This document shows positions 1-64,000 of a stretch of 64,000 nucleotides of DNA, piece after piece. Source of the DNA: Candidatus Multivoradales bacterium. GTDB taxonomy: Bacteria; Acidobacteriota; Thermoanaerobaculia; Multivoradales; J023. How positions within the stretch are numbered: the stretch's first letter is position 1; the number at the start of each line of letters is the position of its first letter. The stretch spans positions 1,888,001 to 1,952,000 of the forward strand of contig CBDFLE010000005.1 of assembly GCA_965248925.1 (NCBI GenBank), in the 5' to 3' direction. The notes below the pieces were generated by a model. That model did not search any database, had not been told where the DNA came from, and saw only the letters and a program-made list of their open reading frames with translations. A program made the translations under genes and the position numbers.

Positions 1-47
1 CCCTCCGGCAAGCGGTCGACGAGGACGATTTTGGGTGATTCATCCAT
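1..47 (-). CDS. 5' end of the next gene of the contractile-tail operon (partial, runs off window)
   Basis: GAGGA RBS then ATG at 47, reads MDESPKIVLVDRLPE with no stop to the window edge. Confidence 0.55.
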   Translation of the reverse strand, partial: MDESPKIVLVDRLPE

Positions 48-59
48 CGCGGTCCTCGC

Positions 60-965
60 TCAAATTGCCAATCCCTGGTGATCCCGGACCACCAGCTGGT
101 AGACCTGGCCGGCGGGCAACACTTGGCTGTAGTCACCCTGAGCACCGAGGGTGCCGGTCGCCGCCACGGTGCCGTCGAGACGGCGGATTTCATAAGCGGT
201 TCCGGCGGCCATCGGCAGCTGACTCGCCGCCACTCCGGGGCGGTCGGGAACCACACTGCGATCGATCACTTTGCCGCTAAATTGCACCGCAAATTTGTAC
301 ACCGCAACCCGCGCTGGACCGCCTCCCTGGGGCTTGAAATGGACTCCCACCAGGCGCTGGTTGCGATAGGCTTTGGCGGGCCGCAGCGCCTGCAACCGCA
401 CGCTGTCGCTGGTCTTGCTACCGACGATGCGCAAGGCTCCTGGGCGGATGGTGAGCCAGTTGTAGGTGCCGACGGCGGCGGTCGACAACACCGCCTTGAG
501 CCGTAGTTGGTCACCGGGCTTGATCGCCGCTGGCGGCGCCGCGTTACCGGCTTGATCTCTGATGTCGAGGCGCCCGGAGGAGCCCTGCACCGCCAGCCGC
601 CCGGCAGAGTTGCGCTCGCCGTCAATGTCGACCAGCAGATCGACATCCGGTGCCGCGCCGGTGGTCGCCGTTTGGCCGTACAACTTGACCACCCGGTAAA
701 CACTGCGGTTCGAAGGAAAAATCAACGCCGATGGACCGTCCGCCCGAGCAAAACGGATGTCACCCGACCCACCGTCGCGAGCCTTCAACAACACGGTGAG
801 CTTGGCGTCCTTGATCTCGCCGCGCCAATCCACTCTCAACAACATCTCGGCAACGCCTTGGGGTGGCACTTGGCCAGGGGCCATCAACCGCACGTCGACC
901 CGCGACGACTTCTTGAAGCACCAGGTGCTGCGGGTGACTTCGGTGCGTTTGTTGAAATATGCCAT
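60..965 (-). CDS. hypothetical protein, beta-rich, in contractile-tail operon
   Basis: ORF 60..1091; start moved to ATG 965 (MAYFNKR, GGAG RBS), which removes the overlap with the upstream gene. Confidence 0.7.
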   Translation of the reverse strand: MAYFNKRTEVTRSTWCFKKSSRVDVRLMAPGQVPPQGVAEMLLRVDWRGEIKDAKLTVLLKARDGGSGDIRFARADGPSALIFPSNRSVYRVVKLYGQTATTGAAPDVDLLVDIDGERNSAGRLAVQGSSGRLDIRDQAGNAAPPAAIKPGDQLRLKAVLSTAAVGTYNWLTIRPGALRIVGSKTSDSVRLQALRPAKAYRNQRLVGVHFKPQGGGPARVAVYKFAVQFSGKVIDRSVVPDRPGVAASQLPMAAGTAYEIRRLDGTVAATGTLGAQGDYSQVLPAGQVYQLVVRDHQGLAI

Positions 966-988
966 GACTTGAATCTCCGGCTCCGGGC

Positions 989-3900
989 CTAGGAAATACG
1001 GATCTCCAGCTGTCGTTTCACAGTGGCGCCCTCGGCCGGAAACTGCCGGCTCAACGCCGCCAAATAGAGCTTCTCCAAGGTGGTCTGCCAAGAGTCAGTG
1101 GGCAACGGCGGCGCCAACACGGCATCGCTGCTCAGGTCAGAAGTGGTGCTGAGGGTCAAGCGTGCGCTGCCAGTCGCGGCACCGGCCTTGAGAGTGAAGG
1201 GCACCAGACCGCCGGCATTGGTGGCACGGGCTTTGATGTTGCCGAATTCGAAGCTACGCAGCCCCAAGCCGTGACGGGCCTCAGGCCCGGAGCCCGCCCG
1301 CAGCTCCACCGCTGCGGCTGTCTCAGGATCGACCTCGAAACGGATCTGGTACCCCCGCAAGGGTCGATCGAGGGCGTCGCGCAAACCCACCGCCAGCTCG
1401 AGTTCGGCGCCGGTGGCGAGCTCGATGGAACCGTCGACGCTGGCTCCCATCGCACTGTCCGTGCCGTGCTGGCCCAAAGTCATCCGCGGCAACAGCAAGT
1501 TGTTGGCCTCGAGGATGAAACGCACCGCCTCCAGTCGTTCGGGAAGCTCGGCGCGCACCAGGTCGAGCAGCCGACGCCAAAACGATGAGCTACCGATGCC
1601 TGCTTGTCCCGCAGTGGAGAACGTCCGCAAAGCGCGGCGCAGCAGGGCAAAGCGCTGCTGCTGCCCAGCGCTGGCGGCGTGGTTGTGAGGATGCCAATAG
1701 GACGGCGAGTCGGCAAATCCCACCGCGGGGTTGACCAGCAAATGGTGGATCTGCCACAGAGCGTTGGCGAACAGGGCTTCACTTTCGAGGCCAAGCTCAG
1801 GACTGTCATAACGCCCAACGCTGTGCCGCCGCCCGTCGATGCGGCGAAACAACGACCTCAGATTGGCGAAGCCGGCGAAACGCTCGGCGCCACCCCAAAA
1901 CAGCTGGACATACTCGGCGAAGCCCTCGGTCAAGGCGATGTCCTGGGAGATCAGTTGGCGGCGGTAGTGCTCACCGCCGCTGTCCAAGACTTGAAGCTGC
2001 TCGCGAGGCAGGGAGCGGGCGAAGATGAAATGGGCCATCTCGTGGGCCACTACTTCATCATCCCAAGCGTCAGCACCTCGCCCGCTAGCATCTTGGGCCA
2101 GCGCCAGGACATCACTGAACCAGTGCGCGTGGCTGCGGCTGATGCCGTCGCGCAGGTCGACGAAGAGGTCGAGATTCTGGCCTCCCCAGCGCTGATCGGC
2201 TGAGTCGGCGGCGCTCAGATGCACCAGCCAACGCTGAGTTTGACGCAGCACCTTGAGCACATTGACGGCGTCGTTGACCTTGCTGCCGACCCCCAACAGC
2301 CGGCTTTCGACAAGCTCGTCGCCGGCAAAGTCATCCCGGGTTGGCGGCCCTTCGCGATAAGCCTCGCCGAAGGCGTCGATGTTGTCCCCCACCGCGGCTC
2401 GCAGGCCGAGCTGCTGGCGCCAATCAGCCCGCGAGCGCCAGCGCAGAGCGATATCGGGCAGCTCGTTGAACAAGCCGCGGCCGAGGCTGAAAAGGTTGAA
2501 GGCCAGCTCGCCTCTGGTGCGCACCAGGCGGACCCGGTGGAGATCGCCATCGGCCATCGCCAGCAAGCCGCGATCATCCATCGCCACCGACGACGGCGCG
2601 GCGAAGAGCTGCAAGCGGGCGAGCTCGACCTGGCGGAGCTCCAAGGCCGGCACCACCGCCAGCTCACTGTCTTCTTGCACCTGCTCGCCATCCTCGACCA
2701 GCACCAAGGAGTCCACCGGCAGGTCTTCTGTTTGAGAGTTGCCATCGGCTGAAGTTACCGTCACCCGACCGGCGACCTCGACCCGCCGCGCCAAGCCACC
2801 AAGGTAGGCCTCAGGGGTGGCGAGGCGTGGCACGTTCAAGCTCACGGTGCCCTTTAGGCTGGCCCTGATCGAACCGGCAAGGCTCAGGTCGGGCAGGTTT
2901 TGCAGATCCCAAAAGCCGGTCAACAAGCCATCGCGGGCAAAGGCCAGCAGGCGGTGGGCGCCGCGGTCGGCGACCAAGAGACTGCCGGCCGAATCGACCG
3001 CCAGACCGCTCGGCTCCACCAGACCGAAGCCGACGGCGGCGGGGGTGAAAATCATCGGCCCGGTCTCCACATCGATATCTTCGTCGTCCACCTCCCCGGC
3101 GTCGCCGGGGGCCGGCAGCCGCAGCACTCGCGCGTTGCCGGTGTCGGCCACCAAGAGCTCGCCAGCGGCGCCGAAGGCAACGTCTTCGGGAGCTGCGAAG
3201 TCGCTGCCGGCATGGCCGCTCAAGTCTTCGATCAAGGTGCCATCGAGGCGCAGCAGGCGCACCCGGTTATTGCCGCTGTCGGCCACCGCCAGGACTTCCT
3301 GCTCACCTCGTTGGCCGATCGCCAAGCCGCGAGGCTGGTTGAAGCCCTCGCCGACCTCACCTACCGCGTTCAAAGAAGGGTCAAAACGCCGCACCGTGCT
3401 GTCGCCGAACGACGCCACGAAGACCGATCCATCAGCCGCCGTGGCCACCCCATGGGGCTGGCTCAACCCGGCGTCGATGCTGGCTTGCAACAGCAGACGA
3501 CCGTCGCCGTCGCGCTCGAAGAGCTGCACCCGGTCGTTGCCGGTGTCGCTGACCCACAGGGCACCTTGGGGGTCGAAGAAGACGTAGCCCGGACCCACCA
3601 TGTGTTGGGCCGCGGTGGCCGGCTGCCAAGCCTCCCCCACCATCGAGGGCACGGTTTGGTCGCCGCGGCGCGCGCCGGCAGGGTTGTAGGGACTCAGTCG
3701 GCGAACCGTGGCCGGCTGGCGGTCGGCGACGTAGAGCTCACCGCGGTTGTCCACCGCCAGGGAGCGCGGGTCGCTGCTGGGGGTCAAGCGCAAATGCAAA
3801 GTGCCATCAGCGGTATTCAGGCGCAGGATCTCAGCCGAGTCCTGGCGTAACACGTAGAGATAGCCGTGCTTGGCGTCGAGGGCCAACTCCAGCGGCGCCG

Positions 3901-5329
3901 ATTCGATGCTGCGCTGCCAGACCAGCACGGCATTCTGACCCTCTATACGCCAGCACGACAGGCGGGAACTCGGCGCATCGGCAACATAGACTCGGTGCTC
4001 GCCATCGACGGCCACGGCGTTGGGTCCTTGGAACGGATCCATCGCCGGCTCGCCGGTGATCCGCAGCACATGCCTGAGGCGGTGACCACCGAAACTGCCG
4101 TAGCCGAGGGTGAAGACCTCCACGCTTCGCCGGCCGAGATCCGCCACCGCCATCAAATCGCTGGCGGTGGAGCGCTGGCGGGCGATCGCCAAATCGGCAG
4201 GCTGGCGCAACGTTTGTGGCAAGGTCGTGGACAGGGGATCGAAGCCAGCCGTTTGCGGATCGAGGCGACTGGCCAAGCGATACTGGCCAGCACTGCCGTA
4301 GGGATCGTCGGCCGAGCTGTCGAGGGCATACACCGCCAGATCACCATTCAAGCCGCCGCGGGCGACCCACAGATCGCGACGGCTGTCCGTCGCCAAGCCT
4401 TCGACCCCCAAGAACGAGCTTTGGAAGTCGGCGAATTTTTGGCTTTGGCATAGGGTGCCATCGGGATAGAAGCGGCGTAGAGTCTCGCCGTCGAGCAACA
4501 GCACGAAGCCATGATCGTCGGTGGTCAGCGGCCCCGTGGCGGTGAAGCTGCCGCCACCGAGGCTGGCCACCGGCGCCCCCGGCGGGTCGAGCCAAGCGCG
4601 AGGCTCGGCGAGCCACCAGCGCGAGTTCGGCGCGGCCGCGGCGGCGGTTGCCAGGTCGTCGGCCAGAGCGGCGCGGGCCACTGGCCAGCGATCGATGAAG
4701 GGGTAGGAGCCGAAGGGGTGGTCGCCATCCTCGCCGGCTGCACCGCCCGCCGGCCGGATCACCAGCCGGCGGCTACCATCGGCGGCGATCTCCTCACCGG
4801 CACCGACACCGCTCAAGGCATCGTCGAAACACAGATCTTCGTCGAGCAGCACCACTTCCAAGCTCTGCTCGGGCGGTGCCACCGGGTTGCGCAGCCCCGA
4901 GGCATGAAAATCGCTGTAGGCCACTTGCAGCCGGGCCGGCAAGCCGATCAACAAAGGCATCTCCGGCAGCGGCTCGGCGGCACTCAACAAGCGCCGGGCA
5001 GAGCCGTTGGCAGCGTGCCGAGTGACCCACTCAGCAGGTAGCTCGAAACGCCGCTCGGCCGGTGCGCCAGCCGGTACCTGGCGCGCCGCGGCGTCGAGGG
5101 TGAGGGTGAAAAACGGCAAAAGGTCGCCGATCTCATCGTCGTCAAAGCTGATCTCGACTTCGAGACGCCCATCAGCGCCGCTCGGCGAAGTCGACTCCCC
5201 AAGGTCGGGGTCGCTCCAAAAGCCATCGTGCTCGACCTTCACCCTGGCCCCAGGCACCGGCATCAGCTCGGCCGACAACGGGTCGAGGGTCAGCACCCGG
5301 AAGCGGGCGCGGCGGCTGACGGTGGCCAT
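989..5329 (-). CDS. NHL-repeat beta-propeller protein with C-terminal zinc metallopeptidase domain (candidate cargo/effector)
   Basis: Multiple NHL repeats (VSDTGNDRVQ, VADSGNNRVR, VADTGNARVL, VADRGAHRLL); gluzincin motif AHEMAH followed by ALTEGFAEY. Confidence 0.8.
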   Translation of the reverse strand: MATVSRRARFRVLTLDPLSAELMPVPGARVKVEHDGFWSDPDLGESTSPSGADGRLEVEISFDDDEIGDLLPFFTLTLDAAARQVPAGAPAERRFELPAEWVTRHAANGSARRLLSAAEPLPEMPLLIGLPARLQVAYSDFHASGLRNPVAPPEQSLEVVLLDEDLCFDDALSGVGAGEEIAADGSRRLVIRPAGGAAGEDGDHPFGSYPFIDRWPVARAALADDLATAAAAAPNSRWWLAEPRAWLDPPGAPVASLGGGSFTATGPLTTDDHGFVLLLDGETLRRFYPDGTLCQSQKFADFQSSFLGVEGLATDSRRDLWVARGGLNGDLAVYALDSSADDPYGSAGQYRLASRLDPQTAGFDPLSTTLPQTLRQPADLAIARQRSTASDLMAVADLGRRSVEVFTLGYGSFGGHRLRHVLRITGEPAMDPFQGPNAVAVDGEHRVYVADAPSSRLSCWRIEGQNAVLVWQRSIESAPLELALDAKHGYLYVLRQDSAEILRLNTADGTLHLRLTPSSDPRSLAVDNRGELYVADRQPATVRRLSPYNPAGARRGDQTVPSMVGEAWQPATAAQHMVGPGYVFFDPQGALWVSDTGNDRVQLFERDGDGRLLLQASIDAGLSQPHGVATAADGSVFVASFGDSTVRRFDPSLNAVGEVGEGFNQPRGLAIGQRGEQEVLAVADSGNNRVRLLRLDGTLIEDLSGHAGSDFAAPEDVAFGAAGELLVADTGNARVLRLPAPGDAGEVDDEDIDVETGPMIFTPAAVGFGLVEPSGLAVDSAGSLLVADRGAHRLLAFARDGLLTGFWDLQNLPDLSLAGSIRASLKGTVSLNVPRLATPEAYLGGLARRVEVAGRVTVTSADGNSQTEDLPVDSLVLVEDGEQVQEDSELAVVPALELRQVELARLQLFAAPSSVAMDDRGLLAMADGDLHRVRLVRTRGELAFNLFSLGRGLFNELPDIALRWRSRADWRQQLGLRAAVGDNIDAFGEAYREGPPTRDDFAGDELVESRLLGVGSKVNDAVNVLKVLRQTQRWLVHLSAADSADQRWGGQNLDLFVDLRDGISRSHAHWFSDVLALAQDASGRGADAWDDEVVAHEMAHFIFARSLPREQLQVLDSGGEHYRRQLISQDIALTEGFAEYVQLFWGGAERFAGFANLRSLFRRIDGRRHSVGRYDSPELGLESEALFANALWQIHHLLVNPAVGFADSPSYWHPHNHAASAGQQQRFALLRRALRTFSTAGQAGIGSSSFWRRLLDLVRAELPERLEAVRFILEANNLLLPRMTLGQHGTDSAMGASVDGSIELATGAELELAVGLRDALDRPLRGYQIRFEVDPETAAAVELRAGSGPEARHGLGLRSFEFGNIKARATNAGGLVPFTLKAGAATGSARLTLSTTSDLSSDAVLAPPLPTDSWQTTLEKLYLAALSRQFPAEGATVKRQLEIRIS

Positions 5330-8300
5330 CAGAGGCTGCCTCCAACGCTGGCGCTCGCACCCGCGTTGGCACCGGCGCCAAGGGCACCTCGGGCCGAGGA
5401 CAACATGCCGTCGAAGGCGTCCTCGGAGCGCTTCAAGCCCAACACCAGCTCGGCCTCGAGCTCATCGAGCTTGGCCACCAACGGCGCCAACACGAGGCGA
5501 AAGTCGATCTCCGCCAGGGTCTCCTCGACCGCCTCCCAAGCCAGCCGGGCCGGCGCCAAGACCGCTTCCGGATCGAGGCTTTCGACCAGCCCCCGGACCC
5601 TCTCGAACGGCCCACCGATATCGCTCAGCAAGGTCGACGGCACGGTCTGCTCCGCCGCCGCCAACAAGGCCGAGCGCAGCCCGTCGAGCAAGGCCGCCAA
5701 GCGGGCCGGATCGGCGGCTTCGACCACCGCCCGCAAATTGCCGATGGCGGCATCGATATCAGCCGCCACGAAATCCACTCGCAGCTCGCCGACCAAGGCT
5801 TGCAAGCGGCTGAGAGAGTCGCGCAATGCCGCCACCGCAACGCTCGGGTCGAGGGCCTCTACTTTGGCCAAGACCCGCTCATAAACCGCGTCGAGCTCGC
5901 CGCCGATCTCCGCGGGCCGGAGCGGCAACAACTTGGCTTTGATGGTCTCGAAACGGGCATCGAGCTGATCGACAAAACGCAAGGGGCTGGCCAAGCGCAT
6001 CACCCGGCGAAAGGTGTCGACATCGAGGGCTTGGCGGGCGAAGGGGGGCAGCAGCCCCAGCAGGCGTTGCCGGAACTCGCCATAGTCCTCGGCGAGGGCG
6101 CTCAAGTCGAGGTGGCCGCGAATTCCTTCGGCGCTGCCGACGATCTCACCGTAAGCCGCCATCAGGCTGCCCAATTGAACCTCGGGCTCGAGAGCGGCGG
6201 TCACCTTGACCCGACCCGCGAAGCTCGCCCCAGAAGATGCTCCAGATCCCGGCGCCACCGAGAGCGCCGCGTCGAGGTCGAAATAAACCCCTTTGAGCCG
6301 GCGGAAGCGACCCGCCAGATCGAGTCCGCGCGCGAGCTCGAGACCGCTGTCGATCTGCCGCAAAAAAGCCTCGGCGAGGACCGCCGGATCGAGCCGATCT
6401 AGGTCCGCCAAGGGCTGGCGAAAGAGTTCGAACAAGGCGGTTACCAGATCCTGTTGCACGGTGTCCAAGAAGCTCAGCAAGGGCGCCGCCAGATCGACCA
6501 CCGGCGCCATCACCAAGGAGGGCTTGAAGCGATCGAACTCGGCTTCGAGGCGGCTCAGATCATCGGCCACCGGCGCCAGCAAGGCGGAGGGTCGGGCGCC
6601 GCGCAAGTCTTGTTTGAGCTCGGTCACCACCGCCAACAAGCGATCGAGAGGGGCTGCCAAATCGAGCCCCTCGACCACAGCCCGAAGCTGGTCGAGGCGG
6701 TCCACCAAGGGGGCGATCAAGGCCGCTCCGGAGAGGCCGTCGAAAGCGCTCATGCGACCGTCGAAGGCGGCCGCCAACGGCGCCAACAGAGAAGCGGGGT
6801 CGAGAGCCGCTAGAGGCCGCAGCAGGAGGCGCTCATGGATCTCGTCCAAGGGCTGCAATAGCTTGTTTGGGTCGAGCCGTTCGAGTGCCTCATGCACCGT
6901 ACCGAGAGCCTCCACCAGGCCCTGTAGAAGGGCCTCCGGGCTGAGCGCTCGAAGCTCCTGCAGAGCGCTCTCGAAACTCTCCTGGAGAGTGGCGATGGCG
7001 CCCGCTGGAAGGGCTTTGACCTGCGCCATCTGGTCTCCCAAAGGGGCCGAAACCGCCACCGTGAAGTCGATCTTGATCACCGCGTCGAGGGCGGTGGCCA
7101 GAGCGGCGCGCAGCAGATCGTTGAGCTGCTCGGGATCGATCTCCGCCAGCTTGCGACCATTCTCTGCGAAGGCCTCTACCACCGGATCGACCACCGGGCT
7201 GAAATCGATCGGCGCCAAGGCGTCGAGCACCGCCTCGATCTTGCCTCGCAACTCGGCCATCAGGCCAGGCACGTCGAGGCCATCGAGGAAAGTGGTGAAA
7301 TCTTCGATGCCGCCGAGCGCCGCCGCGGTGACCCCGGCGGCGGCACTCTCCACCGGCTGCAGCAAGCTGCCGAGGCCAGCCAACACCGCGCTGAGACCAT
7401 CGCGCAGATCGTTCAACGTAGCACTGACACTGGCCGCTTCGGGATGGTCCGGATCACCGCTGATGGCTCGTTGGGCACCACCCAATACCTTTCTCAAATC
7501 GGCTTCGAGATGGAAGGTGAACGAGCCGTCTGGAGCAAACTGACCGAGGTTTTCGAACAGACCCCGCTGGGCGGTCACCAAGGTATCGAAATGCTCGCCA
7601 ATCTGCCGGCTGAGATCGTCGACACCGCTCTCCAAGCCGCTCAATGCCGACTCGACCTCCGCCAACCGCTGCTCCAAACCGCGGGTCAAGGCGTCGGGAT
7701 CGAGCCCCTCGAGGCGGCTCTCGAGGTCGGCGAAGAAAGCCAAGACACCCTCGCTGACGAAGCTCAAGTCGATCGCCTCGACGGCCTGATCGAGGCGGTC
7801 GAGCAAGTCCTTGAAGGGATCGTCGATCTGTTGCAACTCGGTGACCTGCACCGCCAATGCTTGATCGAGGAAGCGGCGCAGGAAGAGCTCCAGGCCGCGC
7901 GGCCGGGCGAAGGGATGGTGGGCTGAGCGGCGCAGGGCGGCCAACACTGGCCGCAGCACCACTTTGAGTTCGGCCACGGCGTCCACCGCCGCGCCGACCC
8001 GGACGCCGAGCTGCGCCGTTCCAACCGCCGCTTGGACCTCGCCGTAGGCATCGATCACCGCGTCGAAACGACCGCCGACCGCCGCCAACAGGGACGCCGG
8101 CAGAGTCTGCGCGACTCCGCCTTCGAGAAAATCGAACAGGCCGCGCAAGCTGCCATAGCCAAAGGCCGCCAACAATTGATCGAGGGTGCGGCGGAAGACC
8201 TGCAACACCAACGCCGGCACGTCGGCGGTCGCGGCGGCGGCCTCGAACAACGGTCGCAGCTCCCGGACCTGGGCTTCAAGAGCGCGGATCCACGCTTGGA

Positions 8301-8787
8301 TCTTCTCGGCGGCATCGCCGTCCAGGCTGCCGAGCACCCCGAGCAGCTGATTTATCAGCGGTTCCAGGGCACCACCGGCACTTGCCGGCGCGCCGCCGGT
8401 GAGGCCGCTCAAAGTGTCGATGAGCTTCTGCAAGTCGCCTAGGAAGTCGCCGGCGAGACTTCCTTTGAGGCCCTCGATCCGTTGCACAAAGCCCCAGAGA
8501 GCGGCTTGTGGGTTGAGATCCAGGTCGAGATCGACCTGCGCCAAGGCTCGCGCAACGCGCTCCACTTGGGCCTGGGGATCGAGCTTGAACACAGCACCGA
8601 GTTGAGCTTCGAAGCTCAGGGCGAAGCCATCCCCCGACAGCACCGGTGCCGAGCCGCTGAGCGCCGCCGCGCCGGCCAAGCCAGTCGCCGGCTCACCGTC
8701 GCCACCTGCCTTGCCGAGCAGGCCGAGCAAACCAGACAGAGCCTCCCCCAAGCCGCTGATCTCGAGTTGTAGGGTTCCTTCGGGCAT
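5329..8787 (-). CDS. 1152-aa alpha-helical protein with recurring LDP/LSP motifs (tail-associated, function unknown)
   Basis: Leu/Ala/Asp-rich amphipathic helices; stop overlaps the start of the NHL gene by 1 nt. Confidence 0.75.
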   Translation of the reverse strand: MPEGTLQLEISGLGEALSGLLGLLGKAGGDGEPATGLAGAAALSGSAPVLSGDGFALSFEAQLGAVFKLDPQAQVERVARALAQVDLDLDLNPQAALWGFVQRIEGLKGSLAGDFLGDLQKLIDTLSGLTGGAPASAGGALEPLINQLLGVLGSLDGDAAEKIQAWIRALEAQVRELRPLFEAAAATADVPALVLQVFRRTLDQLLAAFGYGSLRGLFDFLEGGVAQTLPASLLAAVGGRFDAVIDAYGEVQAAVGTAQLGVRVGAAVDAVAELKVVLRPVLAALRRSAHHPFARPRGLELFLRRFLDQALAVQVTELQQIDDPFKDLLDRLDQAVEAIDLSFVSEGVLAFFADLESRLEGLDPDALTRGLEQRLAEVESALSGLESGVDDLSRQIGEHFDTLVTAQRGLFENLGQFAPDGSFTFHLEADLRKVLGGAQRAISGDPDHPEAASVSATLNDLRDGLSAVLAGLGSLLQPVESAAAGVTAAALGGIEDFTTFLDGLDVPGLMAELRGKIEAVLDALAPIDFSPVVDPVVEAFAENGRKLAEIDPEQLNDLLRAALATALDAVIKIDFTVAVSAPLGDQMAQVKALPAGAIATLQESFESALQELRALSPEALLQGLVEALGTVHEALERLDPNKLLQPLDEIHERLLLRPLAALDPASLLAPLAAAFDGRMSAFDGLSGAALIAPLVDRLDQLRAVVEGLDLAAPLDRLLAVVTELKQDLRGARPSALLAPVADDLSRLEAEFDRFKPSLVMAPVVDLAAPLLSFLDTVQQDLVTALFELFRQPLADLDRLDPAVLAEAFLRQIDSGLELARGLDLAGRFRRLKGVYFDLDAALSVAPGSGASSGASFAGRVKVTAALEPEVQLGSLMAAYGEIVGSAEGIRGHLDLSALAEDYGEFRQRLLGLLPPFARQALDVDTFRRVMRLASPLRFVDQLDARFETIKAKLLPLRPAEIGGELDAVYERVLAKVEALDPSVAVAALRDSLSRLQALVGELRVDFVAADIDAAIGNLRAVVEAADPARLAALLDGLRSALLAAAEQTVPSTLLSDIGGPFERVRGLVESLDPEAVLAPARLAWEAVEETLAEIDFRLVLAPLVAKLDELEAELVLGLKRSEDAFDGMLSSARGALGAGANAGASASVGGSL

Positions 8788-8804
8788 AGTTGCTCAGACC
8801 ACCT

Positions 8805-9404
8805 TCAATCGTCGCTGCCGAGCAGGCCGACCAGCGGACCGAGGGCTGCCTCGACACTGGCGGTAGCGGTGGTGACGCCATCGATCAACGAGCGCAACGG
8901 CGGCGTCGGATCGGCGATGTCAGGAATGGAGCCCAGGCCATCGATCAAGTCGACGGCGTTGCTGACCGTGTCCAAAAAATCACCGGCTTGATCGAGCAAG
9001 CCGCTGTCGAGACCAGCGAAAGGATCCGCTGGTGGTGGCGGTGGCGGGCTCTCGCGCAAGCGGATGCGGTAGGCCAGTTGGTCGGGACGGCGGCCACTCT
9101 CGCCCAGCCAAAGCTCCTCGATCACCACATATTGAACCTCGGTGGCGGTGGTGATGTCGGCGACGAAAGTCACCGGCTCGCCGTCCTGAAAGCGGGCTCG
9201 CAGCTGGTCGAAGAGCGTGCTCTTATCCTCCTCACCGTGCAAGCTGCCATGGATCTCCAACAGCGTCGGCTCACTGTTCAAGTCTTGAAACAGACTGCCG
9301 ACCCGACCCGGCACCGCAAGCTCGACAAACGCCCGCCGTTCGAGGGTCTCGATAGCGGCGATACGGGGGATCTCCCAGCCACCGAGCACCGGCTTGACGT
9401 TCAT
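8805..9404 (-). CDS. DNA circularisation N-terminal (Mu gpN-like) tail protein
   Basis: Motif ELAVPGRVGSLFQDLNSEP, later YRIRLRE; position after sheath-tube-chaperone as in Mu-type tails. Confidence 0.55.
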   Translation of the reverse strand: MNVKPVLGGWEIPRIAAIETLERRAFVELAVPGRVGSLFQDLNSEPTLLEIHGSLHGEEDKSTLFDQLRARFQDGEPVTFVADITTATEVQYVVIEELWLGESGRRPDQLAYRIRLRESPPPPPPADPFAGLDSGLLDQAGDFLDTVSNAVDLIDGLGSIPDIADPTPPLRSLIDGVTTATASVEAALGPLVGLLGSDD

Positions 9405-10609
9405 GACAGATCCACCCCATGGCGCCGGGCTTGACCGACCAGAACGCCGTTGATCAAATCGCTGAGCTCGGTGGCATCGGGGCGAGCGGGAGGCGAGTCC
9501 GGTTGGGCCAGGGGTTCGGTGCCTGCCACCGTCGAGGATAGGACGGCAACCGCCGAAGCCTGAGCCGCAGCCCCTGCTTGCTCCTCGGCCTGCTCCGCGG
9601 CCTCCTCCTCGGGTAACCGCTCAGATCGAGCTACCGCGGTCGTGGAGGTGGGCGCGGCCGGCGCGGCCGGCGCGGTCGACGCGGTCGACGCGGCCGCTGG
9701 CCATACCGGCGTCAACCTTGATGCAGGGCTCGACGACGGCGCGGTCGCGGCCGGAGACACTCGCCGCACCGCGGCGCCCGAAGACGGCGACGTAGCTGGG
9801 CGATCGAGCAGAACACTCGCCAGCCTGTCGAGGCGACCCCAGACTTCTGCCGCGGCCCCCACCTCTGAGCTGGTGGCAATCGGTGGCAAGACTTGGCGCC
9901 CGGCCCCGCCCCTCGGCGGCACGAATCCGGCAGGGCGAGGAGCGCTCGCAACCGGCTGCTCGGATCTCGGGCCAGCGGCAGCGGCGGAAGCTGCGGGACC
10001 CCTGCCGGCGGCCGTGTTCTGCTCTGCCGACAGAATCTCGGAGCTCTGGCTGCCCAGCGAATCCCAAGCCGCCGCCAGAGCACCTAGAGCCGTCCCTGGG
10101 GTGATGGGGGTAGAGACTGTCGTCCGCACCTCCCGCGATACCGTGGCGGCGGTGCTGCTCGCCGATCCAGAGTTTTTCTTCTTCGACGCCCGACCCACCA
10201 CTTGGCGAGTCAGCTGGGCCACGGGTGCCGAAGGCTGTAGCGATCGGTCCGAGCGGGGCGATGGCTGCGACCGCGCTTTGGCGACGGGCGCCGCGTCGAG
10301 GGTGCCGAGCTCGCTCGACGCCGTGGGTTCAGTAAATCGCGCAGCGGACGCAGCGAGGGTCGCAGGGCGCTGATCGCCGGGGCCGGAGGTCGGCCCAGCC
10401 CCCCGCCCCACCCTCGGCAGCTCCTCAGCCGCGACCGGTGGGCCGGCGAAGACCAGCTCGTCCACCAGGGGCAGCGTACCGTCGGCCAAGCGTTCCCCGC
10501 ATGCGGCGAGTAGCCGCAACGGCCGCAGCTCGGGGACGGCGGTGGTCAACGCCAAGGCCACCCCACGAAAGGCGGCAACCGCCAAGCGCTGGCCGCGGTC
10601 GTCACTCAT
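9401..10609 (-). CDS. Ala/Pro/Ser-rich low-complexity protein in the tape-measure position
   Basis: ATGA overlap with downstream gene, 4-nt overlap with upstream gene; ordered C-terminal helix ELSDLINGVLVGQARRHGVDLS. Confidence 0.65.
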   Translation of the reverse strand: MSDDRGQRLAVAAFRGVALALTTAVPELRPLRLLAACGERLADGTLPLVDELVFAGPPVAAEELPRVGRGAGPTSGPGDQRPATLAASAARFTEPTASSELGTLDAAPVAKARSQPSPRSDRSLQPSAPVAQLTRQVVGRASKKKNSGSASSTAATVSREVRTTVSTPITPGTALGALAAAWDSLGSQSSEILSAEQNTAAGRGPAASAAAAGPRSEQPVASAPRPAGFVPPRGGAGRQVLPPIATSSEVGAAAEVWGRLDRLASVLLDRPATSPSSGAAVRRVSPAATAPSSSPASRLTPVWPAAASTASTAPAAPAAPTSTTAVARSERLPEEEAAEQAEEQAGAAAQASAVAVLSSTVAGTEPLAQPDSPPARPDATELSDLINGVLVGQARRHGVDLS

Positions 10610-11076
10610 GCCACCGCCGATCCTTGGCGCAGGAGCTGTAAATGAAGCAAGATCTGCCCCAAGGTCAAGGCGTGGATCTCTTCCGGCGTCCAGCCAAGCT
10701 GCCGCGAGAGCACAAAAGCGGCCTTCACCAACGGTGCTTCCATGGCCGCTGTCAAATGCTCCTGACTGGCGGTGATGCCGCTGATCTCGTTGACCCTATC
10801 GACCAGGAACTGCGCCAGTCCGGCGCTCAAGCCGGCGACTTGGGCAATGCTGAGCGCTGGCGCTTCGATGGCGGCGTGGACCAACAAGGTGGCGGTGAGC
10901 TGATCGTCTTGCTTGGCGGCCCGGGAGACGCGCTGCAAGTCGTCCACCGTCAGCGGCCGCAAGCAGACACTTGCCGCCCCCTCTTCCCCGACCCCGGCGC
11001 CGAGCAGCTCTGGCGGCACCACCACATCGTGGCTCAGTCGGCTGCCCGCCAGCAGCTCTTCGGCGGTCAGGGTCAT
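10606..11076 (-). CDS. tail assembly chaperone-like protein
   Basis: Directly after tube; LRPLTVDDL motif and C-terminal LGWTPEEIHALTLGQ. Confidence 0.65.
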   Translation of the reverse strand: MTLTAEELLAGSRLSHDVVVPPELLGAGVGEEGAASVCLRPLTVDDLQRVSRAAKQDDQLTATLLVHAAIEAPALSIAQVAGLSAGLAQFLVDRVNEISGITASQEHLTAAMEAPLVKAAFVLSRQLGWTPEEIHALTLGQILLHLQLLRQGSAVA

Positions 11077-11567
11077 GGCTCGTCCTGGGTCGACAAATAA
11101 AGGGCCTGGAAGCCGGTGGACTCAATCACGAAATCGTCTTCCGGCATGTCATAGACCCAGCTGTCGATCTTGACGTTGTGCAACGTCACCGTGCTGCGCA
11201 GATCAGGGGTAGCGGGGTTTTGCAACATCAAAGTGATGTTGAACTCAGGTTGGGTCCAACCACCGGCCGGACGGCTAGAAGCGGCCTCACCGAGCAGCAG
11301 GCCGAGCAAGGCACCATTCAAATAGGCGCGATCGAAGGTGCCGCGGATGGTGATGTTGCCGGGTCGCAGCTCCGTGGCATAACGTTGGCCAATCTCGTGG
11401 AAGGGTTTGACATCCGAGCGCACTTCGACCCGCACCCCGCGCACCCGGCCGACGGATAGCAGCTCGTGCTTCTCGAGCACCTCCTTCGCCGCCTCGCCTT
11501 GAGGCGTGGCTGGCGCTGCTAAGGTGATCGAGCCGTCGGCTCCGGTAAAGACACTGGTATTTGGCAT
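11073..11567 (-). CDS. contractile tail tube protein
   Basis: 164 aa directly after sheath; FHEIGQRYATELRPGNITIRGTFDRAY; GGAGG RBS. Confidence 0.75.
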   Translation of the reverse strand: MPNTSVFTGADGSITLAAPATPQGEAAKEVLEKHELLSVGRVRGVRVEVRSDVKPFHEIGQRYATELRPGNITIRGTFDRAYLNGALLGLLLGEAASSRPAGGWTQPEFNITLMLQNPATPDLRSTVTLHNVKIDSWVYDMPEDDFVIESTGFQALYLSTQDEP

Positions 11568-11583
11568 GTTGAATCCTCCGGAT

Positions 11584-12678
11584 CTACTGCAGGGTCAAAG
11601 TAACGGCGACAAAGTCGATACTGAAGGTGGGCTGCAGCAAGGCATTGACAATCGCCCGGCCGGCAATCTCATCTTGACGACTGGCGGTAACCTCGAGGCG
11701 GTAGTCGGTCAAAGCCTCGTCAGCCACCATAGTGTCGAAGAAACCGGCGATCGTGCTATGTAAAGCGGCTCGTACTCGGGCGTTGTTGAGCTTGCCAATG
11801 AACGGATCGGCGGCGGCGCGGGCGCCCCGCTTCGCCAAGTCGACAATGCGCCGGGTAGTGATTTGTGAAAACGCACCCACGTCGGTGGTGACTCCGCGCA
11901 CCACCCGCACGCCGCCCCGCTCCTCGAGAGTTAGCACCGCGCCGTGATCATCGTCGTTGGCCAACAGGCTCTCGAGTTCAGCGTAGGAAAAACGGCGCGA
12001 TAGCTTGGTGATCCCCGGCAGACTCTTGTTGGTCGGACTGCTCTGCACGGCCAGGGTGCTGATCAATCCGGCAACGGCGGCGGCGCCATAGGTGCCAGGT
12101 AGGTCGACTTCCTCGCCAGCGGCGGCATCGAAGGCCCGATAGCCCGGCGTCGTCATCACCACCCGGTCGTTGGTCGGCGCCTGGTCGCGAATAGCCGTTG
12201 CCGCGGCATCGTTGGCGGCGTCGGAACCGATGATCGCCACCATGTCGCGGCCATTGTTCTCACCGCTTTCGAGCACTGGCCCGAGGGCCGCCAAAGCATC
12301 GGCGGTGGACAGCTCAGGCAACACCAAGATGTTGATGTCGTCCTTGACCAGCTCGGCAAGCTCGGCCTCGAAAGCGGCGCGATTGGCAGCCGCCGGCAGG
12401 GCCCGAGCAAACACTGTGCGCGCTCCACCGCGAAACAGTTGCTCGAGCCCGCGAGTCAGATTGAGGGTGCCGTCGCTGAGCGGGTCGTAGGCACCAAACA
12501 GCGCTTGTGCCGAGGCGTAGTCGGAAACCAAGTGGGTTTCGCCGCCTCCGAGTTCGGCGGTGCCGACGATACCGATGTTGCCTGTCGACAGGCCTCCGAC
12601 CCCGATCAGGCCCTCCGCCCGTACTTGTACGAAAGTGCCCGGAACCACGAATTCCGATAGGTTGAATGTCTCGGTCAT
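11584..12678 (-). CDS. contractile tail sheath protein
   Basis: N-terminal PGTFVQV, VRVVRGVTT, QITTRRIVD, FIGKLNN, C-terminal LQPTFSIDFVAVTL; AGGAGG RBS. Confidence 0.9.
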   Translation of the reverse strand: MTETFNLSEFVVPGTFVQVRAEGLIGVGGLSTGNIGIVGTAELGGGETHLVSDYASAQALFGAYDPLSDGTLNLTRGLEQLFRGGARTVFARALPAAANRAAFEAELAELVKDDINILVLPELSTADALAALGPVLESGENNGRDMVAIIGSDAANDAAATAIRDQAPTNDRVVMTTPGYRAFDAAAGEEVDLPGTYGAAAVAGLISTLAVQSSPTNKSLPGITKLSRRFSYAELESLLANDDDHGAVLTLEERGGVRVVRGVTTDVGAFSQITTRRIVDLAKRGARAAADPFIGKLNNARVRAALHSTIAGFFDTMVADEALTDYRLEVTASRQDEIAGRAIVNALLQPTFSIDFVAVTLTLQ

Positions 12679-12720
12679 GTGGCGTTCCTCCTGCGTTCGT
12701 CGATGAGCTTGGCCGTCGGG

Positions 12721-13200
12721 TCAGCCGTCGGCGGCAACCAGCTCGATGGGAATGTTGGCAATGACCTCGTCGCCCTCGAGCGGGCTCGAAACCAATTCGT
12801 AATGCGCCACGAAGTGCAACTCCTGGCTCGCTTCAGTGCTTTGCGGCCGGGCTGCTGCAGGCGGCCCGACCCGTTCTAACTCGAGTCGCAGCAAACCCAC
12901 GTCGTCGAGCGCCGCCCGGCCTATGCCGAGCAGCGATTCGAGAGCGGTTGCCACCGCTCCGGGCAGCTCGGCGGTCGTCGGTGCTCGCACCGCCACCGCC
13001 ACGGTGGCCTCGGCGCGGCGGCCGAAAAGCTCCGCAGATTGATCGTCATTAAGACCCACCAATCCGCCCACTCCGGCCGGCTTGAGGGTCAACGTATAGA
13101 GGCTCACCCGTGGCTGTGGCAGGGTTCCCATGCCGGTGGCCAAAAGGGTTTCGAAAGCGGCAAAAAGCCCCGCGATCGTGGCACTACTGGTTGGCTCCAC
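12721..13200 (-). CDS. first gene of the tail operon, possible tail terminator/cap protein
   Basis: GTG 13200 with GAGGTG RBS; the track ATG at 13323 lies inside the sigma54 promoter; role inferred from position only. Confidence 0.55.
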   Translation of the reverse strand: MEPTSSATIAGLFAAFETLLATGMGTLPQPRVSLYTLTLKPAGVGGLVGLNDDQSAELFGRRAEATVAVAVRAPTTAELPGAVATALESLLGIGRAALDDVGLLRLELERVGPPAAARPQSTEASQELHFVAHYELVSSPLEGDEVIANIPIELVAADG

Positions 13201-13312
13201 GGCTTCACCTCTAAAGCGAATGGTCTTGTTGTCGGCGCCCCAAATCACCACATCGGTGTCCGCCAGCTGCCGATCAATCGCAACAACAAACAAAGGCTGA
13301 GAACTAGACACC

Positions 13313-13328
13313 GCAAGCCGCATGCCAA
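13313..13328 (-). promoter_or_regulatory. sigma54 (-24/-12) promoter of the tail operon
   Basis: TTGGCATGCGGCTTGC, GG-N10-GC spacing, ~110 nt upstream of the first gene. Confidence 0.75.
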
Positions 13329-14595
13329 GTATCGAAACCCCTCAACACCAAGTTTCTATCGCCCCACCCTGCCGGTAACGCCCATTTTTTAGGCACCCAA
13401 CAGCATCACCCGCCCACCTTTTGGGCGGAGATTCACAATAAAGTGGGCGTAGATGCATGGACGGTGGATCCTGTGCGCCTGACCTACCGGACATTCCCGG
13501 ACCGGGAGGGGGCAGGTCAGGAGGTCTAGACTCGGAGGCGGACCGCCTGCTGTAGAATCTTGACCGAGTGAAGAGCAGCCCGTCGCCAGCAGCACCGACT
13601 AGACTGGGGTAACGGACGGGACTCGCGCAGCGCCGCAGGCTGCACAGAGGTGCTTCGCCTGCGCGCTTGATTTTCAGCGAAAACTCTATACACTGCGACG
13701 GTGCGCAAGAGGGGGGGACGTAAGGCAGAAGGGTATACGCAAACAGGTATAAGTAGAGTCGAACCCGCAGGTACTCACTATGAGTAAAACTGAATCTTCG
13801 GGCGCTAGTTCAGACAATTCACAAGAGTTGACGCCTTCTGAGGGCGGCGATCTTTCTTCCTTTCCTACGCCTCCTCCTCTGCCCCGCGAACGCGCAGCGC
13901 GGGTAAAACCGAGGCCTGAGCCACCTCCCCCTCTACCCCCTCGGACCCCTGTAGCAAAGACTCCTACGCCCAAGGACGAGCTGAAGTCCTTGATCACCGA
14001 ATCGCGGGTGCATATTCCCGCTGATGATGCGGCCTCCACCTCTTTCCCCGCACCCCCACCCCTCCCCCCCAAGCTCACGCCACGCCCCCAAACGCCAACC
14101 CCGGCGCTAGCTCCTTCAGTTGCTGAGGCACCAGCACCGCCGCGGACGCGGAAAGCTCCGCCGCCGCCAGTTGCCCCGACCCCAGCGAGCAGCCAGCGTG
14201 GTGCAGCCGAATCACCTCCTCCTCTCACACCCAAAGGGCCATTACAGCGCCCTTGGACCGCGAAAAAACTTTGGCCTATATACGGCCTTGTGGCCCTAAT
14301 AGTGCTCGGCGTCGGTTTTTACTTCTCCACCAACCGGCCCGAGGATTCTCTTGCAGAAGTGGAGGCAGAACCGCAACAAGCGACAGCGTACCCTACGACC
14401 AGCCTCGTTGGTGGGGGACGGCTCCTTGTAGATGCCAGGCCCTGGGGCGAGGTGACATCCCTCCTCAACAGTGACGGTGAAGAGATTCAACTACCCCTGG
14501 ACCGCCAGACGCCGTTGGTCCTCGATCCCTCTGTGCCAATGTAGGTGAGACACTCCCGTACCGATAAATTAGTGAGGGCGTGGAGAGCAAACACC

Positions 14596-15009
14596 ATGGC
14601 GAGTCCAAGCCACGAGCTGCGAGATATGAGTGCTGACCGACCAGATCCCGAGGTAACTGAGAAGGCGAAGCGGCGGCGGTACAGCGCGTCGTACAAGCTG
14701 AGCATCGTCCAGGCCGCCGACGCCTGTAGCAAAGCCGGCGAGATTGGCGCCCTGCTTCGCCGGGAGGGTCTGTATTCCTCACTCCTATCGAAGTGGCGCC
14801 AGCAACGCGATGCCAGTGCTCTGGCCGGTCTGTCGAAGAAGCGCGGTCGCAAGCGTCGACCGGTCTCTGCCGAGGCCCGCCGCGTCGCGGAGCTTGAGCG
14901 TGAGAATGCCCGGCTCAAGCATCAGCTGTACAAAGCCGAGACGATCATCGATGTCCAAAAAAAACTTTCCCGGCTGCTAGGGATCGAGCCGAGCGAGAGC
15001 CAGCCATGA
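14596..15009 (+). CDS. IS3 transposase OrfA (HTH)
   Basis: KRRRYSASYKLSIV...LLRREGLYSS; A8 slippery run 14957-14964 with open -1 frame into OrfB. Confidence 0.88.
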   Translation: MASPSHELRDMSADRPDPEVTEKAKRRRYSASYKLSIVQAADACSKAGEIGALLRREGLYSSLLSKWRQQRDASALAGLSKKRGRKRRPVSAEARRVAELERENARLKHQLYKAETIIDVQKKLSRLLGIEPSESQP

Positions 15010-16127
15010 GCGCTGTGGCGCCGCTGGCCGAGACGGTGGGGGTGCAAGCAGCCTGCGTCGCCTTGGCGGTCCCCAGAGCCACTTTCTATCGCCGCCGTCG
15101 GCAGCAGAGCGCAGGGCCGCAGCTATCAACGCGGCCTCGACCGCCGCTGGCATTGACGCCCGCTGAACGCCAGGAGGTCCTCGATGTGTTGCACTCGGAG
15201 CGCTTCGTCGACCGCTCGCCGCGTCAAGTCTGGGCGGCGCTGCTGGACGAGGATCAGCGCCATATCTGCTCGGTGCGCACCATGTACCGGGTCCTGGAGT
15301 CTGAGGGCGAGCTGCGCGAGCGACGCCGTCAGCGGCGTCATCCCAACTACACCAAGCCCGAACTGCTGGCCACAGGGCCGAACGAGGTGTGGTCGTGGGA
15401 CATCACCAAGCTCAAGGGCCCGGTGAAGTGGACCCACTACTACCTTTACGTAATTCTGGACGTCTTCAGCCGCTACATCGTCGGCTGGATGCTCGCCTGC
15501 CGCGAGTCCGGAGGGCTCGCGAAGCGGTTGATCGCCGACAGTGTTGAGAAGCAAGGTGTTGAGCGAGATCGACTTACCTTGCACTCGGACCGCGGTTCGA
15601 GCATGACATCCAAGCCAGTGGCTCTACTGCTGGCCGATCTCGGGATGACACGGTCGCTGAACCGGCCCTACACGAGCAACGACAATCCGTTCTCTGAGGC
15701 CCAGTTCAAGACGCTCAAGTACCATCCGAGCTTTCCCGACCGCTTCGGATCACTGGAAGATGCACGAGCATTCTGCCGCTCGTTCATCGGCTGGTACAAC
15801 ACGCAGCACTACCACACAGGACTCGGCTTGTTGACGCCAGAGACCGTCCACTACGGCCTCACGGCCTCAGTACTGGAGCAACGTCGAGAAGTCCTCGCCG
15901 CCGCCTCAGCCGCTCATCCAAGCCGCTTCAAGCGGCGAGCGCCGGCTTTGCCGGAGCCCAGTGACAAGGTCTGGATCAACCCGCCGACCACCGCCGCCAG
16001 CACTGACCCAGTCGATACCGAGAACGTAGTGACACACCGCGTACACAACGACGCACCAGGCGAGACCCCTGGCTGCGCGCCCTCGCTGAAAGCGATGGTG
16101 CCGGAGCCACTACCGATTCCGTACTAA
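15006..16127 (+). CDS. IS3 transposase OrfB (DDE integrase core)
   Basis: WSWDIT, LHSDRG, NDNPFSEAQFKTLK. Confidence 0.92.
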   Translation: MSAVAPLAETVGVQAACVALAVPRATFYRRRRQQSAGPQLSTRPRPPLALTPAERQEVLDVLHSERFVDRSPRQVWAALLDEDQRHICSVRTMYRVLESEGELRERRRQRRHPNYTKPELLATGPNEVWSWDITKLKGPVKWTHYYLYVILDVFSRYIVGWMLACRESGGLAKRLIADSVEKQGVERDRLTLHSDRGSSMTSKPVALLLADLGMTRSLNRPYTSNDNPFSEAQFKTLKYHPSFPDRFGSLEDARAFCRSFIGWYNTQHYHTGLGLLTPETVHYGLTASVLEQRREVLAAASAAHPSRFKRRAPALPEPSDKVWINPPTTAASTDPVDTENVVTHRVHNDAPGETPGCAPSLKAMVPEPLPIPY

Positions 16128-16322
16128 TTCCCAGAAGAAAGTGTCTCACTTTCATTGACACATTCCGGATCTCACTCCGGGTCGCTATACGGTCTACTTG
16201 ACCCATCCGGAACTTCTCGAACAGAGTCGCTCTTGCGAAGTGCAGGTCTCGGCCAATGTCGGAGGTCTTTGCCGATTGGACCTCCTGTCGGTCACTGCGG
16301 AAGACTATTGGGAGGACGCGGG

Positions 16323-17408
16323 ATGGTGGCGTTGAGAATCTGGCGAAGTTCGACCGCCTTACTGCTTCTTGGATGGCTCCTTGTCCCATCGTTGCTCGGT
16401 GCTGCTGATGATTTCTTGGGCGCCTACAAGCAGGGGCTCAAGGCTATAGAGAGCCGGCAATGGGATCTTGCTGCGGAGAAAATGCGCGAGGCGTTAGCAG
16501 GACGCGCAGAGGAGAGCCGCAGACTCATCAAGAAGGGCTATCGCCGCAGATACCTACCGCATTATTTCCTCGGCGTCGCTCATTTTGAACTCGACGACTG
16601 CGAAAGTGCGCTTGAATCTTGGACGGAATCGGAACGCCAAGGCGTGGTCACCCGGCACAAGAACTACTATGAGAACCTCGCCCACTCCCGTGAACAATGC
16701 CAGGCCCGCAGTCGCGTCACTGATCAGATCGCCCCCCTCCAGCGGCAGCTCACCAAGTTGAGTTCGAAAGTATCCCGAGCATCGAGCCTGAAACGGGACC
16801 CGGAGCTCCAGGCCACTTGGGACACGGGATCACCTTCGCTGGCGGAGCGGCAGGCCAGAGCCCAGGAAAAGCTGCGACAAGCGCGCACTCGACTTGAGCA
16901 AGCCCAGTCGCAAGCAGATCTCGATTTGTTACCAGGGGTCGAGGACTTGCTCGCTGATGCAGGTCGAGAATGGAGAACTTTCGAGCAACAAGCCGAGGCT
17001 CAGCGCGCGAAAGTACGACCGACACACATTGCAAGGAAGCACGAGAACCAGGAAGGGAACACTTTGCAACAGCTGGATCCATCGATCCTGGGGATCGACC
17101 CTCCTCCCGCCGAGCTGGATGCCGCTGGGAGAGCTTTTCTGCACGGTGACTATCCACAGGTGATCGAGATTCTCGAGGGTTTTTCTGCCGAAGACAAGCG
17201 CGCCATGGCCCATGTCCACTTGCTGCGCTCAGCGGCTCTCTTCGCTTTGCATCGCATCCGAGGCGATGGCGTAATGCTGACCCTAGCTCGTGGGGAGGCC
17301 CGCGCGGCCCGTGCGGCCGACCCAGAGCTGGTATTGCCCGAGCGCTTCTTCTCAGCCCGTTTCCGTGAGCTGTTTCATCCTATAGAAGAATCTGACCAGG
17401 AGGATTGA
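16323..17408 (+). CDS. secreted TPR/coiled-coil protein
   Basis: GGAGG RBS, ATG 16323, signal peptide, YLPHYFLGVAHFELDDC TPR-like segment. Confidence 0.75.
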   Translation: MVALRIWRSSTALLLLGWLLVPSLLGAADDFLGAYKQGLKAIESRQWDLAAEKMREALAGRAEESRRLIKKGYRRRYLPHYFLGVAHFELDDCESALESWTESERQGVVTRHKNYYENLAHSREQCQARSRVTDQIAPLQRQLTKLSSKVSRASSLKRDPELQATWDTGSPSLAERQARAQEKLRQARTRLEQAQSQADLDLLPGVEDLLADAGREWRTFEQQAEAQRAKVRPTHIARKHENQEGNTLQQLDPSILGIDPPPAELDAAGRAFLHGDYPQVIEILEGFSAEDKRAMAHVHLLRSAALFALHRIRGDGVMLTLARGEARAARAADPELVLPERFFSARFRELFHPIEESDQED

Positions 17409-18983
17409 ATGGACTCAGACCTTTGGTATTACTCTCGCGACGGAGAAGAAAAAATAGGCCCGACTCCTGGAGACGATCTCCGGCATTGGATCGGCACCGG
17501 CCAATTGTCCCTCGAGACCCTGGTCTGGCGTCCGGACATGGACGATTGGATACCGATCCTGAACGTCGAGGAGTTCCAAGGCGCCGCCCCGCCCCTCGGC
17601 ATCAAGCAGGCCGCTGCGGAAGCGCACGGCCCGGATACCAGGCGTCTCTTCATGGTACTCAAGCAGGTTAGAGACGCTTTACCTTTGAGTCCCAAGTCCC
17701 TCCTCAACTTCTTCAGCTCAAAGTTTTTCTGGTTCGGGGTGGCGGCTCCGATCATCGTTTTCAAGATGCTCGTCGTGCCATCCATCGTCTCTCGCGCCGC
17801 GTCTTTCTTGGCCGACAGGTACGGCGTCGAGATGTCGGTCGAAGACTGGAGCGCAAACCTTCTCGATCTGAGCGCTACGGCGCACAACGCGGTCATCTCC
17901 ATTCCTGGACCCTACGCGGAGTCGGAGTTCTTGAGCGCTGAGGCGATCGAGATCGACCTCTCCCTATGGCATCGTATCGATCACAAAAAGTGGGTTCGCG
18001 ATATCCGGATCAAGGAGCCCAAAATCTATGCCGAGCGCCTGCTCTCAGGCCGTTGGAACTACCATGATCTGATGAGTGCACCGATCTCTCCACAGGTCAA
18101 TCCAGGGCCCCGGAAGAAGCTGGAGAAGGGTGAGATACAGGATCCGGAAGGGAAGTATTCTTTCTCGTTGGCGGGTGTGAGCGTCGAGCAGATGGGGCTG
18201 GAGTGGGTCGAAAATCTGCCCGGAAACTCCAAGAGTGGGATGATCCAGGAGTTGAAAACGACACTTTTCATCGACGACATTGAGGTGACCACGAAGAATC
18301 TCGTCGGCCTGGTGGACTTGAATTCTGATCGAAGAAGTCTGCTGAACCTGGAAGCCCGTACTGGCAGTGGTAAGATTTCTTTTACCGGCAGCGCCAATCT
18401 TTTCTTTTGGAAAACCTCCCAAGAGACGGCCGATGAAGTGGATTGGATGCCTGCCTTGAAAGGCGAGATCTATCTCGAGAATGTCGGCACCAATGCCTTT
18501 ACGCGCCTGATGCCAGATGCCGCGATTCTGCCCAAGGGAGGCACCCTCTCCGGTACTATTGAACTTGAATTGGAGGAGGGACAGGTCGAGTGCTATGCAC
18601 GCCTCAACCTACGCGATGCGACCTTCACCGCCAACCAAGCGTCCCGGTTTGTGTCTAACAACGCTTCCGCGATCAATGCGGACCTTTCCGGCTATCGGGC
18701 AAACGGGCAGTATCAGTTCAACTGTGGAGGTCGGCTGGGTGAAGAGACCTACCGCCCCTTCCAAGCTTTCCAGACCAACATGATCCTCCACGGTGTCGGC
18801 CAAGCCCCGAAATCGGTCCGGGTTCTGGCCGCCGTCGAACACGTTCGCTACAGTGAGGATCCGATCGATTCCAGCCTCGAGAGCGAGGTGAACAGGATCT
18901 TAGGAAACGAAGAACCAGAATGGCTCAGATGGGCCGGGCTAGCGTCTAAGGCGAGAAACTTTGGTCGCGGTAGGAGGCACTAG
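17409..18983 (+). CDS. GYF_2 (DUF4339) domain + transmembrane helix + AsmA/DUF748-like beta-rich region
   Basis: WYYSRDGEEKIGP...TLVWRPDMDDW; TM at ~aa 105-125; IKEPKIYAERLLSGRWNY. Confidence 0.7.
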   Translation: MDSDLWYYSRDGEEKIGPTPGDDLRHWIGTGQLSLETLVWRPDMDDWIPILNVEEFQGAAPPLGIKQAAAEAHGPDTRRLFMVLKQVRDALPLSPKSLLNFFSSKFFWFGVAAPIIVFKMLVVPSIVSRAASFLADRYGVEMSVEDWSANLLDLSATAHNAVISIPGPYAESEFLSAEAIEIDLSLWHRIDHKKWVRDIRIKEPKIYAERLLSGRWNYHDLMSAPISPQVNPGPRKKLEKGEIQDPEGKYSFSLAGVSVEQMGLEWVENLPGNSKSGMIQELKTTLFIDDIEVTTKNLVGLVDLNSDRRSLLNLEARTGSGKISFTGSANLFFWKTSQETADEVDWMPALKGEIYLENVGTNAFTRLMPDAAILPKGGTLSGTIELELEEGQVECYARLNLRDATFTANQASRFVSNNASAINADLSGYRANGQYQFNCGGRLGEETYRPFQAFQTNMILHGVGQAPKSVRVLAAVEHVRYSEDPIDSSLESEVNRILGNEEPEWLRWAGLASKARNFGRGRRH

Positions 18984-19134
18984 GATTGGGCAGGGCCTGG
19001 GGTTGCGATACTGCCCATCTTAGAACAGGACCGTTCGATGGCCTGGTGTTCATCAGCAATCGCGCGCACAAGAGAGCAAAAGGGCGATCCCTATCGAGCC
19101 GTATGCTCGGCGCCGCTGGAGTACAATGGGCGGC

Positions 19135-19809
19135 ATGATCAAACCCGAACTGATCCGCAGTCGCCTGGGAGTGCTGATCGCGCTGCTGCTTCTTGGCCTG
19201 TCTTTGGCTGGCGGGGTTTTCGCCGACGATACGCCACCGTCGCGTCCCGCCGCCGCCCCCACCTGAAGCGGCTGACCCGGTGAAGGAGCGCCGCTCCGGG
19301 GGAGCGGCATCGACTACGACTTCAGTTTTTCCCTGCGTTTCGTCGACACCGAGCTCGACCGACCGCGCTGGCGCTCGACGTTCCACTACCGCTTGCATCC
19401 GCGGTTGCAGCTCGGCGTCGAGGTCAACCCAGCGGCCGACGAGGTCGGGCCGCTGCTCACCTGGTTCTTGCTCACCGAGGGCGAGAGGCGGCCAGCGATG
19501 TTTCTCGGCACCAGTTCCGATCGCATCGGCTCGCCTGCCGGTGAGCAGTCGTACTTTCTGACCGTCGCCAAGCATCATCCACGGTTGCCAGTGTCAGCTT
19601 ACGCGAGCCTCAACTACTCGGAATGGGACGACGGCTTCAACGCGCCCTTCGGCGTTGAGGTCGAGTTCGGCGAGCGCTTTTCCCTGCGCCAGATGTACGA
19701 TGGTCAGCGGACTCACCTGATGCTCAACTACGCCGACCGCAGCTACGGTGTCTCGCTGCTCTGGGTCTGGCTCGAGCGCATCGGTATCGCCTTCTCGAAA
19801 CGGTTCTGA
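19135..19809 (+). CDS. probable selenoprotein: secreted outer-membrane beta-barrel-like protein with UxxU motif (224 aa)
   Basis: Signal peptide, ACC TGA AGC GGC TGA CCC (TGA 19264 and 19273), then the frame continues into ORF 19393..19809 ending in Phe; alternative ATG at 19126. Confidence 0.75.
19276..19308 (+). promoter_or_regulatory. bacterial SECIS-like hairpin
   Basis: 8-bp stem GCCGCTCC-GGG-GGAGCGGC (19290-19308); G-containing loop starts 22 nt after the second TGA. Confidence 0.6.
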
Positions 19810-19823
19810 CTTGAGGTTCTGAG

Positions 19824-20525
19824 ATGAAGATCATCAGCAACACCTGGATCGCCCTGGCCTTCGCTGCCGTCACCGCCACCACCGCGGCGGTGGCCGAAGA
19901 AGCAATCACCGCCACCACGGCGAGCACGGCGCCCGCGGTGTGCCCAGTCTGCCGGGTGCATGAAGGAGAGACCGAAGCCGAGCCGGTCGTCGCTTCTGCC
20001 GAGCACGACGGCCATACCTACGGTTTCTGCTCGATCAAATGCCGCGACACATTCCTCGAGGCACCCGTGAGCTACCTGCCGCCGGTCTTCCCTCGACCAG
20101 CGCCTGCATTTGTTGTCCACGACCTGAACGGTGCCGAGGTCTCCTCCGACACGTTCCGCGGCAAAACGGTGCTGCTCGACTTCTGGGCTACCTGGTGCCA
20201 GCCCTGCCTCGACGACCTGCCGAAGCTGACCCGTCTGCACAACCGCTATGCCGAAGACGGTCTAGTGGTCCTCAGCCTGTCGATCGATGAGGGAGAGAAG
20301 GCAGCCCGCAAGGTCAAACGCACAATCAAACGTCGCGGCGCCAAGCATCCCGTCTACCACGATGCCACCGGCACGCCGGCCTGGGAGTCATACCAGGTAC
20401 GGGTGGTGCCGACTCAGTTCCTGGTCGACAGCAAGGGTCGGATCGTCGCCCAGTGGTCGGGGCAAACCGATCTCGCCGCGGTCGAAGCTGAGATTGCCCG
20501 CCTGCTCGCCGCCGGCACCGACTGA
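19824..20525 (+). CDS. exported YHS-domain + TlpA/ResA-like thioredoxin (redoxin)
   Basis: Signal peptide, CPVC and YGFCSIKC (YHS), DFWATWCQPC. Confidence 0.88.
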   Translation: MKIISNTWIALAFAAVTATTAAVAEEAITATTASTAPAVCPVCRVHEGETEAEPVVASAEHDGHTYGFCSIKCRDTFLEAPVSYLPPVFPRPAPAFVVHDLNGAEVSSDTFRGKTVLLDFWATWCQPCLDDLPKLTRLHNRYAEDGLVVLSLSIDEGEKAARKVKRTIKRRGAKHPVYHDATGTPAWESYQVRVVPTQFLVDSKGRIVAQWSGQTDLAAVEAEIARLLAAGTD

Positions 20526-20553
20526 CCAATGAGACTTGGCCGAAGAAAAACTA

Positions 20554-20582
20554 CGGCGGCGAAAACCCGTGTTTCGCCGCCG
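20554..20582. terminator. hairpin between convergent redoxin and katG genes
   Basis: CGGCGGCGAAA-N7-TTTCGCCGCCG, 11-bp stem. Confidence 0.65.
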
Positions 20583-20591
20583 CCGTTGCGA

Positions 20592-22901
<2,310 letters not shown>

Positions 22902-22911
22902 TCAGACAGCT

Positions 22912-23355
22912 CTACTCTCCTCCATCTGGCGCCGCTTTCTGGCACGCCGGGCAGCGCCCCCAGTAGATGACCTCCGCTTCGTCGATCTCGAAACCGTGAT
23001 CATCGTCGGCGATCAGGCAGGGCGCCACCCCGTGCGCGCAGTCGATGTCAAACGTCGTGTCGCAGCCGCGGCAGATCAGGTGATGATGATTGTCACCCAC
23101 TCGATCCTCGTACCGGGCCGCAGATCCCGCCGGTTGGATACGGCGCACCAAGTTCTTCTCGACCAGGACACCGAGGGTGTCATAGACCGCCTGGCGGGAA
23201 ATCGACCCGATCACCGCCCGGACGACATCGATCAACTCGTCGGCCCGAGCATGGGGATGAGACGACACCGCTCGCAGGATGGCCAACCGTTGAGCCGTCA
23301 CCTGCAGACCGTGCTGACGCAGGAGCTGCTCGACATCGTCTTGCATGGCGGGCAT
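22912..23355 (-). CDS. furA: FurA/PerR-like peroxide-sensing Fur-family regulator
   Basis: [33 protein letters not shown]; directly upstream of katG; start 23355 or 23346. Confidence 0.9.
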
Positions 23356-23365
23356 ATGATCACGG

Positions 23366-23386
23366 ATTCTGGACTGAGTCAAGTAT
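23366..23386 (-). promoter_or_regulatory. FurA operator overlapping a TTGACT -35 element
   Basis: Minus strand ATACTTGACTCAGTCCAGAAT, imperfect palindrome CTTGACT-C-AGTCCAG just upstream of furA. Confidence 0.6.
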
Positions 23387-23506
23387 TTGATTGAGCCTAG
23401 AATCTGGCTCGGTCTTAGCCCCGGCTCTGGGGCGCTCTGTTGGCAGCGTGGCTGTGAGCAGCGTGCGAGACGCCTAGCAGTTGCCGCGGGATTCCTCAAC
23501 GTCCCG

Positions 23507-23532
23507 ACAACCTTTTCAGCAACGCCGAGTCT
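23507..23532 (+). promoter_or_regulatory. putative ECF promoter, copy 1
   Basis: ACAACC-TTTTCAGCAACGCCGA-GTCT. Confidence 0.7.
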
Positions 23533-23685
23533 CCCCTTCCAGAGGACATTCGAGATTCACCCTGTGCTTTTCATTGCACAGGTGTCATTTCCCGAACGGC
23601 ACGACTGGACCCTAAACTATGGGATGGAGTCCAACCGATGACGTGGCAGGACCTCGACCACTGAGAACCAATAAGGAGAACCGCC

Positions 23686-24012
23686 GTGAGCGCGAAATTC
23701 GAGATCTTCAAGGGGAACGACCAGAAACACTATTTCCGCTACCTTGGCAATTCCGGATCTCAGATCTTGCGCAGCGAGGCCTACGAAGAGCGGGCAGGAG
23801 CTGTCAACGGGATCAACTCGGTCAAGGCAAACTCGCAGCGCGACTCTGCATTTCAGCGCCACACCAATCAGGCAGGGCGCTTCTACTTCAACTTGGTTGC
23901 CGGCAACCACCAGATCATTGCCACGAGCAACCCCTACCGCAATACCAGTGAAAGGACAAAGGCGATCAGCGACGTCAAGAGTCACGCCGCCAACGCCCCG
24001 ACCGAAGATTGA
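23686..24012 (+). CDS. YegP-like protein (tandem DUF1508)
   Basis: KFEIFKG..YFRY..NSGSQILRSEAY and FYFNLVAGNHQIIATS repeats; AAGGAG RBS. Confidence 0.88.
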   Translation: MSAKFEIFKGNDQKHYFRYLGNSGSQILRSEAYEERAGAVNGINSVKANSQRDSAFQRHTNQAGRFYFNLVAGNHQIIATSNPYRNTSERTKAISDVKSHAANAPTED

Positions 24013-24034
24013 CCGCCGACTACGAATTCTAGGC

Positions 24035-24730
24035 ATGGGAGGTGACTTGCAAGCGCCACTGAATTCGCAAGTAGCAACCGAGTTGCTATCATCTCAAGCC
24101 TGGACTCGGGAAAAATCGTCCGAGACCACTTCGAGAAAGGGAAAGAATATCCGCTCAAGCTCGCAAGTCATCTCCGGGCAACAGCAAGTCGAGGTTCTTT
24201 TCCGGCAATACTATGGCCGGGTCAAGGGTTTTTTCCGCCGTCGCGGGTGCGATGAGGAAGAAGCCAAAGAACTTGTTCAGACGGTTTTCCTGAGAGCCTC
24301 CCGCGGGCATTCGCGACTCCGCGATCCGACGGCGGAAGCGGGTTGGATGTTCACCATCGCCGGCAACGTGTGGCGCTCTCATATTCGCGATCGGAGAGCC
24401 GAAAAACGCGACGCTACCGAAGTCGCGCTCCAGGGCATGGACGACCAGGGCGAGGGGTTGATCGCCGAGCAAGGCCTAACCACTCTTGATGAGGGCCCAT
24501 TGCACGCCTTGCTGGGCAAGGAACGTCAGCTAGAGCTGCACCGGGCGATCTCCGAGCTACCACCGCAGATGCGAGCTTGCTTGGAACTCCGGGTCGGCCA
24601 AGATCGCAAGTATCGCGAGATTGCTCAGATCCTCGGAGTCAGCGAGAGCACGGTTAAAACCCAGATCTTTCACGCCAAATTCAAGCTAAAAAAGTACCTC
24701 GTACAGGTTTTCGGCGGCAATCAAGCATGA
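24035..24730 (+). CDS. ECF RNA polymerase sigma factor
   Basis: Region 2 EAKELVQTVF..WMFTIAGN; region 4 LPPQMRACL..YREIAQILGVSESTVKTQIFHAK; start uncertain. Confidence 0.9.
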   Translation: MGGDLQAPLNSQVATELLSSQAWTREKSSETTSRKGKNIRSSSQVISGQQQVEVLFRQYYGRVKGFFRRRGCDEEEAKELVQTVFLRASRGHSRLRDPTAEAGWMFTIAGNVWRSHIRDRRAEKRDATEVALQGMDDQGEGLIAEQGLTTLDEGPLHALLGKERQLELHRAISELPPQMRACLELRVGQDRKYREIAQILGVSESTVKTQIFHAKFKLKKYLVQVFGGNQA

Positions 24731-25530
24731 TCGACCTCAACCCGCTCCAGGCTCTATTGGCCTCGCTCTCGGAAGGCGAAAAGCGCCAGGGAAAAGCCGC
24801 GACGATCACCCTGGAGGATCTGGTTGCCTATCGTCAAGGCCAGCTCACACCGGCCAAGGCCAGAGCTGTGGAAAGAGCAATGGCGATGGATCGTCGATGG
24901 GCGGATTTGATGCTCGAGCTGGCCCACTTCGAAGAAGAGCAGACGGGCCTCCCCGAGCCCTTTCTCGGCACCGACGAGGTCGACCGGGAGTGGCGAACTC
25001 TGGAAGCCCGACTAGAGAACGCTCCCCGGCTCGACACCCGTGTTCACCGGTTCGTCAATCGCCGGCCGCTATTGTCGCTCGCCGCATCGCTGGCTGCCGG
25101 GGCCGGCCTGATGTGGCTGGTGCTGTGGAGTACGGCGGCGATCTCTCCTCTGCGGTCTGACCACCGAACCAGTGTCATCACGCTGTCACCGAGCGTCCAA
25201 GCAGAGCCATCGAAGCGCTCCACTCGCCCCGAGATCGAAAGGATCAGTCTGCCGGCAGACACCACTCAGCTTTTCTTTGAAGTCCGCCCCTCGCGGTTGA
25301 TCCGTAACGCCATCTTTAGCTACCAGATCACCCTCGGCGACAAAGTCATCCGGTACGGCGACGCCTGGAGCGAAGGCAGCCATTTCATCACCTTCTTGAT
25401 CGACCGTCGCGGCCTGGTCAATGGGGCGCGGTACCGCTTGCGGATCACCACCATGCGCGGCGAGCCGATGGTCGAAACCGAATTCGTGCTCGGGCCCAAG
25501 ACGACCTCCCACCGGGCCGACGAGAGGTAA
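24727..25530 (+). CDS. putative membrane-bound anti-sigma factor
   Basis: ATGA-coupled to sigma; degenerate anti-sigma domain (LVAYRQGQLT), TM LSLAASLAAGAGLMWLVLW, beta-rich C-terminus. Confidence 0.7.
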   Translation: MIDLNPLQALLASLSEGEKRQGKAATITLEDLVAYRQGQLTPAKARAVERAMAMDRRWADLMLELAHFEEEQTGLPEPFLGTDEVDREWRTLEARLENAPRLDTRVHRFVNRRPLLSLAASLAAGAGLMWLVLWSTAAISPLRSDHRTSVITLSPSVQAEPSKRSTRPEIERISLPADTTQLFFEVRPSRLIRNAIFSYQITLGDKVIRYGDAWSEGSHFITFLIDRRGLVNGARYRLRITTMRGEPMVETEFVLGPKTTSHRADER

Positions 25531-25533
25531 GAA

Positions 25534-28149
25534 GTGGCCACCCGGCAGCGATTCGGTCGATGGGCGGCACTCTCAGGACTGCTCACCCTCGGTCTGACCC
25601 TCGCCTGCGACCCACCCCGAACCGGCTACCCACCGATTCCGCCGGCAAAAGCCGCGGCACAGCCACGAGAAAACCTGCTCATCGAGCTGACGAAGGGCTT
25701 CAAGCCCTGCCGGCCGGGCAGCGTCGAGGCGCTGAAGATCCATCGCGACGCCAGGAGTGCGGGAGACGATCTACACCACCTCGCCTACCACCACGAAGCA
25801 GCCGCGGAGCGGTTGCAGGCCCTCGGCTTTCCCTGCTTGGCAGTCGACAACTTGAATCGTCAAGGTCAAGCGCTGCGAAAGCTACGAAAGGTAGATCAAG
25901 CGCGCCATCTCTACTTGCGCCAGGCCTTGCCAGAGGCCCGTTCGGCCGGATTCGTTCGCGGCGCCGCTCAGACCTTGAACAATCTAGCTGTGCTCGAGCG
26001 TGGGGGACGCAACCTGCGCCAAGCATTGGACTATTTTCAGGCTGCCTCATATCTCTTCGCTTACTTGGACGACCGCCGGCAATGGACTCTGGTGCAGCTC
26101 AACCTGGGCGAAATGGAGTTCCGGCTCGGGCGTTTAGCAGCGGCTCACGCTCGGCTCGAGTCCGCCGCCGAGCGTTTTCGCCAAGCAGCTGACGACCGCT
26201 ACCTGGCCGCGGCCCTAACCTGGCTCGGCCGCACAGAGATCGCCCTGGGGCTGACCGACTCGGATGACCGCTATCGCCGTTTGGCTATAACCCGGCTGCG
26301 CGAAGCGGTTGGGTTGCGCCGTCGAGCCGACAGCGGACCGCTAGCCCTCGGCACTTCTCTGGACGGGTTGGGAAGAGCTTTCCTGGAGGATCGTCAGTAC
26401 CGCGAGGCGGAAAGTGCTTTGCAAGAAGCTGAGCTGTTGTTCAGCTCCCTGCAGGCCGACTTCTCTACCGCCAACGTGCAGGTCAATCTGGCGGCAGTGC
26501 GGCTGGGCCAAGCACTCCCGGCCGAGGCTCTGGCGCTGGTCGACGGAGTACTCGGCCAACCGGCGCCGACGCGGCTCGGCCTGGCGGAATGGAATGTTCG
26601 CAACGAAGCCCTGCTGATCAATGCCAGGGCACAGCTCTCCCTGGGCAACCGGGACCTCGCCAGCGTGGCGCTCGGGCAGGCGATCGCCCTCTTCGAGGTC
26701 CTGCGCACTGACAACGGGAGCTTGATGGACTCAGCTCTGGCGCTTCGCAAGCCCGCTGTCGATCTCTACCTCGAATTGTTGATCGACGATCGACGGTGGC
26801 CGGAAGCCTTTGACCTCATTGAGCTTCATCGTGCCCGCAGCCTGTTGGATCGCCTGCTGTTCTCTCCCCGCGAAGTGCTGCTCAGGTCTGGTGCGCCCCA
26901 GCTGCTGGCGCAATACGAAGAACTGCGAGCCGACCTGCTCCAGCTGGCAGCGACCTTGCCGGAGCCTCGCAGCGACCCTGTGCAACACCTCGACCTTGAG
27001 CTACGACAGTTACTCCACCGGCTACTGGCAATTGAAGAAGAGATCCGCGAGAAAGCCCAGATGCGCTCAGCGACACCGCTGCGTCGTCATCAGGCTGAGG
27101 ATCTGCTCGTGCCGGGGAGCTTGTTCGTTGGCTACTGGCTGGGCGCTCAACGCAGCTGGGTCTTTATCCTTGAGCATGGGCGAGAAGATCAAGTGCTGGA
27201 ACTGTCGGTTTCCCGCAGCCTGATCGAGTCTTCTGTCGAGGAGCTGCGGCGCGAACTCGCACGCGGCAACGGCTCCTCACGGCGGGCGAAGAACGAAGCT
27301 AGCTTTCTATCTTCACGGCTCCTGGAACCAATCGCCGAACGCTTAATAGGGGCCGAGAGACTGGTGCTGCTGGTCGACGGCCCGCTCATGGCACTTCCAT
27401 ATGCGGCCCTTCCATCGCCACTCAAAGGCGACACTCTCCTGGTCGATTCGCTACCGTTGGTGAAGATCTCCTCGGTCTCGACCTTGATGGTGCTGCGCCA
27501 ACGGCAGGCGGCCCGACGGCACGAGCAGAAACACCACCTGACGATCTTCTCCGACCCGAGTTACGACCTCGAAAACTCCTGGCCGCGGATCGAGGGAACT
27601 CGCCAGGAGGCCGAGTCCATTCGCCGCTTCTTCCCCACCGACCGGGTCTATCTGGGAAGTGCTGCCAGCCGCGAGAATCTGCTGGCCGGAGTCGCCAGCG
27701 ATAGTCGGTGGATCCATATCGCCAGCCACGGCACCCTTGACGTCAACCACCCTGAGCTTTCTCGTCTGCGTTTGGCGACTCTCGACGAGCATGGCCACGC
27801 TATCGATGGCAGGCTGCACTTGACGGATCTGAACCAACTCCGGCTCTCGGCCTCGCTGGTGGTGCTTTCGGGCTGCGAAACGGCCATCGGTCAACCTCTC
27901 AGAGGCAGCGGGCCGCTGGCCTTCCCGAGTGCTTTTCTCTACGCCGGCGCGGCGGGCGTGATCGCCAGTCTGTGGCCGGTCGACGATCAGGCGACCGTCG
28001 CTCTAATGACAGAGCTCTACCGTGGCCTGGGCGCAGGTCTCGATCCACCGCGGGCTCTGCAACAAGCGCAGCGGTCGATGTCGCGGGGCAAATACTACGA
28101 CCCGGCCTACTGGGCTGCCTGGGCCTTCGTTGGTGATTGGCAAGGTTGA
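25534..28149 (+). CDS. TPR-CHAT protease, predicted lipoprotein
   Basis: Lipobox LTLA-C, TPR repeats, HIASHG and LSGCET catalytic motifs, ASLWPVDD, YWAAW. Confidence 0.92.
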   Translation: MATRQRFGRWAALSGLLTLGLTLACDPPRTGYPPIPPAKAAAQPRENLLIELTKGFKPCRPGSVEALKIHRDARSAGDDLHHLAYHHEAAAERLQALGFPCLAVDNLNRQGQALRKLRKVDQARHLYLRQALPEARSAGFVRGAAQTLNNLAVLERGGRNLRQALDYFQAASYLFAYLDDRRQWTLVQLNLGEMEFRLGRLAAAHARLESAAERFRQAADDRYLAAALTWLGRTEIALGLTDSDDRYRRLAITRLREAVGLRRRADSGPLALGTSLDGLGRAFLEDRQYREAESALQEAELLFSSLQADFSTANVQVNLAAVRLGQALPAEALALVDGVLGQPAPTRLGLAEWNVRNEALLINARAQLSLGNRDLASVALGQAIALFEVLRTDNGSLMDSALALRKPAVDLYLELLIDDRRWPEAFDLIELHRARSLLDRLLFSPREVLLRSGAPQLLAQYEELRADLLQLAATLPEPRSDPVQHLDLELRQLLHRLLAIEEEIREKAQMRSATPLRRHQAEDLLVPGSLFVGYWLGAQRSWVFILEHGREDQVLELSVSRSLIESSVEELRRELARGNGSSRRAKNEASFLSSRLLEPIAERLIGAERLVLLVDGPLMALPYAALPSPLKGDTLLVDSLPLVKISSVSTLMVLRQRQAARRHEQKHHLTIFSDPSYDLENSWPRIEGTRQEAESIRRFFPTDRVYLGSAASRENLLAGVASDSRWIHIASHGTLDVNHPELSRLRLATLDEHGHAIDGRLHLTDLNQLRLSASLVVLSGCETAIGQPLRGSGPLAFPSAFLYAGAAGVIASLWPVDDQATVALMTELYRGLGAGLDPPRALQQAQRSMSRGKYYDPAYWAAWAFVGDWQG

Positions 28150-28175
28150 ACAACCTTTTTACCGCCGCCGCGTCT
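28150..28175 (+). promoter_or_regulatory. putative ECF promoter, copy 2
   Basis: ACAACC-TTTTTACCGCCGCCGC-GTCT. Confidence 0.7.
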
Positions 28176-28263
28176 TCCCTTCATTGCACTTCGACAAGTT
28201 ACCAAGATAGACCAGCGCTAGCTCGGGCCTAGTCGGCCCATGCCAAGCCAAAGGGAGACTTCA

Positions 28264-28410
28264 ATGAGTCACGCGAAAGAATTCTGGCCGCTCTGCGACA
28301 ACCTGGGGAATTCGCCACCTGACACCGGCTCGGGTGATCCCGACGACGATGGTGGCGGAACCGACATTGCGGACGACCCCAAAGCCGGAAGCTTTGAAGG
28401 CGAGGAGTGA
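28264..28410 (+). CDS. 48-aa acidic Asp/Gly-rich peptide
   Basis: AAGGGAG RBS; MSHAKEFWPLCDNLGNSPPDTGSGDPDDDGGGTDIADDPKAGSFEGEE. Confidence 0.55.
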   Translation: MSHAKEFWPLCDNLGNSPPDTGSGDPDDDGGGTDIADDPKAGSFEGEE

Positions 28411-28470
28411 ATGAAACCTGCCCCACTATCCACGGCGGATGGCGGGGTGCTGCCTCCCACTGATGCATGA
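28411..28470 (+). CDS. 19-aa peptide coupled to the C25-like gene
   Basis: GAGGAG RBS; MKPAPLSTADGGVLPPTDA; ATGA overlap with next gene. Confidence 0.35.
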   Translation: MKPAPLSTADGGVLPPTDA

Positions 28471-29849
28471 ACCGCCGGCTGCATTTTCTCGGCCTGGACG
28501 TCGACACCGGCCAGCCTTTCTTTACCGGACTCAACAGCCACGGACTGCCCAATTCCCGGCTTTCTCTAGCGGCCCAACCAAGACCTCTGCGCTACGGTGT
28601 AGACAGTCGATTCCTTGCCACTGCGGGCTGGGGAATCGTCTTTTGCCCAGGTGTGGATCCAGCGATCAAGCGGGCACTCCGGCCGCTGATCGAACGTCGG
28701 CGGCAGCAGGCTGGCAAGCTGTTCAAAGAACTCACCTACAAGGTCCGCAGAAGCGCGGGCAGCTTTCTCTCATCCTTGCGTGCCGGCCCCGGGCCGGTCG
28801 ACCCTAACCGGGTTCCCTACTACTTGTTGCTGATCGGCCACCCGCGCGAGTTACCGTACGGTTTCGAAATCGAACTCGGCTGCCAGCATGCCGTCGGCCG
28901 CCTTGCCTTTCACCAACCAGCGGCTTACGAGAGCTACGTTCGAGCCCTATTGAGCGCCGAAAGCGAGCAGCTCCATCGCGGCGCGGCGATCAAACTTTTC
29001 GCACCGAGCCATCCCCATGACGAGGCGACCCGAGCCTGCCGTCGCCAGCTGATCGATCCCCTACGGCAAGCTCTGCGACAACGTCGACCGAACCTACTCA
29101 GGCGGAGCTTTCTTGGCCGGCACGCGAGCCGTGGACAGCTAGTCAAGGTGCTGGCCGACCGCGCCACCAACCTGGTGCTGGTCGCCGGCCATGCCTCGAT
29201 GATTCGCACCGATGCTGACCGCCAGCGAGCACGCCAGGGCTCTCTGGTGTGCTCCGATTGGCCGGGCCATGGCACCAGAGTCCTGCCCGAGCACACCGTA
29301 GGTGCAGACGCTCTGTCAGCGGCCGCCGACCTCAGCGGCACCGTTTTCGTGTTGTTCGGCTGCTTCACCGCTGGCACGCCCAGTCACGACAGTTTCTCCC
29401 ATCTCGACCGCGACCCCGGCAGGCGGCGGCGCCTCACCGAGCATCCCTTCGTTGCCCGGTTGCCACAGGCCTTGCTCAGCCATCGGCCGGGTGCCGCCCT
29501 GGCGGTGATCGGTCACGTCGATCGCGCCTGGCCGAGCTCTTTCGAGTGGCAGGGGATCGCTCAGGCAAATGCTTTCGAAGACTTCCTGCTGGCAGCCGCC
29601 GATGGTCGCCGCATCGGCTTCGCGATGCAGGGGTTCAAGCAGCGTTATGTCGATCTGGCGCGGCGGCTGGCGACCGCGACCCACCGCCCCGGCGACAGTA
29701 CCGAACTCGATCTACCCGCTCCGCGGGAACTCTGGCTAGCCTACAATGACGCTCGCTCCTTTGTCTTGCTCGGCGATCCAGCAGCACGATTGTCGATCTC
29801 TGCTGCCACAGCCGGCGAGCGGGCAATGCGCAACCCGACGTCGGAGTAG
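28467..29849 (+). CDS. peptidase C25 (gingipain)-like clan CD cysteine protease
   Basis: VPYYLLLIG, AVGRL, AGH and FGCFTAG dyad motifs, VIGHVDRAW, LLGDPA. Confidence 0.78.
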   Translation: MNRRLHFLGLDVDTGQPFFTGLNSHGLPNSRLSLAAQPRPLRYGVDSRFLATAGWGIVFCPGVDPAIKRALRPLIERRRQQAGKLFKELTYKVRRSAGSFLSSLRAGPGPVDPNRVPYYLLLIGHPRELPYGFEIELGCQHAVGRLAFHQPAAYESYVRALLSAESEQLHRGAAIKLFAPSHPHDEATRACRRQLIDPLRQALRQRRPNLLRRSFLGRHASRGQLVKVLADRATNLVLVAGHASMIRTDADRQRARQGSLVCSDWPGHGTRVLPEHTVGADALSAAADLSGTVFVLFGCFTAGTPSHDSFSHLDRDPGRRRRLTEHPFVARLPQALLSHRPGAALAVIGHVDRAWPSSFEWQGIAQANAFEDFLLAAADGRRIGFAMQGFKQRYVDLARRLATATHRPGDSTELDLPAPRELWLAYNDARSFVLLGDPAARLSISAATAGERAMRNPTSE

Positions 29850-31777
29850 TGGGTCGTCAGAGATCGCCGAGATCGGCTCGCAGCGCGGCAGTTCCGCTGG
29901 CTGGACCTAAAGCCACCACCGCGCAACATCGGCCTCGACGGGCCCTCGTCGCCTCGCTCCAATGCCCACTCCCAAAGGTTACCGCGCAAGTCGAAAAAGC
30001 CCAGCGGCCCAGGCTTGAAGCTGGCCACCGGCGCCACACGCTCGAAGCCATCCTCGCCACTGAGGGAGCGGCAGTTGGCATGCTTCTCAAGCCACTCGGG
30101 CTCTTTCTCGAGGACCACGTCGAGACCACCAGCGGCCCCGGCGGCCCATTCCAGCTCGGCCTCGCTGGGGATCCGAAATGGCTCCCCGTCGACCCTTTCG
30201 TTCAACCGTTTGACGAAGGCCAGAACCTCGGCCCAGTTGACGCTGCTAACGGGTCGCTCGCCGGGCGCAGTGACCGGATCACCGGGCTCGCCGCTCATGA
30301 CTACCTTCCATTGGCGCTCCAGGAGCTCGGTGCGTGCCAAGCAAAAGCCCTCCAACACCTTCCCCTGTGCCGGATCAGCGGGGACAAAGATGAATTCGAG
30401 CCCGATCTCCAGCATCGTAGGGCAACGAGGGTCCTCCGCAGCTGCGCTAGGCGGCGGTTGCCCGGCGTTGGCTATCAAGCCCAGTTGCACAGTGTCAGAT
30501 CCAACTTCGAAGACTGTCAGATAGGACCACAGCAGAAGCCCAACCGCGGTCAAGACAGCCGCTGACCAGCGCGTCGGCGAGGCATGCAAGAAGCGGCCGA
30601 GAACAGAGAATCTGCGCCCATTGGAGGCGATACTCCGAGGTCGTCCGAGAGCCGTCTCGAAGTCCAATGCAACCGCACCCTGGTAGAGAATCGGCAACGC
30701 CCAGGCCCGGTCGGCGACCCTTGAGAAATAACGCCCTCGAGCCTCCGCTACCGCAGCTTCGATCGACCGAGTCGATGCCAGAGACTGATAGAACTGCGAC
30801 GAGAACTCCAGCGCCGCCCGGTCCTGGATCACCGAACGAATTGCCAGCACCGCGGGAACGCCCTGTCGTAGAAGACTCTGTGCCAGGCCGGAGAAAGTAT
30901 CCGAGTCCGATTGCCTACCTGCTTCGCAAGCATTGAGATAGAGCAGCCGGATGGAAGGATGGCGGTCCAACACGGCACCGAGACGCTCCGCACCGACCGC
31001 GTCTCTCTTTCCCGAGCGGGATTCGAACAGCAGACAACCACTGCGGTCGGTGATCGAGAACGAGCCATGACCTATGAAGTGCAAGAGGTAGTAACTCTTG
31101 CTCGTCAGACGCTCGGCCAAGTTGTCGATCGACGCATGGTTGAGCAGATCTAGCTCAACCTGCCCGGTCTCGCACAAAGGCGCCAAGGCCTCCTCGATTC
31201 GCCGCGTCTCACATTCCACGTTGAGCTCCGGCACCCCTTCTGGGCTGGCGCTGATCACCAAGATTCGCAAGGGGGGCTCGGACTGCAGCCGCGGCCGTCG
31301 CTTCGACACCTCCAGGTGGCGGACGATCGAGATCCCGTCTTGAACTGCCAAGAACTGTCCATGGTCCGAGTCGAAAAGCGCTTCCCAGGGCCAATCCCCC
31401 ATCTGCGGAACGTCGGTCATCCGCAGCCGTAGGCGGATACCAATCTTCATCCGCCGCTCCGCGGAGCGCTCGGCGGCAATCCGCCGGCTGATCTCGAAAT
31501 GGACCCGAACCTTGCCGCGCAGAACCCGCTCGTACAATCTCTCGCCCGCTTGGCGAAAAGGCAGTCGACGATGTCGACTCGGCCGTAGTACGTCTCTTGA
31601 TGTTGCTTCGACAATTGGTGGCGAACGGTCATGCTCCCCCGGCTCATTGGCAAGCAAAACGAGTTCAGGAGCATCGAACTAGACCATCGCCCCCTGGCCA
31701 GCCGGCGAGTCGAGTACGCGCGCCCGGTAACGATCTTGATGCCGATCGATCAGCAGGTCGAAGTCTAAATAGCGCAT
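29741..31777 (-). pseudogene. CHAT + TM + FGE-sulfatase domain protein with in-frame TAG at codon 33
   Basis: MRYLDFDLLID..RARVLDSPAGQ then TAG (31679-31681), same frame continues to PWEAL, HFIGHG, LNACE, PSEAELEWA, DLRGNLWEW. Confidence 0.8.
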
Positions 31778-31779
31778 GA

Positions 31780-31884
31780 TTAGGGCGGGTCCTGAACTGC
31801 ACCAGCCAGCGGCCGCCACTCCCACGGCGGAACCGGCTTCGCTCGGCGCCGCAGGCGGAGCAGCTTCCTCGCAGCAATTCTCAT
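31780..31884 (-). CDS. 34-aa basic peptide upstream of CHAT-FGE
   Basis: GGAGG 5 nt before ATG; MRIAARKLLRLRRRAKPVPPWEWRPLAGAVQDPP; stop 2 nt before next ATG. Confidence 0.4.
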   Translation of the reverse strand: MRIAARKLLRLRRRAKPVPPWEWRPLAGAVQDPP

Positions 31885-31919
31885 CCAAACCTCCATCGAC
31901 GTTGTGGTTGACCGGGGGA

Positions 31920-31945
31920 AGACCCGAGCCCAGGCAAATTGTTGA
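31920..31945 (-). promoter_or_regulatory. putative ECF promoter, degenerate divergent copy
   Basis: TCAACA-ATTTGCCTGGGCTCGG-GTCT, same 16-nt spacer. Confidence 0.4.
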
Positions 31946-31952
31946 GCGTTGG

Positions 31953-31978
31953 ACAACCTTTTCTCACTAGCCGAGTCT
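31953..31978 (+). promoter_or_regulatory. putative ECF promoter, copy 3
   Basis: ACAACC-TTTTCTCACTAGCCGA-GTCT. Confidence 0.7.
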
Positions 31979-32026
31979 CTAGAAGTGATTGCCCAGGACT
32001 CCCAGTCAACGAGAGAGGAACAAGTA

Positions 32027-32290
32027 ATGGCAGACCGCGAGGTCACCGCGACCGAAAAAGACTCGAACAACATCATCAAGGCCTTGTGTAATGCTGCGGT
32101 TTTCCCACAGCCGATCTCCAAGGCGCAAGCGATCGCCGACATTGATAGCGGAATACATCGCTACTTCGTCGAGTGGCCAGACGGGGTCAAGACCTGGATT
32201 CGAACAGTTCCCGGCTCCAGCGGCAAATACCTCAGAACCGACAAGGACAACACCACCAGCAACAATCTGCTCGATCTCCCAGATTGTTGA
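32027..32290 (+). CDS. DUF3892 family protein
   Basis: GAGG RBS; C-terminal GKYLRTDKDNTTSNNLLDLPDC. Confidence 0.85.
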   Translation: MADREVTATEKDSNNIIKALCNAAVFPQPISKAQAIADIDSGIHRYFVEWPDGVKTWIRTVPGSSGKYLRTDKDNTTSNNLLDLPDC

Positions 32291-34212
32291 AGTCAACCAC
32301 CGATCAGAATGGCGCTCGGCGGGCGCTGGTTGTCGGCATCGATCACTATCCGCAGCTCGGTGACCCGGCCCAGCTGCGAGGCGCAGTTCACGACGCCGAG
32401 CAGATGGCTGATCTCCTCGAGCACCGATTCGGCTTCCCACATCGCGATCTGTGCCTGCTGAAGAACTCGGAGGCGACCCGCGAACGTTTGACGGCAGAGA
32501 TGGAAGCTCTGGTAGCGCGGGCCCAGCCGACCGACACCACCGTCTTTCACTGGAGCGGGCACGGCTCCCAGGTAGTCGACCTTGAAGGGGACGAACCGGA
32601 TGGCCTGGATGAGACTCTGGTGCCGGTGGACGGCCGCCTGCTGCATCAAGAACCGGCCGACCTGCGAGATGACGAGATTCGCTCTTGGCTAGCGCGCCTC
32701 GAGAGTCACGGCTCTGCGGTGACCTTGATCGTCGACTGCTGTCACTCGGGCCACATTCACCGACACAGCTCATTGAGACCGCGCTATCTGCCTGCATTCA
32801 AGCGCGCCGCGCAAACCTTCCCTGGCCCACCCACCCCTCGTCCCGTGGCCGACCCGTGGCAGTCGCGCCCCAGCCACTACGTTCTTCTCGCCGCCTGCGG
32901 TGAAGACCAGCTGGCTTGGGAAAGGCCGGTCGGCCGTGGACAGTTTCACGGCCACTGGACCTGGGCTATTCTGCGAACTCTAGCCAGAGCGGATCACGGC
33001 GCGACAGCCGCGGAAATCTTCGAGTTCTCCCGCGCCTGCCTGCGGAGCGAAAATCCCCAGCAAGAACCGGTTCTGGTGGGCCAACGAGATCGCTTGCTCT
33101 TCGGTTGTCGAGCACGCCCCTGCCGCCGTTTCCTCTTCGTCGACTCCTGGAACTCCAGCACCCAGACTGGCAGGCTGCGCGGTGGTGCCGTGCAAGGCCT
33201 CGGCGAGGGTTCAATCTGGACTCTTCATCCGCCGGCCAAACACCAGGCTCAGTCGTTGCTGGGCCGCGCCAGAATCCGCCGGGTCGGCGCCTTACGCTCG
33301 ACTTTCGAGGCCGCTCTTCTTCCCAACAGTCGCCCTCCCAGGCCTGGAGATCGGGCCTTCGAAAGAACAGTGGCCTACTGCCAACCCCGCCTCCGGGTCC
33401 AGGTGGATTCATGTTCAGTCGGGGCCGATCGCCTGCGGGCAGCCGTTGCAGCGTCTCCTCTGCTACGTCTCGGCGGTCGCGATGAGATCCACGACTCCGA
33501 CCAGCTGCACCTGCGGCTGGACGAGGGACCTGGCGGTCTCTGCTGGTGGATAGTCGATCTGCGGGGCCAATCCCTGGCAGCACCCCGGCCTCGGGAGGAA
33601 CCCGGTGTCAACGGCGCCTTGGTCAGGCGTCTCGAACGTCGCGCTCGCTGTCGCAACGTGCTGGCATTAGAATGCAAAAATCCGCCGCCTTCATGGGCAC
33701 AGGCAATTTCGCTCCGCCTCCTCGATCTCGAAACCCGCCAACCAAAGTGTGATTTCTTGGACGGCGCCCGATTTGTAATCGAGATCGAAAATCAGCATAG
33801 CGAGGATCTTTATATCTCACTGCTGGATCTCGGCAGCAGCGACCGAGTCTCGCTGCTTCACCCCGACCCTGGAAGCGACGAGTTGCTGGCCCCGGACCTA
33901 CCCATGCGCATCGGCCACCTTGCTGGCGATCCGCTGATCGCTAGCCGGCCAGGGGATCTCTATCCACGAAGTCTCAACCCGGCAGTCAGCCATTTAAAGC
34001 TCTTCGCCACCACCTCCCCAGTCGATCTGAGCTGGCTCTCCACCGATCGGCCGTGGCGTTCACCCAACCCAGCGCCTCTAACCTGCGGCCAGTCTTCACT
34101 CGAAGGATTGTTGGCCCGAACCACGGCCGTTTGGGTAAACCGGGGTGCCGGTGAAGAATGGACTGCCGTGTCGATCCCTCTGCGAGCCTTCGGCCGCCAC
34201 CCCCCGCATTAG
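32287..34212 (+). CDS. caspase-like peptidase C14 with C-terminal DUF4384-like domain
   Basis: RRALVVGIDHY, WSGHGSQ, DCCHSG, QEP; TTG start overlapping DUF3892 stop (start inferred). Confidence 0.88.
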   Translation: MKSTTDQNGARRALVVGIDHYPQLGDPAQLRGAVHDAEQMADLLEHRFGFPHRDLCLLKNSEATRERLTAEMEALVARAQPTDTTVFHWSGHGSQVVDLEGDEPDGLDETLVPVDGRLLHQEPADLRDDEIRSWLARLESHGSAVTLIVDCCHSGHIHRHSSLRPRYLPAFKRAAQTFPGPPTPRPVADPWQSRPSHYVLLAACGEDQLAWERPVGRGQFHGHWTWAILRTLARADHGATAAEIFEFSRACLRSENPQQEPVLVGQRDRLLFGCRARPCRRFLFVDSWNSSTQTGRLRGGAVQGLGEGSIWTLHPPAKHQAQSLLGRARIRRVGALRSTFEAALLPNSRPPRPGDRAFERTVAYCQPRLRVQVDSCSVGADRLRAAVAASPLLRLGGRDEIHDSDQLHLRLDEGPGGLCWWIVDLRGQSLAAPRPREEPGVNGALVRRLERRARCRNVLALECKNPPPSWAQAISLRLLDLETRQPKCDFLDGARFVIEIENQHSEDLYISLLDLGSSDRVSLLHPDPGSDELLAPDLPMRIGHLAGDPLIASRPGDLYPRSLNPAVSHLKLFATTSPVDLSWLSTDRPWRSPNPAPLTCGQSSLEGLLARTTAVWVNRGAGEEWTAVSIPLRAFGRHPPH

Positions 34213-34257
34213 CAGAACTTCCGCCAAAACCGATACCGCCCCACCAACTTCAGCCCG

Positions 34258-34572
34258 CTAGGTCGTACTCTCGGCCTCCAATTCAATCTCGTTCGCCGCA
34301 AATATCTTAATGATCGGAGCCTCCGCAGCAAGCGCCACCAGAGCTTTGACAAAGGCCACCGAAGCGGGAACCTTGAAGTGCTCCCGAAGCGCCTGCGGAT
34401 CGGTCCATTCCTCGATAAACACCAGGCGCTGAGGATTCTCCGCGTCCACATGAGCAGCGTGGGACAGGCACCCCGGTTCTTTTCGCGAACGCACCACATG
34501 TTCGCGACACAGAGCGAGCATCTCAGCAACGCGATCCTCTTGAGCAACAACACTACCAAGAACTATGATCAT
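34258..34572 (-). CDS. ABM-family (putative quinol) monooxygenase
   Basis: SRKEPGCLSH, FIEEWTDPQALREHF. Confidence 0.88.
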   Translation of the reverse strand: MIIVLGSVVAQEDRVAEMLALCREHVVRSRKEPGCLSHAAHVDAENPQRLVFIEEWTDPQALREHFKVPASVAFVKALVALAAEAPIIKIFAANEIELEAESTT

Positions 34573-34716
34573 CTCTGGCCTCCGAAATCAGCGCGCGAAT
34601 GACACTCTCACCGAGGGATTCTCCAAGGTTGCGCTGGCCCCGATTCTGCGTCCATCACATCCGGCCTGCGGCGCACTTTCGTTGCCCAGATCCTACCCCG
34701 GTAGCTCGCCAAAATT

Positions 34717-37083
34717 TCATCCATCGGTGTGCAGCCGCTCGGCCCCGCCGGCAGAGATCACCAGCGCGAAATCCTGCGGCCCCCGCGGCACATCACTGGC
34801 GACTACTCGCACAGTCCAAACTCCAAGATCGGGTTCCTCGACCCGGATGCCCTCGACGTTGTTATCGCCATCGAACATGCCGCCACCGAAGTCGTTACCG
34901 AGGTGGAAACCGCCGTCCGGCGGAATCGCGATCAGGTTGAGATTGTTGATCAGATCCTCACCAGGAAAATCACTGTAGACGAGAGTCAGGCGCAACGGGA
35001 CCGAGCCGTCAGCGACCTTGATACGGAATTCCTGTTGCTGTCCTGAATGAAGAGAGTCACCGTTGACGAACAGTACCTGAATCGGCGCCTCGGGCATCAG
35101 CAAGGTCTGGAGCCGGAGCCGTCCCCAACCCTGCTCGTTGTCGGCCTCAGCCTGCGAGGAAGGGTGGGCGAATCGATAGGGTGTATATCGAGCGGAGTGG
35201 ATGAGCGCGGCTTTGAGTAGGGCCGCTGACGGCTCGGCGACGGTGTTCTCGCGCAGAAATTGCCTGACCAGCGCACAGCAACCGGCCACCAACGGCGTCG
35301 CCATTGATGTACCGCCCATAAACATGTAGTCCAATTTGGCCGCCGCAAAGGCTCCCCAGGCGAAGTTGTTGCTGGCGATCTGCGACGAACGCGTGGAGAG
35401 AATGAAGGTACCGGGCGCGATGACGTCGGGTTTGCGCCGCCCGGTTGTACACGGGCCACGACTACTGAAGGCCACAACATCGTCGACCGAATCCGCGACC
35501 GGATCGGAAGCAAAGGGTCCGTTGGGAAAGTCCTGAAACATATCGCCGTAAGTCCGAGAGCCCGAATCTCCGGGGCGGAAGTTCTCGCAAGCTCCAACAG
35601 TTAGGCAGTTCTTTGCTGTCGCTGGTGAACTGACGCTACCGAGATCGATGCCTTGTCCGCCGCCAGGTGTAGTGTCGGCGCCATCGTTACCGGCCGCAAC
35701 CACCACCAGAAAACCCGGATGGTCAAGTACGAACTGATCCAAGGCTTCGCATTGCTCATCGTACTCACCGGGGCCGCCGCCACCCCAGGAATTGGAGTGA
35801 ATGCGGGCCCCTAGATCGAAGGCCGGCTGGAAGAGATCGCCGAGATCGTCAGGAATGCCAAAAAGTCCGTGCGCTGGCGGCGTCCCACCTTGTTGCAGGA
35901 AAGCTAGCGTACCGTCCATATTCCACTCTGTGGATTGGTCGATCGCCTGAAATACCAGTTCGGCCTCCGGCGCCACCCCTTCGATCGGATCGAGGCCAAG
36001 GGCGCGAGAGCGAGAACCGTTGCCGAGGACGCTACCGCAGACGTGAGTACCGTGCCCGGAGAATCGATCGGCGGCACCGTCATCACTATCTGGGTCTAAC
36101 AGAAACGGAGCCAGAGAGCCGGCGATAGGGAAGCTAGAGATGTCGCGTACCCGGCCGCGGAAATCTGCATGTACGGTCAGGAGATCGCCAGTGTCGAGAC
36201 CGGAATCTGCTACCGCTACAATCTCTCCCGCCCCGGTGAGTCCCAAACCACCAGGGGCTGGCAGCACCGTCGGACCACAGATGACTTCGCGGGCCACATC
36301 ATTGAACAGGCGTCGGACCTTCTTCTCTGTTAGCTTTTTCAGCCCTCTGAGGCTAGCGACAAGATGCAGATCTTCAACCACATTGTCGGTGCCGGCGAGG
36401 TTAATGACCAATCCGGTGGATCCCACCTCGACAACCGGACGCAGTCCCTCACGCCGAAGTTTGTTTCGCGCCCGCCGTCGGTCATCGGCGGTAAGGAAGG
36501 ACGCATTGAGCAAACCACCGAGAGTCGCCCGGCGTAGCGAGCGCCGCGACACGTCGGAGGCTGCCAACCGGTCTGCGGCCCCGGCTACCTCAGCGCCATC
36601 GGCCTTGACAGCAACGTTCTGAAGGAATTCCGGGGAAATCAGGATGCTGGGTACAAAGGGAGTAACTTTCTCGACGCCTTCCAGACGTTGGACGCGGGCA
36701 CGGCTGGCTTTGTTCGGGCACCTGACGGCAACCGTCGAATTGCCGATGGTAGCCAGCAGACGGCATCCCGCCGAGTTGAGACGCACCTCATGATCCGCCG
36801 GAATTGGCGGCGCGAAGCGCACGGCGACTATGTACGGACCCCGCTCCCGCCCGCCCCCCATCGCTGCTGCTAGTCCAGCCACTTCTGGAAAACTTGGCGG
36901 CGGCGACGCAGTAGACAACTCCTCCACTGGATACCTCGCCCGCAGATCGCCCAGCGCCTCCTCCGTTCCATGGACAACCATGTAGGCTGGGTACCGCGTT
37001 TCGATCTCGGCACCATCAGGCAGCTCGACCACATCGGTCTCTGAGCAGTAGATTCTGAATCGGAAAGTCTCTCGATTCGGCAT
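34717..37083 (-). CDS. S8 subtilisin-family serine protease (KP-43-like), no signal peptide
   Basis: VAVADSG, GHGTHVCG, AAGN, GGTSMATP; C-terminal beta domain NNVE. Confidence 0.93.
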   Translation of the reverse strand: MPNRETFRFRIYCSETDVVELPDGAEIETRYPAYMVVHGTEEALGDLRARYPVEELSTASPPPSFPEVAGLAAAMGGGRERGPYIVAVRFAPPIPADHEVRLNSAGCRLLATIGNSTVAVRCPNKASRARVQRLEGVEKVTPFVPSILISPEFLQNVAVKADGAEVAGAADRLAASDVSRRSLRRATLGGLLNASFLTADDRRRARNKLRREGLRPVVEVGSTGLVINLAGTDNVVEDLHLVASLRGLKKLTEKKVRRLFNDVAREVICGPTVLPAPGGLGLTGAGEIVAVADSGLDTGDLLTVHADFRGRVRDISSFPIAGSLAPFLLDPDSDDGAADRFSGHGTHVCGSVLGNGSRSRALGLDPIEGVAPEAELVFQAIDQSTEWNMDGTLAFLQQGGTPPAHGLFGIPDDLGDLFQPAFDLGARIHSNSWGGGGPGEYDEQCEALDQFVLDHPGFLVVVAAGNDGADTTPGGGQGIDLGSVSSPATAKNCLTVGACENFRPGDSGSRTYGDMFQDFPNGPFASDPVADSVDDVVAFSSRGPCTTGRRKPDVIAPGTFILSTRSSQIASNNFAWGAFAAAKLDYMFMGGTSMATPLVAGCCALVRQFLRENTVAEPSAALLKAALIHSARYTPYRFAHPSSQAEADNEQGWGRLRLQTLLMPEAPIQVLFVNGDSLHSGQQQEFRIKVADGSVPLRLTLVYSDFPGEDLINNLNLIAIPPDGGFHLGNDFGGGMFDGDNNVEGIRVEEPDLGVWTVRVVASDVPRGPQDFALVISAGGAERLHTDG

Positions 37084-37334
37084 GTCAGTCTCCAAGTAGG
37101 TATCTCTTCACGGGGACGATTCGCAATCGCTTTGGCCATCACGACCATTTAGGACAGCGCGAACCGGCGCTGAATTCTACCTTGGGTTCACCGAGACACC
37201 GTCCGCTCGGACTACGTCGGTCAGACTCCACTCAAACTGATCGACCTCAAGATGGAGGACATCGAGCACGGCATCCAGCTGCCTGTCCATCGCTAACACC
37301 TTATCCCAGGTATTGTCAGCGGTCTACGTCTCGA

Positions 37335-37808
37335 ATGAAGGAGTGCATCGGCGACCTGATCTTGCCGATCGCCGCCATCCGCGGCGAGGGCACCTCCAAC
37401 GACTACTTGCCGCAAGAGGTCCCGGCGCTGCCCTCATTCGCCTTGCAAAAAACCATCTCGACGACCTTTCGCGACCACGAGCGCGACTACTGGACCGGCA
37501 CCGTCTACTCGACCAATCGCCGAGTCTGGGAACACGACGACACCTTCAAAAAGTACCTGCGGGAGCTACGAGCCATGGCCGTGGACATGGAGACCGCGAC
37601 CGTCTTCATCGTCGCCTTCGCCAACCAGATACCGGTCGGCGCCCTATTGCTGGTCTCGGATCAACCGATGGTGCCTGAGGGAGTCAAGACGGAAGCGAGC
37701 GACCGCAAAGTGACCGAAGACTTCGTCGATCGCCACTTACAGATCGGCATCGACTCCTTGCGCCAGCTGATCAACTACGGCAATACCGTCAGGCACTTGC
37801 GTTTCTAG
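37335..37808 (+). pseudogene. amn: AMP nucleosidase, 3' fragment only
   Basis: IGDLILPIAAIRGEGTSNDY, TNRRVWEHD, AVDMETAT; N-terminal part absent. Confidence 0.75.
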
Positions 37809-37882
37809 CCACCGCAAGGCCGAATGCCAAGATTGCGCGGCCTCAGTAGATTTAGGGGGTTCTCAGCCCGCTGCTGTCGATT

Positions 37883-38619
37883 CCAGAACTCCTGACATAC
37901 CCTTTTTCTCAAATGTCCGGTTGAGCCTCTCCGGAGGTGTTCCGAGGGCCTGGGAAGGCCAGGCTCCGGGGTGGCGCTGGCTTGATCGCGAACCGCATCC
38001 GTAGCTCGGTGCCGGGGAACTGGGTGGCGGTAGCGTTGAGTTCTTCGCCGACGGCGGCGATCGCCGCCGTTTTGTGGGGAGAGCTGAGCGGGTCGATGGA
38101 GAGGAGCAGCTCAGTGTCGGTAACCTCCATATCGCCGCCGGCCGCGAAAGCGCTTTGGATCAGGGTGCGTCCCTCCTGCTCGCTGCGGCGGTAGTGGGGT
38201 GATAGGAGCCGCAGAAGATCACCTGCGGCCTGGTAGGCAACCATCTTGAGAATATCGCTGAGGTGCTTGCGCTCGACCGACAGCTTGATGACATCCGCTT
38301 CGACGACCTCCTGGACCGGGACGCGGACAGGGAGGGTCGCGCGCTGGTTCTTGAGTTCGGTGATCTGCTCTGTCGCTGCCCGGACCCTGGCGGAGGTTGC
38401 TGCGTTGGCGATCTTGAATCCACGCATCGTAGGCCGCCGATCCTCTCGGTTCTCGAGCGCTGCGATCCCGCAATGGGCCTGGATCTGCTCGAGATGCGCT
38501 TTGGCTTTACGCAACTCTGCGTTGATTTTGCTGCGCTCGGGGTTCGGCACATCGCGGGCAGCGTCTGCCGGCTCGGTGCCGTAGTCCACCAGCGCATCGA
38601 GGGCGAATTGTTCGCGCAG
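37883..38619 (-). mobile_element. IS remnant: C-terminal part of a putative transposase plus probable right end
   Basis: LREQFALDALVDYG..VPNPER..LKMVAYQA; ATGTCAGGAGTTCTG shortly after the stop resembles an IS terminus. Confidence 0.6.
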
Positions 38620-38772
38620 TCGGTTGCCATGCGCTGCGAGCCGAGCAGGTTTTCTAGAAGCCAATATCGCATTCGAAGCCTACAGGAATTCCTCTTTGCG
38701 GCTCTTCGGCCATTCGATCTTCGAGAAGACGGTGGACTTGGCTGAAGTGAGTGCACTCGGAATTTCACCTTG

Positions 38773-39126
38773 ATGATGGATCCGATCTCCAGCATCGCAA
38801 TTCCCATCCTGACCATGTTCCTCATGGTGGTCGTTGGGTTGGAACTCAGGCCGCAAGATTTCCTCAGCTTTGTTCGTCCACCGAGGAAGCTGTTTCTGCT
38901 TCCGGCGATGGCCGTGGGCGAGATTCTGGGTCGCTGGGTCCACCTAGCACCGACCGCGCGACTGGCCTGGGTATTGGAACTCGGCTTCCGCAACCTGGAG
39001 CTGGCCATCGTGGTCACCGCAACGCTATTGGGTCAGAAAGGCTCCCTGGTCTTCGCGATGATCTTCTTCCTCACCGCGAATCTCTACGCAATCGCCATCG
39101 TCGCCCTCTCCCGCCTGCGGCGCTGA
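38773..39126 (+). pseudogene. bile acid:sodium symporter family gene with large internal deletion
   Basis: N-terminal MVVVGLELRPQDF joined to C-terminal LELGFRNLELAIVV in only ~117 aa. Confidence 0.65.
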
Positions 39127-39140
39127 CCTCGACGCTAGCA

Positions 39141-39197
39141 CCGGGCAAAGGGGCAACAGCCTGCCCCGGGAGGGGCAGAACTTTGCCCCCTGCCCGG
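39141..39197. repeat. 57-nt GC-rich interrupted palindrome
   Basis: CCGGGCA..GGGGCAA..CTGCCCC-GGGA-GGGGCAG..TTGCCCC..TGCCCGG. Confidence 0.6.
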
Positions 39198-39273
39198 CCG
39201 CGGTGCTCCTGTTTCGTCAGCAGGAGCGCCCAAGTCCAGCGCAGCCCATGTCGGCGGGGGCCGCGCGGCAACC

Positions 39274-39289
39274 TGGCATTGATGTTGCT
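39274..39289 (+). promoter_or_regulatory. sigma54 (-24/-12) promoter of the sulfatase cluster
   Basis: TGGCATTGATGTTGCT, GG-N10-GC, 140 nt upstream of the sulfatase. Confidence 0.72.
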
Positions 39290-39429
39290 CCATTACTCTT
39301 CCGACAATTCAACAGCATCACTCCCACGAGCAGGAGAGTTCAATACCCGGCGGTCGCCGGAGAGGAGTATGAAGTGAATAGTAGTGCGCGACTCCGCAAC
39401 CAGACAATGCCAAGAGGGAGGATCAAGTC

Positions 39430-41382
39430 ATGAGAATTCGAACGAGTTCAACGTTCCGCTCACCGGGGGTAAGAAATCCCGGCCGGGACATCTTCGCCGC
39501 CCTGATCATTCTGGCCATCATCGCCGCCCCGCAGGCGGCCCAGGCCAAGGAAAAGAAAGCGAAGATGGGAGGAGCCCAGCAGCCGAACATACTGGTTATC
39601 ATGGGCGACGACATCGGCTGGTTCAACCTCTCGGTCTACAACCACGGCATGATGGGCTACACGACCCCGAACCTGGACCGCCTAGCCCGAGAGGGCGGGA
39701 TGTTCACCGATGCCTACGCCGAGCAGAGCTGCACCGCCGGCCGCGCCGCTTTCATCACCGGCCAGCATGGACTGCGCACTGGTATGACCAAAGTCGGGTT
39801 GCCAGGCGTACCCTTCGGCCTCAATCACGACGATCCCACTATCGCGGAGATGCTCAAGTCCCTCGGCTACACCACAGGCCAATTCGGCAAGAACCACCTC
39901 GGCGACACCAACGACACTCTGCCAACCACCCACGGCTTCGACGAATTCTTCGGCAATCTCTACCATCTTAACGCCGAGCAGGAGCCCGAGCATCCCGACT
40001 ACCCCGACAGCGAGGAGTTTCGTCGTTTGTTCGGGCCACGCGGCGTGATGCACTCCTTCGCCAGAGACAACAAACCCCCGCTTGGCAGCAGTGTCTACGA
40101 AGAAGGCAAGGTCATCGAGACAGACGAGTATGGCTCGATAGACGGCCAAGTGATCGTCGACACCGGCCCGCTGACGATTCAGCGGATGAAAACCATCGAT
40201 GGAGCCGTCACCCGGGAAGCGATCCGTTTCATGTCCGCGGCAGCCAAAGAAGGAACGCCCTTCTTCACCTGGTGGGCGGCGACCCGGATGCACGTCTGGA
40301 CCCACTTGAAAGAGCCGGAACCAGACTACGACTACGCCTCTTCCGAGGTCCCCGAGGTCGACCGGAAATGCTACGCCGCAGGGGAATATACGACCGATGA
40401 GCTGTGCAACCTGGGCCTGGCCGAGGACTATTACGCGGAAGGTAAGACCGGGCTCGGAGTCCATGTGGACGGCATGGTCGAGCACGACATGTATATCGGA
40501 GCGCTGCTCGATTTCCTCGACGAGAGCAGCCTCGACGAGAACACCATTGTGTTTTACACTTCCGACAACGGCGCTGAGACCTTCACCTGGCCGGATGGTG
40601 GTACCACCCCTTTCCGTTCGGAAAAGGCTACCAACTGGGAAGGCGGCTACCGCGTACCGCTGCTCGTCCGTTGGCCCGGCGTGATCAAGGGCGGCTGGGT
40701 CTCAAACGATGTCATCTCGTTGCTGGACTGGGCTCCGACGCTGGTTTCCGCGGCCAGTGAAGCCGCCGGGGATCGCATCGATATCAAGGAGCTGCTGAAG
40801 GGCGACGGCGGCTACTCACTCAACGACCATCACGACCCCTACTACGTCCATCTCGATGGCTATGACTTTCTCGACTACTTCCGCTGCGCCAATGGTTTCG
40901 GCCCACAGAATGTGGCTTGTGAATCACCCCGCAAGGAGTTCATCTATGCCAATGACGACGGCTTCGTGACCGGTATCCGGGTCGGCACCTGGAAGGCCCA
41001 ATTCTACGAGCAGCGTCAACAGGGGGGCTTCAACGTCTGGCAGGAGCCCTTCACCCGTTTGCGGTTGGCGAAGCTCTTCAATCTGCGAACCGACCCCTTC
41101 GAAAGGGCCGATTGGGAGGCTAGCGACTACGATCATTGGCGTTTCGACCGTGCTTTCGTGCTCGCGCCGGCACAGGTCGCGACCTATACCTTCCTGCAGT
41201 CCTTCCAGGACTTCCCGCCGCGGCAGGCACCCCCTAGCTTCAGCGTCGACGAAGATGTCAGGGGCATCATCGAAAAATGTGGAACGCCTGGCAACCCTCC
41301 GGACGAGGCAGGGAATTGCTTTGATTTCGGGCAGACTACTGCGGGTGAGTTTGCTTTCCCGACGGCGGGCGGCAGCAGCTGA
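39430..41382 (+). CDS. secreted arylsulfatase (formylglycine-dependent, Cys type)
   Basis: PNILVIMGDD, SCTAGRAAFITG, GKNHLG, TSDNG. Confidence 0.95.
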   Translation: MRIRTSSTFRSPGVRNPGRDIFAALIILAIIAAPQAAQAKEKKAKMGGAQQPNILVIMGDDIGWFNLSVYNHGMMGYTTPNLDRLAREGGMFTDAYAEQSCTAGRAAFITGQHGLRTGMTKVGLPGVPFGLNHDDPTIAEMLKSLGYTTGQFGKNHLGDTNDTLPTTHGFDEFFGNLYHLNAEQEPEHPDYPDSEEFRRLFGPRGVMHSFARDNKPPLGSSVYEEGKVIETDEYGSIDGQVIVDTGPLTIQRMKTIDGAVTREAIRFMSAAAKEGTPFFTWWAATRMHVWTHLKEPEPDYDYASSEVPEVDRKCYAAGEYTTDELCNLGLAEDYYAEGKTGLGVHVDGMVEHDMYIGALLDFLDESSLDENTIVFYTSDNGAETFTWPDGGTTPFRSEKATNWEGGYRVPLLVRWPGVIKGGWVSNDVISLLDWAPTLVSAASEAAGDRIDIKELLKGDGGYSLNDHHDPYYVHLDGYDFLDYFRCANGFGPQNVACESPRKEFIYANDDGFVTGIRVGTWKAQFYEQRQQGGFNVWQEPFTRLRLAKLFNLRTDPFERADWEASDYDHWRFDRAFVLAPAQVATYTFLQSFQDFPPRQAPPSFSVDEDVRGIIEKCGTPGNPPDEAGNCFDFGQTTAGEFAFPTAGGSS

Positions 41383-41487
41383 TAGGTTACTCAGCAGCGC
41401 GCCGGACCAATTCCGCGAGGGGCTGCCGGCGCGTTTCCGTCTTTTCTTAATGTTTGATCTATTGCGCAAGACACAGAGACGCTGGCG

Positions 41488-43773
41488 ATGACCCGACGAA
41501 AGAGACCTCTTCTCCGATACATGGTAGTCGCCGGTCTGGTGGCCGGACCCGGCTCGTCCCTGGCGGCGGCAAACCGGGTCCCGGCCTACCTGACCTCCGC
41601 CAGCTGCGCCGAGTGCCACTCCCAAGCCTACAATGCCTGGTCCGACTCGCACCATGGTTGGGCCTGGCGGCCGGCAACGGCCGAGAACGTCCTCGGCGAT
41701 TTCTCCGCCGCCACGTTCGAGCACCGCGGCGTTCGCAGCCACTTCTCCAAGCGCGACGGGCGCTACTTCGTGCAGACCGGTGGCCCCGATGGCCAGCCAA
41801 CGACCTACGAGATCGCCGGCACCGTGGGCGTCACTCCGCTCCAGCAATACCTGGTTAAACTCGACGATGGCCGCCTGCAAGCCCTCGACATCGTCTGGGA
41901 CACCGAGGAGGGCCGGTGGTATCACCTGTACCCTGATCAAGCGCTGGAGCACGATCCAGGGCTCCACTGGACGGGCCCTTACCGCAACTGGAACTCGCGC
42001 TGCGTCAGCTGCCACGTCACCGGTTTCGTTAAGGGCTATGAGCCTGAGTCCGATCGCTATCAGAGTTCGTGGAGCGAGATGGGGGTCGGCTGCGAGGCCT
42101 GCCACGGCCCCGGCGAAGCCCACCTCGTCTGGGCCCGACAGGAAGAGACCCAGCGCCCCGGTTCAGCGTTGCTCGAATCCTTTGCTGGGGTCAACGCGAT
42201 GGGGTTCACGGTGAGCCTGGCAGCCACTGACCCCGAGGCCGAGATTCAGAGGTGCGCCGGCTGCCACTCGCGAAGGGAATCGTTGGCCGCCGACAGCGCG
42301 CCGCCAGGAGAGCCCTTTGCCGACCATTTCCGACTCGCCCTACTGCGCCAAGGGCTCTACCACGCCGATGGGCAGATCCAGGACGAGGTCTACGTCTACG
42401 GCTCGTTCTTACAAAGCAAGATGCACGCCCGTGGTGTTAGCTGCGGTGACTGTCACCAGCCTCACAATGCCGAACTCGATGTGGTGGGGAATGGCGTATG
42501 CACCCAATGCCACAATCCGCAGGGCAGGAAGGACTTCCCCACCCTGCGACTGGCGGAGTACGACTCACCACTCCACCACCACCACAGCCCCGGTAGCGAA
42601 GCCGCGCAATGCGTCAACTGTCACATGCCGGAGCAGACCTATATGGGGGTCGATCCACGCCGCGACCACAGCTTTCGCGTGCCCCGGCCTGACCTCACCG
42701 TCACAACCGGAGTGCCGAACGTCTGCACCAGCTGCCACGCGGATCAATCCGCCGAGTGGGCGCAAGCGCGCGTCGCGGGCTGGTTCCCACAAGGCCACCA
42801 ATTGCGGCCCCACTATGGCGAGGTTTTTCACGCCGCTCGCCAGGAGTTGAATGAGGTAACGGCCCAGAGTCTGGTCGATCTGGCGATGGACGTTGCCCAA
42901 CCTACGATCGTCCGCGCCTCAGCTCTGGAGTTCCTGGCGCCAGTGGCCACGCCGCCGATCGTCGGTTCGACCTTGCCGTTGTTGACCGACCCGAGTCCGC
43001 TGCTGCGGTCGACCGCCCTCGGCCTGTTCGCCGCCGCGCCGGCTGCCGTGCGAACCCGACATGGCGGCCCGCTGCTCGACGATCCGCTGCGCGCGGTGCG
43101 CATCGCCGCCGCCCGCCAGGTGTTGGACATCAAGACCGATAACTTGAGCCAAACCGATCGGGCAGTCGTCGAGAACGCTGTCGCTGAATACCATGCCTCG
43201 CTGTCGGCCCATGCCGATTTTCCCGAGGTGCAGCTCAATCTCGCACGCTTCGCTGCTACCCTGGGTCAGCAGAACATGGCGCAACGCGCCCTTGAAACCG
43301 CGCTCGCGCTCGACCCGAAACTGGCCGAGGCCTGGTTGCGTCTGGCACTGATGGAGGTCGATGAGCAGCGCTTCAAAGACGCCAAGAAAACCTTGCAGCG
43401 CGCCCTCGCCGAGGTGCCGAGCCACGGTGCTCTCCAGCAATTGTTCGGCCGGGTCCTGGCGCGGTTGGGCGACCAGGCCGCGGCGACTGCCGCTTTCGCG
43501 ACAGCGCTCTCCGAACTGCCCGACGAACTGGAAATCCGCGTCGAGTACGTGTCACTGCTCAGCAACCTCGGCCGACACGCCGAGGCCCTCGAAACACTCG
43601 CACAAGCGGATCAAACCGCGCAAGTCGATCCGCAGATGCTCTATCTTCTGGCCTACAACCATGCTCGGGTGAACGACATGGAAAGAGCCCGTCACTTTGC
43701 GCGAGAGCTTTCGCGCCGACATCCCGAGAGCCCGCTAAACCAGAACCTCCAGTCGGTCCTGGGTCAGCACTGA
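41488..43773 (+). CDS. octaheme c-type cytochrome with HEAT and TPR repeats
   Basis: 8 CxxCH motifs (CAECH, CVSCH, CEACH, CAGCH, CGDCH, CTQCH, CVNCH, CTSCH). Confidence 0.9.
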   Translation: MTRRKRPLLRYMVVAGLVAGPGSSLAAANRVPAYLTSASCAECHSQAYNAWSDSHHGWAWRPATAENVLGDFSAATFEHRGVRSHFSKRDGRYFVQTGGPDGQPTTYEIAGTVGVTPLQQYLVKLDDGRLQALDIVWDTEEGRWYHLYPDQALEHDPGLHWTGPYRNWNSRCVSCHVTGFVKGYEPESDRYQSSWSEMGVGCEACHGPGEAHLVWARQEETQRPGSALLESFAGVNAMGFTVSLAATDPEAEIQRCAGCHSRRESLAADSAPPGEPFADHFRLALLRQGLYHADGQIQDEVYVYGSFLQSKMHARGVSCGDCHQPHNAELDVVGNGVCTQCHNPQGRKDFPTLRLAEYDSPLHHHHSPGSEAAQCVNCHMPEQTYMGVDPRRDHSFRVPRPDLTVTTGVPNVCTSCHADQSAEWAQARVAGWFPQGHQLRPHYGEVFHAARQELNEVTAQSLVDLAMDVAQPTIVRASALEFLAPVATPPIVGSTLPLLTDPSPLLRSTALGLFAAAPAAVRTRHGGPLLDDPLRAVRIAAARQVLDIKTDNLSQTDRAVVENAVAEYHASLSAHADFPEVQLNLARFAATLGQQNMAQRALETALALDPKLAEAWLRLALMEVDEQRFKDAKKTLQRALAEVPSHGALQQLFGRVLARLGDQAAATAAFATALSELPDELEIRVEYVSLLSNLGRHAEALETLAQADQTAQVDPQMLYLLAYNHARVNDMERARHFARELSRRHPESPLNQNLQSVLGQH

Positions 43774-43831
43774 TCAAGACCAATAGGCTGGAACAAATTC
43801 GGCAAAAGTCAACGGCACTAAGGAGTTCACG

Positions 43832-45004
43832 ATGAAACAAATCGCATGCATTCTCGCCCTCGCCCTGATGTCCTGTTCGGCCACCGAGCGCCCCGATTCC
43901 GAGACTACGACAATCCCGGCCTCAGGGCCTGCGTCGACGTTACCCGCGGTCGCGTGGCCGGGGCATCTGCCGATCTACGACCACATTGTGATTGTCATCG
44001 AAGAAAACAAGGATTGGTCAGAAATCATCGACAATGCGGACGCGCCGCACATCAACATGATGAAAGACAATGGAGCTCTCTTCACCAAAAGTTTCGGCCT
44101 TGAACACCATAGTCAAGGCAACTACTACTGGCTCTTCTCAGGCAGCAACCAGGATGTTGGTTTCAACGATAAGGTTCCGGCAACCTGCGATGATGAACCA
44201 CCCTTTGACTGTACCGACAACTATCCTTTCGACGGATCCAATCTAGGCCAACAGCTGATCGCCAACAATCTCTCTTTCAAAGGCTATTCCGAAAACCTCC
44301 CCGCCATCGGATCTACAGTGGATCATACCACTGAATTTATCGAGGCCGACGGAACAACCAGGAAGGTCTACGCGCGAAAGCATGTGCCTTGGATCAGCTT
44401 CTCCAACGTACCTAACACCGAAGACGCAGACACTTCATCCAATCTAAGATTCGCGAACTTCCCCACTGACTTCAAACATCTTCCTACGGTTTCTTTCGTT
44501 ATTCCAGATCTTCAGAATGACATGCACAACATCCGTAAGGAGGACGATCCCACGTTGTCTTACTGCAACGGCAAGGGTAGTGTCTGTGCCGGCGACACAT
44601 GGCTGCGTGACAACCTCGGCGACTACTATGATTGGGTCCAAGATGACAAGAACAATAGCCTGCTGATCTTCACGTTTGACGAGAACACCGGGTTTCAGGC
44701 CGGTTTGACCGAACCCGGCCTCACGATCCCGGATGGGGAGACTTGCGAAGAAGAGCAGGATCCCGACAACCGGGTCAAAAAGACAGCTTGCGGAGAACAA
44801 AACCGCGTCGTTACGATCTTCACCGGAGCACGCATCGAACCGTTTCAGTACGACGAGGGCAATGGCATCACCCACGTCAATATCCTGCGCACCATCGAGA
44901 GCATGTACGGTTTGCCCAAGTCGGGTGCCCAGTCGCAGCCCGCCGTCGATGCAGGAATCACGGACGACTTCATCATCATCGACGTGTTCCGGCCGGCGCG
45001 GTAG
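43832..45004 (+). CDS. phosphoesterase / acid phosphatase family lipoprotein
   Basis: Lipobox LMSC, HIVIVIEEN, SQGNYYWLFSG, YARKHVPW, NDMH, FTFDE. Confidence 0.88.
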   Translation: MKQIACILALALMSCSATERPDSETTTIPASGPASTLPAVAWPGHLPIYDHIVIVIEENKDWSEIIDNADAPHINMMKDNGALFTKSFGLEHHSQGNYYWLFSGSNQDVGFNDKVPATCDDEPPFDCTDNYPFDGSNLGQQLIANNLSFKGYSENLPAIGSTVDHTTEFIEADGTTRKVYARKHVPWISFSNVPNTEDADTSSNLRFANFPTDFKHLPTVSFVIPDLQNDMHNIRKEDDPTLSYCNGKGSVCAGDTWLRDNLGDYYDWVQDDKNNSLLIFTFDENTGFQAGLTEPGLTIPDGETCEEEQDPDNRVKKTACGEQNRVVTIFTGARIEPFQYDEGNGITHVNILRTIESMYGLPKSGAQSQPAVDAGITDDFIIIDVFRPAR

Positions 45005-45079
45005 CTCGCCGATCACCACTAGGACTCACTCGACACAATTGGGAGAGTAGAGATTCTTGATTGCCGGCCGGGCCCAGCG

Positions 45080-48000
45080 TCAAGCTCCCGGACGCGCGAT
45101 TTCGAGCTTCTTCATCCGGTTGCGCAAAGTCGGCGGGGTCAACCCTAGCCGTTCTGCGGCGTTGCCAAGACCTTTGACTTTCCAGCCGCACTCCTCGAGG
45201 ACTCTGCGGACATGGCTACGCTCCAGATCGATCAGGCGCTCGGGATTCGCCCAGGGTGTTTTTCCCACGCCGAAGGTCTCCTCCAAGAACAGGGAGTCGC
45301 CCGGCGACAGAATCAGCGCCCGCTCGACTACGTTCTCGAGTTCCCGGACGTTGCCTGGCCAGGCATAGGCGGCGAGGCGCTCCATCACCAACTGTGGAAT
45401 CCTCTCGATCGCCTTACCCAGCTTGGCCTGTTTGCAGTTGACGAAATAGTGCACCAGCAACGGCAGGTCACCGTGGCGCTCCCTGAGCGGCGGTAATTCG
45501 ACGGGAAAAACCGTCACGCGGTAGTAGAGGTCGGAGCGAAAAGTCCCTTCCGCCATCGCCTGCTGGAGATCTCGGTTGGTGGCGGCGATGATCCGCACGT
45601 CGACCTTGATCGTCTTGACTCCGCCCAACCGTTCGAATTCCCCTTCTTGCAGCACCCGCAGTAGCTTGGCCTGGACTTCCAGCGATAGATCGCCGATCTC
45701 GTCGAGAAAGAGGGTGCCGGCGTCGGCCAGTTCGAAGCGGCCCGCCCGACGATTCACCGCGCCGGTATAGGCTCCCTTCTCGTGACCAAAGAGTTCGCTC
45801 TCGATCAAGGTGGTCGGCAGAGCGGCGCAGTTGACCTTGACCAACGGACGGTCGCGACGTGGGCTGAGCCGGTGGAGAGCTCTAGCGATGAGTTCCTTGC
45901 CGGTGCCAGTCTCACCCAGAATCAACACCGTGGCATCGGTGGCTGCGACCTGCTCAACCTTGAACAGCACTTTTCGCATCGCCTCACTTTCGCCGACGAT
46001 CTCTTCGAAATGGCTGCTGATCTCCTCTTGTAGATAGACGTTCTCAGCCTCCAAGCGATTCTTCAGGACCGCCAACTCGCCCTCGGCGTGGCGCCGGGTC
46101 TCGACTTCTTGCTGCAGGCTGTGATGAAGCCGGGCATTCTGCAGCGCCGCTGCTGCTCGCGACGCCAGCAGCAGCACCGTCGTCGAGCGCTGGGAGGAAA
46201 AGACATCCGGACTGCGGTCGTTCTCGAGATAAACAATCTCCACCACCTGGCCCCGATGCAGCAGCGGAAAACAGTGCAGCGAGCGAGGCTGCGCACGCTG
46301 CATGTAGGGGTCCGAAGCAAAGCGGGGGTCGCTCGTGGCCTCGCCGAGACACACCGCCTCTCGCGTGCGGGTGACAAAGCGGACCACCGCCGCGGAGATC
46401 TCCGAGTAATCCTCGAGCACCAGGTTCTCCATCAAGTCGACCTCGCCATCGGCGCCGCTCGCTTCGATGACGATCTGCTCTCCGTCCTGCCGCAGCAAGA
46501 ATCCGCGCCGAGCGCCCGCATTTTGCAGCAGCAGGGTCATCAGGCGGCGCAGGAGTCTGGCCAAGTCGAGTTCATTCGAAAGCGCGCTCTCGGCGCGCTC
46601 AAGACTGGTCAGATCGAGCGGACTGGCGCCGTCGCCCGGTGCCGACAAAAGGTCTGGATAGCTCTCGAACAGCTGATCGACTTTGGCGCGAGCGCCCCAG
46701 CGGCCATAAACCGCGACTGCCGCCCGCAGATAAGCCCCGGCAGCGCGCTGCTGCTCGATCTCCAAGCAGAACTCGCCGGCGAGTTCGCGGGCCAGAGCTT
46801 CCTCGTGGGGAAAGCCACTCAGCCGAGCGCCCTCGATCGCTCGCTCGAAAAGCGCCAGCACCACGTCAGCCGCACCGGCGGAGCGCTGCCGGTGCGCTAT
46901 CACCAGATCCAATCGGTGCTGATAGATCTCCGGCGCGGCTTGAGCCTGGCGCTCGAGCCGCGCATAACAGGCGCTGACCTCGGACTCTTCCACGGCACCT
47001 TGGTCAATACCTCCGGTCGCTGCGAGGCTATCCCAGAAGATCAGGCAGCGGTAGAAGTCGAAGGGAAAGAGCGGCAACATGCCGTTGAGCATCGCCAGCG
47101 ACTCGCGCGCCGCACGCGCCGCCGCGACGTGTTGGCGCAGCATAAAGCGCACCATCATCTCCGGCCCGATAGCCCGCAGGCGCACGCTCGCCACGGCTCC
47201 CGGAGGGATATCGGCGGTGTCGATCGCCTGCTCGACCGTGCACCGGCCGAGCAACACGCCGGCGAGCCGGGCCACCCCTTCGATGGCGTTCGCCATCATC
47301 AGCTGACCGAAACCCTGGACTTTGGCGTGATGCTCAAGAGCCAACGCCTCGACCTCTGCCAATTCGCTGGTGCCAAGGAGGCTGGCGATCGACATTTGCA
47401 ACCCACACGCACTTGCCAAGTGAAGATCGCCGGATTCGAGATTGCGGCGGAAATGTTCGGTGAAACGCTGCTGGAGAACGTCGGGATGCAAGGTCCTCCC
47501 GCCGACCAACAGGTCGAAAATCATCCGGCAGCTGTTTTCCTGGCTTTTCCCTTCTGGACGGTCCGCAAGCGCCAGTCCGAACTCACCAACACGGCGCCCG
47601 GCCGCGATGTCCTCCAGCTCGCCGCAGTACACCTCGCTCATCAGGGTATAGGCCAGCGGCGAGGACGGACCGAGGCCGTGAATGGCGGTGAGGTCCACCA
47701 GCCGACAAGTCGCCAACCGGAGGAGGGGGATCCGGGTCCATGCCGCCATGAGCACAGTCCGCGCCAGGAGCCTTGATACGGCGATCAGTGCGGGGTCCCG
47801 AAGAGTCGGCAGCTGGCCAACGCCGCCTTCTTTTACCGCCGCCAGCACCGATTCAACCCCTCGGTCAGCGGCCTCCACCGCGGTCGTGAGATCCGCGGAT
47901 TCGGGTTGCATCGGGATCTCCACCCCGAGGCGCCCGACGATGTCGAGCGAAAGGCGGATCGCCTCTTCCTCCTCACGCCGGGCGTAGAGCATGTAGATCC

Positions 48001-50553
48001 GAGCCTCGTGGGCCGGCACCGCGTCGAGCAGGCTGGAAGCATTGCGGCATAGGGCCTCTGCCAGGCACTCAGCGGCCTCGAAGTCCCCGGCCAGCGAAGC
48101 CGCTTCGGCGGCCTCCACATGCAGGGACCGGTTGAGCTCGTAATCCGCGCGCCAGGAAGCGGCGCGGCTAACGGTGGCGGTCTCGGCCAGCAACATTTCA
48201 AGGGCCCGGTTGAAATAGGCCGAGGCCGTCGAAAAGGCACCTGAAGCCCTGGCCTGGCGGCCGGCTTCCGTGTTGAGCCAGCTCAATTCCCGGCGCTCCT
48301 CCGGTTCCGTGATCAAGTGAGCCGCTTGATTGAGGTGGTCAGCAACCGCAAAGAGATCGTAGCGGCTCACTTCGCGCCGATCCCGCAGCAGACGCCCTAT
48401 CCGCAGGTGGAGGTTGACCCGCTCCTGCGGCTGGAGAAGATGGTAGGCACCTTCCCGCACCCGGTCGTGAACGAACGCATAGCGTCGACTCTTGCCCTTT
48501 GGCTGCCCCCATGGGGAGGCGTCGGCGTGGACAAAAAACCCTTGCCGACAAGCTTCGACCAGGATCCCTTCGGTCTGTCTCTCTCCCGGCACGGTGTTGC
48601 CGAAGCATCGCCACCGCAGACCGCGGCCAGGGTCTCCACGTCGACCTCTTTGCCGAGCATCGACGCCACCGCCACCGCCCGGCGTGCGGCGCTGGGGAGT
48701 TCGGTGAGCCGGTGAGCGATCAGCTCGATGACGTTCTCCGTCGCCTCGAGCTTGGTGATCTGACCCAGGTCCCAGGTCCAGCGAGCTGAAGGCAGAAAGC
48801 TATCCGATGATTCGCTGACGGTAAAACGCAGCAGGCCGCGCCGGTGGAGAGTGCTGAGGAAAGTGTGAGCGAAAAAAGGATTGCCGGCGGTCTTGCGGTA
48901 AACCAGCCTGGCCAGGGGCGCCACCTCCGACGACTCCAGGTGCAAAGTCTCGCTGACCAACCTGGAAAGCGCCGCCTCGGTCAGCGGCGGCAGCCTCAGG
49001 GAGTCGATGTCGACGCCCTGCTCGGAGATGTGTTCCAATGTATGAGCCAGCAAGTGGTCTTGGTCGACCTCGCTGTCGCGGTAGGCCCCCAACAACAGGA
49101 AAGCTCCTCTCTCGCCGGTCACCAAACTTGCCATGAGTGCCAAGCTAGCCGGGTCGATCCAATGCAGATCGTCGAGAAAGATCACCAGCGGCGTACTGTC
49201 CTTCACCGCCACGAGCGACGCCAAGAAACTACAAATGCTGACGTGGAAACGGTTCATGGCGTTTGCCGGTGCCGCTTCGAGCACCGGCGGCGGCTCCCCG
49301 ACCAGGCTGAGGAGTTCGGGCAGGGCCTCGGTCACTACGCCGAAGTTGCTGCCCAATTCCGCCTCCAGGAGCCGCCCCCAGCTGGCAGCCTGCTGCGGGT
49401 TGGCGCCGAGCCGCTGCTCCACCAAACTTCGCAGGGCGGTGAGGATCCCGGCGTAAGGCATCGCTCGCGAGTTGGGGTCGAACGTGCCGCTGGCGAACAG
49501 CCCCCCCCGCCGTATCACCGAGCAACGGATTTCCTCGACCAGGGAGGTCTTGCCAACCCCGGAGTAGCCCGCCACCAACCGCACCGACCCACGTCCCGCA
49601 GCGGCGGCGGCCAGTGCCTGTTCCAACCAGTCCAGCTCCACTTCCCGGCCGAACAGCCCTTGGGGTAGCTCGAAGCGCTCCGCCACGTCGCGCTCACCGA
49701 GCTCGAAGGGGCGGATCTCACCACCGTCCGCCAGCTTGGCAAGGCAACGCTCGAGATCATAGAGCAGGCCCAGGCCGCTCTGGTAGCGCTCCTCCGCGGC
49801 CCTGGCCAGCAGCTTGCCGACGATCGCCGAGACCACGGTCGGGATGGCGGACCGGTAGGCGCGAGGATCGGGCGCGTCGACGGCGATGTGGGCGTGGACC
49901 AGGGCCATCCTATCGGTGGCCTCAAAGGGAAGCCGGCCGGTCAGCATCTCGAATAATACGACACCGAGGGAGTAGAGATCGGCACGGTAGTCGAGCTGCC
50001 GATTGATACGCCCGGTGGCCTCCGGCGCCAAGTAGGTAGGATCCCCCTCCAGCCGGTTCGGGGGACGGAGCCGCCACGCTTCTCGCCCTACCTGGCTGGC
50101 GCGCCCCAGACCGGTGAGGAGCACTTGCCCCGTTTCTTCGTCGTAGAAGACGTTGGCGGGCCGCAGATCCCGGTGCATCAGGTCGCGCCGGTGAAGCGCG
50201 CTCAAGGTGCTGGCCAGTTGGGCACCTATCTTGAGCGCGGAGTTCAGTGGCAGCGCACAGCCATGCCGACTCAAGAAGTGTTCTAGGGGGGCGCCGGGAA
50301 CGCTAGCAAGCACTAACACCGCCGAACCGTTCTTGCCGATGAGATCGAGGACAGCGATCACCCCGTCGACATTGATATCGCGACAGACCTCGAATTCATG
50401 TTCGAGCAAGGCTCTAGCGTTGCTAGTCGAGCCGGAGCCGTTCCCCGAGGCCTTCAACAGCACGCGCCGCCCGTCGGACGTGCGCCGCGCTCGCCAGAAG
50501 CAGTGAGCGCCACCACCGATCTCCTCACTGACTTCGAACCCCTCAAAGTCCAT
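45080..50553 (-). pseudogene. Ser/Thr kinase-AAA ATPase-GAF-sigma54 activator-Fis HTH fusion, frameshifted near 48580
   Basis: HRDLRPAN, GYSGVGKT, FLDDLHW in first ORF; [31 protein letters not shown] in second; removing one GA from (GA)4 at 48578-48585 fuses them. Confidence 0.85.
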
Positions 50554-50747
50554 TCCCCACCTCCCACGGTGCATTGCTGAGATGTCTTATCCTAGCAAAA
50601 GCACAGAAATTCTGCCTACCTCGTAATTCCTCCCCAATTGCACTGAGGGCAGCGACGAGAGCGGGTGTCGTAGCCGCTGCACGGCTTGCCACACTCAGGA
50701 CGGGGTGGCGCTTCTCTCCGTTGATCAGATGCACCAAAAACTCACCC

Positions 50748-51620
50748 TCACCCAAGGCCAGCCGCCAACACGCCGACCCGCACCGGCTGGTTGTGCTCGT
50801 CGACCCGGATCGCGCCGGTGCCGTAGAGCACTTTGAGATTGGCCAGTGGGTTCTCTGCCACGACGACCAGGTCAGCCAGCTTGCCGGGCTCGACCGAGCC
50901 GATCTCGGCCACCCGGCCAAGCGCCTCGGCGCCGAGGAAAGTCGCCGAGCGCAGCACCTCAAGGGGGTGGAAACCTGCTTCGCGCAGCAGTTCGAGTTCG
51001 CGGATGTAGCCGAAGCCGTAAAGCTTGTAGATAAAACCGCTGTCGGGGCCGGCGGTGACCCGGCCGCCACGGTTCTTGTACTCATTGAGAAACACCATCC
51101 AACGACGGAAGTTGTCGCGCCAGGCGACCTCGTCTTCGGTCGACCAGTCGAACCAGTAGGAACCGTGCGGCTTACGGCTCGGGCGGTAGAAGTCCCACAG
51201 CGACGGCAGGGTGTACTCCTCGTGCCATTCGGCGCGGCGGGCGCGCATCAGGTCGCGGCTGGCTTCGTAGATGGTCAGGGTCGGGTCGAGGGTGAAGTCG
51301 AGTTCTAGCAACTCCTCCATCACCGCTTCCCAGCGGGCGCTGCCGGGGCCCACAGCCAGCCGGCCGCGCCAAAGCGGTGCTGCTCGTTAGTTGTAGTTGT
51401 AGTCGAGCGGGTAGTCCTGGATCACCCGATCGTCAAACAATGCCTCGGGCAGGCCATACCAATGCTCCATCGAGGTCAATCCCCAGCGCGCGGTGCCGGG
51501 CACATTGACCCGGGTGACCGCCAGCTGGGCATGGTGGCAGGCGGTTCTCAGGCCGCGGGCGGTGGCCTCCTCGATCGCCGCTTGCATGATGTCGGGCCGA
51601 TAGCCGCAGAACTTCAGCCC
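50748..51620 (-). pseudogene. degraded amidohydrolase fragment
   Basis: TSMEHWYG, DSGFIYKLYGF, GSVEPGKLADLVV; stop/frameshifts near 51350-51390; N-terminus missing. Confidence 0.78.
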
Positions 51621-51937
51621 GGTGGCGCCTCACCCTCGGCCAGAAATGCCGTCCGCAGGGTCTCGCGGAACTCCTTGCCGCCGGCCTTGGGCGGGGCGTC
51701 CAGATGCTCGGCCGGGTCGCACATCGTGACCCGGCGAAAGAACTCCTCGGGGGTGATCTCCATCGCCCCGAGGAGCCTCTCGAGGCTCGACAGGGTCACC
51801 ACGCGGGTGGCCCAAACCCGGGTCAGGTAGCCGCCGCTGAAGCCGGCTCGCACCTCGATCTCGGTCTGATTCAGCGGGTGGGCCTCGATCACCCGCTGAA
51901 GAATCTCGATCAGTTGCTGTTGAAGCTGCCCTGGCAT
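51614..51937 (-). CDS. XRE-like helix-turn-helix protein, possibly 3'-truncated
   Basis: GGAGG RBS; NQTEIEVRAGFSGGYLTRV..LERLLGAMEITPEEFF. Confidence 0.6.
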   Translation of the reverse strand: MPGQLQQQLIEILQRVIEAHPLNQTEIEVRAGFSGGYLTRVWATRVVTLSSLERLLGAMEITPEEFFRRVTMCDPAEHLDAPPKAGGKEFRETLRTAFLAEGEAPPG

Positions 51938-52811
51938 AGTCGCGCCCTCCTGCCCCGCTGGCATCTGTCGGCATCTGCCGGCAAAGTCTCCAAATTCAAC
52001 GATCAGACTAGTTCGATCAACAAAATCTTCTCTCATTTTCTCTGAAAGGGAATGGTTTTGTCTAGACGGAAAGGAGAGAGCTAGGGTCACAGCAGACCCC
52101 GCGGAGAAACCCAGCCGCGGTATCGGACCGCCCCAAGACCTGTAGACCCGGAGTCAGCCAGTTGAAAAAATCCACCGATTCCCCCCAGACCCCAGCCGCT
52201 GGCGCCGCGGCCGGTCGCCACGATTTCCTGGAGAGCACCCGTCTGGATGTCAAGCGAGTCGCAGCCAACTGGAGCGGTCACAGCCACGAGCCCGCAGAGC
52301 CGCCGGAAGGGGCCGCGGGATGAGCGGGGCACCGCCAGTACAACCGCTTGAGCGAGGAAGTCCTGGCCAGCCTGAAGTCCCGAGTGCGGAGCGACGAGAT
52401 CCGAGCCTTCAAGGAAGTTCCGGCGGGTCTGGATCTCTTTGGCCAGTGCGCACCCCGCCGAAGCCATTCTTGCGCGCGCCTACGAGCGATTATCGCCGGC
52501 CTCCATGCAGGTGGAATACCGAAGAGGAATCCTGAATTTTGCCCTATCTTCGCCAGAATCTGTCGCCACTTGGCCTCAAGGCCAGTGAATACTCGTCTTC
52601 GGCGGGAGAAATCCCTACATGGAATTCAGTAGCTCCGAAGAGCCGACTGCGAAAAGCTGGGCCATCGGGACCCAAATGAACCGAGGAACTGAAGTTTCTG
52701 CGAATTGGCTTGTAACTTTTGAATCGAATCTGCGCCTATAGATGTTTGAAGGCCCAGCCCAGCCACTCGGCTGGCGGCGAAATCAGCTGATGATCGGGGA
52801 CGATTGAGATT

Positions 52812-55800
52812 ATGGTAGCTGCAAACCGACCGATAAGAGCCAGAAGCCACCCGGCCTACCGGGTCACTCCATGGATGGTTTGCTTGCTGCTGGTGGCAGC
52901 CTTGTGGGTCTGCCCAACAGCCGTTTGGGCGCAGGGTCCGCGCGCGGTATTGGTGGTCGGCAATGTGAGCCTGTCAGCAGCGGATGCGGCGGTCGCGATA
53001 CGCCTGGACGCCCTGGGATTCGAGGTGTTGGTGGTCGACGACTCCAAGGCAGCTCCGAGCGACGAGCGGGGTGCCGCGTTGGTGGCGATCTCATCAAGCG
53101 TTAGACCTGCCCGCCTCGACTCCGGCTTCCGCGACCTCGAAACCCCGCTGGTGGTCTGGGAGCATCAGCTTTTCGCCGCCCTGGGCCTCACCGAAGGCGA
53201 AGAAGACACTGATTTTGGCCGCACCAGCGGTGAGACCGAAGTGGCCATCGTCCAAGCTAGTCACCCCCTTGCCGCCGGCCTGAATGGCACCCCGACAACC
53301 ACTTCGAGCCCCTCCACCTTCGCCTGGGGCCGACCTGGTTCGGCAGCAGAGGTAGTGGCCACCGAGGTTGGCAACCCCGAGCATGCCACCCTCTTCGCCT
53401 ACGAGGCTGATGTCATCATGCCCGGCCTGCTGTCGGCACCGGCGCGGCGAGTGGCCCTCTTCATGGACGGCACCAGCAGCGCCGTCTTGACCGCGGAAGG
53501 GCTGGCGCTCTTCGATGCCGCGGTAATTTGGGCCAGCAGCCGGGGAGTTCCCAACTTACGACCGGTTGTGGCCATCACCGCGCCGGTTTCCGGAGCTACG
53601 TTCACCGTTGGCGAGAGCATCACTTTCACTGCCCAGGCATCCGATGCCGATGGCAACATCGCGTCGGTCAGCTTTCAGCTCTATGGCATATCGGTGGGAA
53701 ATGCCACTACCGCGGCTCCCTACTCGCTGCGAATCTCCAATTTACCGGCGGGGCTCTATGCGCTGCGGGCGCGGGCGGTCGACGAGCGGGGCTTGGTAAC
53801 CGTCTCGGAACCGAGCTACTTCCAAGTTGGCTCGCAAGCCTATAGCGCCTTGCTGGTCGCCGGAAATGATGGGCCAACGGCCGGTGATCAGGCGATCCTC
53901 GAACACCTCAATCGCCTTGGACTGATGGTCACCACGGCGGTGGACGAAACCGTCACAGCGGACAGCGACACGAGCCACACGGTGGTGCTGGTTTCGGCGT
54001 CGGCCCGCGCCGGTAAGCTCCGGTCGGTACTTCGTGACGTCGAGACTCCGGTGATGACCTGGGACCACGGTTTCTATCGTCGGCAACAAATGACTGGCCC
54101 GATCTCTAGCGTCGATCATGGGGTTGAGGGTGATCAAGCAGCAGTTACCCTCGACGCCGGCAACTCGTTTCTGGCGGCCGGCCTCCAGGGCTCGCCGCTG
54201 CTCTTTACCCATCCTCAGACCCTCGCTTGGGGAGTAGCGAGCGACGAAGCGCAAATCGTGGCGACGCTCGCCACCGACGACGGACGCGCAGCCCTCTTCG
54301 CCTACCAGCCTGGGGCAGCCATGGTCACGGCGATCGCCCCCGCCCGCCGCCTCGGCTTTCCCCTCGCCCGCAACGCCGCCAGCGAGCTGAGTGCGGCCGG
54401 CTGGCGTCTATTCGAGACCGCGGTAGCCTGGAGTGCTGGCTTCGATGCCTTTGCCAACAACCAGCCTCCACAAGTTGATTTGTCGGCTCCAGCAGACGGC
54501 TTGGCGGTGCCGGCCGGCGAACCGATCGCCCTGGCGGCCAACGCCGTTGATCTTGACGGCAGCGTGGCGGAAGTGATCTTCAAAGCCAACGGTGAGACTA
54601 TCGCGACCACAAGTGCAGAGCCCTACTCGGCGACCTGGATGGGTGCCGCCGTCGGTCGCTACGCGGTGACCGCGGAAGCGCGAGATGACCGCGGCGCGGT
54701 GACCATCTCATCACCTGCACGAGTCGAAGTCGGCACCCCGCCAGGCTCGGTCCTGATGATCGTTGGCAGCGAGCCGAGCTCAGGCGATACGACGGTCGCA
54801 GTCCGCCTGCAATCGACCGGTTACAACGTGACCCAGATCAGCTCCGAAGCATTCTCACCGGCCGACGGGCTGGTGGCCAGCGCGCTGCTGGTGTCCGCCA
54901 CCGCCCGCGCAGGCGACCTCGGTAGGGTGCTTAGTAATCTACCGATTCCGACGCTGACCTGGAATCACCATCTATTTGACAATCTAGGCATGACCGGCAC
55001 CGAGAACGGCGTCGACCACGGCCGTGCGCCGGATCAATTCCAGCTCGAGGTGTCCGGCGGATCGTTCCTGGCCGCCGGGCTGAGTGGCGGGGTTGGGGTT
55101 TCCTCGGCGCCGTCCCGGTTCACCTGGGGCATGCCGAACAGCGAAGCGGCGGTCGTCGCAACTCTGGTGGGCGACCCGGGCCGGGCAGCAATCTTCAGCT
55201 ATGAGCGCGGCGCCTTGATGCCCGGTGGTGTTGCCCTCGCCCGGAGAGTCGGATTCTTCCTCGGAACCACCGGTGCCAACAGCTTGGTCGACAACGGATG
55301 GGCCTTATTCGATGCCGCGATGGCTTGGACAGCTGGCCTTGAGCCTGGAAACCGGCCACCGTCGGTCAGCATCACCACGCCTGCGGCCGGGACCGAGTTT
55401 GCCCTCGACGAGACCCTTACATTCTCAATCGAAGCTAGCGACATCGATGGCACAGTGGCCAGGGTTGAAGTGCTGGCGGCGGGTACCACCATCGGCGTCG
55501 CCACAGCTTCACCGTGGCAAGTCGAATGGACCGCTTCCTCGGCGGGCGTGGTGCCGATCGCCGCTCGGGCCGTTGACGATCAGGGCGCGGCGACCCCCTC
55601 GGCACCGATCTCTATTGTCATCGGCGGTGCTTCGCGAACGGCCCTGCTGATCGTTGGCGAATCGGATCTTGGCGCGGGCGATGCCGCGGTGCGCTCTCAT
55701 CTTGAACGCTTGGGGTATCAGGTTGCGGTGGCGAGTGCGACGGATGTGACGGCGGCAGAGGCCGGTGAAGTGGCGGTGGTCTTGATCTCCTCCACGGTCA

Positions 55801-58800
55801 GAGCGCGCGAGATTGATCCGGCGTTCAGCGATCTGGAGGTGCCGATCATCACTTGGGAAAACCGGCTCTACGACGATCTCGGTTTCACCGGCGATCAGGC
55901 GAACGTCGATTTTGGGCGAGCCCGGAAGCAGATCGCCATTGATGTCACCGATGGCGCACTGTTCGGTCAGCCTGATCTCGCCGGTCTCACCGGTGTTACC
56001 ACCCGTCCCCGAGCCATGGCCTGGGGCCTCCCCGGCGCAGCAGCACAGGTAGTGGCGAGGCTCGCCGACGGCTCCGGCCTGGCGACCCATTTCGCCTATG
56101 AGGCTGGCAGCGAGATGGCGGTCGGAATAGCTCCTGCAAGGCGTGTCGCCCTCGGCCTGCACAACGGTACCGCTGCTGCTCTGGCGCCAGCCGGCTGGGC
56201 GCTCTTCGATGGCGCCATCGCCTGGGCCACCGGCATCGAAATCGCCCCGCTACCCGACGACACGACCCCGCCAAGTCTGGCGATCACGGCCCCGGTAGAC
56301 GGCACCATCGTCAACACCTCAACTCCGACCATCACCCTGACCTATGACGATCCGCGCAGTGGCATCGAGGCCACGACTCTCGAAGTGCGGCTCGACGGTG
56401 GAGTGATCACCTCCAGTTGCCAGGTCACCGCCAGTGGGGCAACCTGCCAGGCGATTGCACTCGCCGAGGGCAGTCATGGCTTGACAGCGACCATCGCCGA
56501 CCTGGCGGGGAACTTGGCGACGGCGGAGGCTAGCTTCTCGGTTGAATTGTTGGTGCCAGATGCGGTTTCGCCAAGTATTTTGGTTCTTGCCCCTCATACC
56601 GGAGAAATCTTGATCGCTGAACTGCCGAGTGTGATCGTCACCTATTTCGATAGGAAAAGTGGGATCGCAGAAAGCAGCTTCCTGGCAGACCTCGACGGAG
56701 TTGCTCTAGCATGCACCGTCGGTCCTATCGAGGCCTCCTGCGACGTTACCGAACTTGCGGCAGGCCGTCACACCCTCGCTGCCAGTGTTCAAGATAGTGC
56801 CGGGAATGAAGCGGCCATCACCTTTGAATTCACGGCGCTATTGGCAAGACCAGATACCAGCGCCCCAGATCTACAAATCTCCTCGCCTCTCGACGGTACA
56901 CTTGTCGGCGACGCCACGCCCGAGATCCGAGTAGCATATGCGGACGACGACTCGGGGCCAGATCTGCAATCACTCTTGATCGAAGTCGACGGCGTCGATC
57001 TCATCTCCTGGTGTCAGATCACAGCCGACTTCGCCGCCTGCGAATCCACCACCCTGGCTTCCGGCAGTCATTCTGTCGTGGCCGAGATCAGCGACCTCGC
57101 CGGTAACACCACGACTGTTAACCGAGTGTTCACTCTAGATCTCGATCTACCGGTGGTGATCACCTCACCGCAATCGGGTCTCCTCACCCAAGCGTCGACC
57201 CTCGATGTCATCGGCACCGTATCGCCCTTGGCCGACTCGGTCGAAGTTGCTGGGATCACCGCCCAGCTCAGCGAAGGCTCGTTCGAAGCACTCAACGTTC
57301 CGCTCACAGAGGGTAGCAACACCCTGACCGTGATCGCCCGCAACGTGGCCGGTGGCAACGGCCTCGCCAGCGTAACCCTGGTACGCGATACTGAAGGGCC
57401 GCGAATCACCTTGATCAACCCTCCCGATGGCTTCGTCACCACTTCCCCGCACCTCATCATTACCGGTGAAGTCGTCGATCTTACCTCCAGCAACACTGAA
57501 GCGGCCGTCGTTTCGGTGGAGGTCAATGGGCTCGTCGCGGAAGTCGACCACCGGAGCTTCGTCGTGCCGGAGCTGCTCTTACAACCTGGGGAGAACTCCA
57601 TCACCGCTGTCGCCCGAGATGCGCTTGGCAACAGCCACAGCACAACGCGAATCATCCACCGGGTGATTGATTCCTCAGCCCGTCTAGAGGAGATCAGCGG
57701 CAACCTCCAGTCAGCGGCCGTTGGCACGGCGCTCGCCGAGCCGCTGGTGGTGCGCCTGACAGATGCCTTTGGAACGCCGCTGATCGGTCAACAAATCACC
57801 TTTGAAGTGACCCGTGGTGACGGTTCTCTGATCGACTTTCCCGAGGCCGTGCGCACTTTCCGAGTTCGCACCGACAGCAATGGACTAGGGTCGGCGAACT
57901 TCACCCTCGGCCGCCGGGCGGGATCAGGAAACCATGAAGTCACCGCCTCTGCTGCCGGCCGAATTGGCTCGGTGATCTTCTGCGCCTCGGGCACTTCCAG
58001 AATTCCAGAGCGAATCGTCAGGATCGCTGGCGATAATGCGATGGGAAGCCAGACCGCGATTGCCGGCAAGCGTTTCGCCAAGCCCCTGCTTACCCAAGTC
58101 TTCGACTCCTACGGCAATCCAGTCGCCGGGGTCACCGTCACTTACCAGGTTACCGATGGCGGCGGCAGCTTTGCGGGTCAGGCCACGGCTTTCGCTACCA
58201 CCGATGCCGACGGCAAAGCAGCCGTTTTCTTTGCTCTCGGCCCCGAGGAGGGGGTCAATAACAACCGAGTAGAGGCAGCGTTCGATGATGGGCAGGCAGC
58301 GCCCGCGATGTTCCAAGTCGGCGGCCAGATCCCCGGACCCGTCGAGCTGACCTCAGTGATTGGCGTCGTACTCGACAACGCCGATTTACCTGTGCCGGGC
58401 GTCACGGTGACGATCGCCCACTTGACAACGGTGAGCGATGCGCAAGGGCGCTTTCAGATCACCTCCACACCCGCCGGCAGACTGATGCTCGAAGTCGATG
58501 GAGCAACGGCCACCCGCCCTGGCACCTGGCCCCATCTGGAATTCGAACTGATCGCTGTCAGTGGCCGAGAAAACCAACTCGGCATGCCGATTCGTCTGCT
58601 GCCACTCGATGATGGCGGCGTGCGCTTGGTGGGCGGAAATCAAGACGTGACCCTACCGATCGCCGGCGTAGCTGGTGTCGAGTTGACCGTCTTCGCAAAC
58701 TCGACCACCTTCCCCGATGGCAGCTCCACCGGCGCCCTCTCTCTCACCCAGGTTCACGCCGACAAAGTACCGATGGTAGCTCCCATGGGCTCCAACTTCA

Positions 58801-60617
58801 TGCTCGCCTGGACCGTCCAACCGCCAGGGGTGAAGTTCGACCCACCGGCACGGATCGCCATCCCCAACATGGGCGAGGCGCCGGGTACGGTGGTCGACAT
58901 GTTCAGCTTCGATCATGAGCTGGGAGAATTCGTCTCGATCGGTACCGCGAGCGTCAGCGAGGATGGCAGTCAATTGCTCTCGAATCCTGGATCGGGAGTG
59001 ATCAAGAGCGGCTGGCACGGTTGCGTGCCGCCGCCGGCACCCCCGAGCAATCTCTGCAAAGGTGGAGCGTGCACTGCCTGCGCACCCACCGGCCCGGTCA
59101 GTACCTGCACCGAGTGTCAGCACTGCGACGGACCCGACGGCTGCGAACCCAACAGGATTGTCGATATTCAAGTCACCATCGAAGAAGATCGGGATACCGT
59201 GCCCGAAGGCAATACGCCGATCTCGCCCAGAAGAGCCCAGACCCGACCCATAGCGACACCGGCCAAGCAAGCGACACAACAACGCACCGTTGGGCTCAAC
59301 GCGATGGTGAGCTTCACCGCCAAAGCCACCCCCGAAGGCGAGTGCCAAGACCCGCTGACCTATGAGTGGGACTTCGGCGATGGCGAAACCGACATGGGCA
59401 AAACAGTCGAGCACCGCTTCAAAAAGAGAACCGTGGCCAACGATGATATGCCATTCATGACCACCGTCACCATCGCTTGCCCGAGCTGCCCGGACATGAC
59501 ACTTGACGAAGTCTGGGAAGTAGAAGTCGAGGGTAGCATCGAGATCCAGCGGGTGATCTCGGATCAGCTGCCAGGGCTGACCTGCAACTTCCTCGATCGT
59601 GCCGCAGGGGACGGCCCCAACAACCCGATGCTGATGGGCTGCAGGAGTGGTTCAGACGCCCAGATCCGGGTCGTCACCAAGATTGAACCACCAGCAGCGG
59701 AACCGCTAGCGCGAATCCAGGTGCGCCGCAAAGGCGGCACTGAGCGCAAGGGAGAGAACTTCGCCAAGCAGGCACCCGCCGAGACGGCGGTGATGTTCCA
59801 GGCAGACAATGGTGCAGAAATCTACGAGATCGTCGCTGGATTCTTTGAGAACGATACTGTCGGACTAGAGGATGAAGAGATCATGAACGGCGACATCTTT
59901 CCGCACAATGTGCAGGTGGTTACTCTTGGGGACTACGAAGGTGCGGCAGGAACACTGGAGTTTCAAGGTGCAATTCCGGGGACCGGCGTAGCCGGCGCCC
60001 TGCTGCGAGCATATCTCACGGGCGCTACCCCTCCACGCGCACTAGCTACGCCAAGACCTACAGCAGCAAGCAGTCTCGACCATCCAGTCGGCATTCTCCC
60101 TGCGGCAGGATCATGCACCGACACTTCTACCTTCGAGTACTCTTTCTCGTCGTCTACGTCCGAAAGTACTGAAGTAGCAAAGACCGATCAGATCGAAGAA
60201 ATCATCCGCGAAATAGTCATGCCCCACTCCGAATCTATCCGGGCGTTCTTCGCGAATTCGGACAGTCCAACCGCGATATTCCCGCAGGCGACTGGTGAAG
60301 GTCCCTGGACCGACTCTAGAGGCATCACTTGGTCGCAAATGAATCACCCTCTACTATTCCTGGCCTTTGGCAGTGTCCGCATAAACACGGAAGTCTTAGA
60401 AGTAGAAGTTCGAAAGTTCGACCTCAAAGTACTCAGAGTCAGATTTCGAGGTAACTTCGAGGATGCGTACGATTTCGCTATCAAGAAGTTCGGAAACCGC
60501 AACGGTGCAATCACCCAATCCGGCTATTCTTCACTAGGGCAAGAAGGCCATGTTTTCAGAGACTCAATCGAGTTTGAGCGCACCGCAAACTACTCACTAG
60601 GTATCTTCTTCCCATGA
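52812..60617 (+). CDS. 2601-aa secreted multidomain protein (4 tandem alpha/beta domains, Ig-like domains, carboxypeptidase-regulatory-like domain, Cys-rich linker, PKD, divergent C-terminus)
   Basis: Signal peptide; repeats; NRPPSVSITTP-type Ig starts; YEWDFGDG PKD motif. Confidence 0.88.
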   Translation: MVAANRPIRARSHPAYRVTPWMVCLLLVAALWVCPTAVWAQGPRAVLVVGNVSLSAADAAVAIRLDALGFEVLVVDDSKAAPSDERGAALVAISSSVRPARLDSGFRDLETPLVVWEHQLFAALGLTEGEEDTDFGRTSGETEVAIVQASHPLAAGLNGTPTTTSSPSTFAWGRPGSAAEVVATEVGNPEHATLFAYEADVIMPGLLSAPARRVALFMDGTSSAVLTAEGLALFDAAVIWASSRGVPNLRPVVAITAPVSGATFTVGESITFTAQASDADGNIASVSFQLYGISVGNATTAAPYSLRISNLPAGLYALRARAVDERGLVTVSEPSYFQVGSQAYSALLVAGNDGPTAGDQAILEHLNRLGLMVTTAVDETVTADSDTSHTVVLVSASARAGKLRSVLRDVETPVMTWDHGFYRRQQMTGPISSVDHGVEGDQAAVTLDAGNSFLAAGLQGSPLLFTHPQTLAWGVASDEAQIVATLATDDGRAALFAYQPGAAMVTAIAPARRLGFPLARNAASELSAAGWRLFETAVAWSAGFDAFANNQPPQVDLSAPADGLAVPAGEPIALAANAVDLDGSVAEVIFKANGETIATTSAEPYSATWMGAAVGRYAVTAEARDDRGAVTISSPARVEVGTPPGSVLMIVGSEPSSGDTTVAVRLQSTGYNVTQISSEAFSPADGLVASALLVSATARAGDLGRVLSNLPIPTLTWNHHLFDNLGMTGTENGVDHGRAPDQFQLEVSGGSFLAAGLSGGVGVSSAPSRFTWGMPNSEAAVVATLVGDPGRAAIFSYERGALMPGGVALARRVGFFLGTTGANSLVDNGWALFDAAMAWTAGLEPGNRPPSVSITTPAAGTEFALDETLTFSIEASDIDGTVARVEVLAAGTTIGVATASPWQVEWTASSAGVVPIAARAVDDQGAATPSAPISIVIGGASRTALLIVGESDLGAGDAAVRSHLERLGYQVAVASATDVTAAEAGEVAVVLISSTVRAREIDPAFSDLEVPIITWENRLYDDLGFTGDQANVDFGRARKQIAIDVTDGALFGQPDLAGLTGVTTRPRAMAWGLPGAAAQVVARLADGSGLATHFAYEAGSEMAVGIAPARRVALGLHNGTAAALAPAGWALFDGAIAWATGIEIAPLPDDTTPPSLAITAPVDGTIVNTSTPTITLTYDDPRSGIEATTLEVRLDGGVITSSCQVTASGATCQAIALAEGSHGLTATIADLAGNLATAEASFSVELLVPDAVSPSILVLAPHTGEILIAELPSVIVTYFDRKSGIAESSFLADLDGVALACTVGPIEASCDVTELAAGRHTLAASVQDSAGNEAAITFEFTALLARPDTSAPDLQISSPLDGTLVGDATPEIRVAYADDDSGPDLQSLLIEVDGVDLISWCQITADFAACESTTLASGSHSVVAEISDLAGNTTTVNRVFTLDLDLPVVITSPQSGLLTQASTLDVIGTVSPLADSVEVAGITAQLSEGSFEALNVPLTEGSNTLTVIARNVAGGNGLASVTLVRDTEGPRITLINPPDGFVTTSPHLIITGEVVDLTSSNTEAAVVSVEVNGLVAEVDHRSFVVPELLLQPGENSITAVARDALGNSHSTTRIIHRVIDSSARLEEISGNLQSAAVGTALAEPLVVRLTDAFGTPLIGQQITFEVTRGDGSLIDFPEAVRTFRVRTDSNGLGSANFTLGRRAGSGNHEVTASAAGRIGSVIFCASGTSRIPERIVRIAGDNAMGSQTAIAGKRFAKPLLTQVFDSYGNPVAGVTVTYQVTDGGGSFAGQATAFATTDADGKAAVFFALGPEEGVNNNRVEAAFDDGQAAPAMFQVGGQIPGPVELTSVIGVVLDNADLPVPGVTVTIAHLTTVSDAQGRFQITSTPAGRLMLEVDGATATRPGTWPHLEFELIAVSGRENQLGMPIRLLPLDDGGVRLVGGNQDVTLPIAGVAGVELTVFANSTTFPDGSSTGALSLTQVHADKVPMVAPMGSNFMLAWTVQPPGVKFDPPARIAIPNMGEAPGTVVDMFSFDHELGEFVSIGTASVSEDGSQLLSNPGSGVIKSGWHGCVPPPAPPSNLCKGGACTACAPTGPVSTCTECQHCDGPDGCEPNRIVDIQVTIEEDRDTVPEGNTPISPRRAQTRPIATPAKQATQQRTVGLNAMVSFTAKATPEGECQDPLTYEWDFGDGETDMGKTVEHRFKKRTVANDDMPFMTTVTIACPSCPDMTLDEVWEVEVEGSIEIQRVISDQLPGLTCNFLDRAAGDGPNNPMLMGCRSGSDAQIRVVTKIEPPAAEPLARIQVRRKGGTERKGENFAKQAPAETAVMFQADNGAEIYEIVAGFFENDTVGLEDEEIMNGDIFPHNVQVVTLGDYEGAAGTLEFQGAIPGTGVAGALLRAYLTGATPPRALATPRPTAASSLDHPVGILPAAGSCTDTSTFEYSFSSSTSESTEVAKTDQIEEIIREIVMPHSESIRAFFANSDSPTAIFPQATGEGPWTDSRGITWSQMNHPLLFLAFGSVRINTEVLEVEVRKFDLKVLRVRFRGNFEDAYDFAIKKFGNRNGAITQSGYSSLGQEGHVFRDSIEFERTANYSLGIFFP
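52938..56230 (+). repeat. four ~200-aa tandem domains spaced ~900 bp apart, separated by Ig-like domains
   Basis: Units start ~52938, 53841, 54744, 55635, each with WG.., FAYE/FSYE-like, ARRV/ARRL and LF(D/E).A..W motifs. Confidence 0.85.
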
Positions 60618-62371
60618 CCACTAGTCGACTCAGGACGTCAGCTCTAGCCATTCTCTTCTACCTGACCTTGATGGGCGAATCACATCCGACGCATGCAAAA
60701 TCACAGAGCACTCGGTGGTGCGAAACAACGATGGACTCGCCCCTTCCGATCTCTATTTTAACGAGATCAAATAGGGATGCATGGCCATCTATAACAATCG
60801 CAGATATTAAGGGAAATGCGAAATGTCATGATCTCATATGGCGTACACTCGACGAGCTATCAGCTATTCTCACTTCTCCACCGTCTGCAGATCACAAATT
60901 CGTCTCACTAAAACTCGATCAACTAACGCTGATGCGGCATGCGGCAATCCAATCTCCAGGCTACGGAAACCAACTAGTCACGAGCGCCATCGACTCAACA
61001 TGCCTCACAGTCCTTGCGAAGCATTTTGACCAACAATGGTTGGTAGAGCCATATCTCCGACATCAGCTAAATGAACTTATGGCAAGAACTCTAAAGGTCT
61101 CCCATTGGATGTCCTGGATCAAACAAGAACATCCTGACCTGGACCTCTTCATCACTGAAAGCGACAGTGACAGGCTCCCGGCGGCGGCGTTGCGCATCAT
61201 CGCCAACACGGGCTCACTCCTCTCTGATGGGCCTGGTTTGCTGGATCCCCGAGGCCTACGAAACCTAATCGACGAGCCAAACACTCACGTTCTGTTGTGG
61301 CGAGCACTAGGAATTTACATCGAGACCCAACTCAGCCTGCGTTACCTAGTAGACTACATTGAAAAGACACCAGAACGCCCCTCTGAAATACCTGATGCAG
61401 CGGCAGTAGAATTCACTCTAGCTCTAGATGAAGAAACACGTTCCATGTCTAAAGAACGGACACTTGGGATGGCCGTATTCCCTGCGCAATCCGTCGTCGA
61501 ACTGTTAGAGAGCTTGCACAACGGATTCATCGATTGGCGATATGGCTTTGACTACTCAAGAAAAGGGATACATGAATTTGTTTTCCCGAAGCTACGAGCA
61601 CATCTCAACACACCACGAGATGCCCGTGCAGTCAATTTACCTCTTCCGCTTGAACTCGTAGTCCAGGGCCACCATTGGTTCGCGGATTCCATCCCTTCAG
61701 TGGCAAAATGGAATACAGAAGAGCCCCCTGAATTCGCCGGTGCACGCCTTCGCATGCTCTGCAACGAGGGCAAAGAACAGTTCTGGTACCTGCCGATCGA
61801 GTCCGGGGACTCGATCGTGACGGCTAGCCAATGGCGAAAGGAGAGAGTGCCGCCCAATAGCAGTACGTCACTAGAGTTCGTTCTCTTATCTCCACCGATT
61901 GAAGAGCCTGGAACATACAGCTTCAGACTAGAGATATTTGACCGCCCCTTCGCTACGAACGGACCGAGCGATCCGGAGCTACTTACACTCCGGGCTCCCG
62001 CTATTGAGATCAATGTCCGCACCCGGACTCCTGCAGAGGATCGCTGCTGGCAGTCCGGACAGGCCCTCCTGGAGCAGTCATTTTCGGATCCGAAAGGCGA
62101 TTGGATTCGGGCATCGGATCCCGATGAAACCACCCGCTTGCTCGCCACTGTAGAGCGGCTCAAGGAGCCTTGCGAAAAGACCCCCTATGCCCCATATCTG
62201 GCGCTGGTCCGCACAATGTTGGTCGTCGAGGAGTCCGGTCCTGAGCCCGCACCCCAGGAGGCAATGACAACGCTGAAACAGTTGTCGGCAGACCAAGACT
62301 TCGCGTTCCGGCTCGCAGCCGACGAACTCGGACAGCAGACATTTGGCCAACGATGGGCAGTTGCACCGTGA
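60614..62371 (+). CDS. lower-GC exported hypothetical protein (candidate immunity/partner)
   Basis: ATGA-coupled to the giant gene; N-terminal hydrophobic segment; many A/T-ending codons. Confidence 0.7.
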   Translation: MTTSRLRTSALAILFYLTLMGESHPTHAKSQSTRWCETTMDSPLPISILTRSNRDAWPSITIADIKGNAKCHDLIWRTLDELSAILTSPPSADHKFVSLKLDQLTLMRHAAIQSPGYGNQLVTSAIDSTCLTVLAKHFDQQWLVEPYLRHQLNELMARTLKVSHWMSWIKQEHPDLDLFITESDSDRLPAAALRIIANTGSLLSDGPGLLDPRGLRNLIDEPNTHVLLWRALGIYIETQLSLRYLVDYIEKTPERPSEIPDAAAVEFTLALDEETRSMSKERTLGMAVFPAQSVVELLESLHNGFIDWRYGFDYSRKGIHEFVFPKLRAHLNTPRDARAVNLPLPLELVVQGHHWFADSIPSVAKWNTEEPPEFAGARLRMLCNEGKEQFWYLPIESGDSIVTASQWRKERVPPNSSTSLEFVLLSPPIEEPGTYSFRLEIFDRPFATNGPSDPELLTLRAPAIEINVRTRTPAEDRCWQSGQALLEQSFSDPKGDWIRASDPDETTRLLATVERLKEPCEKTPYAPYLALVRTMLVVEESGPEPAPQEAMTTLKQLSADQDFAFRLAADELGQQTFGQRWAVAP

Positions 62372-62421
62372 GCGACCACAAGACTAGCTCCATAGATTTT
62401 CGCTAGGAAAAGAGGCATCGC

Positions 62422-64000
62422 ATGAACTCCGGGAATCGACACCAACTCACCAACAGCGGTCGGGCCTGCCTACTTCTCTGCCTGCTGGCGATAGGATCGT
62501 TCACCGCCCCTACCCAGGCGCAGCTGGATGCGACTTGCGATGCACAGCTGCTCAACCGCTCGGTGCAGGTCAACGCGGACGGCTCGTTCTTTCTCGCCAA
62601 TGTGCCGGCTGAGGAGGGACTTCATCGGGTGCGGGTCCACTGCACACCGGACCAAGCCGCACTCAACCAGGGTCAATCGAGCCTTTTTCGGCTGATTCCC
62701 AACGGGCAGGTCACCTTGACCGGAATCGACTTCGATAACTTCTTGCCGATTCCTGAAGCAATCCAGGTCGAAGTCACACCTGGGGTTTTGACTCAGGTCG
62801 GCCAGATGGTGGGGATCTCGGTGACCGGTATCTTGAGCGATGGCTCGCAGGTCGACATGGGGCGGGTGGATGAGGGGACGGAGTATTGGATCAGCAATCC
62901 GCGGCTGGCACGGCTGATAACCACCGGTGATCAGCGGCAGGTGCTGATCGCTCTGGAGCGCGGCCGGGTGCTGGTGGGGGCGCGGCGCGATGGCGTGGTC
63001 GGGGCGGTTGAGGTGGATCTGCAAATTCCCAACGACGCCGATGGCGACGGCATGACCGATGAGTTCGAAGAGCTTCTAGGTCTCGATCCGAATGACCCCA
63101 ACGACGCTTTCGACGACCCGGACGGCGACAATCTGTCGAACTTGCGCGAGTTTGAGCTGGGCACGGATATCTACTCCTCGGATACCGACGCTGACGGCCT
63201 GAGCGATGGCCGTGAGGTGGAGCTTGGCACCCTGCCCAATGACCCAGACACCGATGGTGACGGCTTGAATGATGGCCAGGAGCTGGCGCGCGGCACCGAT
63301 CCGCTGAGCGCGGACTCGGACCTTGACGGCATTGTCGATGGCCTCGAGGTTGGCCTCGGCACTGATCCACTGATCGAAAACGCCACTACCTCGCTGATCG
63401 GCCAGGTACGCGACGAGCAGGACTTGATCCAGGCGGGTGCCTCGGTGATCGTTTTCGGCCGGCTGGTCGCCACTACCGACGGCGCTGGCCGCTTCATCCT
63501 CGACCATGTGCCGGCCGACCAGGGCAGCGTGGTGGCGTTCGCTCGCGCTCTGCGGGTGGTGGTGGACCAGGAAGGCAACTCAATGGTCGAGGTGCTGGAG
63601 GGTGCTTCGGCCGCGACGCTTCCCCGGCCCGATTCCTTCACCGACATGGGGTTGATCCGGGTGCGGCCGATGAGCGGCCGGGTGTCGGGCGCGGTGCTCG
63701 ATCCGCGCGGCGATGCGGTGGCCGGCGTTCGGGTGACGCTGACGCTGGGCCTTGAGCGCCGCTCGACCCAGGCCGATATCACCGGTGTTTTCAGCTTTGA
63801 GAATCTACCCGCCGGCTCCTTCAATCTCGAAGCGATCGATGGCCAGACCGGCTTGCGGGGTCGCGCACTGGGCGTGCTGCCTGGCGACGGCGAGGCGCTG
63901 GCGGACATCCAGCTCGGCGCCTTCGGCGCCATCTCTGGGCGGGTGCTGGACAGCGACGGTGAGACCCCGGCCGGGCCAGGGGTGGCGATCGAGGTGCGCA
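62422..64000 (+). CDS. large secreted protein with DxDxDG calcium-binding (TSP3-like) repeats and carboxypeptidase-regulatory-like domains (partial)
   Basis: Own translation, not in ORF track: MNSGNRHQ.. signal peptide, DADGDGMTD, DTDADGLSDG, DTDGDGLNDG, VSGAVLDPRG; open to window end. Confidence 0.85.
   Translation, partial: MNSGNRHQLTNSGRACLLLCLLAIGSFTAPTQAQLDATCDAQLLNRSVQVNADGSFFLANVPAEEGLHRVRVHCTPDQAALNQGQSSLFRLIPNGQVTLTGIDFDNFLPIPEAIQVEVTPGVLTQVGQMVGISVTGILSDGSQVDMGRVDEGTEYWISNPRLARLITTGDQRQVLIALERGRVLVGARRDGVVGAVEVDLQIPNDADGDGMTDEFEELLGLDPNDPNDAFDDPDGDNLSNLREFELGTDIYSSDTDADGLSDGREVELGTLPNDPDTDGDGLNDGQELARGTDPLSADSDLDGIVDGLEVGLGTDPLIENATTSLIGQVRDEQDLIQAGASVIVFGRLVATTDGAGRFILDHVPADQGSVVAFARALRVVVDQEGNSMVEVLEGASAATLPRPDSFTDMGLIRVRPMSGRVSGAVLDPRGDAVAGVRVTLTLGLERRSTQADITGVFSFENLPAGSFNLEAIDGQTGLRGRALGVLPGDGEALADIQLGAFGAISGRVLDSDGETPAGPGVAIEVR

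Follow-up and report, generated by a model that had tools for sequence, protein, structure and literature searches.

The apparent two-stop gene at 19135–19809 of the window (the whole 64,000-nucleotide stretch of Candidatus Multivoradales DNA analysed here) most likely encodes a genuine outer-membrane barrel protein with two selenocysteines. Both in-frame UGA codons would be read as selenocysteine, recoding would be directed by one SECIS-type hairpin through SelA, SelB, SelD and tRNA-Sec, and the secreted product would carry a short N-terminal arm with a Sec-x-x-Sec motif (P-x-U-x-x-U-P-G-E-G) ahead of an outer-membrane β-barrel of about 12 strands. In all likelihood, this two-selenocysteine barrel protein is produced by single-hairpin recoding and works with a co-transcribed partner that combines a YHS/TRASH-like part with a thioredoxin. 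The coordinates of all features are collected in Table 1.

Table 1. Features of the two-gene unit and its surroundings (positions in the window)
Feature	Position	Strand	Details
UxxU barrel protein, whole coding sequence	19135..19809	+	224 codons and stop TGA 19807-19809; delimited with homologues
Signal peptide	19135..19224	+	n-region, hydrophobic core, VFA/DD; judged by inspection
Pro/Ala-rich linker	to 19263	+	follows the signal peptide; ends R-P-x-x-A-P-T
First in-frame TGA, codon 44	19264..19266	+	proposed to be read as selenocysteine; TGA in 122/122 loci, Cys (TGC/TGT) in distant relatives
Second in-frame TGA, codon 47	19273..19275	+	proposed to be read as selenocysteine; TGA in 122/122 loci, Cys (TGC/TGT) in distant relatives
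P-G-E-G codons	19276..19287	+	residues invariant, third codon positions vary freely
SECIS-like hairpin	19290..19308	+	8-bp stem, 19290-19297 with 19301-19308; starts 14 nt after second TGA, 23 nt after first TGA
Predicted transmembrane β-barrel	19321..19806	+	12 strands, ending in Phe; AF2 model, pLDDT 87.7, pTM 0.82
Partner gene	19824..20525	+	14 nt downstream; signal peptide, YHS/TRASH-like four-Cys stretch, TlpA/ResA-like thioredoxin fold with WCQPC
Terminator-like hairpin	20553..20583	.	12 bp; between the redoxin gene and convergent katG
katG	20592-22844		convergent with the redoxin gene; adjoins the two-gene unit

The reading frame was found as the original prediction had described it from the letters of the DNA, with a signal peptide from ATG 19135, a Pro/Ala linker, the two TGA codons and 177 further sense codons up to the terminal Phe (...SKRF). 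Translation could equally well start at another in-frame ATG, at 19126. In all relatives, the same frame begins with a hydrophobic N-terminus. The longest table 11 ORF in this frame is a 138-amino-acid tail starting at TTG 19393, the very piece that gene callers had been expected to report.

A DNA motif search revealed the TGA pair within the invariant motif P-x-U-x-x-U-P-G-E-G in 122/122 homologous loci from many phyla. Two TGA codons were present in 15/15 true homologues from 41 related genomes and in 32/32 from a 401-genome phylum sample (the motif being found in 43/43 loci of these two sets), and TGA/TGA was likewise found in all 80 loci, again from many phyla, that were kept from a scan of species-representative genomes. 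Since the homologous loci share 32–85% identity, they are not copies of a single contaminant sequence. Pro at position −2 and the P-G-E-G residues after the second TGA are invariant while their third codon positions use all synonymous bases, which demonstrates protein-level selection downstream of both TGAs. Ser at position −1 alternates between AGC/AGT and TCN codons among homologues, and the 13 codons from the first TGA to the hairpin are under amino-acid selection. Judged from these alignments, selection maintains the protein sequence of this frame across both UGAs. Chance is excluded because the pair is conserved across homologues.

These data also bear on the possibility, which we consider negligible, that the gene is a pseudogene or the result of a sequencing or assembly error, such as two mutually compensating frameshifts in C and G runs. 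Homopolymer runs do flank the region, the +1 frame is open for a stretch (reading P-P-E-A-A-D-P-V-K-E-R-R-S-G-G), and one database protein, P0085, was called in that frame. However, two TGAs 9 nt apart recur in every one of the homologous loci, which come from independent assemblies, and variation sits on third positions of frame 1 and not of the +1 frame. Logan contigs assembled separately from four runs were identical over 19100–19900, an observation that is weak alone, as all come from one sample that is possibly the window's own source.

The GC hairpin that had been noticed after the stops was analyzed both as a single structure and across the family. Its loop is GGG in the window and G-G/U-G in the family. 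The bSECIS model specifies a 3–9 nt loop with G in its first two positions, a 4–16 bp stem, 16–37 nt from UGA to loop and a minimum free energy of −7.5 kcal/mol or lower (PMC13188914). The hairpin agrees with this model in all four respects, with a 3–5 nt loop starting with G-G/U, a 6–8 bp stem, an energy of −17 kcal/mol and a loop located 22 nt from the second TGA and 31 nt from the first, i.e. within range of both codons. The stability of the 31-nt hairpin (z = −3.09) was equalled by 2 of 200 shuffles; the surrounding 73-nt region was not more stable than shuffled sequences (z = −0.96, 31/200). In 109 distinct sequences, 92.8% of stem cells were paired, compared to 79.3 ± 0.7 in shuffles, and both-sided changes were seen in six of eight pairs (82 cells), a level reached by none of 500 shuffles. 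Stem registers shifted from this one were at most 66.9% paired. RNAalifold, run de novo, predicted this helix too, and 5/6 of its pairs showed compensatory changes. The fixed register does not fit one subclade (L044, L047, L052, L055, L060) and two further loci (L125, L128), in which the hairpin is shifted or different. Covariation in the alignment shows that the hairpin is conserved through compensatory changes. A scan of 19100–19500 against Rfam returned no SECIS or other credible family at E ≤ 10. A narrow genome-wide scan for the same apex (CC-G[G/U]G-GG, stem of at least 7 bp, 8–30 nt after an in-frame TGA) gave 14 raw matches, three of which are copies of one repeat, and none was convincing.

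The original prediction had named the selenocysteine machinery as a check, and all of it was found in the genome: selA (515.6 bits), selB (352.9 bits) and selD (282.3 bits), each above cut-off, together with tRNA-SeC(tca). In the phylum sample, selA was present in all 32 gene-bearing genomes versus 301/401 overall, and the gene was found in none of the 100 genomes without selA (one-sided Fisher p = 6.7e-5, with related genomes not being independent). Formate dehydrogenases of the genome were sought for SECIS comparison and gave no match with TGA. TGA is an ordinary stop in this genome, terminating 1451 of the 2392 ORFs of at least 400 amino acids.

Reading of both UGAs as a standard residue (Trp, Cys or Gly) through near-cognate decoding, a suppressor tRNA or a local code change appears very improbable. 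It could be suggested by database proteins with W at both sites (P0044, P0050, P0122) or at the second site (P0164, P0146). Gene callers can produce W at TGA by calling under table 4. The DNA behind the P0050 peptide (locus L112), however, has TGA at both W positions, and the W calls come from contigs of 942–1480 nt, consistent with table 4 gene calls. The use of TGA as the stop of most long ORFs, the covarying SECIS-like hairpin and the occurrence of selA in every carrier genome also speak against a standard residue, and no suppressor tRNA was found within the window. Furthermore, verified DNA of distant relatives encodes Cys, not Trp, at both sites.

Such Cys-containing relatives, whose existence had been proposed as support for the selenocysteine reading, were indeed recovered. 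Among 19 distant relatives examined, five cluster representatives (P0177, P0183, P0214, P0179, P0131) have Cys at both aligned columns, and TGC/TGT was found at both sites in 7/7 metagenome loci (L164–L170). P0146 may be a CxxU form. The Cys forms share 30–34% identity and surfaced only through an exhaustive profile search; no Cys form was detected among close relatives, where motif-region searches of a 5.8-billion-protein index gave only W-bearing or shortened calls (2/17 and 1/51 candidates). Homologues with other residues, named beforehand as a refuting case, do occur: two of the 19 have neither Sec nor Cys (Ala and Ser in P0139, which comes from a planctomycete isolate, and Thr and Trp in P0164). 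Since five of the 19 carry Cys at both positions, this pair does not overturn the selenocysteine reading.

The mature part of the protein is predicted to be an outer-membrane barrel of roughly 12 strands. Structure prediction, which had been suggested as a check of the barrel, returned a transmembrane β-barrel, and Foldseek matched the model to transmembrane barrels only. The best structural matches are two small 12-stranded channels, the KdgM porin (4fqe; TM 0.54/0.60) and the amyloid secretion channel FapF (5o68; TM 0.51–0.53), with E of 5e-5 to 6e-4 and 13–14% identity. FapF has an N-terminal plug-and-coil region; unlike the window protein, neither KdgM nor FapF has an arm with a Sec/Cys pair or a redoxin partner. 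Of 40 aligned sequences, 38 end in F and two in W. At E ≤ 0.01 the window protein matched no Pfam family, and the KdgM/NanC porin family model was not matched. No NCBIfam family was found for the window protein (E ≤ 0.01) or for the YHS-fused form L040 either, the model of the UxxU metal-binding selenoprotein (NF041115) and the other selenoprotein models included; fused forms matched thioredoxin NCBIfam models only, via their redoxin domain.

The predicted fold also helps to assess whether the locus makes two products, a 43-codon leader ORF ending at the first TGA and a barrel started internally, which is extremely improbable. Gene callers do annotate downstream pieces only (134–173 amino acids), in agreement with the table 11 ORF described above. 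However, no start is conserved, the called lengths being 138, 142, 147, 151, 155, 158, 161, 166 and 173 amino acids, and a start at TTG 19393 would cost the predicted barrel its first strands. Without a signal peptide, the barrel could not be exported; the codons between the first TGA and the hairpin are selected as amino acids, and an entire thioredoxin domain precedes them in frame in 22 distinct loci. The double frameshift, the leader with an internal start and the pseudogene were rejected on the conservation of the TGA pair, the lack of a conserved start and the frame-1 third-position variation.

The next gene had been described as an exported CxxC redoxin, and its product was found to have both the signal peptide and a WCQPC motif. 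It matched the AhpC-TSA (71.6 bits) and Redoxin (63.9 bits) models above cut-offs. With the ResA and TlpA models it scored 96.3 and 64 bits, short of the curated cut-offs of 170 and 230 bits, and is therefore no equivalog of these proteins. The N-terminal part matched YHS (PF04945) with 25 bits (E = 1.9e-5), below the 30.3 cut-off. The YHS/TRASH pattern is C-x2-C ... C-x3-C, and the four Cys of the partner are spaced C-x2-C-x25-C-x3-C. Of 111 distinct loci, 93 have a YHS/TRASH and TlpA-like redoxin next to the barrel gene or fused to it. The redoxin follows the barrel gene in 63 loci and precedes it as an in-frame fusion in 22 and as a separate gene in five; in three further loci only its YHS part is visible before the locus ends. 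The in-frame fusions make the link stronger than had originally been claimed. His/Glu-rich linkers are located ahead of the motif in fused forms. An adjacent redoxin is absent in 18/111 loci, including all full-length Poribacteria loci, and a search of two Poribacteria genomes for a redoxin partner gave generic thioredoxin matches only. The Cys forms have two to three YHS domains (48–76 bits versus the 30.3 cut-off) and a thioredoxin-fold gene within 100 nt downstream in 5/5 loci.

The hairpin between the redoxin gene and katG is probably the end of the two-gene unit. In L069, a relative from the same family, the barrel gene is immediately preceded by katG and a gene for a Fur-family regulator; katG was adjacent in two of the 19 neighbourhoods inspected (the window and 18 loci). 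No conserved third gene was found among 61 flanking ORFs from these 18 loci, and the wider neighbourhood is not conserved. MIP channels are encoded in two of the 18 loci.

We propose that the arm cooperates with the co-transcribed periplasmic partner, in which a four-Cys YHS/TRASH module for metal binding would be joined to a TlpA-like thioredoxin with a CxxC motif. It is the fusions and the adjacency that suggest contact between the arm and the redoxin. The thioredoxin domain of the partner may keep the selenol pair reduced, and the pair may bind or pass a thiophilic metal, e.g. Cu(I) or Hg(II), at the periplasmic face or at the channel mouth. By analogy, and from the domain names and the His-rich linkers, we give such a metal-handling role about an even chance. 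Alternatively, the protein may be a real UxxU selenoprotein whose selenol pair is purely a redox catalyst in a peroxide or disulfide relay, for instance an outer-membrane peroxide or disulfide/polysulfide reductase recycled by the thioredoxin partner, and not a metal site. We regard this as unlikely. The AhpC/TSA-Redoxin fold of the partner is consistent with it, as are katG next to the unit in the window, katG and the Fur-family regulator in L069, and the listing of UxxU for a Prx-like oxidoreductase family. On the other hand, the barrel is accompanied by YHS/TRASH modules in every architecture (as many as three of them in the Cys forms), fused forms have His/Glu-rich linkers ahead of the motif, the motif lies in an arm outside any thioredoxin fold, and katG adjacency is limited to two neighbourhoods. 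A function other than metal handling or pure redox chemistry accounts for the rest of the probability.

The proposed metal-handling system can be compared with several known ones. Periplasmic thioredoxins of the TlpA, ResA and ScsC type reduce Cys pairs of copper-site proteins. The partner resembles them in its WCxPC motif, its signal peptide and its proposed job, keeping a metal-binding chalcogen pair reduced; unlike them, it has an additional putative YHS/TRASH module and would act on a selenol pair of an outer-membrane protein. A known family of UxxU metal-site selenoproteins is similar in having two Sec in U-x-x-U in place of a CxxC metal site and in its heavy-metal context. That family, however, is a soluble HMA-fold domain, whereas the motif studied here is in an unstructured arm before an outer-membrane barrel, with YHS/TRASH and TlpA-like domains as partners. 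Fish SelL has a UxxU diselenide. Prx-like thiol:disulfide oxidoreductase selenoproteins carry UxxC or UxxU (PF00578; PMC9312934, PMC2398784) and share with the window protein a UxxU redox motif, Cys-containing homologues and an occurrence mostly in uncultured marine and sediment bacteria. In SelL and the Prx-like proteins, the motif is an active site inside the thioredoxin fold; here, in contrast, the thioredoxin fold belongs to a partner, separate or fused, that retains its own CxxC, and UxxU lies outside it. Catalogued outer-membrane selenoproteins include a TonB-dependent receptor of the FCYXU type (NF049945; PMC13188914) and the GSU2204 / MtrB-PioB family barrel (NF041027; PMC12013277). 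Both resemble the window protein in having Sec in an exported outer-membrane β-barrel protein, but they have 22 strands or more and one Sec, compared to about 12 strands and two proposed N-terminal Sec in the window protein, which matches neither model.

The family is missing from the selenoprotein reviews and catalogues examined, although the supplementary tables of BSepDB, deep-Sep and the reviews might list it. Selenoproteins are usually discovered through close Sec/Cys pairs. According to its authors, the deep-Sep method may overlook families that lack Cys homologues (PMC12013277), which would explain the absence from catalogues. At least 533 relatives were found in the scan of species-representative genomes, in Acidobacteriota, Gemmatimonadota, Latescibacterota, Eisenbacteria, Poribacteria, Planctomycetota and other phyla. 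The protein database contains 769 pieces, nearly all of them N-terminally truncated "hypothetical proteins", so the family is generally mis-annotated in public data and every call lacks its functional end.

We tentatively suggest, as a possible though rather doubtful scheme, that one SECIS serving two UGAs 9 nt apart positions a diselenol inside a small outer-membrane channel or at its mouth, and that together with the YHS/TRASH-thioredoxin partner, fed from the inner membrane, it forms a selenium relay for a soft metal or electrons. Across many uncultured phyla, nearly all members of the family would then require Sec, and Cys would be confined to a distant branch. To our knowledge, no outer-membrane selenium-based relay of this kind has been described. 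The family offers a natural test of whether one SECIS and SelB can serve two UGAs within three codons, and it raises the question of the role of selenium on the periplasmic side of the outer membrane in soil, sediment and sponge bacteria.

Features of the barrel gene and its partner are listed in the table below. An in-frame ATG at 19126 is an equally possible start. Judged by inspection, the N-terminus appears to be a signal peptide: its n-region is basic, its hydrophobic core runs to VFA/DD, and a Pro/Ala linker comes next. After TGA2 the frame continues for 177 more sense codons and ends in ...SKRF. Translation with table 11 leaves only a 138-aa ORF of this frame, from TTG 19393, exactly the tail that gene callers had been expected to report. 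Database calls of barrel homologues start at many points and are 134-173 aa long.

Coordinates of the barrel gene, its recoding elements and the partner gene (window positions)
Feature	Position	Strand	Remarks
Barrel-protein frame	19135-19809	+	ATG 19135; 224 codons; stop TGA 19807-19809
TGA1	19264-19266	+	codon 44, in T-TGA-S-G-TGA-P
TGA2	19273-19275	+	codon 47, in T-TGA-S-G-TGA-P
SECIS-like hairpin	stem 19290-19297 with 19301-19308	+	loop G-G-G; 14 nt past TGA2, 23 nt past TGA1
Partner redoxin gene	19824-20525	+	14 nt 3′ of barrel gene; signal peptide, four-Cys stretch, thioredoxin fold

Genomes were searched for homologues with stops read through and counted. Two TGAs were present in 15 of 16 matching genomes among 41 related ones (the window's own included) and in 32 of 33 (32-77% identity) among 401 genomes sampled evenly from the phylum. 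The exception was both times the same genome, G031, a 19.5-bit match of no weight. All 43 loci fetched from these searches contain P-x-U-x-x-U-P-G-E-G. With each species represented by a single genome, a further scan returned at least 545 stretches and at least 533 confirmed relatives. The best 80 of these relatives belong to Thermoanaerobaculia, other Acidobacteriota, Gemmatimonadota, Latescibacterota, Eisenbacteria, Poribacteria, Planctomycetota, Methylomirabilota, Krumholzibacteriia, Calditrichia and others; TGA/TGA was read directly in 79, and the remaining locus, L113, has both TGAs and an N in a nearby codon. The DNA motif was matched in 122/122 loci (111 distinct sequences). One carrier, the unpublished genome G088 (locus L048), is inside the counts and outside the alignments.

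In alignment A2 (109 distinct sequences, 66 ungapped columns) Pro at −2 and P-G-E-G after TGA2 are invariant, every synonymous base is found at the third position of these codons, and the serine codons of residue −1 alternate between AGC/AGT and TCN. The invariant residues and free synonymous positions thus indicate amino-acid selection in frame on both sides of the TGA pair and between its two codons. Such selection rules out a +1-frame (double frameshift) reading. A leader ORF followed by an internal start is also ruled out, since no start codon is conserved and selection spans both TGAs. By sequence comparison, the in-frame TGA pair is neither damage nor chance, and the original prediction was right that it does not represent independent nonsense mutations.

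Only three of the 120 best database matches exceed 200 aa, namely P0044, P0050 and P0085; the last is an off-frame call. W occupies both Sec sites in database proteins P0044, P0050 and P0122. A Poribacteria locus (L112) encodes the exact P0050 peptide around the motif with TGA where P0050 has W, and the contigs of the W-bearing calls are 942-1480 nt long. We take these proteins to be table 4 gene calls, presumably a gene-caller habit. In the window's genome TGA ends 1451 of the 2392 mechanically defined ORFs of at least 400 aa and is therefore an ordinary stop. The W-bearing database proteins are artefacts.

Standard pairs occupy 92.8% of the A2 hairpin cells, compared to 79.3 ± 0.7 in column shuffles, and six of the eight pairs change on both sides (82 cells); the observed values were reached by none of 500 shuffles. 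When the partner strand was slid by 1-3 columns, pairing was only 33-67%. Unguided RNAalifold returned the same helix, with 6 pairs and compensatory changes in 5. Arm pairs of individual clades include GCCGCUCC/GGAGCGGC, GGCGGUCC/GGACCGCC, GGCAAUCC/GGAUUGCC and CCGCUUC/GAAGCGG, and the middle base of the loop is G or U. Part of the unpaired cells arises because one subclade and two other loci have a shifted or different hairpin. In the bSECIS model, the Fig. 2 legend of a 2026 review specifies a loop of 3-9 nt with G within the first two positions (PMC13188914), and the same source gives a stem of 4-16 bp, a UGA-loop distance of 16-37 nt and an MFE of at most −7.5 kcal/mol. The hairpin falls within all four limits for both UGAs (22 and 31 nt; −17 kcal/mol, z = −3.09). 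The stability of the wider 73-nt region is not unusual (z = −0.96), and Rfam has no match to the hairpin region. Covariation and agreement with the model both uphold the proposal that this hairpin acts as a SECIS.

The Sec machinery was found in the window's genome: selA (515.6 bits), selB (352.9 bits) and selD (282.3 bits), all over curated cut-offs, and a tRNA called SeC by ARAGORN, with anticodon tca. In the 401-genome sample selA was detected in 301 genomes (E ≤ 1e-30), including 32/32 barrel-gene carriers, and the barrel gene in 0/100 genomes without selA (hypergeometric p = 6.7e-5; the association is overstated, since related genomes are not independent). No formate-dehydrogenase-like gene of the window's genome contains an in-frame TGA; given the full machinery, its selenoproteome must consist of other families. 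The selD match (C6:4002031-4002954, minus strand, L010) lies in an 819-aa open frame, against 311 positions in the selD model, a length that suggests a fusion protein. Elsewhere in this genome, a stretch in which a TGA precedes a 7-bp hairpin with a GUG loop occurs in three identical copies (C5:972864, C5:983312 and, on the minus strand, C6:1721350); it is probably a repeated mobile gene.

Among close relatives no Cys form was found by motif-region searches of a word-indexed protein collection, which returned only W-bearing or truncated calls (2/17 and 1/51 candidates). When the A1 alignment profile was compared exhaustively with 1.84 billion cluster representatives, 315 reached E ≤ 1e-3; of these, 225 were at or below 1e-10 and 64 at or below 1e-30. 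From 150 listed matches we retrieved 19, picked for a match or length extending upstream of the barrel. Cys was present at both aligned columns in five: P0177, P0183, P0214 and P0179 (P-T-C-A-G-C-A-G/A-E-A-R) and P0131 (V-P-S-C-A-L-C). P0146, with C-V-G-W-P-G-E-G, may by its sequence be a CxxU form. The other 11 were barrel-only or had an off-frame N-terminus. When Cys forms served as the query, 7/7 metagenome loci had TGC or TGT at both positions; a hairpin at the corresponding position was predicted in none of the seven (RNAfold on an 80-nt stretch beginning with the first Cys codon). Thus, at the level of sequence, Sec/Cys exchange, the classical criterion, is observed at both positions, only in a distant branch of 30-34% identity. 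The anticipated CxxC homologues therefore exist; non-Cys residues, named beforehand as evidence against the reading, also occur, as Ala and Ser in P0139 (a cultured planctomycete isolate) and Thr and Trp in P0164. The second Sec or Cys position is followed by an invariant P-G-E-G in all Sec forms (alignments A1 and A3), by A-G-E-A in the main Cys branch, with G-E kept, and by P-S-P-T in P0131. The Pro and Gly may have a role in decoding Sec or in its chemistry. P0189, P0196, P0222, P0233, P0234 and P0254 form a barrel-only branch whose N-termini are rich in Lys and show neither an obvious signal peptide nor a Cys/Sec motif.

AlphaFold2 (40-sequence alignment; pLDDT 87.7, pTM 0.82) predicted twelve strands, the first beginning at residue 34 of the modelled piece (about 19321 in the window), with pLDDT 63-79 in the N-terminal arm. 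Foldseek against PDB returned transmembrane barrels only, the best being 12-stranded FapF (TM 0.51-0.53) and the KdgM porin (TM 0.54/0.60, rmsd 5.0). Of the 40 aligned sequences, 38 end in Phe and 2 in Trp. These features agree with the outer-membrane barrel first proposed. Neither Pfam nor NCBIfam release 20 has a model for the protein.

The partner, correctly recognized as an exported CxxC redoxin, combines a C-x2-C-x25-C-x3-C stretch (Pfam YHS, 25 bits; cut-off 30.3) with a WCQPC thioredoxin fold (AhpC-TSA 71.6 bits, Redoxin 63.9 bits); its nearest named models, ResA and TlpA, score under their cut-offs. Across the 111 distinct loci a redoxin lies directly downstream on the same strand in 63, the motif is preceded by an in-frame fused thioredoxin domain in 22, the redoxin is a separate upstream gene in 5, the locus ends after the YHS part in 3, and no redoxin was seen in 18, 3 of them incomplete. 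Fused forms consist of a signal peptide, a C-x2-C...C-x3-C domain and a TlpA/ResA-like domain, then an often His/Glu-rich linker, V-P-S-U-P-x-U-P-G-E-G and the barrel. Among the five loci whose redoxin is a separate upstream gene, four (L039-L041, L046) encode a barrel protein that carries a fused YHS-like domain of its own. Cys-form proteins have two or three YHS/TRASH domains ahead of C-x-x-C (48-76 bits, 3/3 tested), and a thioredoxin-fold gene lies within 100 nt 3′ in 5/5 loci with flanks. In Sec and Cys forms alike, the three modules thus travel together, in four different arrangements. Five genomes in which no redoxin adjoins the barrel gene were searched for one: three have a full-length YHS-thioredoxin orthologue at another place (43-58% identity) and two, both Poribacteria, gave generic thioredoxin matches only. 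In a Poribacteria genome from a lineage where no YHS-thioredoxin partner adjoins the barrel gene, a TlpA-like thioredoxin match with one in-frame TGA (G432:C142:93063-93500, plus strand) is by sequence a candidate redoxin with Sec.

No other conserved neighbour gene was found (61 ORFs, 18 loci checked). MIP-family channel genes adjoin the pair in 2/18 neighbourhoods (L067:977-1753, L120:4419-5129). Upstream of the barrel gene on the plus strand are a 524-aa protein gene with a GYF_2 domain and a DUF748/AsmA-like region (17409-18983), a 417-aa ORF without Pfam or NCBIfam match (16155-17408) and, some 3 kb away, an rve-type integrase/transposase gene (15006-16127; Pfam rve 79.3 bits) preceded by a 154-aa ORF (14545-15009), possibly an insertion sequence.

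SelB-type recoding of both UGAs by one hairpin, and a functional tie to the YHS/TRASH-thioredoxin protein, are strongly supported by sequence comparison. The same grade applies to export, as judged from sequence, and to the modelled outer-membrane barrel, which has 12 strands and bears the Sec-x-x-Sec arm at its N-terminus. Even-stranded barrels have both termini in the periplasm; together with the N-terminal thioredoxin fusion of many members, this would place the start of the arm on the periplasmic side. There the pair could form a diselenide reducible by the partner CxxC. At the channel, the selenols may bind a thiophilic metal or pass it on. The constant Cys-rich YHS/TRASH modules, the His-rich linkers and catalogued Sec metal sites suggest, by analogy, such a role; precedents listed in PMC13188914 include the UxxU HMA protein, a Cu/Zn efflux transporter, mercury transport proteins and MbdU. 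The main alternative is a purely redox role, hinted at by a katG-like catalase-peroxidase gene convergent to the window's unit (20592-22844, minus strand; Pfam peroxidase 234.5 bits) and by katG and a Fur-family regulator gene directly upstream of the barrel gene of a same-family relative lacking an adjacent redoxin (L069:3-2762).

Bacterial UxxU families described in the literature covered are a Prx-like oxidoreductase, an HMA-type metal-binding protein (NF041115) and an FmdB-family protein (PMC13188914, PMC9312934, PMC2398784); outer-membrane selenoproteins catalogued there are of the TonB-dependent receptor and GSU2204/MtrB-PioB types (PMC13188914, PMC12013277). The barrel protein matches none of these models. 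'Outer membrane', 'UxxU', 'barrel' and 'porin' are all absent from the main text of the BSepDB paper, and the deep-Sep method, by its paper's own account, may miss selenoproteins without Cys homologues (PMC12013277). A search of the literature outside supplementary tables found no description of a UxxU barrel family. The original prediction read this feature correctly, and the feature is real. We conclude that the UxxU barrel most likely defines a new family of selenoproteins, with a new architecture, that uses the known bacterial Sec decoding mechanism.

Follow-up and report, generated by a model that had tools for sequence, protein, structure and literature searches.

The window, a 64,000-nt stretch of a Candidatus Multivoradales contig, carries a locus for which a slightly better than even case can be made as an autoregulated envelope-signaling module with a protease regulon, in which a TPR-CHAT protease acts in trans on an anti-sigma factor. 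An ECF sigma factor, a single-pass anti-sigma and a lipoprotein-type TPR-CHAT form a conserved module, and a motif that fronts the sigma operon recurs ahead of two further protease units, suggesting an uncharacterized switch, controlled by one protease, through which others are turned on.

The sigma/anti-sigma/TPR-CHAT triad

All genes listed in the earlier note are present, and their His/Cys or Asp/His/Ser motifs were recovered by Pfam searches and motif inspection. The features of the locus are as follows.

23506..23532, +, motif copy P1, 154 nt upstream of the DUF1508 gene, at the head of the sigma operon
23686..24012, +, tandem DUF1508 (x2) protein, 108 aa (Pfam E 7.8e-26), with AAGGAG ahead of it; first gene after P1
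24035..24730, +, ECF sigma factor, 231 aa from ATG 24035, taken as the likely start of a frame open from 23744 (Sigma70_r2 E 5.9e-11, r4_2 E 2e-16; TIGR02937 E 9e-24)
24727..25530, +, single-pass anti-sigma, 267 aa, without a Pfam match; its start overlaps the sigma stop
25534..28149, +, TPR-CHAT, 871 aa, with signal peptide (CHAT E 5.1e-57)
28149..28175, +, motif copy P2, 2 mismatches; overlaps the TPR-CHAT stop codon by its final base, 28149
28240..28470, +, putative small ORFs of 56 codons (orf56, 28240-28410) and 19 codons (28411-28470), between P2 and the C25-like gene
28467..29849, +, C25-like, signal-less gingipain-fold cysteine peptidase, 460 aa (PF01364 E 2e-5; 24.5 bits, cut-off 23)
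29741..31657, -, CHAT-TM-FGE, 638 aa (CHAT E 1.2e-32, FGE E 1.6e-18)
31952..31978, +, motif copy P3, no mismatches; the DUF3892 ATG lies 49 nt downstream
32027..32290, +, DUF3892 protein, 87 aa from ATG 32027 (E 6.1e-9); its stop overlaps the likely TTG of C14
32287..34212, +, C14 metacaspase-like protease, 641 aa from the likely TTG 32287 (E 4.8e-24); long frame 679 aa, 32173-34212
34258-34572, -, ABM-monooxygenase-like ORF, absent from the earlier gene list
34717..37095, -, S8 subtilase, signal-less, 792 aa (E 3.6e-45; D297 / H348 / S597)

A DUF3892 start at TTG 31949 was set aside, ATG 32027 being likelier.

The proposal that sigma, anti-sigma and exported TPR-CHAT belong together is borne out by 13-14 paralogous triads in the source genome, where 15 of 31 CHAT-domain matches lie <5 kb downstream of a same-strand ECF sigma gene (with 102 sigma matches spread over 8 Mb, chance would give ~1) and 9 of 14 such loci follow the order sigma, TM protein, CHAT by a simple hydropathy test. 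Separately, one paralogous triad (L028) adjoins CHAT-SAVED and type III-B cas genes. Members of the family were also recovered elsewhere in the phylum with an anti-sigma profile: in the ~7-kb stretches around the best 20 full-length matches, an adjacent sigma gene was found in 19 and a strong CHAT in 15, the latter placed downstream on the same strand (8), convergently (3) or upstream of sigma (4). The one-strand order sigma, anti-sigma, TPR-CHAT, C25-like occurs in seven loci (L041, L054, L062, L072, L078, L080, and L082).

The anti-sigma family profile matches ChrR (E 1.1e-5), RslA (6.6e-5), and the N-terminal domain of DdvA (0.0074). HxxxCxxC is found in 16 of 20 family members; in the window's protein the three zinc ligands retained by these relatives are lost, and its N terminus is classified, from sequence, as a class-I anti-sigma domain without zinc ligands. 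An AF2 model places helices first, then the one TM helix (residues 115-134), and then a periplasmic beta-sandwich whose loop 154-170 bears the near-invariant R164.

TPR-CHAT begins with MATRQRFGRWAALSGLLTLGLTLA/C, containing the lipobox-like LTLA/C, and is predicted to be exported and probably lipid-anchored. Its dyad, H732 / C781, is invariant in all 18 triad homologues, 15 of which have an N-terminal hydrophobic segment.

A shared promoter motif and the predicted regulon

A 27-nt ECF-type motif, GACAACCTTTT-N7-GCCGAGTCT (AAC-N17-GTC), occurs three times in the window (0.02 expected; 0 of 100 shuffles reach three), each copy lying on the coding strand, 49-154 nt ahead of a transcription unit. 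A loose form of the pattern has 29 matches in the whole 8-Mb genome, only P1, P2, and P3 fitting exactly; of the other 26, one deviates at 2 positions and 25 at 3-4. Since the motif fronts the sigma operon, the C25-like gene and the DUF3892-C14 unit, the sigma factor very probably induces both the C25-like peptidase and the C14 caspase, as predicted from these sites. The earlier expectation that sigma would induce more caspase-like enzymes gains strong support from sequence for these two but not for CHAT-TM-FGE, which lacks the motif; upstream of this gene, ABM and S8, the best sites have 7-10 mismatches. Among 98 related loci, the only matches to the motif had 4 mismatches, and in seven related triad loci, as in paralogue L025, the sequence upstream of sigma had no repeat in common with the gap between CHAT and C25-like. 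Therefore, the P2/P3 wiring may be lineage-specific; alternatively, the C25-like gene of the relatives may be co-transcribed.

In the reading favored here, the ECF sigma factor would be held at the inner membrane by the single-pass anti-sigma until an envelope or invader-derived cue, sensed via the TPR region, licenses CHAT. We infer that the anti-sigma is then cut by TPR-CHAT, in trans and within its ectodomain, the near-invariant Arg164 loop being the candidate site, after which an RseP-type site-2 protease would free sigma (the source genome has three M50 site-2-protease-family matches). Because the presumed sigma promoter fronts its own operon, the C25-like gene and DUF3892-C14, active sigma would amplify that operon and also induce two intracellular clan-CD proteases. 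Expression of CHAT-TM-FGE is probably independent; the protein may respond to a second cue, or it may act on the induced proteases by processing them. Regulated proteolysis for defense or cell death would be the probable output.

The same promoter arrangement can be read in the opposite direction, with TPR-CHAT as an output: sigma and anti-sigma would answer an envelope cue via ordinary site-1/site-2 proteases, and TPR-CHAT, the C25-like peptidase and the caspase would be regulon members of a proteolytic stress or remodeling response. TPR-CHAT is last in the autoregulated operon and shares its motif with C25-like and C14, so that all three behave as targets by operon position and common motif; no CHAT was found within the ~7-kb stretch at 5 of the 20 anti-sigma-anchored loci of other genomes, and L041 and L042 have sigma, anti-sigma and C25-like genes without an intervening CHAT. 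However, the fusion of anti-sigma and TPR-CHAT in Myxococcus xanthus argues for mutual action (PMC11506125), and the order of the triad is constant in the 13-14 paralogues and across the phylum, whereas the downstream genes vary. We consider the output reading unlikely.

Proteases downstream of the triad

The dyad of the C25-like peptidase, H242 / C299, is invariant in 69 of 69 sequences, and its N terminus begins with a conserved peptide, FNGIDGxTGxYLLPP. In 80 loci anchored on this gene, a search with home-made HMMs, which probably gives lower bounds, found sigma in 17, the full triad in 10, C14 in 4, FGE in 2, S8 in 3, and neither DUF1508 nor DUF3892 in any. By these counts, linkage around the C25-like gene is weak, and co-conservation does not extend to the subtilase, DUF1508 and DUF3892.

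Of the 80 loci, 57 have a CHAT gene no more than 10 kb from the C25-like gene; among the 41 that include 6 kb or more of sequence on each side, the figure is 38. Most of the CHAT-bearing loci are sigma-free, and several phyla are represented. One open frame holds both TPR-CHAT and C25-like in L035 and L048. These observations would also fit an initiator-executioner pair, in which TPR-CHAT mainly processes a C25-like zymogen in the same compartment and sigma only sets levels. The conserved peptide at the C25-like start could dock on the TPR repeats, and activation of one clan-CD protease by another has a precedent in the SAVED-CHAT to PCaspase cascade (bioRxiv 10.1101/2023.06.23.546230). What renders this pairing quite improbable is compartment: a hydrophobic N terminus is absent from 85 of 88 C25-like proteins and present in 15 of 18 TPR-CHATs, so that the two are predicted on opposite sides of the membrane, and co-export is unsupported, since a twin-arginine motif occurs in only 2 of 18 TPR-CHAT N termini. 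Nonetheless, conservation is strongest for the pair formed by exported TPR-CHAT and signal-less C25-like peptidase, which a purely regulatory link leaves unexplained.

The frames described in the earlier note as peptide ORFs exist, the stop of the 19-codon ORF overlapping the C25-like ATG, but no relative of either was found in the 8-Mb genome or among the fetched loci. On the opposite strand, CHAT-TM-FGE (dyad H197 / C244) converges on the C25-like gene with a 109-nt overlap of non-conserved tails. Its predicted topology places CHAT in the cytoplasm, a TM helix at 364-383, and an FGE/C-type-lectin-like domain outside. A homologue in L080 (33% over 510 aa) is a CHAT-FGE that follows C25-like; CHAT-TM-FGE represents a recurrent kind of neighbor, in which a second CHAT carries a variable sensor domain.

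The C14 protease (catalytic residues H130 / C189-190, long-frame numbering) has a C-terminal region of ~380 aa that matched no known family. It has a homologue in L072 (34% over 633 aa), and C14 immediately follows C25-like in L043, L072, and L089. Of eight C14 matches in the source genome, five are found no further than 10 kb from a triad (random mean 0.27; 0 of 5000 simulations reach five).

Mere co-location of independent conflict or defense genes in a variable island, with shared control only within the sigma operon, would account for the transposase fragment and truncated phosphorylase gene at the downstream edge, the low codon-usage score of the C14 gene, the lack of conservation of S8, DUF1508 and DUF3892 in related loci, and the PADLOC matches, which are to generic domains only. 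This explanation is nevertheless very improbable: the three copies of the 27-nt motif, the best fits genome-wide, front three units of the locus, the gene order is seen again in other genomes, and C14 genes are enriched beside triads. Membership of the S8 subtilase is doubtful, as had been anticipated, given the missing upstream motif and the 3 of 80 related loci; yet the source genome shows an excess of subtilases in the vicinity of CHAT genes. The ORFs scanned between 19 and 42 kb of the window include no cas genes, in agreement with the view that the locus is CRISPR-independent.

Comparison with known systems

The earlier note drew its comparison with Csx29/Csx30. The NCBIfam Csx29 model reached 31.8 bits where 300 are required, and the closest known system is instead DdvS/DdvA of M. 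xanthus. Type III-E Craspase (Csx29/Csx30/CASP-sigma) likewise ties a TPR-CHAT to release of an ECF-like sigma, and the catalytic region of Csx29 aligns weakly with that of the window's TPR-CHAT (E 4e-4 to 6e-3). In contrast, Csx29 is described as cytoplasmic, RNA-guided and gRAMP-bound, whereas the locus described here has no cas genes among its scanned ORFs, an exported CHAT and a membrane-bound anti-sigma.

Two further loci combine similar parts. The SAVED-CHAT to PCaspase locus of Haliangium ochraceum joins two clan-CD proteases and a sigma, a sensor-domain CHAT being accompanied by a C14 caspase (bioRxiv 10.1101/2023.06.23.546230). As reported, its sensor is SAVED (cA3), rather than FGE or TPR as in the window, and its cascade is post-translational, the caspase cleaving sigma, whereas the visible link in the window is transcriptional, from sigma to protease genes. 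ECF54 of Actinobacteria (PMC7826278 supplement, citing Huang et al. 2015) places a sigma near a subtilase and a TPR-CHAT; the sigma-CHAT-subtilase association has thus already been noticed. ECF54 is described there as lacking a recognizable anti-sigma and having a carboxypeptidase-regulatory-like protein at +1, and that description, unlike the window, mentions no C25-like or C14 genes.

For the C25-like peptidase, the best full-length structural matches are the gingipains RgpB and Kgp (MEROPS C25; E 6e-10 to 8e-7, TM ~0.48), with which it shares a His-Gly ... Cys dyad. It differs from them in having ~11% sequence identity, no signal peptide and CHAT genes as neighbors; Pfam detected neither an immunoglobulin-like domain nor a type-IX secretion tail.

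The DdvS/DdvA system, as described, shares with the window an ECF sigma, a single-pass anti-sigma with an N-terminal anti-sigma domain, a periplasmic TPR-CHAT with a conserved His-Cys dyad, a proposed CHAT-dependent site-1 step ahead of RseP, and several sigma-dependent AAC...GT-type promoters in its own locus, DdvS driving four with AAc/cGT elements (PMC6061681). In DdvA the periplasmic TPR-CHAT is fused to the anti-sigma, cleavage by CHAT is a proposal, and such fused proteins are reported only from Myxococcota and one Comamonas species (PMC11506125). In the window, by contrast, TPR-CHAT is a separate lipoprotein-type gene, and the anti-sigma, whose family resembles DdvA in sequence for the N-terminal domain only (E 0.0074), has an ectodomain of only a ~130-aa beta-sandwich and has lost its zinc ligands. 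The predicted regulon consists of two intracellular clan-CD proteases, not CBASS/CRISPR. The triad is a split form of the DdvS/DdvA design, and the predicted, motif-borne link from sigma to two further protease genes is new here.

Gene content of the locus and conservation of the sigma/anti-sigma/TPR-CHAT triad

Pfam and NCBIfam searches placed every gene listed in the earlier note between a katG/Fur-like pair and a transposase fragment, and all of the catalytic motifs described there were found in the window's proteins.

Features of the locus (positions in the window; TM, transmembrane)
20592-23499, divergent katG/Fur-like pair; upstream edge
23686-24012, +, tandem DUF1508 (Pfam)
24035-24730, +, ECF sigma, likely ATG 24035 (Pfam r2 and r4_2; TIGR02937)
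24727-25530, +, predicted anti-sigma, 267 aa, one TM helix, without Pfam match
25534-28149, +, TPR-CHAT, 871 aa (Pfam)
28467-29849, +, C25-like peptidase (Pfam PF01364)
29741-31657, -, CHAT-TM-FGE, convergent (Pfam)
32027-32290, +, DUF3892, ATG 32027 (Pfam)
32287-34212, +, C14 caspase, likely TTG 32287 (Pfam)
34258-34572, -, ABM-like ORF (Pfam)
34717-37095, -, S8 subtilase, signal-less (Pfam)
37909-38664, transposase fragment; downstream edge

Reading of the DNA refined the sigma start to ATG 24035, the DUF3892 start to ATG 32027, with GAGAGAGGAA in front, and the C14 start to, most likely, TTG 32287, which overlaps the DUF3892 stop codon (TTGA); DUF3892 and C14 are therefore predicted to be translationally coupled. 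The C25-like, C14, and S8 proteins all lack signal peptides, and the C14 protein ends in a region of about 380 aa without a match to any known family. At the upstream edge, katG (750 aa) and the gene for a Fur-family, PerR-like regulator both lie on the minus strand, with the Fur-like start codon 7 nt from the promoter motif copy P1, while the downstream edge (37182-38664) holds a truncated PNP_UDP phosphorylase ORF, matched only at profile positions 87-227, and a Transposase_29 gene fragment (positions 348-558 of 562). PADLOC recognised no known defence system in the window, all of its matches being generic ones to caspase, subtilase, or CHAT domains; its SAVED_CHAT match in the second CHAT protein is confined to the CHAT part (residues 129-303).

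The sigma factor matches TIGR02937 at 83.9 bits (cut-off, 42.9) along with the Pfam r2 and r4_2 domains; sigma calls rest on TIGR02937 matches and not on codon-usage gene calling, which mis-called some short genes, the sigma and Fur genes among them. Judged by its sequence, the 267-aa protein is an anti-sigma factor that has a single TM helix and, at its N-terminus, an anti-sigma domain of class I (ZAS-type): a profile built from 20 members of the family hits ChrR (E 1.1e-5), RslA (6.6e-5), and, in its N-terminal domain, DdvA of Myxococcus xanthus (0.0074). The HxxxCxxC zinc ligands are kept in 16 of the 20 members; the window protein lacks them, with A, D, and W in place of H, C, and C. Its AF2 model (pLDDT 77.9) predicts helices on the cytoplasmic side, then a TM helix (113-145), and in the periplasm a beta-sandwich (148-257), in which a low-confidence loop (154-170) carries Arg164, conserved in at least 90% of rows. 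A fold search with this model matched the beta-sandwich to generic cupredoxin/Ig-like folds only.

The triad of ECF sigma, single-pass anti-sigma, and exported TPR-CHAT is a conserved module. The 7.98-Mb source genome (G000, with contigs C5 and C6; the window is C5:1888001-1952000) contains 31 CHAT-domain and 102 ECF-sigma matches, and 15 of the 31 CHAT matches, from 13-14 loci, have a same-strand sigma gene less than 5 kb upstream, where about one would be expected by chance; a single-TM protein of 240-335 aa lies between sigma and CHAT in 9 of 14 loci. Across 201 genomes of the phylum, the anti-sigma profile found matches at E <= 1e-8 in 93, a count that takes in matches to the anti-sigma domain only as well as two unpublished genomes, G088 and G189, which were left out of all later steps. 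Among the 20 best full-length matches outside the source genome, 19 have an adjacent sigma gene and 15 a strong CHAT match within the fetched ~7 kb (8 downstream on the same strand, 3 convergent, and 4 upstream of sigma). The grouping of sigma, anti-sigma, and CHAT seen in the earlier note recurs in the genome and the phylum; no CHAT was found in the fetched ~7 kb of the other five loci.

The TPR-CHAT proteins of 18 triads (nine from the source genome, nine from other genomes) have invariant H732 and C781, and 15 of them begin with a hydrophobic segment, often followed by Cys; the window N-terminus (...LTLGLTLA/C-D) appears to fit a relaxed lipobox pattern. A PDB search with the TPR-CHAT profile was dominated by TPR proteins.

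Several paralogous loci of the source genome have features of their own. Triad T7 (locus L027, G000:C6:4810000-4828500) has an extra BTRD1-repeat protein between anti-sigma and TPR-CHAT and adjoins a diversity-generating retroelement with a bAvd-like protein, a reverse transcriptase, and two FGE-sulfatase-domain proteins (946 and 347 aa). The anti-sigma-like frame of triad T3 (G000:C6:4969526-4969861) is interrupted by a TAG codon, and its match to the profile is limited to positions 1-113; it may be a broken anti-sigma, with a Ser/Thr kinase and a TPR-CHAT that is intact beside it. A tandem triplicated unit on the minus strand (G000:C6:4149374-4152359) gives three ECF-sigma matches with identical scores, spaced ~1259 nt and each with one in-frame TGA. 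A sigma-less cassette (L034, G000:C5:1634000-1652000) consists of NACHT-HEAT-CHAT (1509 aa, opposite strand) and TPR-CHAT (1081 aa), followed by a C25-like protein, a 739-aa protein in which CHAT is combined with an nSTAND-like NTPase, and then a TPR protein.

Promoter motif and predicted regulon

For the subtilase, the earlier note had reported no shared promoter motif. The pattern GACAACCTTTT-N7-GCCGAGTCT, at up to three mismatches, occurs three times in the window, each time on the plus strand, against 0.02 expected, and 0 of 100 shuffles reached three.

Copies of the promoter motif in the window
P1, 23506, +, 0 mismatches, 154 nt upstream of DUF1508
P2, 28149, +, 2 mismatches, just past the TPR-CHAT stop and 65-90 nt upstream of small ORFs before the C25-like gene
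P3, 31952, +, 0 mismatches, 49 nt upstream of DUF3892

A looser pattern has 29 matches genome-wide, of which only P1, P2, and P3 fit exactly; one match deviates at 2 positions and 25 at 3-4. The match with two deviations (C5:677415) was considered as a fourth promoter and judged to be probably a chance occurrence, since it precedes a release-factor-3-like gene. Within the motif, AAC and GTC are separated by 17 nt, a pairing typical of ECF promoters. AAc/cGT-type ECF promoter elements are described in PMC6061681.

Upstream of CHAT-TM-FGE, ABM, and S8, the best sites have 7-10 mismatches and none is comparable. Because the motif precedes the sigma operon, the C25-like gene, and DUF3892-C14, and not CHAT-TM-FGE, ABM, or S8, these three units constitute the predicted regulon. 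The proposal that the sigma factor induces further caspase-like enzymes gains sequence support here, with the same motif standing before two protease units as before the sigma gene's own operon; the shared motif itself extends to three units but not to CHAT-TM-FGE or the subtilase.

The wiring by P1-P3 is not traceable in the other genomes compared. Nothing convincing was obtained when 98 fetched loci were searched for the motif, when seven related triads and locus L025 were searched for any 30-mer common to the region upstream of sigma and the gap separating CHAT from C25-like, or when 10 paralogous loci were searched for a repeated copy of the sequence upstream of sigma. Around triad T4 (L024) there are at least three copies of a palindromic repeat (GGGGTGGCACCCC), at 300, about 2980, and 9085, which resembles a REP-type element rather than a promoter.

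The C25-like family and its CHAT partnership

The window C25-like protein matches PF01364 at 24.5 bits (cut-off, 23), and its AF2 model (pLDDT 89.8, pTM 0.92) has as best Foldseek matches the catalytic domains of gingipains K (Kgp) and R (RgpB), over ~440 columns (E 6e-10 to 8e-7, TM ~0.48), followed by separases and the craspase CHAT. It shares with gingipains the two-subdomain catalytic fold and the His/Cys dyad; however, it lacks their secretion features (signal peptide and type-IX C-terminal domain), and Pfam finds no further domain. The source genome encodes three paralogues of it (33-40% identity), each directly behind a TPR-CHAT or in frame with one. In reference genomes, 304 relatives were found, and the 80 loci retained belong to Acidobacteriota, Myxococcota, Chloroflexota, Cyanobacteria, and a small number of further groups; identity is highest, at 45%, to an Acidobacteriota MAG. 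H242 and C299 are invariant in all 69 aligned sequences, a hydrophobic N-terminus is absent from 85 of 88 relatives, and most open with FNGIDGxTGxYLLPP. These data define a gingipain-fold family that is conserved, lacks a signal peptide, and is associated with CHAT genes across several phyla; no description of it was found in a literature search that largely covered sources other than subscription journals.

Neighbours were counted within 10 kb of the C25-like gene with HMMs built from sequences of this analysis, in all 80 loci and in the 41 with at least 6 kb on both sides.

Genes near C25-like genes (all 80 loci; 41 loci with both flanks)
CHAT: 57/80; 38/41
ECF sigma: 17/80; 12/41
Full triad: 10/80; 8/41
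C14: 4/80; 2/41
FGE: 2/80; 1/41
S8: 3/80; 3/41
DUF1508: 0/80; not counted in the 41
DUF3892: 0/80; not counted in the 41

Pfam analysis of 108 ORFs from 13 C25-like loci confirmed this picture and found no subtilase. Individual loci resemble parts of the window: L072 has the order sigma, anti-sigma, TPR-CHAT, C25-like, C14, with a 684-aa C14 protein (34% identity to that of the window over 633 aa); in L080, C25-like has a C14 gene upstream and, downstream beyond one intervening gene, CHAT-FGE (33% over 510 aa); a second CHAT follows C25-like in L062 and L082; and in L058, L069, and L100 the triad is convergent on C25-like and CHAT. Other arrangements also occur. C25-like directly follows the anti-sigma, with no TPR-CHAT between, in two acidobacterial MAGs (L041:8818-11209; L042:8989-11356); clusters of three C25-like paralogues occur in Myxococcota (L050, L051, L073, and L090), adjoined by an ECF sigma in L050, L051, and L090; and CsgG-like lipoprotein genes lie downstream of C25-like/CHAT/C14 genes in L043, L062, and L082, the CsgG-like part in L082 being fused to Trypsin_2 and PEGA domains.

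Within the source genome, five of eight C14 matches have a triad within 10 kb (random mean, 0.27; 0 of 5000 simulations reached 5) and seven of 19 S8 matches some CHAT gene within that distance (random mean, 1.19; 0 of 5000 reached 7), counts that include the window locus and two loci giving two genes apiece. Both subtilases and caspases are thus recurrent neighbours of the modules of this organism (triads T1, T2, T10, and T13). The window's own subtilase, whose membership was already called uncertain in the earlier note, has neither the promoter motif nor support from other genomes.

The most conserved pair is the exported TPR-CHAT with the signal-less C25-like protein. In two loci, a single open frame with a signal-like hydrophobic segment holds both (L035:3882-9182, +, 1766 aa; L048:6329-11302, +, 1658 aa), either as real fusions or through lost stop codons. 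The conserved pair and the joint frames suggest a direct partnership, yet the predicted topology forbids it. Tat hitch-hiking, considered as an export route for the C25-like protein, was unsupported, the twin-arginine motif being present in only 2 of 18 TPR-CHAT N-termini. In CHAT-TM-FGE, an Arg-rich segment precedes the TM helix (364-383) and an acidic one follows it; this predicts a CHAT domain in the cytoplasm and an FGE domain on the outside. In conflict systems, FGE/C-type-lectin domains have been proposed to sense ligands (bioRxiv 10.1101/2023.09.22.558884).

Proposed mechanism and comparison with known systems

Clan-CD proteases, including CHAT proteins, metacaspases, and gingipain-like enzymes, are abundant in large-genome bacteria, and to our knowledge almost nothing has been established about their control outside CRISPR and CBASS. 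The locus provides a wiring diagram of one sigma factor, one promoter signature, and three targets, thereby linking an envelope-facing CHAT protease to the predicted induction of two intracellular proteases. Alongside the observed promoter triple and conservation, our preferred model infers cleavage steps and an output as follows. An envelope cue would act on TPR-CHAT, which would cut the anti-sigma ectodomain, with Arg164 as the candidate site; cleavage after Arg is known from separases and gingipain R. An RseP-type protease (the source genome has three M50, RseP-family, matches) would complete sigma release, and the freed sigma would drive P1, P2, and P3, yielding more switch components and two intracellular clan-CD proteases.

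A bolder reading, possible but rather doubtful, is a two-tier, transcriptionally wired 'caspase cascade' across the inner membrane that operates with neither CRISPR nor a cyclic nucleotide. An exported initiator, the lipoprotein TPR-CHAT, would cut its dedicated anti-sigma at the conserved juxtamembrane arginine; the freed ECF sigma would turn on intracellular executioners, namely the signal-less gingipain-fold family and a metacaspase; the membrane CHAT, with its FGE/lectin-like outer sensor, would serve as a second checkpoint; and the circuit would commit the cell to defence or death.

The earlier note had taken Csx29/Csx30 of type III-E CRISPR loci as the precedent. This comparison proved more distant than that with M. 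xanthus DdvS/DdvA: the NCBIfam Csx29 model (NF041237) gives 31.8 bits (cut-off, 300), and Csx29 PDB matches to TPR-CHAT (E 4e-4 to 6e-3) cover the His/Cys region only. Type III-E Craspase associates with gRAMP/Cas7-11, whereas no cas genes were found among the ORFs scanned in the window at 19-42 kb, in agreement with the proposed independence from CRISPR.

The window module is a split form of the DdvS/DdvA design. According to PMC11506125, DdvA is a transmembrane anti-sigma factor whose periplasmic part is TPR-CHAT, and its authors propose, but do not demonstrate, that a signal triggers autoproteolysis by CHAT in trans, after which RseP acts; DdvS drives four promoters with AAc/cGT elements within its own locus (PMC6061681). 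Both systems have an ECF sigma, a class-I anti-sigma domain with one TM helix, and the CHAT His-Cys dyad. However, TPR-CHAT is fused to the anti-sigma in DdvA and separately encoded in the window, where the anti-sigma stops at 25530 and TPR-CHAT starts at 25534 with its own signal peptide; DdvA has the zinc ligands CHCC (ZAS family HxxxCxxC), absent from the window anti-sigma; and the DdvS regulon comprises CBASS and type III-B CRISPR-Cas, neither of which is present among the ORFs scanned at 19-42 kb. Since protease and substrate are separate genes, the split system would, if the proposed mechanism is true, be a tractable model for the trans-cleavage hypothesised for DdvA; the two can be expressed, mutated, and mixed separately, and the site-1 cleavage step is thus directly testable. 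Triads T1 and T13 were considered as fused, DdvA-like forms and rejected, T13 consisting of sigma, lipoprotein TPR-CHAT, and a TM protein, and T1 being without a TM segment. Another paralogous triad (L028, G000:C6:289000-308000) lies between cas1-cas2 and CHAT-SAVED with Cas10/Cmr2 and four RAMP genes; with sigma, a 1157-aa TPR-CHAT, CHAT-SAVED, and type III-B, its layout closely resembles both the DdvS island of M. xanthus and the SAVED-CHAT locus of Haliangium.

Two further systems are related in part. Actinobacterial ECF54 has genes for subtilases and TPR-CHAT proteins in its vicinity (supplement of PMC7826278), but it has no anti-sigma, so its context differs from that of the window. In Haliangium SAVED-CHAT/PCaspase, CHAT activates a C14 caspase and a sigma gene lies in the same locus (bioRxiv 10.1101/2023.06.23.546230); that CHAT carries a SAVED sensor, whereas the second CHAT of the window carries a TM helix and FGE. 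Searches on ECF/CHAT and gingipain/CHAT arrangements, in literature including few subscription journals, returned only DdvA, CRISPR protease, and general conflict-system papers. Specific to the present case are the motif that ties the sigma factor to gingipain-fold and C14 proteases, the C25-like/CHAT partnership defined across phyla, and the 13-14-fold paralogous expansion of the triad.
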